DNA of 52,234 bases from Patescibacteria group bacterium (GTDB lineage: Bacteria; Patescibacteriota; Gracilibacteria; UBA1369), in assembly GCA_963169815.1 (NCBI GenBank), contig CAUJDC010000055.1:1-52234 (forward strand), read 5' to 3'. Below the pieces are notes generated by a model. The model was given only the letters and a program-made list of their open reading frames with translations. It did no database searches and was not told the origin of the DNA. The translations under genes and the position numbers were made by a program. Position 1 is the first letter of the stretch, and the number at the start of each line of letters is the position of its first letter. Shown piece after piece: positions 1 to 52,234 of this stretch.

Positions 1-2172
1 GTTTTGTTGATTATCAAGTCGATTGAATTGACAGTTTTCAGCAGGATTGAGATCGCGATCAGTAGCCCATTTTGCGTATGGCTCCGGGAAAACAATTTGA
101 GTTTTCGACTGTTCTCCAGGACAAGTCACTTTTTGCCAGAAATTGTCTATTTTAAGCGGCTCTGTACCCTGTCTAAACCATTCTAAAAGTTTTTGCTGGC
201 AGTCGGGAGAAGGCAGCAAGCCAGATACCGCGCAAATTTCAATTTGCTTGAGGCCAGATGGCTTTTTGAAGCCCTGATCTGCCTGTTTGCGTATGGACGG
301 ATCGAGATGATAGAAATTCATAAAATCATGCCAGATTGGCCCAGCACCGTCGATACCTGAGACTTTTTCCATGGCTGTGGCATCGGCATTTCCAACCCAG
401 ACCGCGGTCAAAAGTCGATTGGAAAAACCAAAAGTCCAATTGTCTTTGAAGTTTCTGGTTGTACCGGTTTTGGCAGCCGCCGGGAAAGGTAATTCCAGGA
501 CATTGCCTTCGCCAAAGCTTTTCAGGCGGGCATTTGAGTCGCTCAAGATGTCGATGATTAAGGCGGCGTTTTGTTCGCCCCAATTACCAAAAACGTTGCG
601 GGGCGCTGGATTGTTTTGCTGAAGAATTTCGCCTGTATTGGCATTTTTGATTTCTAAAATGGTTGTAAAATCTCTTTGTTCCCCTAGGTTAGCTAAAGTT
701 AGATAGCTATTTGCCAAATCATAGAGTCTGACTTCCCCACCACCCAGAGTTAGGCTGAGTCCATAATAATCAGGTTGTTGATCGAGTGTTTTAAGCCCCA
801 GCAAACGCAGAAAGTTGAGGAATTTTTCAGTGCCAACTTTTTGCTGGGTGCGAACTGCAGGAATATTGAAAGAGTTAGCCAAGGCTTCACGCAAGCGAAC
901 TGGTCCATGAAAATCCAGGTCATAATTGAGCGGGGAATAAATTCCAGAATCAGTTTTTACTTGAAGTGGCAGGTCTTCGATGATGGTGGCCGGAGTGCTC
1001 GACGTGCCGCTATTTAGCGTCGCGGCCGGCGTATCACCGGCTTGCAGCGCTAGGAGATAGAGGAAAGGCTTGAGAGCTGAACCTGGCTGACGCTCAGAAG
1101 TAATAATGTCGACTTGGCCGGCGATTTGATCGTCAAAATAGTCTTTGGAGCCAATCCAAACTAAAATCTCTCCGGTTCTAGTGTCGGCAGATAGTAAAGC
1201 AGCGTCAGTTACATGCTTATCGGAAATTTTGCCAAGTTGATAATCAATAATCTGTTCGGCTTTTTTTTCCAGATTGAGATCGATAGTAGTGCGTATTTCC
1301 AAACCGGAATAAAGTAAATCTTCGCCATAAATGGACTCGAGATCAGCCAATAAATACTGTACGAAGTGTGGAGCCTCTATTTTGACTTTGGCTGTAGCAA
1401 ATTTGAGTGACTCTGCAGCGGCTTGAGTGGCTTGTTCTGGACCAATTTGACCTAGTTGAACTAGACGGTCGAGTACATATTGTTGACGTTTTTTGGCCGC
1501 GGTTAGATTGACTAAAGGATTATATCTGGAGGGAGATTGTGGCAAACCGGCCAGCATGGCGAGCTCTGCCAGGTCGAGGTCGGGTAGATTTTTATTATAA
1601 TAACGAAGGGCGGCTTCCCCTGCTCCATAAGCCTGATTGCCAAAATAAACGGTGTTGAGGTACTGCTCCAAAACCTGGTCCTTGCTGTAGAGATTACTGA
1701 GGCGAATAGCGTAAATAGTTTCTTCAATTTTTTCGACAAAAGTGCGGCTGCGATTGGTGCCTAGCAGATTTCTAACTAATTGCTGAGTGATAGTGGAAGC
1801 CCCACTGGTGATGCGCTGCTCCAGGGAATTATAGAAAAAAGCGCGGGCGATGGCACCTGGGTCTATGCCAATATGATGATAAAAGTCGGTGTCTTCACTA
1901 GCAATAATTGCCTGTAAAAACTCTGGTGGCATTTCGCTGAGAGCCAGATAAGTTTTGCGGCCCTGGCCTGGACTGAGTACTTCGTAGAGCAGACTACCAT
2001 GACGGTCATAAATCTTGGTGGAGAGATGATGAGGTCTGATGGTTAGAGAATCTGGAATTGGAAGAAAATAGGCGATGTAGATATAGCTGAGCAGCGTTAA
2101 TATCAGCAGAGTAACAAAAAAAACGCCTAAACCTGTGAGCAACCGGCGTAGAAGGGGTTGGCGTTTTTTCAT
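1..2172 (-). CDS. Class A penicillin-binding protein (GT51 transglycosylase + transpeptidase). The C-terminus runs off the left window edge.
   Basis: Absent from the supplied ORF track because no stop lies inside the window. Manual minus-strand translation from ATG (2172-2170) gives 724 uninterrupted codons to position 1. It has an N-terminal TM helix, GT51 motifs (IASEDTDFYHHIGID, GASTITQQLVRN), and transpeptidase motifs SxxK (QPGSALKP), SFN and KTGTT. Confidence 0.9.
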   Translation of the reverse strand, partial: MKKRQPLLRRLLTGLGVFFVTLLILTLLSYIYIAYFLPIPDSLTIRPHHLSTKIYDRHGSLLYEVLSPGQGRKTYLALSEMPPEFLQAIIASEDTDFYHHIGIDPGAIARAFFYNSLEQRITSGASTITQQLVRNLLGTNRSRTFVEKIEETIYAIRLSNLYSKDQVLEQYLNTVYFGNQAYGAGEAALRYYNKNLPDLDLAELAMLAGLPQSPSRYNPLVNLTAAKKRQQYVLDRLVQLGQIGPEQATQAAAESLKFATAKVKIEAPHFVQYLLADLESIYGEDLLYSGLEIRTTIDLNLEKKAEQIIDYQLGKISDKHVTDAALLSADTRTGEILVWIGSKDYFDDQIAGQVDIITSERQPGSALKPFLYLLALQAGDTPAATLNSGTSSTPATIIEDLPLQVKTDSGIYSPLNYDLDFHGPVRLREALANSFNIPAVRTQQKVGTEKFLNFLRLLGLKTLDQQPDYYGLSLTLGGGEVRLYDLANSYLTLANLGEQRDFTTILEIKNANTGEILQQNNPAPRNVFGNWGEQNAALIIDILSDSNARLKSFGEGNVLELPFPAAAKTGTTRNFKDNWTFGFSNRLLTAVWVGNADATAMEKVSGIDGAGPIWHDFMNFYHLDPSIRKQADQGFKKPSGLKQIEICAVSGLLPSPDCQQKLLEWFRQGTEPLKIDNFWQKVTCPGEQSKTQIVFPEPYAKWATDRDLNPAENCQFNRLDNQQN

Positions 2173-2190
2173 TATTTGGGGATTTGAGAC

Positions 2191-2625
2191 TTAAGCTCTC
2201 TTCCAAAACTCAAACCAGCGTTTCTTTTTGCCTGGTTCTTCGAGTAATTTTACCTGGCTTTCCAAAGCAGTGAATCTTTCCTGGAAAACTTTTACGAATC
2301 TCATGAAAGTTTCTTTGTCTTTGCGGTTTTCATCAACCAGTTTGTCGAGACTTCTCTTCTGATCTGCTAATTCATCTTTTGAGGCGTATTCAGTAACGAG
2401 AGAAGTTTGCTCAGCTTCTGCTAAACCTTTGCTCAGACCAGCATGTTCACGATCAACTTTGTACAATTCAAATAGCGCACCTTCCTCAATTAGGTAGTTA
2501 AAGCCCTGTGGTGTTTTTTGTTTTTTGGCATGAAGCTTCTTTGCTTTCAAGGCGCGACGAATAGTCTGAACTGATTTATCTACTGCTTCTGCAGCCTCTT
2601 GGATGGAGTATAAAGTTTCAGCCAT
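2191..2625 (-). CDS. Helix-turn-helix DNA-binding protein (excisionase/MerR-like HTH) with a charged coiled-coil-like tail
   Basis: 144-aa ORF ending 18 nt upstream of the PBP start. The N-terminal segment YSIQEAAEAVDKSVQTIRRALKAKKL is typical of HTH_17/excisionase-type domains. The rest is rich in E/K/L heptad-like sequence. Confidence 0.55.
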   Translation of the reverse strand: MAETLYSIQEAAEAVDKSVQTIRRALKAKKLHAKKQKTPQGFNYLIEEGALFELYKVDREHAGLSKGLAEAEQTSLVTEYASKDELADQKRSLDKLVDENRKDKETFMRFVKVFQERFTALESQVKLLEEPGKKKRWFEFWKRA

Positions 2626-2838
2626 AGGGTGTGACTAGTTAAATTTCTAAATTGGTTTTTCTCAGTATCAAGCGTGACTTCATATTAATGTTTAGTTTTG
2701 CATAATCAAGTGAACAGGCCGAAAAGCCACTTGACGCTTTAGTGGTTTTTTTGTCGGGTTTGTTTAAAACTCATAAGCTGCCGCAACAAAAATAACCGTT
2801 GCAGATGAACGGAGTATTAAATGTGGCTTTAAAAAATT

Positions 2839-2914
2839 TGGTGGGTCAGCCCGGGATCGAACCGGGGACCATCGCCTTAAAAGGGCGTTGCTCTACCAGC
2901 TGAGCTACTGACCC
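2839..2914 (-). tRNA. tRNA-Lys (anticodon TTT)
   Basis: 76-nt cloverleaf read on the minus strand: acceptor GGGTCAG/CTGACCC, D-stem GCTC/GAGC, anticodon loop CTTTTAA, T-arm CCCGG-TTCGATC-CCGGG. The 3-prime CCA is encoded. Confidence 0.9.
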
Positions 2915-2995
2915 AAATTTTGAAATAGCTATCGAATGCGGCGTTATTCTAGCAAGCTCAAAGATAGAATCAAGCTTTTTTTTGAGAATTACGAT

Positions 2996-3568
2996 TTATT
3001 CTTTGTTACGTTGAAGAATACTGATGACTACAAATAGCAAGCCAGGCAAAGCAAACCATACATCATGCCAGTCCAAAAGACCCCTCACAAAGCGGGACTC
3101 TTCGTAGACAGTCTTGAAACTTTCCGCGATGCCAGCTGTTCCACTAATTAAACTTCCGCCATTGGCGAAAACGATAATAGAACTGAGAATTAAACCGCCA
3201 CTGAGCAGAGAAAGCAAAGTAAGGAGAGTGAGATTGATGGCGGCATTTTGGGCTGGTGGATCATCTACCTGATAATCGCCGTAAATTACCAGCAGAACAA
3301 TAATAGCAATGAATACTAAGACTTTGAGAATAGAGGCGAATTGGCCAATACCTCCAGCATAGCCGAGGAAAGAAGCCAGTTTGAAAAAGAAAGTACTTTG
3401 ATTGGCGAGTTTCTCAAAAATGTTTCCCAAACCATCAGCTGAAATAGTAGCTATGTAGGTAGCAATAATAATTTTCAGAGTTTCTTTGCGGCCAATAATA
3501 AAACTATAGGCCGTAACGATGGCAAAGAAAACGATGATAAATAGATCCCAAGAAAGCTTTAAGTCCAT
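2996..3568 (-). CDS. Multi-pass membrane protein, possibly CvpA family
   Basis: 190-aa ORF with 4-5 hydrophobic helices. The N-terminal pattern (WDLFIIVFFAIVTAYSFIIGRKE) resembles CvpA-type proteins. There are no catalytic motifs. Confidence 0.35.
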   Translation of the reverse strand: MDLKLSWDLFIIVFFAIVTAYSFIIGRKETLKIIIATYIATISADGLGNIFEKLANQSTFFFKLASFLGYAGGIGQFASILKVLVFIAIIVLLVIYGDYQVDDPPAQNAAINLTLLTLLSLLSGGLILSSIIVFANGGSLISGTAGIAESFKTVYEESRFVRGLLDWHDVWFALPGLLFVVISILQRNKE

Positions 3569-3640
3569 TTGCTGATTTATTTTTATTTTCTGGAATAATT
3601 ATAGGCCAAGTCTCAAATTCTGCAATTGAAATTGTTAAGC

Positions 3641-4663
3641 TTAACCAACAGCCACAAGCTTTGGCTTTGAAGTGCCCTTTCGCTCTTCCTGCAAAGTTCT
3701 GCGGGAAACCAAGACCAAGTCTTCGACTATTTTGATCATTTGATCTGGCGCGATAGTACTGCCGTTGTTTTTATCACTGCCAATCACAGTATCTCCACCA
3801 CCCCAATGCTTATATTGATCAATTTGCCTTAACTGTTCAGCAAAAAATGGTAAAGAAAAATAATTAATATTGTCGGAAATTCTAGTAAAGACATAGCTAT
3901 GATGACCATTAGCAAGTTCTCTAGTACTAACAATGGCCTTATGGCCGGCAGAGATTGCCCCGATTCTAGCCTGCTTGCCTTTTTCATGAATCATAACCCA
4001 ACCTTCACCCTGATGAAGCAAATCAAACCTGGTGTCGGCCTTTTGTCGTCGATGTGTGCCAGCTATATATCTCTTAATACGCGCTGCCACCTGATCCATA
4101 ACATCTTGATAGGTCTTTACATCTCCTTCTTCCAAAACTTTTGATTGAGATGCTTCTCGGTAAGGATCTGTAATCCAGAAAACAGATTGAACATCAGGGT
4201 CGTTTAAATTCATTGGATAAGTGGCGCAGGTAGTATCGATTTTATCCATTAAATCGATTAGCTTTTCCAAACGGCGGCGTGTGTCGCGCAAGACTAAATG
4301 TGGTTCTCTGAGCAGTAAAATACTGCTTGAATCATCTTCATCACAATTACTGACATGGGCAATGAATTTACATAAGCCTTTTTCATCTCGAAAAACTTCG
4401 ATGAGTCCCTGACGTATTTCCATCCAGATTTGAGCGGCCGAGTTTCTGGTATAGAGACGATTTGCATGATGATGATCAAAAGCGGCTCTTGGGGTAAAAG
4501 TGTCTTTTTTGGTTAAACCTGCTACATAGCCATCAACGGCGATACTGTGAGGTGACGATTCTCTCTCGAACTGCTCATAGCTGATGGGATTTTGTCGAGG
4601 TTTGATGACAAGCTGAAAATCCACAGACAGATCACCGTGGCTTTTTGAAACTCTTTCTAACAT
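3641..4663 (-). CDS. Hypothetical soluble protein with His/Asp clusters (FDHHH, NCDEDD, WGGGD)
   Basis: 340-aa uninterrupted ORF with no TM segment. The metal-ligand-like motifs recall DHH/DHHA1 phosphoesterases, but their order and spacing do not fit that family. Confidence 0.6.
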   Translation of the reverse strand: MLERVSKSHGDLSVDFQLVIKPRQNPISYEQFERESSPHSIAVDGYVAGLTKKDTFTPRAAFDHHHANRLYTRNSAAQIWMEIRQGLIEVFRDEKGLCKFIAHVSNCDEDDSSSILLLREPHLVLRDTRRRLEKLIDLMDKIDTTCATYPMNLNDPDVQSVFWITDPYREASQSKVLEEGDVKTYQDVMDQVAARIKRYIAGTHRRQKADTRFDLLHQGEGWVMIHEKGKQARIGAISAGHKAIVSTRELANGHHSYVFTRISDNINYFSLPFFAEQLRQIDQYKHWGGGDTVIGSDKNNGSTIAPDQMIKIVEDLVLVSRRTLQEERKGTSKPKLVAVG

Positions 4664-4768
4664 AAATTATGAGACGAAGCTCTTAATTAGCTTACAGTCT
4701 CATATGTTACGCCTCTTTGTAGCTAAATCAAGTTAAATTAAAACTGCCCAAAAAACCTTCAATGTATC

Positions 4769-4843
4769 TGGTAGTCCCAAGGGGAATCGAACCCCTGTTC
4801 TCGCCTTGAGAAGGCGATGTCCTGACCGCTAGACGATGGGACC
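4769..4843 (-). tRNA. tRNA-Glu (anticodon CTC)
   Basis: 75-nt cloverleaf on the minus strand: acceptor GGTCCCA/TGGGACT, anticodon stem TCGCC/GGCGA with loop TTCTCAA, T-arm AGGGG-TTCGATT-CCCCT. CCA is encoded. Confidence 0.9.
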
Positions 4844-4959
4844 AAAGAGTTGAGGATATGTTCACATATTACCACAAAGAAATTTTTCCCAAAATTATTC
4901 TTTGCTTGTATATGGCACGAACTGAGCCAGGATATGAGTAAAATTCATTTTGTTAAGTT

Positions 4960-4988
4960 TTGAAAAAATCGTCACAAAATGGTATAAT
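4960..4988 (+). promoter_or_regulatory. Sigma-70-type promoter of the giant adhesin gene
   Basis: TTGAAA (4960-4965), a 17-nt spacer, then TATAAT (4983-4988) preceded by TGG (extended -10). It lies 34 nt upstream of ATG 5022 and downstream of the TTG start used in the ORF track. Confidence 0.6.
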
Positions 4989-5021
4989 GATGAGAAAAAT
5001 AAAACAAAAAAATTAACATTT

Positions 5022-8000
5022 ATGAGAAAACAGAAAAAAATCCGTTATCTACTGACGAGCTTTTTAGTATGTCTCTTGACTTTTGGATCGGCACTTCAGA
5101 CTTTTGCCGCAACCATAGTTGTAGATACCAATGATGACGATAATACCATAACCGGTGATTGTGAATTGCGTGAGGCGGTTACTTCAGCCAATTCCAACAC
5201 AGCGACCGATGGCTGTATCGCGGGTGAAGTTTCTCCAACTATCGATAGTGTTCAATTTGACCCTGGAATGGTCGGACAAACCGTTACACTGACTGGTGGA
5301 CAACTCCCAACCCTTACTGAAACAGTTGAAGTTGATGGCGATATTACAAATGATGGGGTACCTGATATTACTATTGATGCTGGGGGCGTCAGTAGAGTTT
5401 TTGATGTAAACGCGCCTGATGTGACTGTGCGCGGTTTCAACTTCCTAAATGGTGCGCAGGCAGGTGAAAATGGAGGTACAATCAGGGTGCGTTCCGCGGC
5501 TGATTTATCCTTGATCGATTCAACTGTAAATGAAAGTCCGGCAATTGGTACTGCCAATGCGGTTAATGGTGGTGCCATCAGTGTTGAAACTGGTGCTGAT
5601 GATGTTACTTTATTTAATGTGGATATCGCCAATACCAGCGCGTCCGATGCGGGAGGCGCGGTGTATATCGGTTCTGACGCGGACACTGTACTGATGCATG
5701 ATGTTACGATCAACGATACGACAGCAACTAACGGAGGTGCGATTTTTGTTGATACTGAAAACACACAGGCAGATCCAGAAGATCTGGAATTGCAGCTGGA
5801 ATATTCAAGTATTCAAAATACTACTGCCACCAATGCAGTGGTTCCAGCGCATGGAGGCGCAATCAGCCTAAATAACAATGTGGAAGCCAATTTAGACAAT
5901 GTTACTATTGATAACAGCCAGGCGGACAATCATGGTGGAGCGATTTATACTTCCAACGAGACAATTCCTCCCACCGTTGACACAGACAATCTTGTCATGA
6001 CAGACACTTCCATCAGTAATTCCACTGCCAATATTGATAATGGAACTTTCAATGGAGGATGTATTTATGTTGGAGATAATGTTGAAGCATTGTCAAATAA
6101 CAATTTAAATCTCAATACCTGCGAGGGGTTTTGGGGTGGAGGAGTATACGTTGGCGCTTTTGCTAAAATGATTATCAATGGTGTAGCGAGTTTATTGAAT
6201 AATTCCGCGCAAAATGGTGGTGGAATTTATATCTCCAGTGGTGCAAATTTTACCAATGATGGTGTAGGAGCTTTGATCTTCAATTCTAATTCGGCCGCTC
6301 TTAATGGCGGAGCAGTTTATATCCAACCTTCAGCCGCCAGTGATGTAAATATAAACAATGCTGAATTTCATCAAAATCAAAGTTCAGTGGGTGGTGGTGC
6401 GATTTTTGTTGATGCGGACAATACATTAAACATTACTGATTCTGAATTTTTTGAAAACAACTCTGTCAAAGGAGGTGGTATCAATGCACAAGGTGGTGCA
6501 ATAAATCCAGTTAATGTAAATATTTCCAATTCGAACTTTGAAGGTAATGTAGCCAGTGGTGGCTTTGATGGATATGGGGGTGCGATTTACGCCGGAGTAC
6601 GTACCATGATGACGCTGGACACAATCACAACTGACGTACCTGATTTTATATCTACTGGTAATTCCGCAGGTGTTGGAGGTGGATTTTTATGGATGAATAA
6701 TCCCGGTGACGATAGCACCCTGACCATCAATAATTCTGGAATCCATGACAGTACTGCACAAATATGTGGAGCACTTAGGGTTGATTCCGCTTATACCCCT
6801 CTTTCGCCACCAATTCAATTGCATAATGTCCAATTTTCCGGCAATACGGCCACCGCGCCTGGTGGATTTGGAGGAGCTCTGTGCAGTCAGCGTGGTAGCA
6901 TATTGATGGATAGCGTCACTTTGTCCAACAATACTGCTGTACTTGCAGGTGGAGGATTGGATTTGGAGGCAGCAAGCGGTAATCTGTCGACTGTAATAAG
7001 CGGTACCTCTAGTTTTATTGATAATTTTTCCGATAGCGGTGGTGGCATCTTTGTCGGCGGTTATGGATTTACTTCAGAATTATCCATTATTGGAGCTACT
7101 TTTTTAAGTTTCTTTACCGGCCCATCTAGCTCTGGAGGGGTAATTTATATTTTAGAATCAGATGTAAACATTGATGGATCAGTGTTTACTTCAAATGATA
7201 CAGCCTGGGTAAATGATGGAGGTGCTATTTATAATGATATAGGAAATCTTTCCATCAATAATACGACAATCAGCCATTTTATAGTAAATGGTAACGGTGG
7301 TGCTTTGTATAACAGAGGCGGTACAAATACTATCACTAATTCAACTATATCCAATAATGCGGCCAATACGTCCGGAGGTGCTGTTTACTCGGCCAGATCT
7401 GGCGCCAATGTCACTGTCAATCAATCATATATTGGAGAAAATAGTGCGATTAATGGAGGAGCGTTTTATATCGATAAAGGAGGTCTGGAAGTGGTTAACT
7501 CCACAATCAACAATAATCAGGCTAATGGGGGCAATGGGGGTGGTTTCTTCCTGGGGACGCTGGCAACTGGTATTAATATTTTTTCAACTACCATTGCCCA
7601 TAACAATGCTTTCAATCAGGGCGGAGGATTACTTATCAGTGCCGGTATTCTGGTTGATTTGGCCAATACAATCATTGCCGACAATACTTCTGGGGTAACG
7701 GGATCCAACTGTGAAAACAATGGTAGCTTCTCGGCATCAGGACACAATCTGATCAGTGAAACAACCGATGGCTGTGGAACTGTATTCCAGCCAACGGATA
7801 TTATCAATATTCCAGCTCATCTAGGCGCCCTGGATTATCATGGTGGTACAACTCTAAATTATACTTTACTTCCAAATAGTCCCGCTATCAACAACGGTGG
7901 AGTTGGACAGATCGTAGATCAGAGAGGGGTTGCCAGACCACAGGGAGTTACACCAGACATAGGATCACATGAATATGAAGATAATGTCCCGCCGACCATT

Positions 8001-9716
8001 GCTGAAGTCACTCCGGTTATTACTCCTGGAACAGACACTACACCGGATTATACGTTTTCAAGTGATGAAGCAGGTTCCATAACTTATGGTGGTGGCTGTA
8101 CTTCCGCAACTACCAGCGCCAGTATCGGTAGTGTGACAATCACATTCAACGCTTTGCCAACAGGTACATACGCAATGTGTACAATTACAGTTACAGATAT
8201 ACTGGGTAATATCAGTAATTTACTCAACATTACCAGCTTTACTATAGACGCAATTGTCATTCCGCCTGCCCCATCGGGCGGAGGTGGAGGCTCTGCCAGT
8301 TTTGGTCAACCTGCATGTAGTGGCAATGGATGTTCTGCCCCAAGTACACCAGTTACTCCTGTAGTACCTGCTCCGACAGCACCGGTTCAACCAAATACAC
8401 CAGTTACTCCTGTAGCACCTACTCCTGTAGCACCTGCTCCGACAGCACCGGTTCAACCAAATACACCAGTTACTCCTGTAGTACCTACTCCTGTAGCACC
8501 TATTTCACCTACTCCGACAGCACCGGTTCAACCAAATACACCAGCACCTGACAGAACTACAGATGTAACTCAGATAGCCAATGACTCATTGCCACCTATT
8601 CTCCCAACAAGCAACCAAAAATGTAATTATGATGAATTTAACAAAAAATATAATCTAACTGCCGGAACAATTTGGCAGGATAGTGATGGGGATGGACTGT
8701 CTAACAACCTAGAATGTCAGTTTGCAACAGATCCAACCAACATTGATACTGATAATGATGGACAAAGTGATAGTAATGAAGCTTTGAACCTCTTTACAGA
8801 TCCAAATAAACCCGAACAGCTCTCAACATCAAAGAACGATAACTTCGTTGTCTTATCTTTACCTGAAGACAGATTAACCACTGCAGACGAGGCTCCGATC
8901 TTCATGGGCAAAACTCAACCGGAAAATCTGGTCAATATCTTTCTATTCAATTCTGCTGATTTTGATAAATTCCGCGAAGAATTACGCACTTCTGTAAACC
9001 AAATGGAGAAGCTTTCTGAAGCAGAAAAACAGCTTTTGTATAATGAAAAATTCAATAGAATGGTGGAGTTGATTTTACAAAAGCATATCACTCAATCGCT
9101 TGACCCTAAAAAACCTGAAGAAGCAAAGTTTATTGGCAAGATTATTTCTGTTGGCAAGTCAACCGCTGACCAGAATGGAGTCTTTTTACACGATTCCAAC
9201 ATTAACCTGCGAAATAACCGTTATTTGGCTGTTGGTACTGACAATACTGTCTTCTCGAATCCTATAGAATTCACTGTAGATAGTTCACTCGCTTTCATTT
9301 CACCGGAGGCACAGACGCTTAATAATCAGAAAATTACTCCAGAAATACTGTCAGGCCAAGCAGTTTTACACATCTCATCAGATTCCAATAAACCGATCTT
9401 AACTGGTAAAGTTACGGTACCAAGCCGAGTTGTGGCGCTTTGGAAATCTTATGTAACCGGATCCGCTCTAATAGCGGACTCATTTGATCAGGAGTTCCGT
9501 ATGACTCCACCTAAAGCACTGGAACCGGGTGAACATACGGTGTATTTGACTGCTTATCGTAATACCGACAATGCGCAAAGCAAAACACAGAAAATTACTT
9601 TTATTCTGGATCCGGTGTCTGAAACTGCGACATTACCTTGGTGGGCTGTTGCAATCGTTGTCTTTATGGCTTTGCTCGGTACGGGATTCGCGATCAAGTA
9701 CCGAATGAACAAGTAA
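5022..9716 (+). CDS. Giant surface protein with a signal peptide, a CSLREA-type N-terminus, parallel beta-helix / Pmp-like GGAIY repeats, an Ig-like domain, a Pro/Thr linker, thrombospondin-type-3-like Ca-binding repeats and a C-terminal TM anchor
   Basis: Start moved to ATG 5022 (MRKQKKIRYLLTSFLVCLLTFGSALQTFA signal peptide). It has the GDCELREAV motif (5160-5177) and dozens of GGA(I/V)Y / NGGAxY repeats. The DQRGVARPQG...DIGSHEYE motif is typical of choice-of-anchor-Q type beta-helix proteins. It also has DSDGDGLSN...DTDNDGQSDSNE and ends in the hydrophobic tail WWAVAIVVFMALLGTGFAIKYRMNK. Confidence 0.85.
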   Translation: MRKQKKIRYLLTSFLVCLLTFGSALQTFAATIVVDTNDDDNTITGDCELREAVTSANSNTATDGCIAGEVSPTIDSVQFDPGMVGQTVTLTGGQLPTLTETVEVDGDITNDGVPDITIDAGGVSRVFDVNAPDVTVRGFNFLNGAQAGENGGTIRVRSAADLSLIDSTVNESPAIGTANAVNGGAISVETGADDVTLFNVDIANTSASDAGGAVYIGSDADTVLMHDVTINDTTATNGGAIFVDTENTQADPEDLELQLEYSSIQNTTATNAVVPAHGGAISLNNNVEANLDNVTIDNSQADNHGGAIYTSNETIPPTVDTDNLVMTDTSISNSTANIDNGTFNGGCIYVGDNVEALSNNNLNLNTCEGFWGGGVYVGAFAKMIINGVASLLNNSAQNGGGIYISSGANFTNDGVGALIFNSNSAALNGGAVYIQPSAASDVNINNAEFHQNQSSVGGGAIFVDADNTLNITDSEFFENNSVKGGGINAQGGAINPVNVNISNSNFEGNVASGGFDGYGGAIYAGVRTMMTLDTITTDVPDFISTGNSAGVGGGFLWMNNPGDDSTLTINNSGIHDSTAQICGALRVDSAYTPLSPPIQLHNVQFSGNTATAPGGFGGALCSQRGSILMDSVTLSNNTAVLAGGGLDLEAASGNLSTVISGTSSFIDNFSDSGGGIFVGGYGFTSELSIIGATFLSFFTGPSSSGGVIYILESDVNIDGSVFTSNDTAWVNDGGAIYNDIGNLSINNTTISHFIVNGNGGALYNRGGTNTITNSTISNNAANTSGGAVYSARSGANVTVNQSYIGENSAINGGAFYIDKGGLEVVNSTINNNQANGGNGGGFFLGTLATGINIFSTTIAHNNAFNQGGGLLISAGILVDLANTIIADNTSGVTGSNCENNGSFSASGHNLISETTDGCGTVFQPTDIINIPAHLGALDYHGGTTLNYTLLPNSPAINNGGVGQIVDQRGVARPQGVTPDIGSHEYEDNVPPTIAEVTPVITPGTDTTPDYTFSSDEAGSITYGGGCTSATTSASIGSVTITFNALPTGTYAMCTITVTDILGNISNLLNITSFTIDAIVIPPAPSGGGGGSASFGQPACSGNGCSAPSTPVTPVVPAPTAPVQPNTPVTPVAPTPVAPAPTAPVQPNTPVTPVVPTPVAPISPTPTAPVQPNTPAPDRTTDVTQIANDSLPPILPTSNQKCNYDEFNKKYNLTAGTIWQDSDGDGLSNNLECQFATDPTNIDTDNDGQSDSNEALNLFTDPNKPEQLSTSKNDNFVVLSLPEDRLTTADEAPIFMGKTQPENLVNIFLFNSADFDKFREELRTSVNQMEKLSEAEKQLLYNEKFNRMVELILQKHITQSLDPKKPEEAKFIGKIISVGKSTADQNGVFLHDSNINLRNNRYLAVGTDNTVFSNPIEFTVDSSLAFISPEAQTLNNQKITPEILSGQAVLHISSDSNKPILTGKVTVPSRVVALWKSYVTGSALIADSFDQEFRMTPPKALEPGEHTVYLTAYRNTDNAQSKTQKITFILDPVSETATLPWWAVAIVVFMALLGTGFAIKYRMNK
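8346..8549 (+). repeat. Imperfect in-frame tandem repeats (units of 51, 66 and 75 nt) encoding the Pro/Thr-rich linker of the adhesin
   Basis: The unit acaccagttactcctgtag(t/c)acct[actcctgtagcacct]gctccgacagcaccggttcaaccaaat is repeated three times and translates to TPVTPVxP(TPVAP)APTAPVQPN. It explains the repetitive spurious ORFs 8220..8456(-) and 8330..8551(+). Confidence 0.9.
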
Positions 9717-9792
9717 TGGTGCAGCCAAGAGGATTCGAACCTCTGACCTCCTCGACGTCAACGAGGCGCTCTACCAACTGAGCTATGGCTGC
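9717..9792 (-). tRNA. tRNA-Val (anticodon GAC)
   Basis: 76-nt cloverleaf on the minus strand: acceptor GCAGCCA/TGGCTGC, anticodon stem CCTCG/CGAGG with loop TTGACGT, T-arm AGAGG-TTCGAAT-CCTCT. CCA is encoded. The 3-prime end abuts the adhesin stop codon (9714-9716). Confidence 0.9.
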
Positions 9793-9885
9793 AGAGGATG
9801 CACAAATGCAAAAGGAATTTAGCTGATGAGACGGTTTTTATCAAGAATATTTAAGTTTTTCGTTGGCCTCTGTCTAGGTATTCAG

Positions 9886-9916
9886 AAAATCTGCACAGAA
9901 TTGTGTACAGATTTTT
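9886..9916. repeat. Copy 1 of a 31-nt palindromic element (AAAATCTGCACAGAATTGTGTACAGATTTTT). It could be an operator or a bidirectional terminator-like hairpin.
   Basis: 29/31 identical to the perfect palindrome at 43221-43251. The two substitutions break the hairpin symmetry. It lies between tRNA-Val(-) and the dnaJ-like gene(+), 73 nt before ATG 9989. Confidence 0.7.
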
Positions 9917-9939
9917 CAAGTGGGTTTGGGCAGGGTGGC

Positions 9940-9968
9940 TTGCCAGTGAATTAGCAATCTGTTAAATT
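9940..9968 (+). promoter_or_regulatory. Candidate sigma-70-type promoter of the DnaJ-like gene
   Basis: TTGCCA (9940-9945), a 17-nt spacer, then TAAATT (9963-9968), 21 nt upstream of ATG 9989. Confidence 0.4.
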
Positions 9969-9988
9969 TAGTGCCAGTCGATTAACTT

Positions 9989-10924
9989 ATGCAAATGGCA
10001 ACTGACTTTTACGAAATTTTGGGTGTGAAAAAGGATGCAAACGAAGCCGATATTAAAAAGGCTTATCGCAGATTAGCCATGGAATGGCATCCGGATAAAC
10101 ACAAAGGAGATAAGGCTGCTGAAGACAAATTCAAAGAGATTAATAAAGCCTACGAAACGCTGAGCGATCCGCAGAAAAAGTCAATGTATGATCAGTTTGG
10201 CGAATCTGCTTCTAATTTTGGTGGTGGAGGAGGAGGCTTTCAGGGCGGCGGTTTTGATTTTAACGGCTTTCAGGGGAATTTTGATGGACAAGGTTTTTCC
10301 GATATTTTTGAAGCTTTTTTTACTGGCTTTGGTGGTCGTCCAAACGCTCCACGCAAAGGAAGGAACCTGGAATTTGAATTAAAAGTAACTTTCGAGGATG
10401 CCGCTTTTGGTTGTGAAAAAGAATTGGTGATCACAAGACCTGGAGTTGGAGGCGAGAGAAAACAGGAAAATTTAAAAGTGAAAATTCCTGCGGGTGTCGA
10501 TACTGATTCTGTGGTGAGGCTCTCTGGTAAAGGTGATCCGGGTATGAATGGTGGGCCGCAGGGAGATCTTTATGTACACATTAGAATAGTTCCGCATAAA
10601 GAATTTGTCAGAAATAATTTTGATGTACATGGCAATACTGAGATCAGCACGTTGCAGGCGGTACTTGGTTCTGAAATTAAAGTGAAAACCATTCATGGTG
10701 AGGTAACTTTGAAAATTCCAGCTGGTACGCAGCCTGGCAAAGTTTTTAAATTAAAGAGCTATGGTGTTCAGAAACTTCATTCTGAAGAAAAGGGTGATCA
10801 TTATGTGAAGGTTAATGTGATTATTCCTGCGAAACTCTCTAAAAAGGAGAAAGAACTCTATCAAAAATTGGCAGAAGAAAGCGGAATGTCTGCTCCGACT
10901 AAAGGAAAAAGTTTTTGGGGCTAG
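9989..10924 (+). CDS. J-domain co-chaperone, class II (CbpA/DnaJ-like, no zinc-finger domain)
   Basis: J domain with HPD (DFYEILGV...YRRLAMEWHPDKHKGD), a G/F-rich region (GGGGGGFQGGGFDFNGFQGNFDGQGF) and C-terminal substrate-binding domains. The four CxxCxGxG repeats of class I DnaJ are absent. An alternative start is ATG 9995. Confidence 0.85.
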   Translation: MQMATDFYEILGVKKDANEADIKKAYRRLAMEWHPDKHKGDKAAEDKFKEINKAYETLSDPQKKSMYDQFGESASNFGGGGGGFQGGGFDFNGFQGNFDGQGFSDIFEAFFTGFGGRPNAPRKGRNLEFELKVTFEDAAFGCEKELVITRPGVGGERKQENLKVKIPAGVDTDSVVRLSGKGDPGMNGGPQGDLYVHIRIVPHKEFVRNNFDVHGNTEISTLQAVLGSEIKVKTIHGEVTLKIPAGTQPGKVFKLKSYGVQKLHSEEKGDHYVKVNVIIPAKLSKKEKELYQKLAEESGMSAPTKGKSFWG

Positions 10925-11187
10925 TTTTTTGTAATACTTTTTGTTTTTAGCCAGTTTAATTTGATGTGTGCTGGTGAGGGTACTTGTCACACTACGCCGA
11001 ATAACCTATAAATGGAGAGAATTTGATCCTCAATTAGTCGAATTGGTTAAAACCGACACTGATACTTTTGCTCAATTGTATGATTATTTCTTTCCGAAAG
11101 AAGGAAATTGAAAATGATTCACCTGAATGTGCTAGTTCAGTGTTCCAAACCAAATTTAAAAAAATATTATTATCTCAACATAAGACC

Positions 11188-14100
11188 ATGGTTAAATCAA
11201 AGACTCCGGAAGAAAAGAAATCTCGTTTATGGTCAGACTTCCGCAGGCGCGGCTGGGTAATGGTTTTAGGCGCCCTGGTATTGGTGGTACTCGCGGGCGT
11301 GGCTTCCTATCCATTTATACCTGCTCCAACAGTGATGGGTTATGAAATGAAAAATAATTTGAGAGAAATTTCTTATAATGCCCCAATTCAAATTACTTTC
11401 AATCAATGGATGAACAATTCATCTGTTGAACAGAATTTGAAGTTTGATCCAGCTCTGCCAGGTAAAGTTTCCTGGAAAGGAAATACGATGATTTACACGC
11501 CTGATGAGCCATGGAAGATTGGTGATGTTTATCAGGTGAGCATTGGTAAAGGAGCTGTGAGCTTACTGCAAAAACCATTATCTTCAGATTATAGTGAACA
11601 GATTAAAATAATTGACGCGCCAAAAGTAATTTTAATTACTCCAAATCAACCTGAAACTCCAGTAGATAGCGAAATTAATATTATGTTTGATCATCCAGTT
11701 TCTGGACTGACTACACTAGAAGAAGGTGAAAAGAATATTCCGAATATCAAAATTGATCCTCCAGTAAGTGGCCGTTGGAGATGGATTGGGACAAGCGCGA
11801 TTCAATTTATTCCAGATAAACTGAAATTGGCGACTACTTATACGGTGACTGTGCCAAAAGATTTGAAATTGCTGGATGGTGGCTCTACTACTGAAGAAAC
11901 AGTCAGTAGATTTGATACTGTAAGACCGTCAGTAGAAATGATGACAAGTGATGATGCTGCGGCTGAGACAATCGCTTCAACTAATAGTCATTTCAAACTG
12001 GTTTTTAATCAGAAAATGAATTTGGGCAGTGCTAAGAGTTTGATCAAATTGCAATTGGTGGATGGAGATAAATTTGTTGATGTAGCTTTCGACGCTCATT
12101 ATTATAATTCAGTAGATTGGAAAAATGACCTGAAATTCGACAGCAATAGAGTAGATATGAGTTCTTTCGAAGAAGTTGCTGAAGCTCCAGCAGACGACAA
12201 GACTGTGATGATTTCGCCAATCAAACAGCCAAAGCCAGAAGAGTTGGAAAAAACTTTGGTGATTGTTCCAGGAAGTAAATTAGTTGAAGGCAAGAGTTAT
12301 AGAATATTGGTACCAGAAGGAGTTCAGGGTGCTGATGGCCCACTTGGTACTACTAGTGAAAGAACTTTCACAACGAACGTTGCTGGGCCACTAGAAATGA
12401 CTGGAATGGAACAGAACTTTGATATGGATGAACTTGGTGTGCCAGTATTCTCATTCAACAATCAACTGGATCTAAGAAGTTTGCGTGGAAAAGTAAAGAT
12501 TTCTCCAGAAAATTATGATGAAGATAAGAAACCAGTTGCTCCAGTGATTTGGGGTGATTCAAGTATTACTGTAAGCTATAAATTGAAGCCTGCCAAGGAA
12601 TATAAAGTGGAAGTTGCCGCTGGTGTAAAGGATATCTTTGGCCACAGCTATGACAAACCGATTGAATTTAAATTTATTACTCCAGACTATAAACCAGCCA
12701 TGAACCTGGAATCTGGAAGTGATATCAATATTTTGGATGGTTATAAGCCTTCAGTTTTCTATGTAAAGACTACTAATGTTAATGATGTAAAAGTACAATT
12801 GAAGAAGCTTTCACTAGACCAATTTGTGAAATTTTACGGTAATGGCTGGGTTGACTATCAGTCAATAAATATGAGTGATGATGAATTTGATAAAACAGAA
12901 AATCTGCCAATTAAATTGGCAAAAAATCTGCGGGGTCATACTGAATTAAACTTGGATAAATGGAATGGTGACAAATTGGAAAGTGGCTTCTATTTCATGC
13001 AAGTTTCCAGTCCACAGGTATTGCTGGAAAAATGTAATTATGAAGGTTTTGAAACTAAATGTAAACAAGGTCCTAAACTAGAAAAAAGTCTGTTTGTAGT
13101 CAGTAAATCTGCCGTGGTCGCTAAACAGAGTGAACAGGCTGAAATGGTTTGGGTTACTGATCTTTCTTCTGGCAAGCCAGTAGAAGGGGCGAAAGTTAGA
13201 ATTATCAATAACAGCCTAACTAAAGCTGAAGGGACTACGGATTTGGATGGTATTGCCAAAATGTCAGGAGCTGATTTAAGTGGACTGGTGATTGCGGAAA
13301 GAGATGGCGACATCAGCATTTTGCATGATACTTGGAGTGAAGGAGTGGCCCCTTGGAATTTCAACATTGATGCTACTTCTAGTCTACAGCAGTATTATAT
13401 GTATCTTTACACTGAAAGACCTATTTATAGACCTGGTCAGGACGTAGAATTTAAGGGCATTTTGAGACAAGAAAGAGAATATAAATTCCATTTGCCTGAA
13501 GTTAAATCAGTTAAAGTTACTGCGACTGATTCAATTGGCAATCAGGTTTATGAAAAAGAAATACCATTAAGTAAAAACGGCACATTCTCAGGCAAATTGA
13601 GCCTTGGTGAAGCGGTTGCAACTGGTGACTATAGCTTGCAGGCAGAATTGGTATATGGAGACAAGAAGATTGCGTCTTATCCAAGTACTTTCTGGGCAGA
13701 CTTCAAAGTTTATGAATATAAGAAGCCTGAATATAAATTAGACATTACTCCAGAGCAAAAAGAATATGTGAATGGCCAAACTGCCAAGGTAAAAGTAGAA
13801 GCAGGATATTTCTTTGGCGCTCCTCTTAAGGATGCTCAGATTACTTGGACAGTGAAATCAGAAGATTACTACTTCATTATTCCAGAAGAATTAGCAGCCA
13901 AATTTACTGGTTGGTTCAGTTTTGCTGAAGAAGGATTCTTCTGTTATTGGACTTGCCGTGGGGAATCGGCCGTAGTTGCACAGGGTACTGCTAAAACAGA
14001 TGCTGAAGGCATCGCTGAGGTTACACTCCCACTGAGCCTGGGCAACAAGAAAATGAGCCAAATTTACACTTTGGAAGCGACTGTCAGTGATGCCAATAAT

Positions 14101-17100
14101 CAGAGCGTGGCAAATCGTGTGAGCTTCCCTGTCCATCAAGGTGACTTTTACATGGGGATAAGAAGTCAGGATTATGTCTTGGAAGAAAATAAACCAGCTA
14201 AATTTGAAGTGGTGACTTTGACCAATGATGGAAAAATTCTGGCTAATAAAACTTTCGATGCAACTATTTATGAAAGAAGCTGGAACACTGTAAAACGCAA
14301 GAACGTGGATGGAGGTTTCTATTATGAAAACAGCTATGAAGATAAACAGATAGAAAAGAAATCTGTAACTAGCGACGGCGAAGGCAAGGCTAACTTTGAA
14401 TTCACCATCAAGAAAGGTGGCGAATATAAAGTTGAAACTTCAGCAAAAGATGCACGTGGAAATCTAGTGAAGAGTTCTACTTCTGTCTATGTTGGTGGTG
14501 GCGACTTTATCAACTGGGGAAACGCAAATAATGATAGAATCGAATTGGTAAATGATAAGATGGAATATCAGGTTGGTGATACGGCCAAGATTTTGATTAA
14601 GTCTCCTTATAAAGGTGTGTACGCACTAGTGACTTATGAAAAAGATAAAGTCTTGGAACAAAAAGTGATTAAACTAGAAAGTAATTCTCAAACTATTGAA
14701 GTACCGATTACTGAGAAATTCTTACCAAATGCTTTTGTCTCAGTGATAGTTATGAAGGGCAACTCTTATGACGCTGGACTGAAAGAACCGATCGCTGGGG
14801 CTATTGATGAAAGACAAGTGGCTTCATTCAAAGTAGGTTACACTACTTTGCAGGTAAATACTGAAGGCAAACGTTTGAATGTGAAAATTCAGGCTAATAA
14901 AGCCAAGTATGCGCCTGGCGAAGAAGTTACATTGAGTGTGAAGACAACTGACTATTCTGGACGCCCAGTTCCTGCTGAACTTTCTTTGGGAGTTGTTGAT
15001 GAAAGCGTTTTGAGTCTGACTGAAAGCGTGACTGCGGATTTGATTAACGTTTTCTATCGCAAGAGAATGCTTGGTGTTTACTCGGCTTACTCACTGACTA
15101 AAGCTTTATCCAGAATCAATGTAGTTGTGGAAGCTGGTGAAAAAGGTGGCGGCGGTGGTGGAGTTGCTAAACGAGGACTCTTTAAGGATACTGCTTATTT
15201 TGAAAGCAGTTTGATGACTGGAAGTAATGGTGAAGGAACAGTGACTTTCAGATTGCCAGATAACCTCACTACATGGCAAGTAATGGCCATTGGTATTACT
15301 GATGATAGTACAACAGAAAAGACTTTGGTGGGCAGCAATAAGATGAGTTTCTTGGTGACTAAAGATATTTTGGTCAGACCAGTTCTACCAAGATTTATGA
15401 CTAGTGGAGATGAAATGGAAATTTCGGCAATTGTCCATAACTATACTGATAAAGATCAACCTATTAAAGTTAGCCTGGAAGCGCCAGGACTGGAACTCAA
15501 AGATGGTGCGGAAAAGTCAGTGAATGTAGCCAAAAATAGTTCGGAAAAAGTAAATTGGAAAATTAAAGTAGGTAATGCTGGAAATGTGAAACTCAGTTTC
15601 AGCGCCATCGCTAATGGTGGAGAAAAGGGCGACAGTATTGAACAAGTACTTCCTGTAAAACAACCAAGCTTCCCTACAAATGTCGCAACCAGTAGAGTTG
15701 TTGATAGCGACACTGTTAGCGCTGATAAAGTCTGGTTACCTGCCAATTTGGATTTGAGTAGAGGTAAATTAACAATCAAAGCCAGCGCGACTTTGGCCGG
15801 TTCAATCAATGATGGTTTACTATATCTGTTGAGCTACCCCTATGGCTGCACTGAGCAATTAGCGAGCGCGATTCTGCCAAACGTAACTCTGGAAAAATTG
15901 ATTAAGATTGGCAAATTCAAGACTGAAAATATTTCTGAAGAAGAATTGAAGAAAAATGTTAGCACTGGTTTACAGCAATTATATTTGAATCAAAAAGCTA
16001 ATGGTGGTTTCGGTTTATGGATGGATTCAGACGATAACGCTTATTTGACTGCCTACGTTCTTTACACTCTCAGCCAAGCCAAATCTGCTGGCTTCACAGT
16101 TGATGAAAAAGTAATTAATAATTCTATTTCTTACTTGGATAATTACATCAAGAATACTTCTCTTGATGCCAAGGGAAACTTGGTGAACAAGGCTGCTGAA
16201 GAAAGATATATAGCCAATACCAGAGCTTATGTACTCTTTGTTATGAGTGAAATTGGTAAGGGAGATTTGGGTCTAACTAAGAATCTATATAAGGTTAAAG
16301 ATAGACTTTCTCTGGCTTCAACTGCTTATTTGATGATGACATTACAAACTCTGAAAGAACCTGCTCAGGACCTCAAAGAATACTTGCAAAGCAATGCTAA
16401 ACAAACTACTCGTGGTGTAGCATTTGAAGAACAGAACTTGGATTATAGAATTTTTGACACGAATACCAGAACGACTGCCATCGTGATGTTGGCTTTATTC
16501 AGAGAAAATCAAAAGAGTCCATTGGTGCCAAAGATTTTGCAGGCTCTACTTCAGGAAAGACAGGCTGGTCACTTCCTAACTACTCAGGACACGGCTGTCA
16601 GTATGCTTGCACTGATTGAATACTTTGAAAAATCAGATGAACTTGATGCGAATTATCAGGGTCTGGTTTTGATCAATGGTGAATCAGTTTTGGATGAACC
16701 ATTCAAGTCAGATAATTTATTTGAAAGTATGGTGAAGGAAGTTCCTGTGGATAAACTCTTAAACAATAATCTCGACAATGAAATTGCCAGCAAGCGCAAT
16801 GGTAAAGGCAAAATGTATCTTGATTTGAATCTGGAATACTTCCTGCCACTTGAAGCTTTGAAGGCTAAAGACCAAGGTATTGGCGTAATTCAGGAATACT
16901 TTGCCCAAAATGATGAGAAAATGGAAAGCCCACTAAATACAGTAAAAGTTGGTGAAAATCTGCATGGAAGAATCACAGTAGTAGTGCCGAAAGATAGCTA
17001 CTATGTGATGATTGAAGATTTCTTGCCAGCAGGGCTTGAAGGTATTGATTTCAATCTGAAAACTTCTGAACAAAACTTACAGAAAGGAAAAGATGATGAT

Positions 17101-17331
17101 TGTAACTACGATGAATGTGACAACAACTGGTATTTCAATCATGAAGAAGTTCGTGATGATCGTATGATGTACTTCGCTGATTATTTACCAAAAGGAGTTT
17201 ATGAAATTGACTATTATGTCAGAGCGACTTCAGTTGGCAACTTTGCCGATTTACCAACTTTGGCCCAAGAAACATATTTCCCTGAAGTATTTGGTAGAAG
17301 TGAAGGCAAGAAGTTTAATGTAACTGAATGA
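11188..17331 (+). CDS. Bacterial alpha-2-macroglobulin family protein (thioester-containing), N-terminally membrane anchored
   Basis: 2047 aa from ATG 11188 (MVKSK...), followed by a TM helix (GWVMVLGALVLVVLAGVASYPF). It contains repeated MG/Ig-like domains, the thioester motif YPYGCTEQLAS (CTEQ at 15847-15858) and an alpha-helical TED-like region after it. The TTG start in the ORF track adds 40 implausible residues. Confidence 0.88.
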   Translation: MVKSKTPEEKKSRLWSDFRRRGWVMVLGALVLVVLAGVASYPFIPAPTVMGYEMKNNLREISYNAPIQITFNQWMNNSSVEQNLKFDPALPGKVSWKGNTMIYTPDEPWKIGDVYQVSIGKGAVSLLQKPLSSDYSEQIKIIDAPKVILITPNQPETPVDSEINIMFDHPVSGLTTLEEGEKNIPNIKIDPPVSGRWRWIGTSAIQFIPDKLKLATTYTVTVPKDLKLLDGGSTTEETVSRFDTVRPSVEMMTSDDAAAETIASTNSHFKLVFNQKMNLGSAKSLIKLQLVDGDKFVDVAFDAHYYNSVDWKNDLKFDSNRVDMSSFEEVAEAPADDKTVMISPIKQPKPEELEKTLVIVPGSKLVEGKSYRILVPEGVQGADGPLGTTSERTFTTNVAGPLEMTGMEQNFDMDELGVPVFSFNNQLDLRSLRGKVKISPENYDEDKKPVAPVIWGDSSITVSYKLKPAKEYKVEVAAGVKDIFGHSYDKPIEFKFITPDYKPAMNLESGSDINILDGYKPSVFYVKTTNVNDVKVQLKKLSLDQFVKFYGNGWVDYQSINMSDDEFDKTENLPIKLAKNLRGHTELNLDKWNGDKLESGFYFMQVSSPQVLLEKCNYEGFETKCKQGPKLEKSLFVVSKSAVVAKQSEQAEMVWVTDLSSGKPVEGAKVRIINNSLTKAEGTTDLDGIAKMSGADLSGLVIAERDGDISILHDTWSEGVAPWNFNIDATSSLQQYYMYLYTERPIYRPGQDVEFKGILRQEREYKFHLPEVKSVKVTATDSIGNQVYEKEIPLSKNGTFSGKLSLGEAVATGDYSLQAELVYGDKKIASYPSTFWADFKVYEYKKPEYKLDITPEQKEYVNGQTAKVKVEAGYFFGAPLKDAQITWTVKSEDYYFIIPEELAAKFTGWFSFAEEGFFCYWTCRGESAVVAQGTAKTDAEGIAEVTLPLSLGNKKMSQIYTLEATVSDANNQSVANRVSFPVHQGDFYMGIRSQDYVLEENKPAKFEVVTLTNDGKILANKTFDATIYERSWNTVKRKNVDGGFYYENSYEDKQIEKKSVTSDGEGKANFEFTIKKGGEYKVETSAKDARGNLVKSSTSVYVGGGDFINWGNANNDRIELVNDKMEYQVGDTAKILIKSPYKGVYALVTYEKDKVLEQKVIKLESNSQTIEVPITEKFLPNAFVSVIVMKGNSYDAGLKEPIAGAIDERQVASFKVGYTTLQVNTEGKRLNVKIQANKAKYAPGEEVTLSVKTTDYSGRPVPAELSLGVVDESVLSLTESVTADLINVFYRKRMLGVYSAYSLTKALSRINVVVEAGEKGGGGGGVAKRGLFKDTAYFESSLMTGSNGEGTVTFRLPDNLTTWQVMAIGITDDSTTEKTLVGSNKMSFLVTKDILVRPVLPRFMTSGDEMEISAIVHNYTDKDQPIKVSLEAPGLELKDGAEKSVNVAKNSSEKVNWKIKVGNAGNVKLSFSAIANGGEKGDSIEQVLPVKQPSFPTNVATSRVVDSDTVSADKVWLPANLDLSRGKLTIKASATLAGSINDGLLYLLSYPYGCTEQLASAILPNVTLEKLIKIGKFKTENISEEELKKNVSTGLQQLYLNQKANGGFGLWMDSDDNAYLTAYVLYTLSQAKSAGFTVDEKVINNSISYLDNYIKNTSLDAKGNLVNKAAEERYIANTRAYVLFVMSEIGKGDLGLTKNLYKVKDRLSLASTAYLMMTLQTLKEPAQDLKEYLQSNAKQTTRGVAFEEQNLDYRIFDTNTRTTAIVMLALFRENQKSPLVPKILQALLQERQAGHFLTTQDTAVSMLALIEYFEKSDELDANYQGLVLINGESVLDEPFKSDNLFESMVKEVPVDKLLNNNLDNEIASKRNGKGKMYLDLNLEYFLPLEALKAKDQGIGVIQEYFAQNDEKMESPLNTVKVGENLHGRITVVVPKDSYYVMIEDFLPAGLEGIDFNLKTSEQNLQKGKDDDCNYDECDNNWYFNHEEVRDDRMMYFADYLPKGVYEIDYYVRATSVGNFADLPTLAQETYFPEVFGRSEGKKFNVTE

Positions 17332-18005
17332 AAACCCGCGAACATAAACGTGAGTACAAAAAGTCGCTACGCAGAGAATTAATCAGGAAATGCATCCATT
17401 TACTGGAGCTCCCTGTACTGATTATGTACACTCTGCTAGCGCACTTTTATGGCGGCCGTGTAGGAATATTAGCTCTGACAGTTTTGCTGATTATATTACT
17501 AGAAATCGAATATATCAGACTGGAATATCGCCTGGAATTACCGAAACTGATTGATATTTTGCGCCGTCATGAAAAGGATAATATTGCCAGCAACATCTTC
17601 TTTATCGCTTCAACGATTATTTGTTTTGCGGCTTTTGATTTTCCAATCGCCATTTTGGCCTTGCTGATGACTGTTTTTGGTGACCTAATGTGCGCATTGG
17701 TGGGAATACGTTTTGGAAGAACTAAAATCTATAAAAAGAAAACCCTGGAAGGTTTTACGGCAGGCTTGGTAACTAATATAGGCGTGGGATTTCTGGTTAT
17801 GCCGGAGATGTGGATGGTTTTCTGTCCGATGGCGATTTCGGCCAGTTTGGTGGAATTATGGACAGGCAAATTGGACGATAACCTAACCATTCCTCTGGCA
17901 GCGGGATTTGTGGGCCAGATGATTTTATTTATAATGCAAATTCAGGTGACTAGCTTTCCAGGTCCTTTTTTGACTCAGTTGACGCAGCTGATTGGCTTAA
18001 ACTAG
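17328..18005 (+). CDS. CTP-dependent polyprenol/dolichol-kinase (CdsA-like, SEC59/COG0170-type) family membrane protein
   Basis: 225-aa polytopic protein with RKCIH near the N-terminus, GDLMCALVGIRFGRTKIYKKKTLEGFTAG and DDNLTIPL motifs typical of this family. Its ATG overlaps the A2M stop (ATGA at 17328-17331). Confidence 0.6.
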   Translation: MKTREHKREYKKSLRRELIRKCIHLLELPVLIMYTLLAHFYGGRVGILALTVLLIILLEIEYIRLEYRLELPKLIDILRRHEKDNIASNIFFIASTIICFAAFDFPIAILALLMTVFGDLMCALVGIRFGRTKIYKKKTLEGFTAGLVTNIGVGFLVMPEMWMVFCPMAISASLVELWTGKLDDNLTIPLAAGFVGQMILFIMQIQVTSFPGPFLTQLTQLIGLN

Positions 18006-19116
18006 TCTTTTCAGGAAGAAGCTTTTGAATTTCATCGAGGGCTTTTTGAGCAGATTCATCCCAGGTAAATTTCCTGGAACGATGTACTCCTCTTTCCACC
18101 AGCATATTACGCAATTGCTGATTTTCAATCAGACTGATAATGCCATCGGCAATTTTCACTGAATTACGTGGATCAATTAAAAGTCCGGCGTCTCCAACAA
18201 CTTCTGGTAAAGAAGATGTATTTGAGGCAATTACAGGGCAACCAGAGGCCATGGCCTCCAAAGGTGGAATACCAAAACCTTCGTATAGAGAAGGAAAAAC
18301 AAAAACTTCAGCCAAATTGTAGAGATGATGTAGATCCTCATCTTTGACATAGCCTAAAAAGAGCACATCCTGCTCTAAATGATGCTGCTTAACAAGTTGC
18401 TCTAATTCTTGATATTTCCAACCTTTTTTCCCGCCAATCACCAATTTATATTCAGGATATTTTCGCTTTACAATAATGAAACTCTTGATCAGATTGGCAA
18501 AGTTCTTGCGTGGTTCGAGAGTACCAACTCCTAGGATGAATTTTTCAGGTAAATTAAATTTCTTCCCTACTTTTTCAGAATCTATAGGATTCACTTCATC
18601 AAAGTAGCTGTCATGAGGCGCACAAGGAATTTCGACAGTTTGAGATTTTGGATAGTTGAAGAGAGTAATTAAATCATTTTGAGTATTTTCTGATACCACG
18701 AAAACTTTGGAGGCTTTGCGGAGGGCATTACGGAGAGTCAGACGTTCAACAAAAACTGCTTTTTTGGAGTGATTGCGTGGAAAAAGAAAAGCTACCAAAT
18801 CATGGACTACCAGGGCGACGCGCAGCCAGCGCGGAGCCAAAGCTGGAATGATAAAACTGGTTGGAGCGAGATAGAGATCGGGGCGTTCTATTTTGAGGTC
18901 TTTGAGTGTTGCTAAATGCCATTTCAGACCATGCTTATCGAGATAGCGGAAAGTGATATTATCTTGCTTTGGAAATGGGTTTTCAGGTTTGTCTGAATAG
19001 AGCAGGTATTGATTGAAAGGATCCTGCGCTAGCATAGCTTTGACCAAACCAAAGGTAAAAAAGCCTTTGCCAGTTTTTTCGCCGTCGGCGTCTCTGACAT
19101 CTATGGCAATTTTCAT
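17950..19116 (-). CDS. Glycosyltransferase family 4 (GT-B fold)
   Basis: 388 aa with the C-terminal signature [40 protein letters not shown] (the E-x7-E region of GT4 enzymes). Its 3-prime end overlaps the convergent kinase gene by 56 nt. Confidence 0.85.
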
Positions 19117-19199
19117 ATTGTTCTTAAATGATTAATCTTGTAAATTCTTAAGTAGCGCAATTTTAATTGATAAATATCTATTTGTCACGAAACAAAAGT

Positions 19200-20087
19200 A
19201 TGCAGAAAAATATTTGGAGCAGGCTGTCAAGCGATCAGAAATTAAACATTATTGGCTCAACACTACTGATTATCAGTCTTTTTGCCAATTGGTTTAGCGA
19301 TAAAGATGTTTTCCGTAGTGGAGACACTTTTAGTGGACTAAATGGGCCGCTTTATCTGATGGGCTATAGCATACTTATTTTGGCTATTGGAAACCTATTA
19401 CTTGGCCTTGGACAGGCTTTTAAATTCCCCATCATCAGAAACTTCAGCAAATCTAATGTAGGTAAGCAACAGATGGGAATTGGCTTTGGTACAATGTACT
19501 TATTGGTATTGGTGAATTCAGTTTATTTCCATCCGCAATTTGGATTGAATATTCTAAGTAAAAAATCTGAAGCGGGTGTTTTACTGGCTTTGGTAGCATC
19601 AGTTTTGATCTGTATAGGTGGGTATTTGGCCTATAGACAAAAGTTTATCGAACAAGAAAAAACTGAAACACCAGTAGCTGCACGTGAAAAAATTGATGTC
19701 AAAGTAACAGCGACCGTTACGGCTCCTGCTCCAACACCAGTGAAAGCCCCTTCTGAACTTTCTCGCGAAGTAGAAAACTCCATTGCCAATGCTATTCCGG
19801 AAATTCAACCAGCAACTGTTCATCGCAGCCTGCAAACAGAAAAGGAGCCTGCTATTAAAACTGATTATGAGCGCAGCAAGCTTTATGAAAATCTAAAAAA
19901 ATCGATGGTTCGCGATACACTTTCTCCACAGGAAAGAAAGAAACTGCGTGAAAAAGAAACTAATGAAAGTGTTTTTTCGGCTAAGTTTGCCAAAAAGGCA
20001 AATGAGCAATTGGTAACAGCTGATAAAGCCAAATCTGAAGCAAAGCCAACTGAAAAGAAAGTTCAAGCCTGGAGAATGGATTTATAA
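19200..20087 (+). CDS. Hypothetical polytopic membrane protein with a Lys/Glu-rich C-terminal tail
   Basis: ATG 19200 (MQKNIWSRL) is preferred over TTG 19167. There are about 5 hydrophobic helices followed by a low-complexity charged tail. No recognizable family. Confidence 0.6.
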   Translation: MQKNIWSRLSSDQKLNIIGSTLLIISLFANWFSDKDVFRSGDTFSGLNGPLYLMGYSILILAIGNLLLGLGQAFKFPIIRNFSKSNVGKQQMGIGFGTMYLLVLVNSVYFHPQFGLNILSKKSEAGVLLALVASVLICIGGYLAYRQKFIEQEKTETPVAAREKIDVKVTATVTAPAPTPVKAPSELSREVENSIANAIPEIQPATVHRSLQTEKEPAIKTDYERSKLYENLKKSMVRDTLSPQERKKLREKETNESVFSAKFAKKANEQLVTADKAKSEAKPTEKKVQAWRMDL

Positions 20088-20094
20088 TTGATTT

Positions 20095-20493
20095 ATGCAA
20101 AAAAGACCAAGAAATAGAAATGATAGAAAGCCATTTTTTGGCCGTGGTAAAGGCAGAGGTGATGCCAAGAAAATGGTGGCTAATAGCCAAGCTCCAGACA
20201 ATACACCTGTACCAGCTGGACTGTTATTTTATTGCAAAACTTGTGAAGAAGTTTTAGACGGTTTTGCACCGGCTACATTTAATTTTCAAGTTCCACCAGA
20301 GCATCTAGAAGCTGCCAAAAAGAAATTGGAAGCTAAGATTAAACATGATGGTGAAGAAAGAGATTTACGCGATTGTGAAATTGTCTATGGTACTGAACGC
20401 AGCATAAAGCATTTCTTCAAAATCAAAGACGAGAAATTCGACGCTCTCAGACGCGAAGAAGAAGAAAAAGCGGTTAGAGCGGATAAGTTATAA
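20095..20493 (+). CDS. Hypothetical small basic protein
   Basis: 132-aa ORF with an Arg/Gly/Lys-rich N-terminus (RPRNRNDRKPFFGRGKGRGD) and a CKTCEE motif. It starts 8 nt after the preceding gene. No recognizable family. Confidence 0.5.
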   Translation: MQKRPRNRNDRKPFFGRGKGRGDAKKMVANSQAPDNTPVPAGLLFYCKTCEEVLDGFAPATFNFQVPPEHLEAAKKKLEAKIKHDGEERDLRDCEIVYGTERSIKHFFKIKDEKFDALRREEEEKAVRADKL

Positions 20494-22716
20494 TTTTCTC
20501 AGTGGCGCAATAGACAAGGCCAACTTCTTGGTTCCAATACGAATGGAATCGAATTTGATAGTGGCCACGCCACCTCTGATTTCAATAACTTCTCCTTCGC
20601 CAAAAGTTTGATGAGAAACTCGATCCCCTTCCTGCAAAACCGGAGATTCATCGGCGAAAGATTGAGGCTCTGGCACAAAGCGTGGGCCAGCATCTGGAGC
20701 ATTTTCGATAGGAATTGGGCGTGTCCTTTCTGAGGTACTTGAGTCAGAGAGAAATTTATCCAAATTGAATTTACTCTTAGCTTCGTATTTTCCAACTTCC
20801 TGTTCTAACACTTCTGGCGGAATGTCCTTGATGAATTGAGAAGGTGGATTGGCCTGAGAATCACCATACAATAAGCGATTTCGGGCGTGCAGGAGATAGA
20901 GTTTGTCTTTGGCACGAGTGAGTGCCACATACATTAAACGTCTTTCTTCTTCCAATTCATTGCGTTCCAAGAGAGAGCGGGAATGCGGGAAAATTCCATC
21001 TTCCAGACCCACCAGGAAAACTGTTGGAAATTCCAAACCTTTGGCGGAATGGATGGTCATCAAGGTGACCGCATTGTCTTGCTGATCGAGTTTATCAATA
21101 TCAGCAATCAAAGCGATTTCTTCGAGGAAAATGGCCAAAGATTCACCTGGAGCGAGTTTGTCGTATTTACCAGCAACAGAAACCAATTCATAAACGTTTT
21201 GTAAACGTGCTTCTCCTTCTGCTGTGCCGTCGTCGAGGAAACGTTTATAACCGGAGAGATCGAGTACATGTTTGATCAGACCGGCGACATGGAATTCATT
21301 TTTTAATCTCTGTAAATCAGCAATCAGTCTAGTGAAATCTTCCAGAGCTTTGGATTTGGATCCGCGAATTGCCTCAATGGAGTCAATAGCGGCTAGAGCC
21401 TGCCAAAAGCTCAGGTCATGCTCAACGGCATAACCTTGAATGGTATCGATAGTTTTTTGGCCGATTTTACGGGCCGGAACATTGATGATGCGCAGTAGTG
21501 AAATTGAATCATTGGGATTTAAGAGAACACGCAAATAGGCAACTAATTCTTTGATTTCTTTACGCTCATAGAATTTGATACCACCAATAATTTTATAAGG
21601 GATGCCATAGCGCAAAAAGGCTTCTTCCAACACACGGGATTGAGCATTGGTACGATAAAGTACGACAAAATGGCGATAATCTTTTTCTTCCATCAGCATT
21701 AATTTGTCCAGAACAGTTTTAGCAATAAATTCCCCTTCTTCACGTTCATTGCCAACAGTTTTGAGAGTTACTTTTTCCCCACCATCACGATCTGTCCAAA
21801 GTTTTTTGTCTTTACGCTGAGTGTTTTTGACGATGACATTGTGGGCAGCGTCCAAAATGATTTGAGTAGAGCGATAATTCTGTTCGAGATAAACGACACT
21901 CGACTCTGGATAATCTTTCTCAAAATTGAGAATGTTTTGAATATTGGCTCCGCGGAAAGAATAAATAGATTGGTCTGAATCACCGATCACACAAAGATTG
22001 CGATATTTGGCAGCCAACAGATTGGTCAAAACATATTGAGCATGATTGGTATCCTGATACTCATCCACAGAAATAAAACGGAATTGTTCCTGGTAATAAT
22101 CCAAAACATCCGGAAATTGGCGGAATAATTGCACTGTTTTCATAATGATATCGTCGAAATCCAAGGCATTGTTTTTCTGTAGCTGATGCTGATAACGCTT
22201 GTAGCAGGTGGCAACTTTTTCAGTGAAATAATTATTGGCAAATTTACCATATTCATCAGGCCCAACTAATTCATTTTTAGCACCAGAAATGAAGTTCAAA
22301 ATTGCTTTAGGGTTGAATTGTTTGGCATCGATTAACAAATCTTCCAAAACACTTTTCATCAGTAATTGCTGATCAGCTGTATCGTAAATGACAAAGCTCT
22401 GATGAAGTCCAAGTTTATGTATGTGTTTGCGTAATATGCGTACGCAAATAGAGTGAAAAGTGCCTAAAACTGGAGCATAAGTTTCGTCATTGTGACCAAG
22501 CAGTCGAAGCACTCTTTCTTTCATTTCATTAGCAGCTTTGTTGGTAAAAGTTACCGCCAAAATATTCCAGGGTTTAATCCCCTTTTCTTTAATTAAATAA
22601 GCAATGCGAGTGGTCAAAGCAGCAGTTTTTCCAGAGCCGGCACCTGCCAAAACGAGTATTGGTCCTTCAAATTGAAGAACGACCTTTTTCTGCATATCAT
22701 TGAGCCGATCGAGCAT
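20488..22716 (-). CDS. pcrA: ATP-dependent DNA helicase PcrA/UvrD (SF1)
   Basis: 742 aa with Walker A AGAGSGKTAALTTR, motif II VDEYQDTNHAQY, later SF1 motifs (TIHSAKGLEFPTVFL, YVALTRAKDKL) and a C-terminal Tudor-like tail. Confidence 0.92.
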   Translation of the reverse strand: MLDRLNDMQKKVVLQFEGPILVLAGAGSGKTAALTTRIAYLIKEKGIKPWNILAVTFTNKAANEMKERVLRLLGHNDETYAPVLGTFHSICVRILRKHIHKLGLHQSFVIYDTADQQLLMKSVLEDLLIDAKQFNPKAILNFISGAKNELVGPDEYGKFANNYFTEKVATCYKRYQHQLQKNNALDFDDIIMKTVQLFRQFPDVLDYYQEQFRFISVDEYQDTNHAQYVLTNLLAAKYRNLCVIGDSDQSIYSFRGANIQNILNFEKDYPESSVVYLEQNYRSTQIILDAAHNVIVKNTQRKDKKLWTDRDGGEKVTLKTVGNEREEGEFIAKTVLDKLMLMEEKDYRHFVVLYRTNAQSRVLEEAFLRYGIPYKIIGGIKFYERKEIKELVAYLRVLLNPNDSISLLRIINVPARKIGQKTIDTIQGYAVEHDLSFWQALAAIDSIEAIRGSKSKALEDFTRLIADLQRLKNEFHVAGLIKHVLDLSGYKRFLDDGTAEGEARLQNVYELVSVAGKYDKLAPGESLAIFLEEIALIADIDKLDQQDNAVTLMTIHSAKGLEFPTVFLVGLEDGIFPHSRSLLERNELEEERRLMYVALTRAKDKLYLLHARNRLLYGDSQANPPSQFIKDIPPEVLEQEVGKYEAKSKFNLDKFLSDSSTSERTRPIPIENAPDAGPRFVPEPQSFADESPVLQEGDRVSHQTFGEGEVIEIRGGVATIKFDSIRIGTKKLALSIAPLRKL

Positions 22717-22795
22717 GTTGAAAGATTGTTGAGTAGTGGTGAAAAACTATCAGCTTTCCAAAATGAAAGCCAGCCAATATAGTTGACTGAAATTG

Positions 22796-23848
22796 TTACC
22801 AGGCTACTTTCATTGGAGTACCAACATCAGCGAAGTTGAAGGCAAATTCGGCGTCTTCTGGCAATAAGCGAATACAACCATGACTGCGTGGTGAGCCAAT
22901 ATGATTTAAGGCTTCTCTCCAGAAAACTCCACGATCATTGGCTAAACTTGGAAGGGCGTGAATGCCATAACCACCTCTTCTAAACTGCATGAACTTTGGC
23001 ATGATGTAATGAGGCTTACTAGCAGCTACTCTCACTTCCTGTTTGAATTGGATATTGTAATTACCAACGGGAGTCGGCGTAGAAGCTTTGCCTGTGGAAA
23101 CACGGAAAGTTTTAATAACCACATCGCCGAGCTTGATATACATTTTCTGTTCAGACAGATCCACATTGATACTCTTGTTGCCAAACTTTGGATCTATTAG
23201 ATTTAAACTAACTGGAAGATCTTTAGTGATATTATAAATATCTTCTGGGACTGCTGGCTCACCAACTTTGACATCAAAACTTAATTCAGCGTCTTCTTTG
23301 ATCCAAGTTTTTCCTTCTACTACTGGGGCAAAATATTCGCGATAAATACCTGGATCGACCGGAGCGTGAGCAGTGAAAGTGAATTCCGCCGACTCACCTG
23401 GATTAACTCGACCAGTTTTCATCTTGATACGATTTGCTCCGAGCCACTGTGTGTCACCGAAAACTGCTGGTGCATGAAAAACACTGACACGATCCTGATC
23501 TCTACTTGTGCCTAAATAGACAGGATTGAGCACATTTGAACAACCGCTGCTAGTACCTAACCAAGGCATATTACCGGTGTTTTGAATCTTAACTGTGATA
23601 TAAAAAAGTTCATTTGGCTGAACCTGCTGTGGAGCGTCAATCGACGTCAATCGACCACTATAGATAGGTTTTTCCTGTGCCTCAATATTACAAGAGATTG
23701 CAACTTTATTGGCGATATTATTGATTAACTGAGCCGCGCTACTAATATATCGCACCTTGTTTGGAGCCTGTGCTGAAGCCATGTCGACAGCCAATAGACA
23801 GGATAGGACAAGACAGGTTGCGAAGGTTAATGACAGTTTGGATTTCAT
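22796..23848 (-). CDS. Secreted L,D-transpeptidase (YkuD domain) with an N-terminal Ig-like/NBR1-like domain
   Basis: Signal peptide, then the YkuD catalytic motif GIHALP...SPRSHGCIRL near the C-terminus. Confidence 0.85.
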   Translation of the reverse strand: MKSKLSLTFATCLVLSCLLAVDMASAQAPNKVRYISSAAQLINNIANKVAISCNIEAQEKPIYSGRLTSIDAPQQVQPNELFYITVKIQNTGNMPWLGTSSGCSNVLNPVYLGTSRDQDRVSVFHAPAVFGDTQWLGANRIKMKTGRVNPGESAEFTFTAHAPVDPGIYREYFAPVVEGKTWIKEDAELSFDVKVGEPAVPEDIYNITKDLPVSLNLIDPKFGNKSINVDLSEQKMYIKLGDVVIKTFRVSTGKASTPTPVGNYNIQFKQEVRVAASKPHYIMPKFMQFRRGGYGIHALPSLANDRGVFWREALNHIGSPRSHGCIRLLPEDAEFAFNFADVGTPMKVAW

Positions 23849-23947
23849 TTTGTTTTTGTTTAATTAAGTTATTATAACACAAAATAACCGGATTGACAAA
23901 GGCCAGGTATTAAGATAATATTCGCGCTTATATAAATCTTATTATTT

Positions 23948-24502
23948 ATGACTAAAGACATTGGCAGAGGTCCAGAGTTTGTTAGTTTTGACGAAGAAAG
24001 ACATGGATTAAAACTAAGTGTTCCAGAAGGAGAACAGGGTTTAATAAAATTAGTTGGAACTATGCCGGTATTTACTGACTATTATGTTGGAAAAAAATTT
24101 GCAGGCGAAGAATGCACGCATGTAGACATGGCTACTATTAGATTTGCCAAAAAGTTTAGAGATAAATATGGATTGGCTTTTGGCATTTATAATATGTTCT
24201 TTGGAAATGAAAAACAGGGGCGTAAACTTTGCCCCGAAAAGAACTGTTCAGATATTTTAGGAATAATTCGCTTTAAAATTGCGGCGGTAACAGATCTTGA
24301 TGGAGAACTGGTCAAAATAGGTTCAGTAGCGCCTCCTGCTCTTTATGAATTATTGATCGCAACTAATAGGGAAATTGCTGTTTGTCTTAAACATCGAGAA
24401 ATAGCTAAAGAGACAAGGTCAAAGAGACGAAAGAAAGGTAACCTAATAGAATTTCCGCTTTCGATTAACTTTTTTAGAGGGTTTGACCCAGCTAACGATT
24501 AG
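23948..24502 (+). CDS. Hypothetical protein
   Basis: 184-aa ORF with no recognizable motif. It has a basic C-terminal segment (RSKRRKKG). Its stop overlaps the nrdR stop on the other strand. Confidence 0.5.
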   Translation: MTKDIGRGPEFVSFDEERHGLKLSVPEGEQGLIKLVGTMPVFTDYYVGKKFAGEECTHVDMATIRFAKKFRDKYGLAFGIYNMFFGNEKQGRKLCPEKNCSDILGIIRFKIAAVTDLDGELVKIGSVAPPALYELLIATNREIAVCLKHREIAKETRSKRRKKGNLIEFPLSINFFRGFDPAND

Positions 24503-24951
24503 CCCAATAGCTTCTGCAATTCTCGTTTGAAAGTTTCAATATCTTTGAATTGCCTATAAACGCTGGCAAAGCGGATATAAGCCACTTCATCGAGTTCACG
24601 AAGAGAATTCATTACATCTTCGCCGATAATTTTGCTTGGAACTTCTTTGCCCAAGTTAGACCATTTTTCCTCTAACTTGTCGAGAAGTTCTGTAACTTGA
24701 TCACTGGTAACTGGTCTTTTTTCGCAGGCTTTCCAAATACCAGATTCGAGCTTCTCACGGTTATATGGTTCGCGAGATTGGTCTTTTTTTACAATCAAAA
24801 AATTAGTGAATTCAATGCGCTCAAAAGTAGTGAAACGGAAATGGCATTTGTTGTTATTACAAGCTCTGCGACGGCGAATTTCTTTTTGCTCATTGGTGTC
24901 GCGGGAGTCTAGTACGCGGGTATCTGATTGTTTACATTTTGGACAGAGCAC
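24499..24951 (-). CDS. nrdR: Transcriptional repressor NrdR (zinc ribbon + ATP-cone)
   Basis: MLCPKCKQSDTRVLDSRD...RRRRACNNNKCHFRFTTFERIE followed by an ATP-cone segment. 150 aa, the typical size. Confidence 0.92.
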   Translation of the reverse strand: MLCPKCKQSDTRVLDSRDTNEQKEIRRRRACNNNKCHFRFTTFERIEFTNFLIVKKDQSREPYNREKLESGIWKACEKRPVTSDQVTELLDKLEEKWSNLGKEVPSKIIGEDVMNSLRELDEVAYIRFASVYRQFKDIETFKRELQKLLG

Positions 24952-25053
24952 GCTTAAACTTTTAAAAGATTGGTGTTAGAAGTATAGCGATCTTTTTTGA
25001 TAGTTTCAAACGTGCTAAGATGCTTTCGCTTGATAGATATTTAGTTTGCAGCA

Positions 25054-26004
25054 ATGAGCAAATCTCTACAATTAAAAGAAGCCGTACAAAAATTCCTGGA
25101 ATACTGTGAAGTTACACGGAATCAATCACTGAAAACTTTGGAAAATTACAATCATTATTTAGCCAGGTTAGTGGAATTTTGTGGCGCTCAAAAACCAGTA
25201 AAATCAGTTAATATTGAAGATATCAATCAATACAGAATATTCCTTAATCGCTTAAAAGATGAAAATGGCGAACCTTTACTCTCTATAAAAACGCAAGGCT
25301 ATCATATAATCGCGCTGCGAGCTTTTCTAAAATATTTAGCCAAACAGGACATTGAGTGTATTTCTCCCGAGAAAATCGAATTGGGGAAAGTGCCGCAAAG
25401 ATCAGTGGATTTTTTGGAAAGAGAAGAATTAAATAGGCTGTTTGCAAGCATCAAGAAAGACAATATTTCTGGAATGAGAGATTATGCGATTTTACGTACT
25501 CTATACTCAACTGGATTACGTATCAGTGAGTTAGTAAAGCTGGATAAGGAGATGATTAATTTGGAAACCAGAGAATTTAGAGTGCTGGGTAAAGGTGGAA
25601 AGCATCGTATTGTTTTCCTTTCTGGAGAGGCTGCTCTAGCTATTGCTGCCTATTTAAACCTGAGAAGAGATAGTCTAAAACCTGTATTTGTTAATCATGG
25701 CAGAGGAAAAGCAGAAAAAGAGGAAGATATTATTGCAGGAAAAGTAAACTTAAATGAAAAACGTCGCATCAGTCCTACGATGGTACAATACTTGGTTAGA
25801 AATTATGCTCGCAAAGCTGGGCTGGTGAAAAAAGTGACACCGCATAAATTGCGCCATAGTTTTGCTACAGAATTATTAAAAAATGGTGCTGATCTCCGTT
25901 CTGTTCAGGAAATGTTGGGACATAGTTCAATTACTACTACCCAGATATATACCCATGTTACTAATCAGAGACTCAAGGAAATACATGATCGTTTTCACAA
26001 TTAA
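25054..26004 (+). CDS. Tyrosine recombinase, XerC/XerD type
   Basis: N-terminal SAM-like domain and a catalytic domain with R (GLRISEL), HKLRHSFAT and LGHSSITTTQIYTHV (the catalytic Tyr). Confidence 0.85.
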   Translation: MSKSLQLKEAVQKFLEYCEVTRNQSLKTLENYNHYLARLVEFCGAQKPVKSVNIEDINQYRIFLNRLKDENGEPLLSIKTQGYHIIALRAFLKYLAKQDIECISPEKIELGKVPQRSVDFLEREELNRLFASIKKDNISGMRDYAILRTLYSTGLRISELVKLDKEMINLETREFRVLGKGGKHRIVFLSGEAALAIAAYLNLRRDSLKPVFVNHGRGKAEKEEDIIAGKVNLNEKRRISPTMVQYLVRNYARKAGLVKKVTPHKLRHSFATELLKNGADLRSVQEMLGHSSITTTQIYTHVTNQRLKEIHDRFHN

Positions 26005-26091
26005 TTGAATTCGCCTATACAGGTGACTGGTCGGGTGATTATACGAGTGATAAGGATTGAAAAACGGCTTAAAGAAGCTTAAAATCAAAAT

Positions 26092-26769
26092 ATGATTATC
26101 ATTGATAAAATAATAAAAAAATATCGGCATAAGAAGGTCTTGGACAATCTCACTCTGGTAATTATGCCTGGAGAATTTGTTTCTATTGTTGGACCATCTG
26201 GAGCAGGGAAGTCTACTTTGGTACATGCGTTAATTGGAGCAGAGAAAATTCATGGTGGCTCTATCACTGTGGACGGCTATAGAGTTAGTGAAATGAATAG
26301 CAAGGAATTGCAGTTTTATCGACGCAGAATTGGCGTAGTGTTTCAGGATTATCGTTTACTTCCACAGAAAACTGTTCATGAAAATGTGGCTTTTGCACTA
26401 GAGGTTTGCGGAGTAGAAAGAAGTAAAATTGATCAAAGAGTCAAAGAAGTTTTGGAATTGGTTGGACTCAAAGCCATGGCAGAGCAATTCCCATATCAAT
26501 TATCTGGTGGCGAAAGACAAAGAACTGCGATTGCCAGAGCATTGGTACATGATCCGGGAATGGTAGTGGCTGATGAACCTACTGGTAATCTCGATCCAAA
26601 AACTGCTTTAGACATAATGAAATTATTTCTGGAAATAAATAAAAAAGGTATCACCGTGCTATTTACTACTCATAATAAAGAGCTAGTGAACTTTGCCAAA
26701 CGCAGAGTAGTAAAAATTGACCAAGGAATGGTGGTTGAAGACAAGGGTGGTAGTGAATATTTGAGTTAA
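26092..26769 (+). CDS. ftsE: Cell-division ABC ATPase FtsE
   Basis: 225 aa with Walker A GPSGAGKST, the FtsE-typical RRRIGVVFQDYRLLPQKTVHENVAFALEV, signature LSGGERQR and Walker B VVADEPTGNLD. Confidence 0.8.
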   Translation: MIIIDKIIKKYRHKKVLDNLTLVIMPGEFVSIVGPSGAGKSTLVHALIGAEKIHGGSITVDGYRVSEMNSKELQFYRRRIGVVFQDYRLLPQKTVHENVAFALEVCGVERSKIDQRVKEVLELVGLKAMAEQFPYQLSGGERQRTAIARALVHDPGMVVADEPTGNLDPKTALDIMKLFLEINKKGITVLFTTHNKELVNFAKRRVVKIDQGMVVEDKGGSEYLS

Positions 26770-26829
26770 GCTCGATTTCAGCATTTGTTTAAGTGAAGTT
26801 GATATTTTCTAGGCAAATAATTTTTGCTT

Positions 26830-27912
26830 ATGAAAAAATACATACATGGATTTAACTTAATTGAAGGAGTCACTTGGGAAAAGCTGGCTAAGATAACGAC
26901 ATACTTTGCAGGTGACTTTAAAGAAGCTTGGATCAAGGGCAAAGCCAAGGATTTTGAAAAATTGGGTTTGGATTTTGCCTTATTGGAAATGGCTAGAAAC
27001 AAATATGACTTGGACAAGAGTTTAGAGAAACTTTGGGAAAATGATATTGAGGCTATTAGTGAAGTTGATGAGGAATTTCCATCTGAATTCAGATATATAA
27101 ATAGGAAACCATTTTTAATTTATAGAAAAGGTGCGCATCTAAATAGTCTTGGCCCCAAAATAGCTGTAGTTGGTATGAGAAAAGCTACATTGGCTGGAGA
27201 GAAACTGACTTTTCAAATTGGTAAAACTTTAGCTGGAAAAGGCCTGACTGTAGTTAGTGGATTGGCCTTTGGTATTGATGCCGCAGCTCACAATGGTGTC
27301 GTTCAGGCAAAAGGCCAAACGATTGGAGTGCTCGCATCCGGTATTGGAAAAATCACACCCAGTTCACATAATATTTTGGCTGAACAAATCTTGGCTAGTG
27401 GTGGAAGTATCATTTCAGAGTATCCAATGACCTCTGAAGCAATGAAATATAAATTTATAGACCGAAATCGCTTAATTGCTGCCCTATCCAATACAGTGAT
27501 AATTGTGGAGGCTGCTAAGCGATCAGGCGCGTTGATTACAGCCAGACATGCTTGGGAACAGCAAAAGGATATTCTGGTTTTCCCGGGAGATCCTGGTAAG
27601 GTGCAGGCTGAAGGCTGTAATAATTTAATTAAAGCTGGCGAAGGGCAATTGGTTAACTCAGTTGGAGATATAGTGCAATTTTTACAGGATAAGGGAGTGT
27701 TAAAGCGTGCAATCACAAAAAACCCAATTGAAAATCTTAATCAAATGGATAGAGCGATTTTAAATCTAATCAGGGAGGGTGTGGGGGAAACAGAAAGCAT
27801 ATTAGAAGAACTACCCGTAGAAATGAGTGAATTATTGGCTTCTTTAAGCAATATGGAAATAGCCGGACTGATAACCAGAGGCAATCTCTTGAATTGGCTG
27901 CCAGTTAATTGA
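26830..27912 (+). CDS. dprA: DNA-processing protein DprA (Smf)
   Basis: Rossmann-like core GLAFGIDAAAHNG...GVLASGI...SEYP...RNRLIAALS...VVEAAKRSGALITA, plus a C-terminal winged-helix-like extension. ATG 26830 is preferred over TTG 26824. Confidence 0.88.
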   Translation: MKKYIHGFNLIEGVTWEKLAKITTYFAGDFKEAWIKGKAKDFEKLGLDFALLEMARNKYDLDKSLEKLWENDIEAISEVDEEFPSEFRYINRKPFLIYRKGAHLNSLGPKIAVVGMRKATLAGEKLTFQIGKTLAGKGLTVVSGLAFGIDAAAHNGVVQAKGQTIGVLASGIGKITPSSHNILAEQILASGGSIISEYPMTSEAMKYKFIDRNRLIAALSNTVIIVEAAKRSGALITARHAWEQQKDILVFPGDPGKVQAEGCNNLIKAGEGQLVNSVGDIVQFLQDKGVLKRAITKNPIENLNQMDRAILNLIREGVGETESILEELPVEMSELLASLSNMEIAGLITRGNLLNWLPVN

Positions 27913-29686
27913 TAGCTGTAGCGCGATGAACTTCTTCCAAAGTTGTAACACCCTGAAGCACTTTGAGTATGCCATCTTCACGCATAGTGATCATACCTTT
28001 GCGACGGGCGGCTTCAATCATTTTGGTAGTACTGGCTTTGTTTAGAATCAGATCTTTCATTTCGAAATCGATTCCCAAAAACTCAGCGACAATAACGCGG
28101 CCCTTATATCCGGTGTGACTACAAACATCGCAGCCTTCAGCTACAGGAAGTGTTTCTGGGATAATAATATTTTCGCTTGGACGAACAGACTTAATGGTCT
28201 CAACTACATGCTGCAATTCTTCGAGTTCGGCCTTTGGAATTGGCTGTGGTTTGCTGCAATTTGGACAGATGCGGCGGCAGAGACGTTGAGCGATAATTGT
28301 GTTTAATGATGGCCCGATCATAAAGGAAGGTAGACCGATATTGATCAAACGTGGGATTGTTTCGATGGCGGAATTGGTATGCAAAGTAGATAACATGACG
28401 TGACCAGTTAAGGCGGCCTGCGCAGCAGTTTCCGCGGTTTCGAGGTCGCGAATTTCACCAATCATGATGACTTCAGGGTCCTGACGGAGGATTGAGCGCA
28501 GGCCGCTGGCGAAGTTGTAGCCACCTTTTTCATTGATCTGACTTTGTGAAATGCCTGGGAGATGATATTCGATTGGATCTTCGAGAGTAATGATTTTGGC
28601 CTCTGGTTTGTTGAATTGGGCAAGCATGGTGTAGAGAGTGGTGGTTTTACCTGAACCAGTAGGACCTGTTACCAGAATCATACCGTGACTGATTTTGGTG
28701 AGATTTTCAATTTTGGTGAGGTACGGGCCGGAGAAACCGAGCTCTTCGAAGCTGATTAAGTGGCGGTTGCTGTCTAAAAGTCTCATTACAAAACTTTCGC
28801 CGTATTCGGTTGGAAGAACAGAAACTCTCACGTCGATTTTACGATTATTTACACTGAAATAGTAGCGACCGTCCTGGGGGATATTAGTTACGTTGAGACG
28901 CAACTTGGCCATGTACTTGAGCTGATTGGAGATGTTTTGCCAAGCAGACTTTTGGATGCGGAAAACTTCATGCAAAATACCATCGATACGGAAACGAGCG
29001 CGAACGAATTGATCTTCTGCTTCCAAATGGATATCAGATGAGCCTGAGCGCAGAGCCCCGATATTAATTAAATAAACTGCTTCTTCGGAATTAACATTAC
29101 TGAGTTTGGCGCCAAGTGACTTCAGATCGGCCAATTCTTTTTCATAAGTCTGAATTTTAGCCTCATCCATCTGAGTATTTATCTCCTTTTTGACGATGTA
29201 CTGGTCTGTGTCATAGAGGTGAAGGGCGTCTTTAATTCCTTCTTCTGAAGAGAGATTAATGTTAACCAGATAGCCCTGTTTCTTGAGTTTGGTAATGAGC
29301 TCGAGTGTTCCAGGATGAGTTGGGTGAGCAACTGTGATACGCAATTTTTTGCCCATGCGGTAAAAAGGCATGACTAAATTCTGTTCTGCTTCTTCGCGGG
29401 TGATAATTTTGAGTAAATCTGGATTGATCGGTGTAATGGCAATGTCAATGTAGTTCATGGCCAATTGAGCTGCCTTGTCCATTGTGTCCTTTTCCTTTGC
29501 TTCACGCTTAATCTTGGCTAAGCCTGATTCAAGCTTAGTTTCATCTTCAGCAGAAATCAGATCACGGGAAATAGTGATGTTTTGAACTGGCGGCTTGGCA
29601 GTAGCCTGTGTATCGGCAGGTTTACCGCTATCTTTAGCGGGTTCTCCAGTCACATTTGGGTCTTTGAGAGTGGTCGGGTCAAACAT
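27905..29686 (-). CDS. pilB: Type IV pilus / type II secretion assembly ATPase (PilB/GspE family)
   Basis: 593 aa with Walker A VTGPTGSGKTTTLY, an Asp box, Walker B (IMIGEIRD), a His box (LTGHVMLSTLHTN) and a tetracysteine Zn motif (CRRICPNC...CDVCSHTGYKGR). Confidence 0.9.
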   Translation of the reverse strand: MFDPTTLKDPNVTGEPAKDSGKPADTQATAKPPVQNITISRDLISAEDETKLESGLAKIKREAKEKDTMDKAAQLAMNYIDIAITPINPDLLKIITREEAEQNLVMPFYRMGKKLRITVAHPTHPGTLELITKLKKQGYLVNINLSSEEGIKDALHLYDTDQYIVKKEINTQMDEAKIQTYEKELADLKSLGAKLSNVNSEEAVYLINIGALRSGSSDIHLEAEDQFVRARFRIDGILHEVFRIQKSAWQNISNQLKYMAKLRLNVTNIPQDGRYYFSVNNRKIDVRVSVLPTEYGESFVMRLLDSNRHLISFEELGFSGPYLTKIENLTKISHGMILVTGPTGSGKTTTLYTMLAQFNKPEAKIITLEDPIEYHLPGISQSQINEKGGYNFASGLRSILRQDPEVIMIGEIRDLETAETAAQAALTGHVMLSTLHTNSAIETIPRLINIGLPSFMIGPSLNTIIAQRLCRRICPNCSKPQPIPKAELEELQHVVETIKSVRPSENIIIPETLPVAEGCDVCSHTGYKGRVIVAEFLGIDFEMKDLILNKASTTKMIEAARRKGMITMREDGILKVLQGVTTLEEVHRATAIN

Positions 29687-29765
29687 GTTGCAAAACTAGG
29701 TTCAATAAATCCTTATATTTTAGCATAAATAAGGAAAAAATCCTAGTATACCCGTGCAATAATGC

Positions 29766-31010
29766 TTAACTAGCCTTGGCTACTTCTTCAGCAATCATCT
29801 GAGCTTCGTCTGATGACAAGCCTTCGATGCCAGCGATATCCGCTACAGATAAGCCTTTGAGCTGTTCTACCATAGTGATATTGGCAGCTTCCAATTTGGT
29901 AATAACTTCTGGATCGAGATTTGGCAAATCTTTGATGGCCTCAACTTTGGCAGAAGCATCAGCAGCTGAGCCAGTCATTTCACCGATATCAAGGATATCG
30001 AGCTCATAACCTGTTAAACGAGAAGCTAAACGTACATTTTGACCATTTTTACCGATGGCCAGTGGTCGTTGATCTGGATTTACATAGATTTTGGCACGCT
30101 TTTCTTCTCTGTTGATATCGATAGCAGCTACTTTGGCTGGAGCAAGGGCAGTACGGATATATGGTTCAATGTCAGCATTCCATTGGATGACGTCAATTCT
30201 TTCACCATTTAATTCATCCATAACATTCTGAACACGAACACCCTTTTGGCCAACGCAAGAACCAATTGGATCGATTTTTGGATCATTGGAGCTAACAGCG
30301 ATTTTGGAACGAACACCTGGTTCACGAGCTATGGCTTTGATTTCAACCAAATTGCTCTTAATTTCAGGGATTTCCAATTCCATTAATTTGCTAACCAGGC
30401 TTGGATGGCTGCGAGAAATCAGTAATTGAGGTCCACGGCTAGTCTTGATAACTTTGTCGAGATAGAGTTTAACTCTTTGACCTGCATAATATCTTTCGCG
30501 TGGAATTTGCTGATCCTGAGGAAGAACTGTAGTCAATTTGTTGTCGAGGTTAACGTGAACAGTGCCGTATTCAACACGTTGAACCATAGCGTTCAAGAGT
30601 TCGTTCTCACGATCTTTGAAAGTTGTATACATCATGTCGCGTTCAGCTTCCTGAAGCTTTTGGATAATGACTTGTTTAGCTGATTGAGCAGCGATACGAC
30701 CGTATTCCATTGGAGTTACATCGATTTTTACCATACCACCAACTTTGGCATTTTTCTGATATCTCTGAGCTTCTTTGAGAGAGATTTGAGTTTCAGGATT
30801 TTCTACTTCTTTAACGATGTCTTTGAGTAAATAAACTGTAGTCATCTCACGTTTTTCATCGAGGTCGATATCAATATTCTGGTCTTTGTTGCCGTAATCT
30901 TTACGATAGGCGGCACGGAGAGCTGCTTTGATTGTTTCGATAACCTGGTCGCGAGGAATATTCTTTTCGTCGCAGAGTTGATTGATGGCGGCGATAAATT
31001 GTGAATTCAT
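29766..31010 (-). CDS. nusA: Transcription termination/antitermination factor NusA
   Basis: 414 aa with an N-terminal RNAP-binding domain, S1 and two KH domains (GSCVGQKGVRVQNV, AIGKNGQNVRLAS) and a C-terminal HhH-like repeat. Confidence 0.92.
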   Translation of the reverse strand: MNSQFIAAINQLCDEKNIPRDQVIETIKAALRAAYRKDYGNKDQNIDIDLDEKREMTTVYLLKDIVKEVENPETQISLKEAQRYQKNAKVGGMVKIDVTPMEYGRIAAQSAKQVIIQKLQEAERDMMYTTFKDRENELLNAMVQRVEYGTVHVNLDNKLTTVLPQDQQIPRERYYAGQRVKLYLDKVIKTSRGPQLLISRSHPSLVSKLMELEIPEIKSNLVEIKAIAREPGVRSKIAVSSNDPKIDPIGSCVGQKGVRVQNVMDELNGERIDVIQWNADIEPYIRTALAPAKVAAIDINREEKRAKIYVNPDQRPLAIGKNGQNVRLASRLTGYELDILDIGEMTGSAADASAKVEAIKDLPNLDPEVITKLEAANITMVEQLKGLSVADIAGIEGLSSDEAQMIAEEVAKAS

Positions 31011-31199
31011 GTGGTTGATACGTTAAAATGCCCGGATTAGCCTAAAACTAATCCTTTTTCAGGGTAAATTTACACTAGAAAAGGCCCAATGTAAAGTTTT
31101 TGAGATTGGTTGGCCACCAGTCCCTGTTCTACTACTTCGAGACGAATTTGCTTTAAGCCAATTTTTTGCTAATATTCCCACAACATTTTCTCTTTAAAT

Positions 31200-32018
31200 A
31201 TGAAGAAAGCAGTTGTCAGTTCAGTAGTGGCTGTTTTGATTTTCAGCAGTTGGAGCTTGGCTTTGGCGCAGCAATATAGTTATGGAGTTTATGATTACGC
31301 TTATGTAGATCCGAATACTGGAGGCGTGATGGATTATAGTACTGATGATACAGCAGCTTATGATGACTCTGCTTATTATGATGACCCTGCATATTATGAT
31401 AATACATATTATCCTGAAGACAGTATTAACATTGCGGAAGACACAACTACTACGAATAAGCCAATTATACTTAATCCGAATGTGATTAAGGCGATTAATG
31501 AACAAGCCAAGGATAATAAAAAGGAAGTGGACGCGGAGAAAATTAAAAAGGATTTACTAGAAGAAATTAATAAAAAGAAACAGGAGGAGGAGGCGAAGCC
31601 TGGATTTGGTGGCAGAATACAAGGAATTTTCAGTGAATATTGGGTGCAGATGTTGGCTTTGATTGTTTCAGTGATTGGTGTGGTTTTGGCTGTAAGTGGA
31701 TTTTCTATTGCCAATAAGAGTAAGCAGAAAAATTTGAAGAAGTTTTTGCATGAAATTGACGATGCTTATACATCTTATAAATGGAAGACTAAACGTTGCG
31801 AGGCTGAGCTTTATAGACTACTGGATCAAGTTGAAGAACAGCTGAAGGAAGGCAAAATTGATGAAAGTACTTTTTCACTTTTGGAAAAGCGTATTCATAA
31901 ATATCTAGATGAAATCAAGTACGCTGAGGAGCGTCCAATATATAGCGACTCTGAACAAAAAAAGAATGGTGAAAACCTGGCTAAAAAAATCGATGAGGTA
32001 GTTGAAGGAAAAGATTAA
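31200..32018 (+). CDS. Hypothetical single-pass membrane protein with a Tyr/Asp-rich ectodomain and a coiled-coil, SHOCT-like cytoplasmic tail
   Basis: Signal peptide, a low-complexity YSYGVYDYAYVD...AAYDDSAYYDDPAYYDNTYYPED stretch, one TM helix (WVQMLALIVSVIGVVLAVSGFSI), then LKEGKIDESTFSLLEKRI. Confidence 0.55.
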   Translation: MKKAVVSSVVAVLIFSSWSLALAQQYSYGVYDYAYVDPNTGGVMDYSTDDTAAYDDSAYYDDPAYYDNTYYPEDSINIAEDTTTTNKPIILNPNVIKAINEQAKDNKKEVDAEKIKKDLLEEINKKKQEEEAKPGFGGRIQGIFSEYWVQMLALIVSVIGVVLAVSGFSIANKSKQKNLKKFLHEIDDAYTSYKWKTKRCEAELYRLLDQVEEQLKEGKIDESTFSLLEKRIHKYLDEIKYAEERPIYSDSEQKKNGENLAKKIDEVVEGKD

Positions 32019-32521
32019 ATTTCTTCGAGAGTAGAGTTAGTGAGTCTGCGGAGGGTTTTGTAAATGACATCGGTATTGAAACCATTGCTTTGGAGAAAGC
32101 GGGCTAATTTGGCCTGAGTTTTTTGTTCGCGGAGGTCTGAGAGTTGGAGATTTTTTATCTTGCGGGAGAGTAATGATTTGGCTAAGGCATATTCATCCGG
32201 ATCCAATGCTGTGAGAGCAGTGTTAATGTGTAAGTCATCAATTCCTTTTTGACGAAGTTTGGCACGAATTTTGAGTGGGCCAAATGGTTTGTATTGGCCA
32301 TTGGTGCGGCCTTCGATGTAGAAGTAGGCGTAGTCACGATCGTTGAGGAAATTTGATTTGACCAGTTTTTCGAGAACTTCCTGGAGGTCTGCGTCAGAAA
32401 CTGGAGCTGGCGATTTGCGGTTACGGGCCTCCATTTTGCGAACCATTTCACTGACAGTGAAGCGTTTTTTGGCGAGAATGGTGAGCGCGTAATTGAGCAG
32501 ATTTTTTTGAGGAGTGGTCAT
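32015..32521 (-). CDS. recX: RecA regulator RecX
   Basis: 168-aa helical-repeat protein located 58 nt downstream of recA on the same strand. It shows RecX-like repeats (LLNYALTILAKKRFTVSEM..., YAYFYIEGRTNG..., LRQKGID). Confidence 0.75.
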   Translation of the reverse strand: MTTPQKNLLNYALTILAKKRFTVSEMVRKMEARNRKSPAPVSDADLQEVLEKLVKSNFLNDRDYAYFYIEGRTNGQYKPFGPLKIRAKLRQKGIDDLHINTALTALDPDEYALAKSLLSRKIKNLQLSDLREQKTQAKLARFLQSNGFNTDVIYKTLRRLTNSTLEEI

Positions 32522-32578
32522 ACTTTTGTTTTTAAAAACTCCACTAGGTATTACCCAGTGGAGTTTACTTTAGAAAAT

Positions 32579-33694
32579 TTATTTCTTGTCAGTAGCGAGA
32601 GCTTTAGCTGCTTTGGCAGGAGCTGGAGTAGCTGCAGCAGCGGCTATTGGAGCAGTAGGAGCTTCCATGCTGTTTTCTTCACTTTCTTGAGCTTTAGCAA
32701 TTTTGAGGACATCCTTTTCAATAGCCTGGAGGATTTTCTTGTTTTCTGGTTGAGCCAAGAAAGCTTTGCTGTTTTCACGACCCTGGCCAATCTTGTCTTC
32801 ACCATAGCTGTAGAAGGCGCCAGATTTCTTAACAATTTCGAAACGAGTAGCAAGGTCCAGGAGATCGCCGATCTTGCTGATACCACGGTTATACATAATA
32901 TCGAATTCTGCCTGTTTGAATGGAGGTGCAACCTTGTTTTTAACAACCTTAACTTTTACGCGGATACCAGTGTAATTCTTTTCTTCACCTGTCCCCTCTT
33001 CAAGTTTACCGATAGAGCGGATTTCCATACGAACGGAGCTGTAGAATTTGAGTGCGTTACCACCAGTTGTAGTTTCTGGATTACCAAACATTACGCCAAT
33101 TTTCATACGTAATTGATTGAGGAAAACTACTGTAGTTTTTGATTTACTAATAGCAGCTGTAAGTTTGCGAAGAGCCTGGCTCATCAGTCTCGCTTGTAGA
33201 CCCATGTGAGAATCACCCATTTCGCCTTCGATTTCTGCTTTTGGAGTAAGAGCAGCAACTGAGTCGATAATAATGAGATCGATGGCATTGGAGCGAACCA
33301 GAGTTTCAGCGATTTCGAGAGCTTGTTCACCACTGTCTGGTTGAGAAACAAGCAAACTATCGAGATCAACACCGATGCGACGAGCATATTCTGGATCGAG
33401 AGCATGTTCAGCGTCGACGAAAGCAGCCATACCGCCAGCCTTCTGAACTTCAGAAATCATATGAAGAGTGAGAGTAGTTTTACCAGAGCTTTCTGGACCA
33501 TATACTTCGACAATTCTACCTTTTGGAACACCACCACCTAAAGCTAGGTCTAGTGACATGGCACCAGTGGAGAAAGTTTCAATTGCCATATGATGTTGTT
33601 CACCCATTTTCATAATAGAACCTTTGCCAAAACTGCGTTCGATTTGGGCGAGAGCCAATTCGACTGCCTTTTGTTTTTCTGATGAGATAGCCAT
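32579..33694 (-). CDS. recA: Recombinase RecA
   Basis: Start reassigned to ATG 33694 ([28 protein letters not shown]). It has Walker [11 protein letters not shown], Walker [10 protein letters not shown] and the L1/L2 loop regions. The 35 extra N-terminal residues in the ORF track would cover the promoter. Confidence 0.95.
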
Positions 33695-33733
33695 AAATTT
33701 ACTTTGATTAAAAATTATTTTGTATTTAACCAG

Positions 33734-33762
33734 ATGATAGGTGAGCAAATACTCACCGTCAA
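33734..33762 (-). promoter_or_regulatory. recA promoter (sigma-70 type) with an inverted repeat in the spacer
   Basis: On the minus strand: TTGACG (33762-33757), a 17-nt spacer, then TATCAT (33739-33734). The spacer is the inverted repeat GGTGAG-N6-CTCACC (33740-33757). A 10-bp palindrome CCTGTACAGG lies at 33771-33780. Confidence 0.55.
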
Positions 33763-33855
33763 GATTTAACCCTGTACAGGTAGGCAAAATATATTTCAAT
33801 TTATAAAGACCCGAAATGAACTGGGTCTTAAATTTACTTAACTTTTAGATGAAAT

Positions 33856-34229
33856 TTACTTGATGATTGGACCGGTCTCAATAACCTCAAAAGCAGAGCC
33901 TGGCATAGATTTAAGTTGATTCAATTCTTCATCATCCCAGTTGGGATTAGATTCGCAAGATATTACCAATTAGAACCATGGTCAGCGACAATCATACTAT
34001 ACTGCTTGAGAGCTTCGAGGACAACTCGGGAAGCATCGGTATGTCCGCTAATGTCATAGTTGGCCTTGTGAGACGGAGACCCATTGGTGGGAGATTGGAG
34101 CGAGGCCAAAGTCACTTTCGTCAGCATACTGTTTAGACCAATGATTGACTGTATCTGTGAAATCCTCACATAAGCCTGAGCAGTGAAAAAGTAGGTGAGC
34201 GCAAGTATGACTTGAAGTAGTTTTTTCAT
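33856..34229 (-). pseudogene. Small secreted protein gene apparently disrupted by a 1-nt frameshift
   Basis: The 88-aa ORF (signal peptide MKKLLQVILALTYFFTAQA) stops at ...MIVADHGSNW-TAA (33963-33965). The -1 frame continues for 36 more codons (VISCESNPNWDDEELNQLKSMPGSAFEVIETGPIIK, stop at 33856-33858). Restoring one base after TGGTA would give NWYISCESNPNWDDEEL. Confidence 0.4.
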
Positions 34230-34305
34230 TGTTTTGGGCTAAAAAAATAAGCTTGTACATTTAAGCGAAGCACGTAATATAATGGCAGCTATTAGAGAAA
34301 AACCT

Positions 34306-35100
34306 ATGAAAATATTATTGATTGGCGATATCTTTGCAAAGCCCGGACGTGAAGCTGTAAAAAAAGTTTTGCCAGCCTTGCGAAATGAACGTGAAATTGA
34401 TCTAGTGATTGCTAATGCAGAAAATCTGCATCATGGAAAAGGTGTATCTGATGCCAAAATTCAGGAAATGAAAGGTGCTGGAATAGATTTCTTCACTAGC
34501 GGAAATCATATTTGGAAAGTGCCAGAAATTTTTATAGAAATGGAAAAAACTGGTTATCCATTGATTCGTCCAGCCAATTATCCAGGTGATGCACCAGGCA
34601 GAGGTTTTGAAATTATTGAAGTTAAAGGTGAAAAGGTTGCTGTGATTAATCTGTTGGGACGAGTATTTATGCCGGGGAATTTGGATGATCCATTTGCCAA
34701 AGCTGAAGCAATCCTCAAAGCAATCGGTAAACTGGGTAAAGATGTAAAAGCCATTATCGTCGATTTTCACGGTGAAGCATCGGCAGAGAAGAAAGCTTTT
34801 GCTCTGAATTTGGATGGGAGAGTTAGTATGGTTTATGGAACACATACTCATGTGCCAACTGCTGATGAAATGATTTTGAGTGGTGGGACTGCTTTTCAAA
34901 CAGATATTGGTATGACTGGAGTGTTGGAATCAGTAATTGGCGCTGATAAGCAGGCCATTATTGAAGGATTTGTGACGCAGAGACCGGTGAAGCATGAAGT
35001 GGCTGAAGGCAAAGCTTATTTCAATGCCTTGATGGTTGAGACTGATGACAAAAGCGGATTGGCGGTGAAAGTTGAAAGAATTCAGGTGCGGGATTTGTAA
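34306..35100 (+). CDS. ymdB: YmdB-family metallophosphoesterase (2',3'-cyclic nucleotide phosphodiesterase-like, TIGR00282 type)
   Basis: MKILLIGDIFAKPGREAV...VIANAENLHHGKGV...FFTSGNHIW...VDFHGEASAEK...GTHTHVPTAD motifs. ATG 34306 is preferred because a TTGTAC-16-TAATAT promoter (34253-34280) ends only 1 nt before the upstream ATG 34282. Confidence 0.8.
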   Translation: MKILLIGDIFAKPGREAVKKVLPALRNEREIDLVIANAENLHHGKGVSDAKIQEMKGAGIDFFTSGNHIWKVPEIFIEMEKTGYPLIRPANYPGDAPGRGFEIIEVKGEKVAVINLLGRVFMPGNLDDPFAKAEAILKAIGKLGKDVKAIIVDFHGEASAEKKAFALNLDGRVSMVYGTHTHVPTADEMILSGGTAFQTDIGMTGVLESVIGADKQAIIEGFVTQRPVKHEVAEGKAYFNALMVETDDKSGLAVKVERIQVRDL

Positions 35101-35147
35101 GAGCTGGTGTATAATCAGCAGGCTGGGTTTTTATAAAATCTAAATTA

Positions 35148-36371
35148 ATGAAAAAAAGTACTAGAATCGCGAGTTATTTAGCAATTTTTGGAGTAGTTTT
35201 TGCTACAGGTTTATTGATTGGTAATTCTTTGCCAACTCACAGTTTAAGCAGCACACAACAAGAAACTAGCGTTTTAAATAATTTATTTAATGGCAAGCCA
35301 GTTGAAGATTTAAATTTAAGAACTTTCTGGCAGGTAAGAGAACTTCTCAAAAATAAATACATCCACACTGATAAAATGGTGGATGTAAAACTTGGCTATG
35401 GTGCTGTGAAAGGAATGGTTTCCGCACTTGATGATCCATACACAGAATTCATGGATCCGGACGAAACGATTGAGTTCAATGAAAGTTTGAATAATGAATT
35501 GGAGGGTATTGGAGCTGAGATGACAGTAAGAAATCAGGCTCTAACTGTAGTGCAGACTCTGAAAGGTTCACCTGCCCAAAAAGCTGGTCTGCTTCCTGAT
35601 GATATTGTTTATAAAATTGATGGTGAAGAAACAGGTGAGATGACACTTTACGATGCCATTAACAAAATTCGTGGAAAGAAAGGAACTTCAGTGACACTGA
35701 CTTTGATTCGTGAAGGTAAGGATAAACCTTTTGATTTGGAAATTGCCCGCGATACGATTGCAGTTGATAGCGTGACTTATGAAGAGAGCGCTGAAAAAGG
35801 TATTTGGTTGGTGGCAATTAATCAATTCAGCGATGACACGAAAATGGAATTTAATAAAGCATTGAATGACATCAAAACCAAGAATCCAAAAGGGATTATT
35901 CTGGATTTGAGATATAATGGAGGTGGCTATCTGGAAGGGGCCGTAGACGTACTATCTGGTTTTATTAAAGGAGAAAAACAGGTGGTATCAATTGAATATA
36001 GAGATGCTAAAAACAATGAAAAATTGAAAACTACTGGACTTCCTCAATTTCCAGAAATACCTTTGGTAGTTTTGGTCAATAAAGGAACGGCCTCTGCTTC
36101 AGAAATCGTGGCCTTGGCCATTAAAGATATGAAGCGTGGAGTGATTATGGGGACAACCAGCTATGGAAAGGGAACTGTTCAGGAAGTTGACCCATTGCCG
36201 GACGGTTCAAGCCTGCGCTACACCATTGCTAAATGGTATTCACCAAATGGCACAAATATTAATGGAGTTGGCATAGTTCCTGATCAGGTGATTGAAGTTA
36301 AGGATGAAGATTTCGATAAGAAATTTGATCGCCAATTGGATGAGGCAGTTAAATATCTAAAAAATCTTTAA
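35148..36371 (+). CDS. Carboxy-terminal processing protease (peptidase S41, PDZ domain)
   Basis: N-terminal anchor, a PDZ segment (GSPAQKAGLLPDDIVYKIDG), DLRYNGGGYLEGAV, catalytic Ser in VLVNKGTASASEIVA and Lys in TSYGKGTVQ. Confidence 0.88.
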   Translation: MKKSTRIASYLAIFGVVFATGLLIGNSLPTHSLSSTQQETSVLNNLFNGKPVEDLNLRTFWQVRELLKNKYIHTDKMVDVKLGYGAVKGMVSALDDPYTEFMDPDETIEFNESLNNELEGIGAEMTVRNQALTVVQTLKGSPAQKAGLLPDDIVYKIDGEETGEMTLYDAINKIRGKKGTSVTLTLIREGKDKPFDLEIARDTIAVDSVTYEESAEKGIWLVAINQFSDDTKMEFNKALNDIKTKNPKGIILDLRYNGGGYLEGAVDVLSGFIKGEKQVVSIEYRDAKNNEKLKTTGLPQFPEIPLVVLVNKGTASASEIVALAIKDMKRGVIMGTTSYGKGTVQEVDPLPDGSSLRYTIAKWYSPNGTNINGVGIVPDQVIEVKDEDFDKKFDRQLDEAVKYLKNL

Positions 36372-36685
36372 TAGCTAAGTCGATAACCAACACCGCGAAT
36401 TGTTTCGATGCGAACTTTTTTGCTGAGGCGATGAACTTTGCGGCGCAGTGAACTGAGATGAACTTCTAGGGTATTACTGGGATTGATAACTTGGAAATCC
36501 CATACTAATTCCTGCAAGGCGTATTTGTTGATGACTTGATTAGGATAATTTTGCAGTATGCGCAGTAACTGGGCTTCTTTGCGGCGAATTGAGTGCTCGG
36601 CAGCACCTCCATTGATGGTCAATTGATTGAGGTCAATGGCGAGGTCAGCTATGCGAATTTGAGACGAATGGACATTTACTGGCAT
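36368..36685 (-). CDS. Stand-alone OmpR/PhoB-type winged-helix DNA-binding domain protein (no receiver domain)
   Basis: 105 aa matching only the Trans_reg_C effector domain: IRRKEAQLLRIL...ALQELVWD...NTLEVHLSSLRRKV...IETIRGVGYRL. Confidence 0.7.
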   Translation of the reverse strand: MPVNVHSSQIRIADLAIDLNQLTINGGAAEHSIRRKEAQLLRILQNYPNQVINKYALQELVWDFQVINPSNTLEVHLSSLRRKVHRLSKKVRIETIRGVGYRLSY

Positions 36686-36759
36686 ATTTGTATTTGATTA
36701 GAATAAATATATTTAAATCAACTCTTATAAATTGAGCCTTAGAAAAAACTAAATTTTTC

Positions 36760-36788
36760 TTGAAGTTAAGCAAGAGTTCGGTTAATAT
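36760..36788 (+). promoter_or_regulatory. Candidate promoter of tRNA-Ser(TGA)
   Basis: TTGAAG (36760-36765), a 17-nt spacer, then TAATAT (36783-36788), 40 nt upstream of the mature tRNA 5-prime end. Confidence 0.45.
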
Positions 36789-36827
36789 GCCCACGCTTTT
36801 CGACCTATAAGACTGTTTTAAGCCCGC

Positions 36828-36917
36828 GGAGGGATGGCAGAGTGGTCGAACGCGGCGGTCTTGAAAACCGTTAGGGGCGCAAGTTCCTCGGGGGTTCGAA
36901 TCCCTCTCCCTCCGCCA
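36828..36917 (+). tRNA. tRNA-Ser (anticodon TGA)
   Basis: 90-nt class II tRNA: acceptor GGAGGGA/TCCCTCC, anticodon stem GCGGT/ACCGT with loop CTTGAAA, a long variable arm, T-loop TTCGAAT. CCA is encoded. Confidence 0.9.
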
Positions 36918-36994
36918 TTTTTAGGAATCAAAAAACCCATTTCTGAAGACTTTTTCAAAAATGGGTTTCGACATATCTGTAGATTATACCATTT

Positions 36995-37021
36995 AAAATC
37001 CAATTCTCAAAATTGGATTTT
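36995..37021. terminator. Bidirectional intrinsic terminator hairpin between tRNA-Ser(+) and the convergent gene 37034..37558(-)
   Basis: Perfect 11-bp stem AAAATCCAATT / AATTGGATTTT with a 5-nt loop. A/T runs form part of both arms. A second weaker hairpin (AAACCCATTT...AAATGGGTTT) lies at 36933-36968. Confidence 0.55.
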
Positions 37022-37033
37022 AACAAGCTGAGG

Positions 37034-37558
37034 CTATTTTCCTATTAAAACCGCTGGCACATAGCTATCTGGGGCATTTTCAACTTCTTCAGAGGTTGGA
37101 GGGATGGAATCTGACTTGTCTGCTACCTGAGTAATTGCCCAGGTATGCTGAGGATAAAATTGAGCGTATGGATGAGTTTTTAGATCTAATTTTGCTGGAT
37201 CAGCAATTAGACTCAGTTTTGCAATTTTGACGCGTACTCCATTATGAACATTAGCTACCTCTGGGTTGAGCATGATGGTGAAGAAATTTTTTGTAACTAT
37301 TGCCTCAGCTATTTCTCTACCTTCTGTTCTTACAGGCTGATCAAACTTGATGGTGTGATGATTGCTAATTGGCAGTGTGGCGGTACCACTAACCTCAAAC
37401 TCTGGCGCATAAATATCGGTATCAAAAGGTTTAGTTTTTTTTACTGGTTGTGACTCTTGTTCAGTTGGGGAAGCACTTAAACTCATTGCCATGTTATTTA
37501 CAATAATTAAAATACAAATAGACGCGTGAAAATATAGTAGCTTTGTATTTTTTTGCAA
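37034..37558 (-). CDS. Hypothetical secreted/anchored protein
   Basis: 174-aa ORF with an N-terminal hydrophobic segment (ICILIIVNNMAMSLSASP). No recognizable family. Confidence 0.5.
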   Translation of the reverse strand: MQKNTKLLYFHASICILIIVNNMAMSLSASPTEQESQPVKKTKPFDTDIYAPEFEVSGTATLPISNHHTIKFDQPVRTEGREIAEAIVTKNFFTIMLNPEVANVHNGVRVKIAKLSLIADPAKLDLKTHPYAQFYPQHTWAITQVADKSDSIPPTSEEVENAPDSYVPAVLIGK

Positions 37559-37634
37559 TAAAAATTTAGCTGCTTAAATTATCAGATGCTGTTGTATTAG
37601 CGTAATGATTTTAGAAAAAAGTGGGGGAAATATT

Positions 37635-37663
37635 TTGCATTTTAAAAATGTTCATATTAGAAT
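37635..37663 (+). promoter_or_regulatory. Candidate promoter of the tRNA-Ser(GCT)/tRNA-Cys pair
   Basis: TTGCAT (37635-37640), a 17-nt spacer, then TAGAAT (37658-37663), 15 nt upstream of the tRNA-Ser 5-prime end. Confidence 0.5.
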
Positions 37664-37678
37664 GCCGTGGCATTATAC

Positions 37679-37771
37679 GGAGAGGTACCCAAGTGGCTGA
37701 AGGGGCGGGATTGCTAATCCTGTAGGAGGGTGTATGCCCTCGCGAGAGTTCGAATCTCTCTCTCTCCGCCA
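37679..37771 (+). tRNA. tRNA-Ser (anticodon GCT)
   Basis: 93-nt class II tRNA: acceptor GGAGAGG/TCTCTCC, anticodon stem CGGGA/TCCTG with loop TTGCTAA, a long variable arm, T-arm GAGAG-TTCGAAT-CTCTC. CCA is encoded. Confidence 0.9.
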
Positions 37772-37780
37772 TAAATTTGA

Positions 37781-37855
37781 GGCGGTATAGCCAAGTGGTA
37801 AGGCAGCGGTTTGCAAAACCGCCATTCCCCGGTTCGATCCCGGGTGCCGCCTCCA
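37781..37855 (+). tRNA. tRNA-Cys (anticodon GCA)
   Basis: 75 nt: acceptor GGCGGTA/TGCCGCC, anticodon stem GCGGT/ACCGC with loop TTGCAAA, T-arm CCCGG-TTCGATC-CCGGG. CCA is encoded. Confidence 0.9.
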
Positions 37856-37887
37856 AATTTTCAATTAAAGAAAGCTAATTTCTAATT

Positions 37888-37905
37888 GCCCTTTGAGGGG
37901 CTTTT
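37888..37905 (+). terminator. Small hairpin plus T-run after the tRNA pair
   Basis: GCCCT-ttg-AGGGGC followed by TTTT. A TTGCCC-16-TATAAT promoter-like pair (37886-37913) for the next gene overlaps it. Confidence 0.35.
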
Positions 37906-37950
37906 GTTATAATCCACTCAACCTAATAAATTTTAAAATTTAATTTCATT

Positions 37951-38808
37951 ATGGAACATACAAATAAAACACCTGATGCGAATGAAATGATCAAACAAAT
38001 GCAAATGATCAAATTCGGAGGTGTGTTCAACGCTGCCCTCGATGTGATCAAAAAAGAACCAGTTATGTTAATTGCAATATTCTTGGCTCCAATGATAGTC
38101 ACTGGTCTTTTGGATGCTTATGTTTGGCCATTGGCACTCACCCCGCTTGCCGCTCAACCAATTGTTATGGCGGTTTTATCAGTGGTTTTCGCCGTAGTCG
38201 ATGTGCTCATTGGTTTCTTTGGTTTTAGTATGCTGATACACGCTGTAGCAAAAGTATTTGGCGGTCACAAGATTGATCCTATGGCTACTTTCAACTTTGT
38301 AAAAACTCATTTTGTAAATGCAATTAAACTTGCTATCAAGATGTTTGTATTTACCGGTGCCTGGTTGATACTCGCATACTTTGTAGCGGTGATTGTCCTT
38401 CTCCCAATTGTTCCAGCTGTGGCCGGATTACTCGGTATGCTTTCTCCAATCGCTTTAATCGTTTATATTATTGTGTTTTTCAAGAAAATCATGCAGGCTT
38501 CAATGGGCTACGCAGTTTATTGGTCTGCTGATAAGCCAGCTGCAGAAGCTGCATTAAAGAGAAGTATTGAGCTCGGTACTGGTATTGAAATGACTCTTTT
38601 CGGTAACTACTTCTTGATGGGCTTGATAGGCGGTGTAGTAACTATGCTTCTCTCTGGAATCCTTGCTGCTGTCCTTGGTGTATTGGGCAAAGGTGCTCTA
38701 GCTATTGCTGCTGCTGCCGCTTCTGGTGTGGTAGGTGCTTTCTATGCCTCATTCCAATATTGCCTCAAAGGGCAAGTGGAGAAATTCCGTGGTGGTCATC
38801 ATGCTTAA
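37951..38808 (+). CDS. Hypothetical polytopic membrane protein
   Basis: 285-aa ORF with about 6 hydrophobic helices. No catalytic motif recognized. Confidence 0.6.
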   Translation: MEHTNKTPDANEMIKQMQMIKFGGVFNAALDVIKKEPVMLIAIFLAPMIVTGLLDAYVWPLALTPLAAQPIVMAVLSVVFAVVDVLIGFFGFSMLIHAVAKVFGGHKIDPMATFNFVKTHFVNAIKLAIKMFVFTGAWLILAYFVAVIVLLPIVPAVAGLLGMLSPIALIVYIIVFFKKIMQASMGYAVYWSADKPAAEAALKRSIELGTGIEMTLFGNYFLMGLIGGVVTMLLSGILAAVLGVLGKGALAIAAAAASGVVGAFYASFQYCLKGQVEKFRGGHHA

Positions 38809-38823
38809 TTTGAAATGATAAAT

Positions 38824-38854
38824 AAAAAGACCGCTCCGAGGAGCGGTCTTTTTT
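38824..38854. terminator. Bidirectional rho-independent terminator
   Basis: AAAAA-GACCGCTCC-ga-GGAGCGGTC-TTTTTT sits between the convergent genes ending at 38808(+) and 38872(-). Confidence 0.75.
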
Positions 38855-38871
38855 GTTGTGCTGGCAAAGCC

Positions 38872-41424
38872 TTACATCCTCTCAAAAGTCACAATGCCGA
38901 GTAACTGCAAGCCATTTTGCAGTACCTGGGAGGTAGCGCGGACTAAGTTTAGGCGAGATTCGAGTAGATCTGGGCGCTCTGTTTTGAGTACTGGAACGTG
39001 AGAGTAGAAAGAATTGAAGGTTTGAGCCAGAGAATGGAGGTAATTGCTGAGGACATTTGGCTTATAATTTTGAGCTGCAAAGAGGATTTTGTCTGGGAAA
39101 TGGGCTAATTCGCGGAGCAAGTCGTGTTCAGCCGTTAAACCGTAAATTGTAGCCTCTGCTTCAGCCGCTGCGGATTCGGCGGCGGATTTTTCAGCTTCTA
39201 TATTGAATAGTGAAGTTTGATCAGTTGACTGAGCGACAGTTGGAGCTTCGTTGGATTTGCGCAGGATGCTCTTGGCGCGGGCCTGAGTATATTGGAGATA
39301 TGGGGCGCTATTGCCTTCAAAAGAAAGTACTTTATCCCAATCAAAAATGAAATCAGATTCGGGAGCCTGAGCGAGCATGGCGTATTTTATAGAGCCAAGA
39401 GTGAGGCCCTGAGTGAGGTTCTTGAGCTCTGCTTCGCTGAAGTCATTATTAGTGCCTAATTTTTCTTTAACGAGCTCTTCGGAACGGCGGTAGCCTTCAG
39501 TTATTAAATCGCGCCCCTGAATGATATTACCCTTACGTGTGCTCATAGAAGCGTCGGCAAAAGACATGCGTCCATAGGAAATATGCTTGAATTCAGTTAC
39601 TGGGAAAGTGTTGTCTTTGGCATGGAATTGATTGGCCAAAGCAAAGAGTTGCTGGAAGTGTAGCGATTGACCTGCGTCAACAACATAGACCATTTTTTTG
39701 AGTTCAGGCATTTCAGTGAGACGATCTTTGATGCTGGCCAAATCGCGAGTCATATATAGTGACGTGCCGTCAGCTTTTTGAATTACTGCTGTTGGAAGTT
39801 TTTCGGCTTCGAAGTTGGCGACAAAAGCACCTTTCTCACCTTCAGTGATTAGGCCAAACTGCTTGCCCTGATCGAGGATGGCCTGGAATTTGTCATTGTA
39901 TTTGCTCTCTGGATAGCGCTTTTGATGTTCAACGCCAAGAGTTCGATAAATAGTGTCGAGGTCGCGTTGGCTAACAGCAATAATCCATTGCCAGAGTTCG
40001 AGATTTTCACTGTCACCTGTTTCAAGTTTGCGGAATTCTTCACGTGCGGCGTCTTCCAAAGCGGGATTTTTTTCAGCTTCCTCGTGAAATTTTACATAAA
40101 GTTTGAGGAATTCATTCATCGGGTCTTTCTCTACTGTGTCGCGATCACCCCAATTCTTATAAGCATAGAGCGTTTTGCCAAATTGTGTACCCCAGTCTCC
40201 CGGAAAATCAGCAGTGACTACTTGGAAGTTCAAAGCGCGATAGAGACTAACCAAAGTTTGGCCAATAATCGTAGTTAGGAAATGATGCGTGCCAAAAGGC
40301 TTAGCCATGTTGAGTGATCCAAATTCAATCATGATTTGTTGACCATGACCGATGTCTTGACGACCAAATTGTTCCTTCTGGACAAGGATTTGAGCGAGAA
40401 CTTTTTGATAATAATCTAGATTGAGACGGAAATTGATAAAACCAGGTCCGACTATTTCTACTGTTGTTAGTGGCCCATTTTGAGCAGTGTTGCGTTCCAG
40501 AATTTCAGTGCGAACTGCTTCAGCAATAGTCTGAGGAGCCTGACCAACCAGTTTGGTAAGTTTCATGGCCAGATTACTGGACCAATCACCATGTGATGGA
40601 TCTTTTGGGGTTTCGATATCGGCCTGGAAGTCCGCAGTCTGCTCTGGAAACAGTTTTTTAGCTGAATCGGTCAGCCATTTTTGGAGGAGATTTTGAGCTG
40701 GTTCGAAATCGCTAACTGGAGGGGAAGGAAGGGTTTCTGGTTCTGCAGATACTGGAGTTTCTTCGATTACTGGCGGTCTTTCTGGATGATTGGCACGATA
40801 AATTAATTCTTTTTCTGAAGTGTAACCTAGGTCAACCTCAGAATGTTCGGCGTCGAGATGATAAACTTCGGAGATTTGTGAGTTGAAGTATTTGCTGACA
40901 TGAACATTGATTTCTGAAATGAGGCGATCAATTTCCTCATCTGGAAGGCCGGCCAGGTTCGGGAACCAAATAGCGACGTGCTTAGTTTGGTTACTGAAAT
41001 CCAGCTCGGGCGTTTTTTTGCCTTTTTTAGGCTGATATAAATCGAGCAGTATATCTGTTTCGGTTTCATCGAGGTCGGCTCCGTGAATGGGCAGGAAATA
41101 TTTGAGCGAGAGGAGATTAACCAGATTGGTTAAATTATCTTTGCCTTCAATGTCTTTGCCATTTTGAATTTTCTTGATTTTGGCCCCGAGTACATAGCTT
41201 TCTGTGAAAATTGAGCCGTCTTCGAGCGACTGTTCAGTGACCTGGTTGAGTAGGTCTCTTTTATCGATTTTCTTTAATTCATTTTTTGCTACTACAGCGG
41301 CTCCCCTAACCAATTGGCCGAGATTAGAAATTTTACGGAGATTATTGACGTTTTTAATCAGAACAACTGTATAGTTTATTCCCGGAAAGTGCTTGATGAC
41401 ACTTGAACTAAGGCGGATTTTCAT
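38872..41424 (-). CDS. argS: Arginyl-tRNA synthetase with a roughly 240-aa N-terminal B3/B4-like (COG3382 / PheRS-beta-like) domain fusion
   Basis: 850 aa. Residues from about 245 onward form a complete class I ArgRS: an Arg_tRNA_synt_N-like segment (IETPKDPSHGDWSSNLAMKL), a HIGH-region variant, MSTRKG, and an anticodon-binding DALR domain ending in FERM. Residues 1 to about 215 resemble B3/B4 domains (FPGINYTVVLIKNVNN..., NLVNLLSLKYFLPIHGADLD). A Pro-rich linker joins them. There is no in-frame Met that would allow a separate ArgRS start. Confidence 0.85.
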   Translation of the reverse strand: MKIRLSSSVIKHFPGINYTVVLIKNVNNLRKISNLGQLVRGAAVVAKNELKKIDKRDLLNQVTEQSLEDGSIFTESYVLGAKIKKIQNGKDIEGKDNLTNLVNLLSLKYFLPIHGADLDETETDILLDLYQPKKGKKTPELDFSNQTKHVAIWFPNLAGLPDEEIDRLISEINVHVSKYFNSQISEVYHLDAEHSEVDLGYTSEKELIYRANHPERPPVIEETPVSAEPETLPSPPVSDFEPAQNLLQKWLTDSAKKLFPEQTADFQADIETPKDPSHGDWSSNLAMKLTKLVGQAPQTIAEAVRTEILERNTAQNGPLTTVEIVGPGFINFRLNLDYYQKVLAQILVQKEQFGRQDIGHGQQIMIEFGSLNMAKPFGTHHFLTTIIGQTLVSLYRALNFQVVTADFPGDWGTQFGKTLYAYKNWGDRDTVEKDPMNEFLKLYVKFHEEAEKNPALEDAAREEFRKLETGDSENLELWQWIIAVSQRDLDTIYRTLGVEHQKRYPESKYNDKFQAILDQGKQFGLITEGEKGAFVANFEAEKLPTAVIQKADGTSLYMTRDLASIKDRLTEMPELKKMVYVVDAGQSLHFQQLFALANQFHAKDNTFPVTEFKHISYGRMSFADASMSTRKGNIIQGRDLITEGYRRSEELVKEKLGTNNDFSEAELKNLTQGLTLGSIKYAMLAQAPESDFIFDWDKVLSFEGNSAPYLQYTQARAKSILRKSNEAPTVAQSTDQTSLFNIEAEKSAAESAAAEAEATIYGLTAEHDLLRELAHFPDKILFAAQNYKPNVLSNYLHSLAQTFNSFYSHVPVLKTERPDLLESRLNLVRATSQVLQNGLQLLGIVTFERM

Positions 41425-41617
41425 ATTTTGATGATATTTGCTTATGCCGATTATAAAGATTTTAAGCGTTTTTAAAAGGCTTATTGCTGCGCAGAAATGC
41501 TTATTTTGACATTTGAAGACTGTTTGTCAAGCATAGATACCTAGTAAATTTGGCTCACGGCCTTCTTTTTTCGGTCATTTTGTGATACAATACTAAGATT
41601 TCAATAAAAATAAATAA

Positions 41618-43177
41618 ATGGAAACCAATATGACAAAACATTTAAGATTATTTAGAGTGATGGCTCTCATGGTTATGACAACCTGTGTGGCAGCCAGTGC
41701 AGGAATGGCTTTCGCTGCTGATGAAACGCCAATCCCAGAGACAAAAACTGTGGCAGCGGCTGACGTAACCTATCCAGCTGATGTAGATGGAGTAAAGGCT
41801 GTTGCCGGCGATAAGACGGTTACTCTAAGCTGGAATACCGCGACAGATAATGTCGGTGTTACTGGTTATAAGATCTTCTATGGACCAAATTCAGTCAGCA
41901 ATGACGGTGCAAGTTATACTATGGGCCCTGTCGATGTCAAAAATGTTCTCACTTATGATGTGAAGAATTTGGAAAATGATAAGACTTATTACTTTGCGGT
42001 AACTGCTTATGATGCTGCTGGTAATGAAAGTGAATTCTACAGCACTGAAGTTAGTGCAACTCCAAAAGTTGCGGGGAGCGCTGCGGCTGATGATAAGGTC
42101 GCTCCAAAAGTTGTGAGCGCTGCGGCAGTATATAAGAATACTGTAAAAGTTACTTTCTCTGAAGCAGTACAACTTCCAGCTACTAAGCCAGAAACTGCTT
42201 TCTCAGTAAAAGAAGACTTCTTGAATCTCGCACTTGGCGTGACTAAGGCAGAAATGGACAAAGTTGATCCAACAAACAAAACAGTAGTACTAACAACAGC
42301 TGATCAAAAGAAAGCTGCTAAATATGTACTTACTGCTGGTATTCAAATGAAAGATTTAGCCGGCAATCCAATTGTGAGCGGAACTAGCGACACAGCTACT
42401 TTCACAGGTACTGACGCAGTACAAGACACTGTGAAGCCTGCCGCTGACACTACGGCTACTGACAAAACTGCTCCAGCTTTTGTTTCTGTAAAAGCCTTGG
42501 ATGGTAATAATATTGAAGTAACTTTTTCCGAACCAGTGGTATTACTCGCTGATGCAGTTAAAAACTTCATCGTTACTGACGCTGCGGACAATACAAAGAT
42601 CACTAATGTGAAAAAAGTTTCTGTATCTGGAAATGGCACAAAAATTACTTTGAACACTGACAATCTTGAAGCCAAGAAATACAATTTAATTGCTCTCAAG
42701 ATTAAGGATGTGGCAGGCAATGAATTACCTACTGAGACCAGCGCTACTACTTTTGATGGAGTAGCTCCAACAGCTACAGACAAGCCAACTACTGACACTG
42801 AAAATACAAAAGTTGCAGAAGCTGCATCTGATTTGATGGCTAAAGCAATGGCTAACATGATGGTAAACCTCTCCTGGAAGCCAAATGCTGACAAGCTCGC
42901 TGGTATGGCCAACTTTGTTGTCTATATGTCAGCTGATAAAGGCGTAACTTATGGTGACGGTGTAGTACTTGGTAAAGACGCTAAGAGCTATGACTTCTCA
43001 AGTCTCAAGGAAGATATGGTTTACTATTTCAAACTCACTACACGTGATGCCAATGGTAAAGAAAGTGAAGGTTTAATCACTTCACTCATTCTCCCAAAGA
43101 CTGGCCCAGAAATTGCTTTTCTCTTCATGGGGTCTGCTGGTCTCGGAGCCTTCTTCACCAGAAAGAAGAAGAAATAG
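41618..43177 (+). CDS. Cell-wall-anchored surface protein with a signal peptide, FN3 and Ig-like (SbsA/Big_5-type) domains, and an LPKTG sortase signal
   Basis: N-terminal signal (LMVMTTCVAASAGMAFA). FN3-like segments (VTLSWNTATDNVGVTGYKIFYG; NLSWKPNAD...YYFKLTTRDANGKESE). The C-terminus is LPKTG (43091-43105) plus a hydrophobic stretch and RKKKK. Confidence 0.85.
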   Translation: METNMTKHLRLFRVMALMVMTTCVAASAGMAFAADETPIPETKTVAAADVTYPADVDGVKAVAGDKTVTLSWNTATDNVGVTGYKIFYGPNSVSNDGASYTMGPVDVKNVLTYDVKNLENDKTYYFAVTAYDAAGNESEFYSTEVSATPKVAGSAAADDKVAPKVVSAAAVYKNTVKVTFSEAVQLPATKPETAFSVKEDFLNLALGVTKAEMDKVDPTNKTVVLTTADQKKAAKYVLTAGIQMKDLAGNPIVSGTSDTATFTGTDAVQDTVKPAADTTATDKTAPAFVSVKALDGNNIEVTFSEPVVLLADAVKNFIVTDAADNTKITNVKKVSVSGNGTKITLNTDNLEAKKYNLIALKIKDVAGNELPTETSATTFDGVAPTATDKPTTDTENTKVAEAASDLMAKAMANMMVNLSWKPNADKLAGMANFVVYMSADKGVTYGDGVVLGKDAKSYDFSSLKEDMVYYFKLTTRDANGKESEGLITSLILPKTGPEIAFLFMGSAGLGAFFTRKKKK

Positions 43178-43220
43178 ATATTGGTGAAACCCTTTGCTGG
43201 GTAACATTTTGAACATTCGA

Positions 43221-43251
43221 AAAATCTGTACAGAATTCTGTACAGATTTTT
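43221..43251. repeat. Copy 2 of the 31-nt palindromic element (AAAATCTGTACAGAATTCTGTACAGATTTTT, a perfect palindrome)
   Basis: Self-complementary over all 31 nt. It contains two adjacent copies of the 10-bp palindrome TCTGTACAGA. It lies 44 nt after the stop of the LPKTG protein gene and 82 nt before ATG 43333, and is followed by a T7 run. Confidence 0.8.
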
Positions 43252-43332
43252 TTAGTGAGTGTGGAGAGGCTGCGAAAGAGACGAGTTTGGAAATTTCAGC
43301 AGCTGTTAATCTGAGATTGATAGTCTGGCTGC

Positions 43333-44172
43333 ATGAAAAAATGGATAATGATTATTGGTGCAGTGACTATTTGGCTTTTTGCCTGGGCTATTCTGGGACT
43401 GCCTGATGGGAAGCTCAGAGTGTGGTTTTTGGATATTGGACAAGGGGATGCGATTTTGATGCGGCTGCCTGCTGGAGAATGGGTGATGGTTGATGGCGGG
43501 CCAGATGCCAAAGTTCTGGATTGGATGGGAAGGATTATGCCTTTTTATGAAAGACGATTGGAACTAGTGATCAATAGCCATCCGCATGCGGATCATTTAA
43601 ATGGCTTAGTGGAGGTCTTGGCGCGCTATGACGTGGAGAATTTGTGGATAAGTGGTGTGAAATATAATTATGCTGGTTATCAGAAAATGCTGGAGGAAGC
43701 AGCGGATGCTGGAACGCGGATTGTTTACACTTCTGGGAAAGACGCCCGCATAGGAAAAGTTGGCTTTGATTTGATTTACCCACAGCGCAGCTTGCAGGGA
43801 GAAGGGATGGAAAATGTGAATAATAGTTCAATTGTTTTTCGTTTGATTTATGCCGGGCAGCGGATTTTCTTCAGCGGAGATTTAGAGGAACAGAAAGAAA
43901 CAGAGCTGATGCGTGTGAATGGACTGAATTTAGAATCGGACATTTTAAAAGCTGGACATCATGGCTCGAAAACCAGCAATACTGAAGAATTTGTGCGCAG
44001 AATTGGACCAGAATATGCGGTGATTTCCTGTGGAGTAGACAATAAATTCAAGCATCCATTTCCTGGAACATTAGAGAGATTTGGAAGAATGGGAATGACG
44101 GTTTACCGGACAGACCTGGATGGGACTGTGGAGGTAGAGATTGGCGAAGATTTAAAGATTACTTCTTCATAG
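43333..44172 (+). CDS. ComEC/Rec2-type metallo-beta-lactamase domain protein (stand-alone, single N-terminal TM)
   Basis: 279 aa: a TM helix, then VWFLDIGQGDAILMRLPAGEWVMVDGG, HPHADHLNGL, GDLE and AGHHGSK, as in the C-terminal MBL domain of ComEC. Confidence 0.8.
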   Translation: MKKWIMIIGAVTIWLFAWAILGLPDGKLRVWFLDIGQGDAILMRLPAGEWVMVDGGPDAKVLDWMGRIMPFYERRLELVINSHPHADHLNGLVEVLARYDVENLWISGVKYNYAGYQKMLEEAADAGTRIVYTSGKDARIGKVGFDLIYPQRSLQGEGMENVNNSSIVFRLIYAGQRIFFSGDLEEQKETELMRVNGLNLESDILKAGHHGSKTSNTEEFVRRIGPEYAVISCGVDNKFKHPFPGTLERFGRMGMTVYRTDLDGTVEVEIGEDLKITSS

Positions 44173-45040
44173 CTACTCCGATCTTCCACATCCCCTTTTC
44201 GCGGAAGGCTTCGATGCTTTGGCGTTTGGCGGCGTTGAGGAGGGTCTGTTTGGATTTGCCAATGGTTTCGGAAAGTTGAGTAAGTGGGATGATATTGAGG
44301 GCTTTTAGATAAGCCAGACGTTTATGGAAGGATTCCATTAAGAGCAGCCAGAGAAGATCTTCCAGTCTTTTGGTTTTGCGGCTTTGATCGTATTCTTTGA
44401 GGGCCTGGTAATATTCCTTTTTTTCTTTATCGCGGAAAATGATGGGTGGGAGACCAAGCTCGATTAACTGGATATTGGTGAGGATGCGGCCGATGCGACC
44501 ATTGCCGTCATTGAAGGGGTGAATATGTTCGAATTGGAGATGGAAGCGGGCGATTTTTTCTAAAAAATAACCGTTCAAATCGTCCTGATAGTCACTGATG
44601 TTTTTCTCCAACAATGCATCTACATGTTCAGGAGCAGGAGCGATGTGATTACCAACTTTGACGTATTCATTTTCCTGGCGGAAGCGGCCAGCAATTTCGT
44701 CACTGATACCAGAGATGAGCATGTGATGCAGAAAGAGAATGAAGTCCAAACTAAAGTGTAAATGTCCTTTTTTCTGTCGAATATAATCAGTGACGCGGGC
44801 GAGATTTTTGGCTTCGAAAACTTCGCGCAAACTGACTTTGCGGGAAACTTCCATTTCGAGGAGAATTTGTTCAGTTTCCTGAAGAGAAAGCGTGGAGTTC
44901 TCGATGGCATTGGAATTGTAAACACCTTCAGGAATTTCAGCGTCATCTATCATACGAAGAAGTGCGTCTTTGCCCTTCTTTAATTGGTCGTACTCGGCTT
45001 TCAGATCGGCTATTTGTTTTCTGGCGGCAGGTAATAGCAT
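44159..45040 (-). CDS. Fic-family protein (class II, N-terminal inhibitory motif) with a C-terminal HTH
   Basis: Fic active-site motif HPFNDGNGRIGR (44486-44521). Inhibitory-helix motif SNAIEN = (S/T)xxxE(G/N) at residues 43-48. C-terminal HTH-like LTQLSETIGKSKQTLLNAAKRQ. Confidence 0.88.
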   Translation of the reverse strand: MLLPAARKQIADLKAEYDQLKKGKDALLRMIDDAEIPEGVYNSNAIENSTLSLQETEQILLEMEVSRKVSLREVFEAKNLARVTDYIRQKKGHLHFSLDFILFLHHMLISGISDEIAGRFRQENEYVKVGNHIAPAPEHVDALLEKNISDYQDDLNGYFLEKIARFHLQFEHIHPFNDGNGRIGRILTNIQLIELGLPPIIFRDKEKKEYYQALKEYDQSRKTKRLEDLLWLLLMESFHKRLAYLKALNIIPLTQLSETIGKSKQTLLNAAKRQSIEAFREKGMWKIGVAMKK

Positions 45041-45064
45041 TGATTTTCGTTAATTTATGTCTAT

Positions 45065-45093
45065 ATTTTAGAGGATTAACGATTTCTTGTCAA
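45065..45093 (-). promoter_or_regulatory. Candidate fic promoter
   Basis: On the minus strand: TTGACA (45093-45088), a 17-nt spacer, then TAAAAT (45070-45065), 25 nt upstream of ATG 45040. Confidence 0.55.
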
Positions 45094-45096
45094 TAT

Positions 45097-45197
45097 TTCG
45101 TGAATTTAAAATGTTTTATATGCACATTCACGATTTTTTGCAGTGTGGTTTATCGTTAATCATGGTTAATTTTGACCAGTATTCACGATTTTTACAG
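45097..45197. repeat. Repeated ATTCACGA boxes in the murA-fic spacer
   Basis: ATTCACGATTTTT occurs at 45126-45138 and again at 45181-45193 (direct, each followed by a CAG 1-2 nt downstream). An inverted copy TTCGTGAAT lies at 45097-45105, next to the -35 element. (C/G)GTTAAT also occurs 4 times (45048, 45075 inverted, 45154, 45164). Confidence 0.6.
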
Positions 45198-46445
45198 GTC
45201 AACACGGCGAATCTTGGCGCCGAGGGCAGTGAGCTTGCCTTCGATATTTTCATAGCCACGATCAACGTATTTGATATTAGAAATTTCAGTGGTTCCTTCA
45301 GCAACCAAACCTGCCAATACCATAGCAGCGCCAGCACGGATGTCGATGGAAGCAATTGGCACACCACGTAGGCGGGCTTTGCCTTTGATGGTTGCTTGAT
45401 GTGGATTTAAGATTTGAATCTTAGCGCCCATTTTCTCCAGTTCAGTGAGGTAGTTGAGGCGCCCTTCGAAAAGAGTTTCGAAAATTTGTGATTCACCTTC
45501 GGCCTGAGTAAGTAGCACTGAGAAAGGCGCCTGGAGATCGGTAGCAAAAGATGGATATACCGCTGTACGAACCGCTGTTGGAGCTTCGAACTTTTCTGTC
45601 GGATGAACTGTTACTGCATTTTCTTCGAGCGTGAATTTGGCGCCCATTTCTTCTAATTTCTGCCAAAAACTTTCTAATTGCCAAGTTGGAATTCCCTCAA
45701 TGCGAACTTCTCCACCAGTGATGAGACCAGCAATAGCGAAAGTACCTGCTTCCAAATAATCTCCTGTTACACTGTACTCTGTACCATGCAGCTCAGTCAC
45801 ACCTTCAATAGTGAGGAAGTGCGTGCCTATACCGCTGATTTTCGCCCCCATTGTATTGAGAAAATTACAGAGATCCTGAACATGTGGTTCAGCAGCAACC
45901 AGTTTCAACTCTGTTTTGCCAGGTGCTACAGCGGCCAGCATGATGGCATTTTCAGTAGCCGTAACAGACATTTCCGTCATCAAAACATTGGCGGCGGCCA
46001 GTTTTGGTAAGCGCATATGAATGCGTTCATCAGAGCGAATTACTTCTGCTCCGAGTTTTTCCAAAGCGTAAGTATGGGCATGTGCAGAACGTTTTCCGAG
46101 TACGCAGCCACCAGGGAAGCTCAAATTGAGTTCGCCGAGACGGGCCAACATTGGACCGAAGAGCAGGATGGAAGCACGCATCTTGTTGATCAGAGAATCG
46201 TCAGCACCTTCATTTTTTAGTTCGGCAGCTTCGATAGTGACAGTGTGATCTACGAAAGAAGTTATGACGCCAAGTGAATTGAGAATTTGCAAAAGTGCAT
46301 TTACATCACTAATTTGCGGGACATTGTGCAGAGTTACTTTTTCTTTGCTGAGCAAAGCCGCACAGATAATAGGAAGAACGGCGTTTTTTGAACCACTAAC
46401 TTTGACAGTACCATTAAGCTTCTGTTTGCCTTCAATTATAAACAT
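45192..46445 (-). CDS. murA: UDP-N-acetylglucosamine 1-carboxyvinyltransferase MurA (resident copy)
   Basis: 417 aa, collinear with MurA: VSGSKNAVLPI, MRASILLFGP, the active-site loop PGGCVLGKRS (Cys retained), FATDLQAPF, IASIDIRAGAAMVLAG and VDRGYENIEGKLTALGAKI. Confidence 0.92.
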   Translation of the reverse strand: MFIIEGKQKLNGTVKVSGSKNAVLPIICAALLSKEKVTLHNVPQISDVNALLQILNSLGVITSFVDHTVTIEAAELKNEGADDSLINKMRASILLFGPMLARLGELNLSFPGGCVLGKRSAHAHTYALEKLGAEVIRSDERIHMRLPKLAAANVLMTEMSVTATENAIMLAAVAPGKTELKLVAAEPHVQDLCNFLNTMGAKISGIGTHFLTIEGVTELHGTEYSVTGDYLEAGTFAIAGLITGGEVRIEGIPTWQLESFWQKLEEMGAKFTLEENAVTVHPTEKFEAPTAVRTAVYPSFATDLQAPFSVLLTQAEGESQIFETLFEGRLNYLTELEKMGAKIQILNPHQATIKGKARLRGVPIASIDIRAGAAMVLAGLVAEGTTEISNIKYVDRGYENIEGKLTALGAKIRRVDL

Positions 46446-46499
46446 ATTTTCAAAATAAAGTGGCTGGATTATAGCCGAAGGGGGGAGCTTTGTGAAGAT

Positions 46500-47996
46500 T
46501 TATTGCATTTGTTTGAAATGCCAGGCTTCAGCTATCTCAGCCTGTCCAGGCTGATCCAAGTTCTTGAGATCAGCAATAGTGAGTGCAACTTTTAGTAGCT
46601 GCACCTGAGCTCTTGGGGACAGTGATTTTTGCTGGGCAAGATTTTGCAGATAATTTTCTGAGGCTTCATCTAACTTGATGTATTTAGATAGATTGATCGA
46701 AGTTATTTCGGAATTGTTGCGCAACTTGGAATTTTGGAAACGACGCTCCTGACGTTCACTAGCTAATTGAATTTCAAATTTGATTTGATCGAGTGACTTT
46801 TCCACTTTGGTTGTTTTGAGTAGTGGCCGCGTCAAGCGTATCGATAAATCTATGCGATCCAGTAATGGTCCAGAAAGTTTTTTACGGTAATTCAAAATAG
46901 TTTGAGGGCTGCAAATACAGGGTTTTTCAGTGTCGCCATAATTCCCACAGGGACATGGGTTCATGGCTGCGACCAGGGTAAAACCTGCTGGAAAAATAGT
47001 TTGACGATTTTGCCTGGAGAGATGAATTTCACGGCTCTCTAAAGGTTGTCGCAAAACTTCCAAATGGCTGCGCGGAAATTCTGGAAGCTCATCCAGAAAT
47101 AGTACTCCATTGTGTGCTAAGGAAATTTCACCGGGCTTGAGCGGATTACCTCCACCAGTAATACTCGATAAACTAGCGGTATGATGGACTTCGCGAAAAG
47201 GGCGAGTCTGAACCAATGGTTGCTCTGAACTAAGTTTGCCACAGGCAGAATAAATACGCGTGGTTTCAAATATTTCAGTTTGTGAAAGAGGTGGCAAAAG
47301 TTCAGCCAGTGATTTGGCCAAAATAGTTTTACCAATACCAGGTGATCCATACATCAATATATGATGCCGGCCCGCCGCCGCGATTTGCAAGGCATGCTTG
47401 GCTTCTGATTGGCCTTTAATCAAATCGAAAGTCGATTCAGTTTGAATTGCTATAGTTGGGCGTTTTGGTTTGGGAATTTGTGGTTGAGACTCTCCATTTA
47501 AAATTTTGATCACTTCGGCCAATGTTGTCACTGGGATGAGCTCTGGTCCCTTGACCAGATTGGCTTCAGCAAAATTTTCCAGAGGCAAAATAATTTTCTG
47601 CCAATTATTTTCACGGGCAAATAGGGCAATGGAGACAGCATTTTGAACTGGCCGCAGGGAGCCATTAAGCGCTAATTCTCCAACAAATAAAGTGTCATGA
47701 CAATTGGCTTCGATTTGCCTTGAGGCGACCAGCAATGCAACTGCTATGGGTAAATCAAAAGTTGGCCCATGCTTGCGTAGTGACGCAGGAGCCAGGTTAA
47801 TAATTTTCTTTTGTTGAGGGTAAACTGCTTTAGTAGTTTTGATCGCTGAGCGAATTCTTTCGCGCGATTCCATGACCGAAGTATCCCCCAAACCAACAAT
47901 GGTGAAAGCTGACATGCCGGGCAAAATATCGGCTTCTACTTCTACTAATTGACCATTCAATCCGTCGACCAAACAGGAAAATATTTTTACCGGCAT
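46500..47996 (-). CDS. comM: YifB/ComM family Mg-chelatase-like AAA+ ATPase
   Basis: 498 aa with an N-terminal Lon-protease-like domain (GLGDTSVMESRERIRSAI...FDLPIAVALL), Walker A GSPGIGKT, LFLDELPEF and a Cys cluster (NPCPCGNYGD...CIC). Confidence 0.88.
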   Translation of the reverse strand: MPVKIFSCLVDGLNGQLVEVEADILPGMSAFTIVGLGDTSVMESRERIRSAIKTTKAVYPQQKKIINLAPASLRKHGPTFDLPIAVALLVASRQIEANCHDTLFVGELALNGSLRPVQNAVSIALFARENNWQKIILPLENFAEANLVKGPELIPVTTLAEVIKILNGESQPQIPKPKRPTIAIQTESTFDLIKGQSEAKHALQIAAAGRHHILMYGSPGIGKTILAKSLAELLPPLSQTEIFETTRIYSACGKLSSEQPLVQTRPFREVHHTASLSSITGGGNPLKPGEISLAHNGVLFLDELPEFPRSHLEVLRQPLESREIHLSRQNRQTIFPAGFTLVAAMNPCPCGNYGDTEKPCICSPQTILNYRKKLSGPLLDRIDLSIRLTRPLLKTTKVEKSLDQIKFEIQLASERQERRFQNSKLRNNSEITSINLSKYIKLDEASENYLQNLAQQKSLSPRAQVQLLKVALTIADLKNLDQPGQAEIAEAWHFKQMQ

Positions 47997-48071
47997 AGAA
48001 ATTGCTTTAGAAATTTAGGCCAGTGTAACGAGTGGAGATGAACGGAAGATTAAATTTTGCTAAAATTTAGA

Positions 48072-49070
48072 CTATTTTAATTCTTCAATCATTGAATCGA
48101 AAATGCGACGATGTTCTTTATTTTCTCGACTGAAATAGGTCCTATTACTTAATAACACTCCAGCTTTGCCGTTGCCTCTGTTGATTGCTATAAGACAGCC
48201 AGAAAAACCTGGGTGGCAATAAATACCCTGATCTGAGGTATTCCCTGAATAAGTCCTACCCCACCAGCCAATGGACTGGGAATTAATCCCACCATAGTTT
48301 TTAAATACTTTATCCTGGGTTTCGATAGTCAATATGTTTTGTTTAAGCCACATTTCAGCAAATTTTGCTAAATCATTTGCTGTAGAAAAAATACCTGCAT
48401 TGCCTGCTATCCCACCTAACAGTTCTGCTGATTCATCTTGAGTAATGCCCTTTTTGAGTCTGCCCAAATAATTCTCGCTGGCAACTAAACTGAAGCTAGC
48501 TGTCTGTGCCCCTGTAGTCGTTTTATTTAAACCAAACTCTCTGAAGAAATTTTGAAAAACCTGATCAAGTGATTGGCCAGTTACACGCTCAATAATAAAC
48601 CCTAGATAAACATACCCCAAGTTATGATAATCAATGTTATTTATACGCTCAGCAGGGGCTGTTATATCAATTAATTTTCCTTTGAAGTCATTAGGAAATT
48701 TTGCTCTGTACTCTGAAAGCATTAAATCAAATTTGACTCTATGTGTCAGCAAATCAATTATCTCAACTTTTGAATCTTTAAAGTTACCTAGAAATTCGCC
48801 GACCCTTTGAAATATATCGATTTTTCCTTCTTCCATCAGCCTAAGAATTACAGTGGCAGTGAATAGCTTGGTTACTGAAGCTATGTCAAAAAGGGTATTT
48901 TCATCGATAGGGTTTTGAGAGATGGCGTCTTCAGTACCCAAGATAAATGTCTGTCTGTTCCCTGAACTGTCTATGATTAAAGAAGAAACGGCGGTTACAC
49001 CAGAATTTAGATAATCTCTTAATTCTTCATGGTAGTTAATTGATGTTTTGTCTATTGATCTATTTTTCAT
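48072..49070 (-). CDS. Beta-lactamase-fold serine hydrolase (class C / PBP4*-like / esterase family)
   Basis: 332 aa with SxxK (FDIASVTKLF), a YxN-like YHN (DYHNLGYVYLG) and HxG in place of KTG (CHPGFSG). There is no signal peptide. Its ATG overlaps the upstream stop (ATGA at 49067-49070). Confidence 0.75.
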   Translation of the reverse strand: MKNRSIDKTSINYHEELRDYLNSGVTAVSSLIIDSSGNRQTFILGTEDAISQNPIDENTLFDIASVTKLFTATVILRLMEEGKIDIFQRVGEFLGNFKDSKVEIIDLLTHRVKFDLMLSEYRAKFPNDFKGKLIDITAPAERINNIDYHNLGYVYLGFIIERVTGQSLDQVFQNFFREFGLNKTTTGAQTASFSLVASENYLGRLKKGITQDESAELLGGIAGNAGIFSTANDLAKFAEMWLKQNILTIETQDKVFKNYGGINSQSIGWWGRTYSGNTSDQGIYCHPGFSGCLIAINRGNGKAGVLLSNRTYFSRENKEHRRIFDSMIEELK

Positions 49071-49978
49071 AAACTTTTGAGATAAAGTCTCCCTTTTATA
49101 ATTCCATATTTATTAACTTTGGGCACGTAGAATTTTTTCCCAAGTAAATCCTCAAATACAGATTTTCCAATAAGTAGCGAAAGCAAATAGGCGATAGCTT
49201 CTGGAGTTAGATGTCTTCCATCTTCTTGAAAGTAAGAGTGATGGGATAGCAGCTCGTATTCAGGAAAATAACTAACTTTTGTACAAACTACACTTTTACA
49301 TGCATTTACTAAGTTTGATTTTGATTTATTACTTGCAGATACAATGTCTTTGTTTAAGCTTGAATACTTTAATGGGACAGGTGAAACAGTAAATGTAACA
49401 TTTATATCAAGCTTTTCATTACAGATTTTCATAGTTTTGGATAAGCAACGTGATAAGGAAGCTAAACCGGCCAGTCTAACACCATATTCTTTATTTATTT
49501 GATTTAAGGGTAGTTCAATTGGAACTCGATTCATTATTGTATTTGTTTCTTTATGAAACCACACTTCTGCTAAACCAAAAACCAATACTAAGTTTTTTAG
49601 TTTTAAAAGTGTTTTAAGTGCTTTTCTATCAAATAGCTTGTTTTTATGCCTCAATTCTTCAAGACTTTCGCCCCTTATCCAGCTTCGCCATGGGTCGCAA
49701 AAGATAGTTATTCCATTCTTTTTGAATTTATAGACTCCAAACTCCCACTTATTTGATTTATCTATTAGTCTTTCAAGTTCTGAATAAATAGAAAAAGGAT
49801 TATAAAATATTCCCCAAATATTTTTAACTTCACCTCCGTATACACGTTTTATAAGACGACTCAAATTTCTTGCATCACAGCTACCAAGTACTAATGTTGT
49901 AGATATGTCTTCTATGCTGAATCTATTAAGCATATTACTACTCCATTCAGATTTAAAAATTGAATTAGTTTTATACAT
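49067..49978 (-). CDS. GSCFA-family-like protein (SGNH-hydrolase-like fold, function unknown)
   Basis: 303 aa with an N-terminal LVLGSCDARNL (GSCFA signature variant), GIFYNPFSI and a C-terminal D-x-x-H (QEDGRHLT). It is very AT-rich and starts immediately after the stop of the upstream gene (49979-49981). Confidence 0.6.
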   Translation of the reverse strand: MYKTNSIFKSEWSSNMLNRFSIEDISTTLVLGSCDARNLSRLIKRVYGGEVKNIWGIFYNPFSIYSELERLIDKSNKWEFGVYKFKKNGITIFCDPWRSWIRGESLEELRHKNKLFDRKALKTLLKLKNLVLVFGLAEVWFHKETNTIMNRVPIELPLNQINKEYGVRLAGLASLSRCLSKTMKICNEKLDINVTFTVSPVPLKYSSLNKDIVSASNKSKSNLVNACKSVVCTKVSYFPEYELLSHHSYFQEDGRHLTPEAIAYLLSLLIGKSVFEDLLGKKFYVPKVNKYGIIKGRLYLKSL

Positions 49979-51250
49979 TTAAGATAAGATTATATTGGCT
50001 CCGATAGATTTAAGTTTTAAAAAGAGATTTTCGTAACCTCGTTCAATCTGCTCATAGTTGTGCACGAAAATTCTCTTTTTCAGACCAAGTGAGGCAACAA
50101 CTAGTGAAGCACCTGCACGTATATCACTTGCATGAACAACCAACTCTTTAATATTAACTTTATCCATGATCATGTAAGCTGAATCATTGTTTTTGAAAAG
50201 AAAACCTAATTTTGCCAGCTCTTTTAGATGAGACTCTCTTTTGTCGTAAATTTTATCTATGATTTCGTTACCCCCACCTAAGCATCCTAATGCACTGCAA
50301 ATAATGGGGCCTATATCTGAAGGTAACGCTGGCCAGACGTCCAGAACATAAGTTTTCCTTGGATTGACAGTATTCTGACAATCAAACCTAGAAACCTTGA
50401 ACCCAATGTTTTGAATTTTTACATGTAGGTCATTTAAAAAAGCTTTTACAGATTTTGTTAGCTTATAATTTGATAACTCTATAGTAGATCTTGTAGATAT
50501 TGCAGCGCATATGAAAGTAATTGTTTCAGTTAAATCTGGTTCAATGGTTGCTACTATTAGCTTATTTATTGGTATTTGTTTTTTAACTTTTATAATAGTT
50601 ACTTTTCTTCTTTTTTTGTCTAGAATTACCTCACTGCCTAGTTTCTTGAGAATTTTGCAGACAGTTAAAATAACTGGCTCGATAGCAATATCAGTTAGAA
50701 TTACTTTTTTACTTATTTGGAGGGAACTAAAAAGTGCACTACAGGTAACTCCTACACTTGGTCCAAACTTAGATTTACAGGAGAACCGCAGAGTTCTTTT
50801 TTTTGATTTTAATTTGGACTTTATTGAGTTATTGGTTTGTTTTACAGTTATTCCTAAACTTTTAGCTAATTTAAGATGTAAATCTATCGGTCTAAATGTA
50901 AAATTACACCCTCTAGGCTTATAGAAAGTAGCAAATTTATTTTTAAGCACTGCTCCTGGCAACAAACATATACTTGCTCTGGACTTTGATAACTTTTGAA
51001 AGTTTACTTTGGCGTTTTGTAGGTGAATAACTCTTAAGTTGTTCTTATCTATGAATATTTTTTTAATACCTTCTTCTTCTAACCATTCGATTATGAAAAT
51101 AGCATCTCCACACAAGCTAGCATTTTTTATTAACAAATCAGACTCAATGAAAAACGACATTAAGAGTACATGTACTGTACTAATCTTATCTCCTGATATG
51201 TGTACACGGCCTAAAAGTTTATGTCCTCCCTGTATCCTTAAGCTAGGCAT
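49979..51250 (-). CDS. Highly divergent MurA-like enolpyruvyl transferase paralog
   Basis: 423 aa, collinear with MurA. It retains equivalents of K22 (ISGDK), R91 (KSRAS), C115/R120 (PRGCNFTFRPIDLH), D305 (PALPSD), D369/R371 (ASDIRAGASLV) and the C-terminal IERGYENLFLKLKSIGANI. N23 is replaced. Composition is extremely K/I/N/S-rich. Confidence 0.75.
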   Translation of the reverse strand: MPSLRIQGGHKLLGRVHISGDKISTVHVLLMSFFIESDLLIKNASLCGDAIFIIEWLEEEGIKKIFIDKNNLRVIHLQNAKVNFQKLSKSRASICLLPGAVLKNKFATFYKPRGCNFTFRPIDLHLKLAKSLGITVKQTNNSIKSKLKSKKRTLRFSCKSKFGPSVGVTCSALFSSLQISKKVILTDIAIEPVILTVCKILKKLGSEVILDKKRRKVTIIKVKKQIPINKLIVATIEPDLTETITFICAAISTRSTIELSNYKLTKSVKAFLNDLHVKIQNIGFKVSRFDCQNTVNPRKTYVLDVWPALPSDIGPIICSALGCLGGGNEIIDKIYDKRESHLKELAKLGFLFKNNDSAYMIMDKVNIKELVVHASDIRAGASLVVASLGLKKRIFVHNYEQIERGYENLFLKLKSIGANIILS

Positions 51251-51430
51251 AGTATTTAATTAACGATTCACTTATTTAGAGCTCATTAACAACTAATTGT
51301 AGTTAATATTAAATCATTTTTATATTAAAATGTATTAGAAAATTGTTACTTTTGAATGAAATTGAATTGGAAAGAGTAATTGCCCTTTAAGTTTAGGGCT
51401 GCTAAAATACTTTTGCACAAAAACAAAAAA

Positions 51431-52234
51431 GTGAAAAATCCAAAAAACTTTCTACAAAAAACTTCGCCCGCTTTATCGATAATGTTGTCGGTGGTTTTGA
51501 TTTCAGTAATCGTACTTTTTTCAATTGGCGTTACCACAATTGTGGTTGATTCTGCCAGGCAGGGAGCCAATGTCAGACAGGGAACTACTGCTTATTATGC
51601 GGCGGAAGCTGGTATTGAGCAGGCACTTTGGGTGAATAAAAAACTGACTGACACAGGGTCCTCGATTGGCGCCAATACCAATGGCAATTTTGATTCAGCA
51701 ACTACTTTCAAAATTCAGGGAACACCGAAAAATTTCACCGAACAAACAGTTAATGGCAAATACATTGTTCCTTTTCCCTGGACTGGAAATGCTCCCTGGC
51801 ATGGAGAAGCTTCCGTTCCTCAAGGTGGTTGCAATCCAGAAAAACCGCCGACCCGCATTGGAACTGGTAGTTCTAAAACTTTTAAAGGCATAGGAATTGC
51901 CGGAGCAGAAGTGACACTTTATGAAATAGACCATCCCTGCAATTGGAATAGATTAAAAGTTGGAGAAAAAGCCACTATTCCGCTTTATAGTATAAACACC
52001 GCAACTTCACCGGCAACAATAACCAATTACGATGACTTCCGTTTGCGCATACGGCTGCCCTGCAAAGAAGGTGCTGAAATTTGTGCCCCGCAAGACAGAC
52101 TGGAGCTAAATTGTTTTGACAAAGGCGACGATGAGAAGAAGTGTGTGGGGGGTGGATTTTATGCTGGCAGTGATAAATATCGTGGAGAAATTGTGATGCT
52201 TTGGGAAATCAATGCTGAAGGAGCGACGCCTGGA
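51431..52234 (+). CDS. PilX-like pilus-associated protein. The C-terminus runs off the right window edge.
   Basis: Not in the supplied ORF track. The frame is open from 51380 to the window end. Candidate starts are GTG 51431 and ATG 51482 (TTG 51380 and 51413 are also possible). It has an N-terminal hydrophobic helix followed by QGTTAYYAAEAGIEQAL (a PilX_N-like motif), then a Cys-rich extracellular region. Confidence 0.6.
   Translation, partial: MKNPKNFLQKTSPALSIMLSVVLISVIVLFSIGVTTIVVDSARQGANVRQGTTAYYAAEAGIEQALWVNKKLTDTGSSIGANTNGNFDSATTFKIQGTPKNFTEQTVNGKYIVPFPWTGNAPWHGEASVPQGGCNPEKPPTRIGTGSSKTFKGIGIAGAEVTLYEIDHPCNWNRLKVGEKATIPLYSINTATSPATITNYDDFRLRIRLPCKEGAEICAPQDRLELNCFDKGDDEKKCVGGGFYAGSDKYRGEIVMLWEINAEGATPG

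Follow-up and report, generated by a model that had tools for sequence, protein, structure and literature searches.

A rare MurA-like/GSCFA gene pair with a frequent S12 hydrolase neighbour in a patescibacterial contig, possibly linked to UDP-sugar chemistry

Three genes are tightly packed on the minus strand of the 52,234-nucleotide stretch of DNA that was analysed here and that is referred to as the window (contig CAUJDC010000055.1 of assembly GCA_963169815.1, Patescibacteria group bacterium). The first gene (49979..51250) encodes a putative MurA-like enolpyruvyl (carboxyvinyl) transferase of 423 aa, as judged by PF00275 and by the profile of a rare clade, the second (49067..49978) a cassette-type GSCFA protein of 303 aa, which is a predicted serine hydrolase/acyltransferase of the SGNH superfamily (PF08885), and the third (48072..49070) a probably cytoplasmic S12-family serine hydrolase/transferase of 332 aa with a beta-lactamase fold (PF00144). 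An initial sequence-only reading had placed the three open reading frames at exactly these positions, and the start-stop abutment and the ATGA overlap that it described were both borne out when the bases at the junctions were inspected one by one: on the minus strand, the stop codon TAA (49981-49979) of the MurA-like gene abuts the ATG (49978-49976) of the GSCFA gene, and the GSCFA and S12 genes share a 4-nt ATGA overlap (49070-49067). As the genes lie on the same strand with abutting or overlapping codons, and as their order is kept elsewhere, they are predicted to form a co-transcribed and translationally coupled operon. The AT-rich intergenic region 5' of the cassette (51251..51429, not assigned to a strand), which is common to the cassette and to a divergently oriented PilX-like gene, is presumed to contain the promoter, and promoter-like sites found there in a consensus scan are no more numerous than in shuffled sequence.

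The cassette differs in composition from the remainder of the window. Its GC content is 0.334, compared to 0.408 +/- 0.017 in other 3.2 kb segments (z = -4.2), and no other 3.2 kb stretch of the window is as GC-poor. The GC1 of the cassette is below that of all other genes (33 genes in total), and its tetranucleotide distance deviates with z = 3.5, with one other segment being equally deviant. The low G+C content noted in the sequence-only reading therefore is a genuine anomaly, whereas the percentages counted by hand at that time were not accurate, as the computed values are 0.327, 0.310 and 0.365 for genes 1, 2 and 3, respectively.

The MurA-like protein matches PF00275 at 1.1e-37, above the gathering score, over residues 7-413 of 423, and it stays below the cutoffs of the MurA families TIGR01072 (198.4 vs 392.7 bits) and NF006873 (206.8 vs 297 bits), for which the resident MurA of the window reaches 498 and 503 bits. 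On the clade profile, members score at least 311 bits and ordinary MurAs at most about 254 bits, and the solved structures of MurA, NikO and AroA score 214, 95.4 and 56 bits, respectively. The catalytic equivalents that had been claimed by eye (K22, R91, C115, R120, D305, D369/R371 and R397) were all found, and together with H125, S162 and R331 they are invariant in all of the 33 clade sequences that cover the respective position (positions 22-23 are missing from one representative with a truncated N-terminus); at position 163, 31 of these sequences have V and 2 have I. The claimed loss of N23 also holds, as this position is Ile in the protein of the window and I, V or T in 32/32 clade members that cover it, i.e. 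never Asn, whereas Asn23 is conserved at 98% among 59 ordinary MurAs. Further changes with respect to MurA concern G118, which is replaced by T, S or A, and Q307, which is replaced by G or A, as well as T304, E190 and R232, with T304 and Q307 flanking the general base D305. The comparison of the active-site loops of the cassette protein and the resident MurA (RGCNFTFRPIDLH vs GGCVLGKRSAHAH) was correct as well. In NJ trees, the bootstrap for clade monophyly is just 37-64%; the profile gap, the failed MurA cutoffs and the clade-specific signature agree with the earlier view that this is no ordinary MurA, and by its sequence the protein is a member of a rare clade that is distinct from housekeeping MurA.

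The assignment of the second protein to the GSCFA family passes the Pfam search, with PF08885 matching at 1.3e-30 and 107.4 bits, far above the gathering score (threshold 25). With more than 1000 members, this family is one of the SGNH families for which neither an activity nor a solved structure is known (PMC9487903). Of the candidate catalytic residues of the SGNH set, S33, G135 and H256 do not vary in either alignment; N150 and D253 do not vary among the 10 cassette copies, and their conservation is at least 90% among 30 family members. The AF2 model (pLDDT 92) suggests an SGNH flavodoxin-like fold, and the top Foldseek matches of this model are GDSL/SGNH esterases, albeit distant ones (E 2.6e-3, TM at most 0.46). 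Cassette-type GSCFA proteins form a separate subfamily of 19 clusters with at least 277 bits, the next group reaching at most 194, and they carry a conserved C-terminal beta-hairpin tail. A GSCFA of the second tier lacks a MurA-like neighbour.

The third protein had been described as a cytoplasmic-looking SxxK/YxN serine hydrolase, and this description stands. PF00144 matches at 5.3e-40 (138 bits vs threshold 27), and each of 10 cassette copies has the motifs SxxK (S65/K68), YxN (Y148/N150) and HxG (H286/G288), with THDESAxLLGGxAGNAG and CNRTYYGR as further conserved motifs. By inspection, the N-termini of the 10 copies are hydrophilic, with neither a signal peptide nor a membrane anchor, and the protein is therefore most likely cytoplasmic. 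The closest solved relatives are Flp/FmtA, the alkaline D-peptidase (4y7p), the R61 DD-peptidase and Pab87 (69.6-94.5 bits), the first three of which are D-amino-acyl ester/amide enzymes. Assignments to class C beta-lactamase (44.5 vs cutoff 415), AmpH (46.4 vs 266) and PBP4B (64.4 vs 385) were rejected.

In 13/13 independent unfused loci, a cassette-type GSCFA gene follows directly downstream of the MurA-like gene, and in two cases (P0267, P0268) both are naturally fused, with the MurA-like part at the N-terminus and the GSCFA part at the C-terminus. An S12 gene lies beside the pair in 10/12 loci with enough flank to judge, and 0/79 ordinary murA loci have a GSCFA or S12 gene within about 6 kb. 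The conserved core is thus the MurA-like/GSCFA pair, while S12 is frequent but replaceable, so that the originally proposed three-gene cassette holds across phyla with respect to the pair, but not with respect to S12 as a fixed member.

The accessory genes vary by locus. In Deinococcus, the pair is followed by a protein that passes the MurB cutoff (287 vs 259 bits) and by an NRPS, with a PPTase and a TetR gene also nearby; a fusion gene is preceded by a GlmU-like nucleotidyltransferase (uridylyltransferase) and adjoins a GT4 glycosyltransferase; the core of locus L106 lies inside a sugar-nucleotide operon; L001 contains a ligase passing the MurD cutoff and a NUDIX gene; and L010 contains a PaaK-like AMP ligase and a glycosyltransferase. 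The neighbours in Deinococcus, at the fusion locus, in L001 and in L010 point to UDP-sugar or Mur-type chemistry, as do the closest solved relatives of the S12 protein and the occurrence of GSCFA genes elsewhere beside alanine racemase and in depsipeptide clusters. The murD gene of L001 and the resident murA, which lies 3.5 kb from the cassette in the window and likewise in the sister genome L007, may be housekeeping neighbours. Genes of another kind surround several loci, namely TIR, bacterial gasdermin, caspase-like protease and rve integrase genes at L001, a complete AbiEi/AbiEii pair immediately upstream in L004, an ArdC-like gene in L099, and, 3 kb from the cassette in the window, a Fic protein matching PDC-S04/SoFic. 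The Maribacter copy is carried as cargo by an integrase/TrwC element, which also has a PLD (DrmC-like) gene.

In a set of 1.84 billion representatives, the MurA-like clade amounts to about two dozen clusters at 50% identity. The cassette occurs in Patescibacteria and Deinococcota, in Bacteroidota, where it lies inside the integrative element, and on metagenome contigs without assignment; no cassette-type copies were found in phage, plasmid and IMG/VR collections. In the comparison with L007, purifying selection acts on each of the three genes (dN/dS 0.147 for the MurA-like gene, 0.114 for GSCFA and 0.085 for S12). The cassette proteins are 66-74% and the flanks 90-95% identical to L007. The suspected foreign origin is supported by the low GC content, the patchy cross-phylum spread and the integrative element, but the acquisition is not recent, because the dS of the cassette to L007 has reached saturation and does not differ from the dS of the flanks. 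The cassette is real, rare and horizontally spread; the observation of the sequence-only reading as a whole is confirmed, and its interpretation is supported, with none of its three refuting conditions borne out.

What could the cassette be doing? We tentatively favour, at a little below an even chance, a mobile pathway that makes a carboxyvinyl- or lactyl-ether derivative of a UDP-sugar. In such a pathway, the MurA-like enzyme would use PEP to place an enolpyruvyl (1-carboxyvinyl) group on a hydroxyl of a UDP-linked sugar, and residue conservation suggests that this acceptor may be a sugar other than GlcNAc, or GlcNAc bound otherwise than in MurA. The GSCFA/SGNH enzyme would act on the same intermediate, just before or after this step, by Ser-His ester/acyl chemistry, a placement that we base on the strict co-occurrence and the natural fusions, and the S12 enzyme, because of its family resemblance, would act on the product by hydrolysing or transferring a D-aminoacyl or peptidyl group in ester or amide linkage. 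The end result would be a sugar derivative that resembles muramic acid and bears a carboxyvinyl or lactyl-ether group; it could serve as a specialised envelope building block or as a small secondary metabolite. Elsewhere, the core is extended by MurB and NRPS, by MurD or PaaK-type ligases, by the GlmU-like uridylyltransferase and a glycosyltransferase, or by NUDIX. Taken together, three cytoplasmic enzymes with an obligatory two-enzyme core would form a small "Mur-like" pathway in parallel, which spreads by horizontal transfer. Against such a tailoring pathway speaks that it is not obvious how the Ser nucleophile of an SGNH enzyme would react with a free enolpyruvyl carboxylate, that the core trio has no own glycosyltransferase, flippase, exporter or regulator, that the accessory genes vary and in part may be housekeeping neighbours, that the bootstrap for clade monophyly is low, and that defence or mobile islands hold several of the loci, which suits a conflict role just as well.

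Such a role, which we consider unlikely, would be that of an anti-phage or conflict system that produces a toxic enolpyruvyl nucleotide-sugar or nucleotide analogue and thereby poisons phage replication or the wall synthesis of competitors; UDP-GlcNAc and PEP could be diverted into the analogue on infection, and the hydrolases would activate or detoxify it. The rare, patchy cross-phylum occurrence and low GC content of the cassette would fit, as would the element with the PLD gene in Maribacter, the defence-type neighbours in L004, L001, L099 and the window, and the precedent of NikO, in which the fold is able to modify a nucleotide 3'-OH (PMC6801904). However, none of the three proteins matches any family of PADLOC-DB 2.0 at E <= 0.01, recognised defence genes occur within 8 kb in about 4/13 lineages only, phage, plasmid and IMG/VR collections are devoid of cassette-type copies, the pair also resides in the NRPS cluster of Deinococcus and in the sugar-nucleotide operon of L106, the clade is far closer to MurA than to NikO, and there is no sensor or regulatory component. 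That the pair and S12 constitute a new mobile chemical-conflict module, which would convert a uridine nucleotide or UDP-sugar into an enolpyruvyl antimetabolite (e.g. a nucleotide with a blocked hydroxyl, or a false precursor of peptidoglycan) for protection against phages or competitors, with hydrolases that mature the compound or confer self-immunity, appears quite improbable.

It is also improbable, if somewhat less so, that the cassette edits or salvages the cell's own peptidoglycan precursors to alter wall chemistry, for example for resistance to lysins or antibiotics. S12 would then trim or exchange the D-Ala-D-Ala end of cytoplasmic UDP-MurNAc-peptides, GSCFA would add or remove O-acyl or aminoacyl groups, and the MurA-like enzyme would (re)install the ether on a modified UDP-sugar. 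This would agree with the nearby resident murA in the window and L007, with the adjoining murD in L001 and the MurB-like protein behind the pair in Deinococcus, with the similarity of S12 to Flp/FmtA and DD-peptidases, with the GSCFA-alr pairing in Bacteroidota (bioRxiv 10.64898/2026.02.09.704811), and with the lack of signal peptides in all three proteins. The cassette is, however, far too rare for a general wall function, mur genes are nearby in 3 lineages only and absent in others, the N23 loss and the changes around D305 argue against a use of UDP-GlcNAc in the manner of MurA, and the loci with an NRPS, a PaaK ligase or a GT suggest that the product is a separate one.

A redundant, back-up or inhibitor-insensitive MurA (MurA2/MurZ-like) beside two unrelated neighbours, a role that had been offered at the outset, is now disfavoured and very improbable: the full-length MurA fold, the complete set of catalytic residues and the additional presence of a canonical murA in the genome would permit it, but the protein stays below the MurA equivalog and subfamily cutoffs, no clade member has N23, the GSCFA partner is obligatory and sometimes fused, and 0/79 ordinary murA loci have such neighbours; as C115, the target of fosfomycin, is retained, there is also no obvious resistance. 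That foreign genes which are decaying and non-functional came to lie side by side by chance, for which low GC and the faster divergence of the proteins than of the flanks could be cited, is effectively refuted by dN/dS values of 0.085-0.147 at saturated dS, intact and translationally coupled open reading frames, a gene order that is kept across phyla, the existence of fusions, and active-site motifs that are all invariant.

If the favoured UDP-sugar pathway applies, the MurA-like clade would be a further functional type of enolpyruvyl transferase, besides MurA and NikO, which are described for sugar and nucleotide acceptors (2019 review, PMC6801904). The pairing with a MurA-like enzyme is the first testable clue to GSCFA function, as the strict pairing and fusion with an enzyme of defined chemistry yield a concrete, bench-testable hypothesis. 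A specialised nucleotide-sugar pathway that came in horizontally would be kept by purifying selection in reduced-genome bacteria, probably Patescibacteria, which points to an envelope modification or a metabolite that has so far gone unrecognised. Should the product be a false cell-wall precursor or a nucleotide analogue, it could be of antibiotic or antiviral interest.

The MurA-like/GSCFA core has not been described so far, and searches of the literature and of defence databases gave no match for the cassette, but its components can be compared with known systems. With MurA (E. coli/E. cloacae, TIGR01072, including MurA2/MurZ), the clade shares the full-length two-domain EPSP-synthase fold and the listed catalytic, PEP and UDP residues, and MurA is its best solved-structure match; it differs by I, V or T at position 23, by the changes at G118, T304, Q307, E190 and R232, by the constant pairing or fusion with GSCFA, which never occurs at ordinary murA loci, and by a rare and horizontal distribution, whereas MurA is universal. 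NikO, the enolpyruvyl-UMP synthase of nikkomycin synthesis (PDB 4fqd), also is a non-housekeeping MurA-fold enzyme of a specialised-metabolite pathway, but the cassette has no conserved partner set of the nikkomycin/polyoxin type, and to our knowledge, including a literature search, NikO does not pair with GSCFA or S12 enzymes. That a uridine nucleotide different from UDP-GlcNAc can be the acceptor has its precedent in NikO (PMC6801904); a NikO-type identity of the clade was rejected on the basis of the profile scores (95.4 bits for NikO vs 214 for MurA). Other GSCFA proteins have the same Pfam family and SGNH set and likewise occur in small-molecule or cell-wall gene contexts, namely PipG/RmoJ/DetH in the depsipeptide clusters of detoxins and rimosamides (PMC12828459, PMC9503745), and the GSCFA genes of Tannerella/Porphyromonas that adjoin the alanine racemase gene alr (bioRxiv 10.64898/2026.02.09.704811), but the cassette subfamily is the only one here that is linked or fused to a MurA-like enzyme. 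Finally, the S12 protein has SxxK, YxN and HxG in common with S. aureus Flp/FmtA, the Bacillus alkaline D-peptidase, Streptomyces R61 and Pab87, and it differs from these enzymes in that it has no signal peptide or anchor, carries the two further conserved motifs and is genetically tied to an enolpyruvyl transferase.

The cassette consists of three minus-strand genes for a MurA-like enolpyruvyl transferase (gene 1, 423 aa, 49979-51250), a GSCFA protein (gene 2, 303 aa, 49067-49978) and an S12 beta-lactamase-fold serine hydrolase (gene 3, 332 aa, 48072-49070), exactly where the sequence-only reading had placed these ORFs. Both junctions that it described can be read in the sequence: the TAA stop codon of gene 1 (49981-49979) abuts the ATG of gene 2 (49978-49976), and genes 2 and 3 have the ATGA at 49070-49067 in common. 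The family assignments hold as well, with Pfam matches to EPSP_synthase (1.1e-37), GSCFA (1.3e-30) and Beta-lactamase (5.3e-40) that all exceed the gathering thresholds. The cassette is indeed AT-rich, as its GC content of 0.334 lies below the minimum of every other 3.2 kb window (0.408 +/- 0.017; z = -4.2), but the earlier hand counts had somewhat underestimated genes 1 and 2 (computed values 0.33 and 0.31) and overestimated gene 3 (computed value 0.365). The GC1 of the cassette genes is the lowest among 33 genes examined, and the tetranucleotide distance of the cassette is likewise high (z = 3.5). A promoter and terminator scan gave no signal above shuffled sequence.

The arrangement is conserved. 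Contexts were retrieved for members of the MurA-like clade and for cassette-type GSCFA proteins, with tblastn as a check, and the GSCFA gene was found directly 3' of the MurA-like gene at all 13 independent unfused loci; in two further proteins, P0267 (752 aa) and P0268 (740 aa), the MurA-like and GSCFA parts are naturally fused, in the same order. Neither a GSCFA nor an S12 gene came within about 6 kb of any of the 79 ordinary murA loci that served as the negative control, and a MurA-like neighbour is also absent at L107, a second-tier GSCFA locus. The S12 gene is present, on either strand, at 10 of the 12 loci with flanks long enough to judge. The pair occurs without it in a Saccharimonadales MAG, where a GDSL lipase and a MacB-type ABC transporter take its place, and in Deinococcus multiflagellatus, where a protein above the MurB cutoff (287 > 259 bits) and then an NRPS (A-T-C-A-T...) come after the pair, with PPTase and TetR genes upstream; among the loci found, this one alone belongs to a named species and not to a MAG. 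In D. multiflagellatus, one assembly has unbroken MurA-like and MurB genes and the other has them in fragments (L014 7000-9923 versus L015 99-3332), which could reflect assembly indels or a pseudogenisation inside the NRPS cluster.

Other loci have further additions. A GlmU-like nucleotidyltransferase and a 249-aa unknown protein precede the fusion gene, which is adjoined by a GT4 glycosyltransferase; the soil-derived contig L001 has a NUDIX protein and a ligase passing the MurD cutoff, L010 a PaaK-like AMP ligase and a glycosyltransferase, and L004 a downstream radical SAM enzyme, DegT aminotransferase, NUDIX protein and AAA_28 protein. The upstream proteins of L010 (452 aa) and L007 (468 aa) were rejected as Mur ligases, one being a PaaK-like AMP ligase and the other PilX-like, and a partial ORF at the end of L106 was rejected as an S12 C-terminus.

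The recurrent partners (MurB-like reductase, NRPS, MurD-type and PaaK-type ligases, GlmU-like uridylyltransferase, glycosyltransferases and NUDIX proteins) are nearly all enzymes that act in nucleotide-sugar or Mur-type chemistry, and we therefore prefer, tentatively and just short of calling it probable, a pathway that leads from PEP and a UDP-sugar to a carboxyvinyl-ether, muramic-acid-like product. In this pathway, the MurA-like protein would transfer the enolpyruvyl group of PEP to a UDP-linked sugar to form a carboxyvinyl ether, an obligatory GSCFA reaction would follow, the S12 protein might then contribute D-aminoacyl or peptidyl ester or amide chemistry, and the end product may be a muramic-acid-like building block or metabolite. 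The GSCFA step is the weakest link of the model, as there is no obvious SGNH reaction on a free enolpyruvyl carboxylate.

The cassette-type GSCFA proteins form a subfamily of their own, with 19 clusters at 277 bits or more and the next group at 194 bits or less. They carry a C-terminal tail beyond the Pfam domain, FWVPxVxxxGxxxGKLY with the variants F[WY]VPxVxxxGxxxG[KR]LY (49067-49150 in the window), which is predicted to form a beta-hairpin. S33 (in GSC), G135 and H256 (in DxxH) never vary, and N150 and D253 vary little or not at all; the fusion P0267 has Thr (GTC) in place of the GSC nucleophile Ser. The AlphaFold model is confident (pLDDT 92), and as its Foldseek matches are only remote GDSL/SGNH esterases (best E 2.6e-3, TM <= 0.46), no function can be transferred; a PDB sequence search gave zero matches. 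According to a 2022 review, GSCFA is one of the SGNH families for which neither an activity nor a structure is known (PMC9487903). Elsewhere, detoxin/rimosamide clusters have GSCFA genes as conserved members (PMC9503745, PMC12828459), and in Tannerella and Porphyromonas an alanine racemase gene lies directly 3' of the GSCFA gene (bioRxiv 10.64898/2026.02.09.704811). At L107, a GSCFA gene of another subfamily is clustered with an acyl-CoA dehydrogenase, an ACP-sized ORF, an FMN-dependent dehydrogenase, an isonitrile-synthase-like DIT1_PvcA protein and an acetyltransferase, which is a further uncharacterised biosynthetic context for the family.

A role of the cassette in chemical conflict or defence has to be weighed against the preferred pathway, and we regard it as unlikely. 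Recognised defence genes lie near the cassette in about 4 of 13 lineages: a complete AbiEi/AbiEii pair is found directly upstream at L004 (5746-7684), a TIR protein (PDC-S66/ThsB-like), a bacterial gasdermin and a caspase-like protease lie 2-4 kb away at L001 (13273-16419), a PLD/DrmC-like gene is near the cassette at L105, and the window has a PDC-S04-matching Fic protein. L099 has an ArdC-like gene. A PADLOC scan of the three cassette proteins themselves gave no matches. In PHROGs, the matches were confined to a generic MurA-like phrog without assigned function and to S12 entries of the tail-lysin type; tblastn against 50,697 phage records detected just ordinary MurAs (<= 28% identity), a plasmid collection just distant GSCFA matches on rhizobial and Novosphingobium replicons, and IMG/VR five distant GSCFA loci (22-26% identity), none of them with a MurA-like neighbour. 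The Fic-domain protein of the window (44159-45040, minus strand; PADLOC candidate defence family PDC-S04, 8.8e-38; SoFic, 2.9e-29) is encoded 3 kb from the cassette, and the 3' end of its gene overlaps by 14 nt the 3' end of a convergent metallo-beta-lactamase-fold gene (43333-44172, plus strand).

The S12 protein keeps SxxK, YxN and HxG invariantly in ten cassette copies, all of which are devoid of a signal-like N-terminus. Among solved structures, its profile best matches S. aureus Flp/FmtA, alkaline D-peptidase, Pab87 and R61 DD-peptidase, all of them D-amino-acyl ester or amide enzymes, which the S12 protein appears to resemble. Class C beta-lactamases rank behind these, and the protein stays far under the curated class C beta-lactamase, AmpH and PBP4B cutoffs. 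A role for the cassette in editing or salvaging the peptidoglycan precursors of its host cell, with which such chemistry in the cytoplasm would be compatible, seems quite improbable. The S12 gene is the replaceable member of the trio.

The MurA-like protein belongs to a distinct and rare clade. It reaches 198-207 bits on the NCBI murA models (cutoffs 392.7 and 297). A word-indexed search of 5.8 billion proteins gave 13 clusters with E values of 1e-50 or below (30-78% identity), separated by a gap from ordinary MurAs at about 1e-36; exhaustive HMMER with the clade profile against 1.84 billion 50%-identity representatives gave about two dozen clusters at 311 bits or more, with ordinary MurAs starting at about 254 bits. 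In a scan of 185,579 species-representative genomes, 1 of the 80 best matches belongs to the clade, and a metagenome scan found seven loci with an encoded relative. In an alignment of 33 clade sequences with 59 ordinary MurAs and the E. coli and resident enzymes, K22, R91, C115, R120, H125, S162, D305, R331, D369, R371 and R397 are kept in every clade sequence covering the position, and residue 163 is V in 31 and I in 2 of them. Position 23 is always I, V or T, whereas Asn23 is 98% conserved in ordinary MurAs; G118 is changed to T, S or A, T304 mostly to S, and Q307 to G or A. This combination suggests intact machinery for PEP and uridine diphosphate and a remodelled environment around the acceptor hydroxyl. 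In a neighbour-joining tree, the clade forms a single bipartition with a bootstrap of just 37-64%, and the case for its separation is thus made mainly by profile scores, signature residues and gene context. That the protein is a back-up MurA, with which the retained catalytic residues would agree, is very improbable. The resident MurA (45192-46445, minus strand) scores about 500 bits, well past the MurA cutoffs, and among the MurAs fetched its nearest are those of Saccharibacteria and other Patescibacteria (42-46% identity), so that the host can be placed, approximately, as a probable member of the Patescibacteria (CPR). Its uridine-binding loop is atypical (GGCVLGKRSAHAH versus GGCTIGARPVDLH in E. 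coli), with His at the position of D123, which is 86% conserved in the 59 ordinary MurAs.

The trio occurs in the window genome, its relative L007, Parcubacteria, unassigned metagenome contigs and a Maribacter (Bacteroidota) MAG; in the latter, it has a phage-type integrase on one side and a TrwC relaxase on the other. The GC content of the cassette is well under that of the flanks in the window, in L007 (0.357 versus 0.484) and at L100 (0.413 versus 0.663), and equals it at the remaining loci. Between the window and L007, the cassette proteins are 66-74% identical and ComM and MurA 90-95%. As dS is saturated and equal throughout (1.4-2.0), the cassette was already present in the common ancestor of both genomes, and a recent acquisition in the window lineage is rejected. 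The dN/dS values of 0.085-0.147, compared to 0.02-0.04 for the flanks, show that purifying selection maintains the cassette, with a weaker constraint than on housekeeping genes, and the idea that these are decaying genes, adjacent by chance, can practically be dismissed. The module is conserved, selected and horizontally mobile, and its invariant core is an apparently catalytically intact MurA-like protein with a cassette-specific GSCFA protein, usually joined by a cytoplasmic S12 protein.

The remaining window is ordinary chromosome (ArgRS, NusA, PilB-type ATPase, alpha-2-macroglobulin, ComM, canonical MurA). Two giant ORFs of 2087 and 1588 aa lie at 11068-17331 (+) and 4950-9716 (+); the former ORF is the bacterial alpha-2-macroglobulin (MG, bait-region and TED domains), and the 1588-aa ORF has zero Pfam matches. 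A PilX-like (type IV pilin-like) ORF at about 51430-52234 (+) is divergent from the cassette and continues past the window end; its homologue in L007 has 468 aa, with one shared stretch identical in the window, and the cassette is thus a diverged island between conserved flanks. In L007, an extra 310-aa GCS2-like gene (8974-9906, minus strand) lies between comM and murA and is absent from the window; the comM/murA region is structurally variable between the two genomes.

We found no description of the MurA-like/GSCFA pairing in full-text literature, PADLOC, PHROGs or NCBIfam, nor any in literature searches on the trio, MurA-like gene clusters, lactyl-ether sugars and defence associations. The cassette is rare, yet it gives the GSCFA family its first concrete functional link that can be tested, and it may reveal a new carboxyvinyl or lactyl-ether metabolite. 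Its components all come from known superfamilies. Against solved structures, the clade profile scores 214 bits for MurA, 95 for NikO and 56 for AroA, and the clade would be a further type of sugar or nucleotide enolpyruvyl transferase, with a previously unrecognised obligatory partner.
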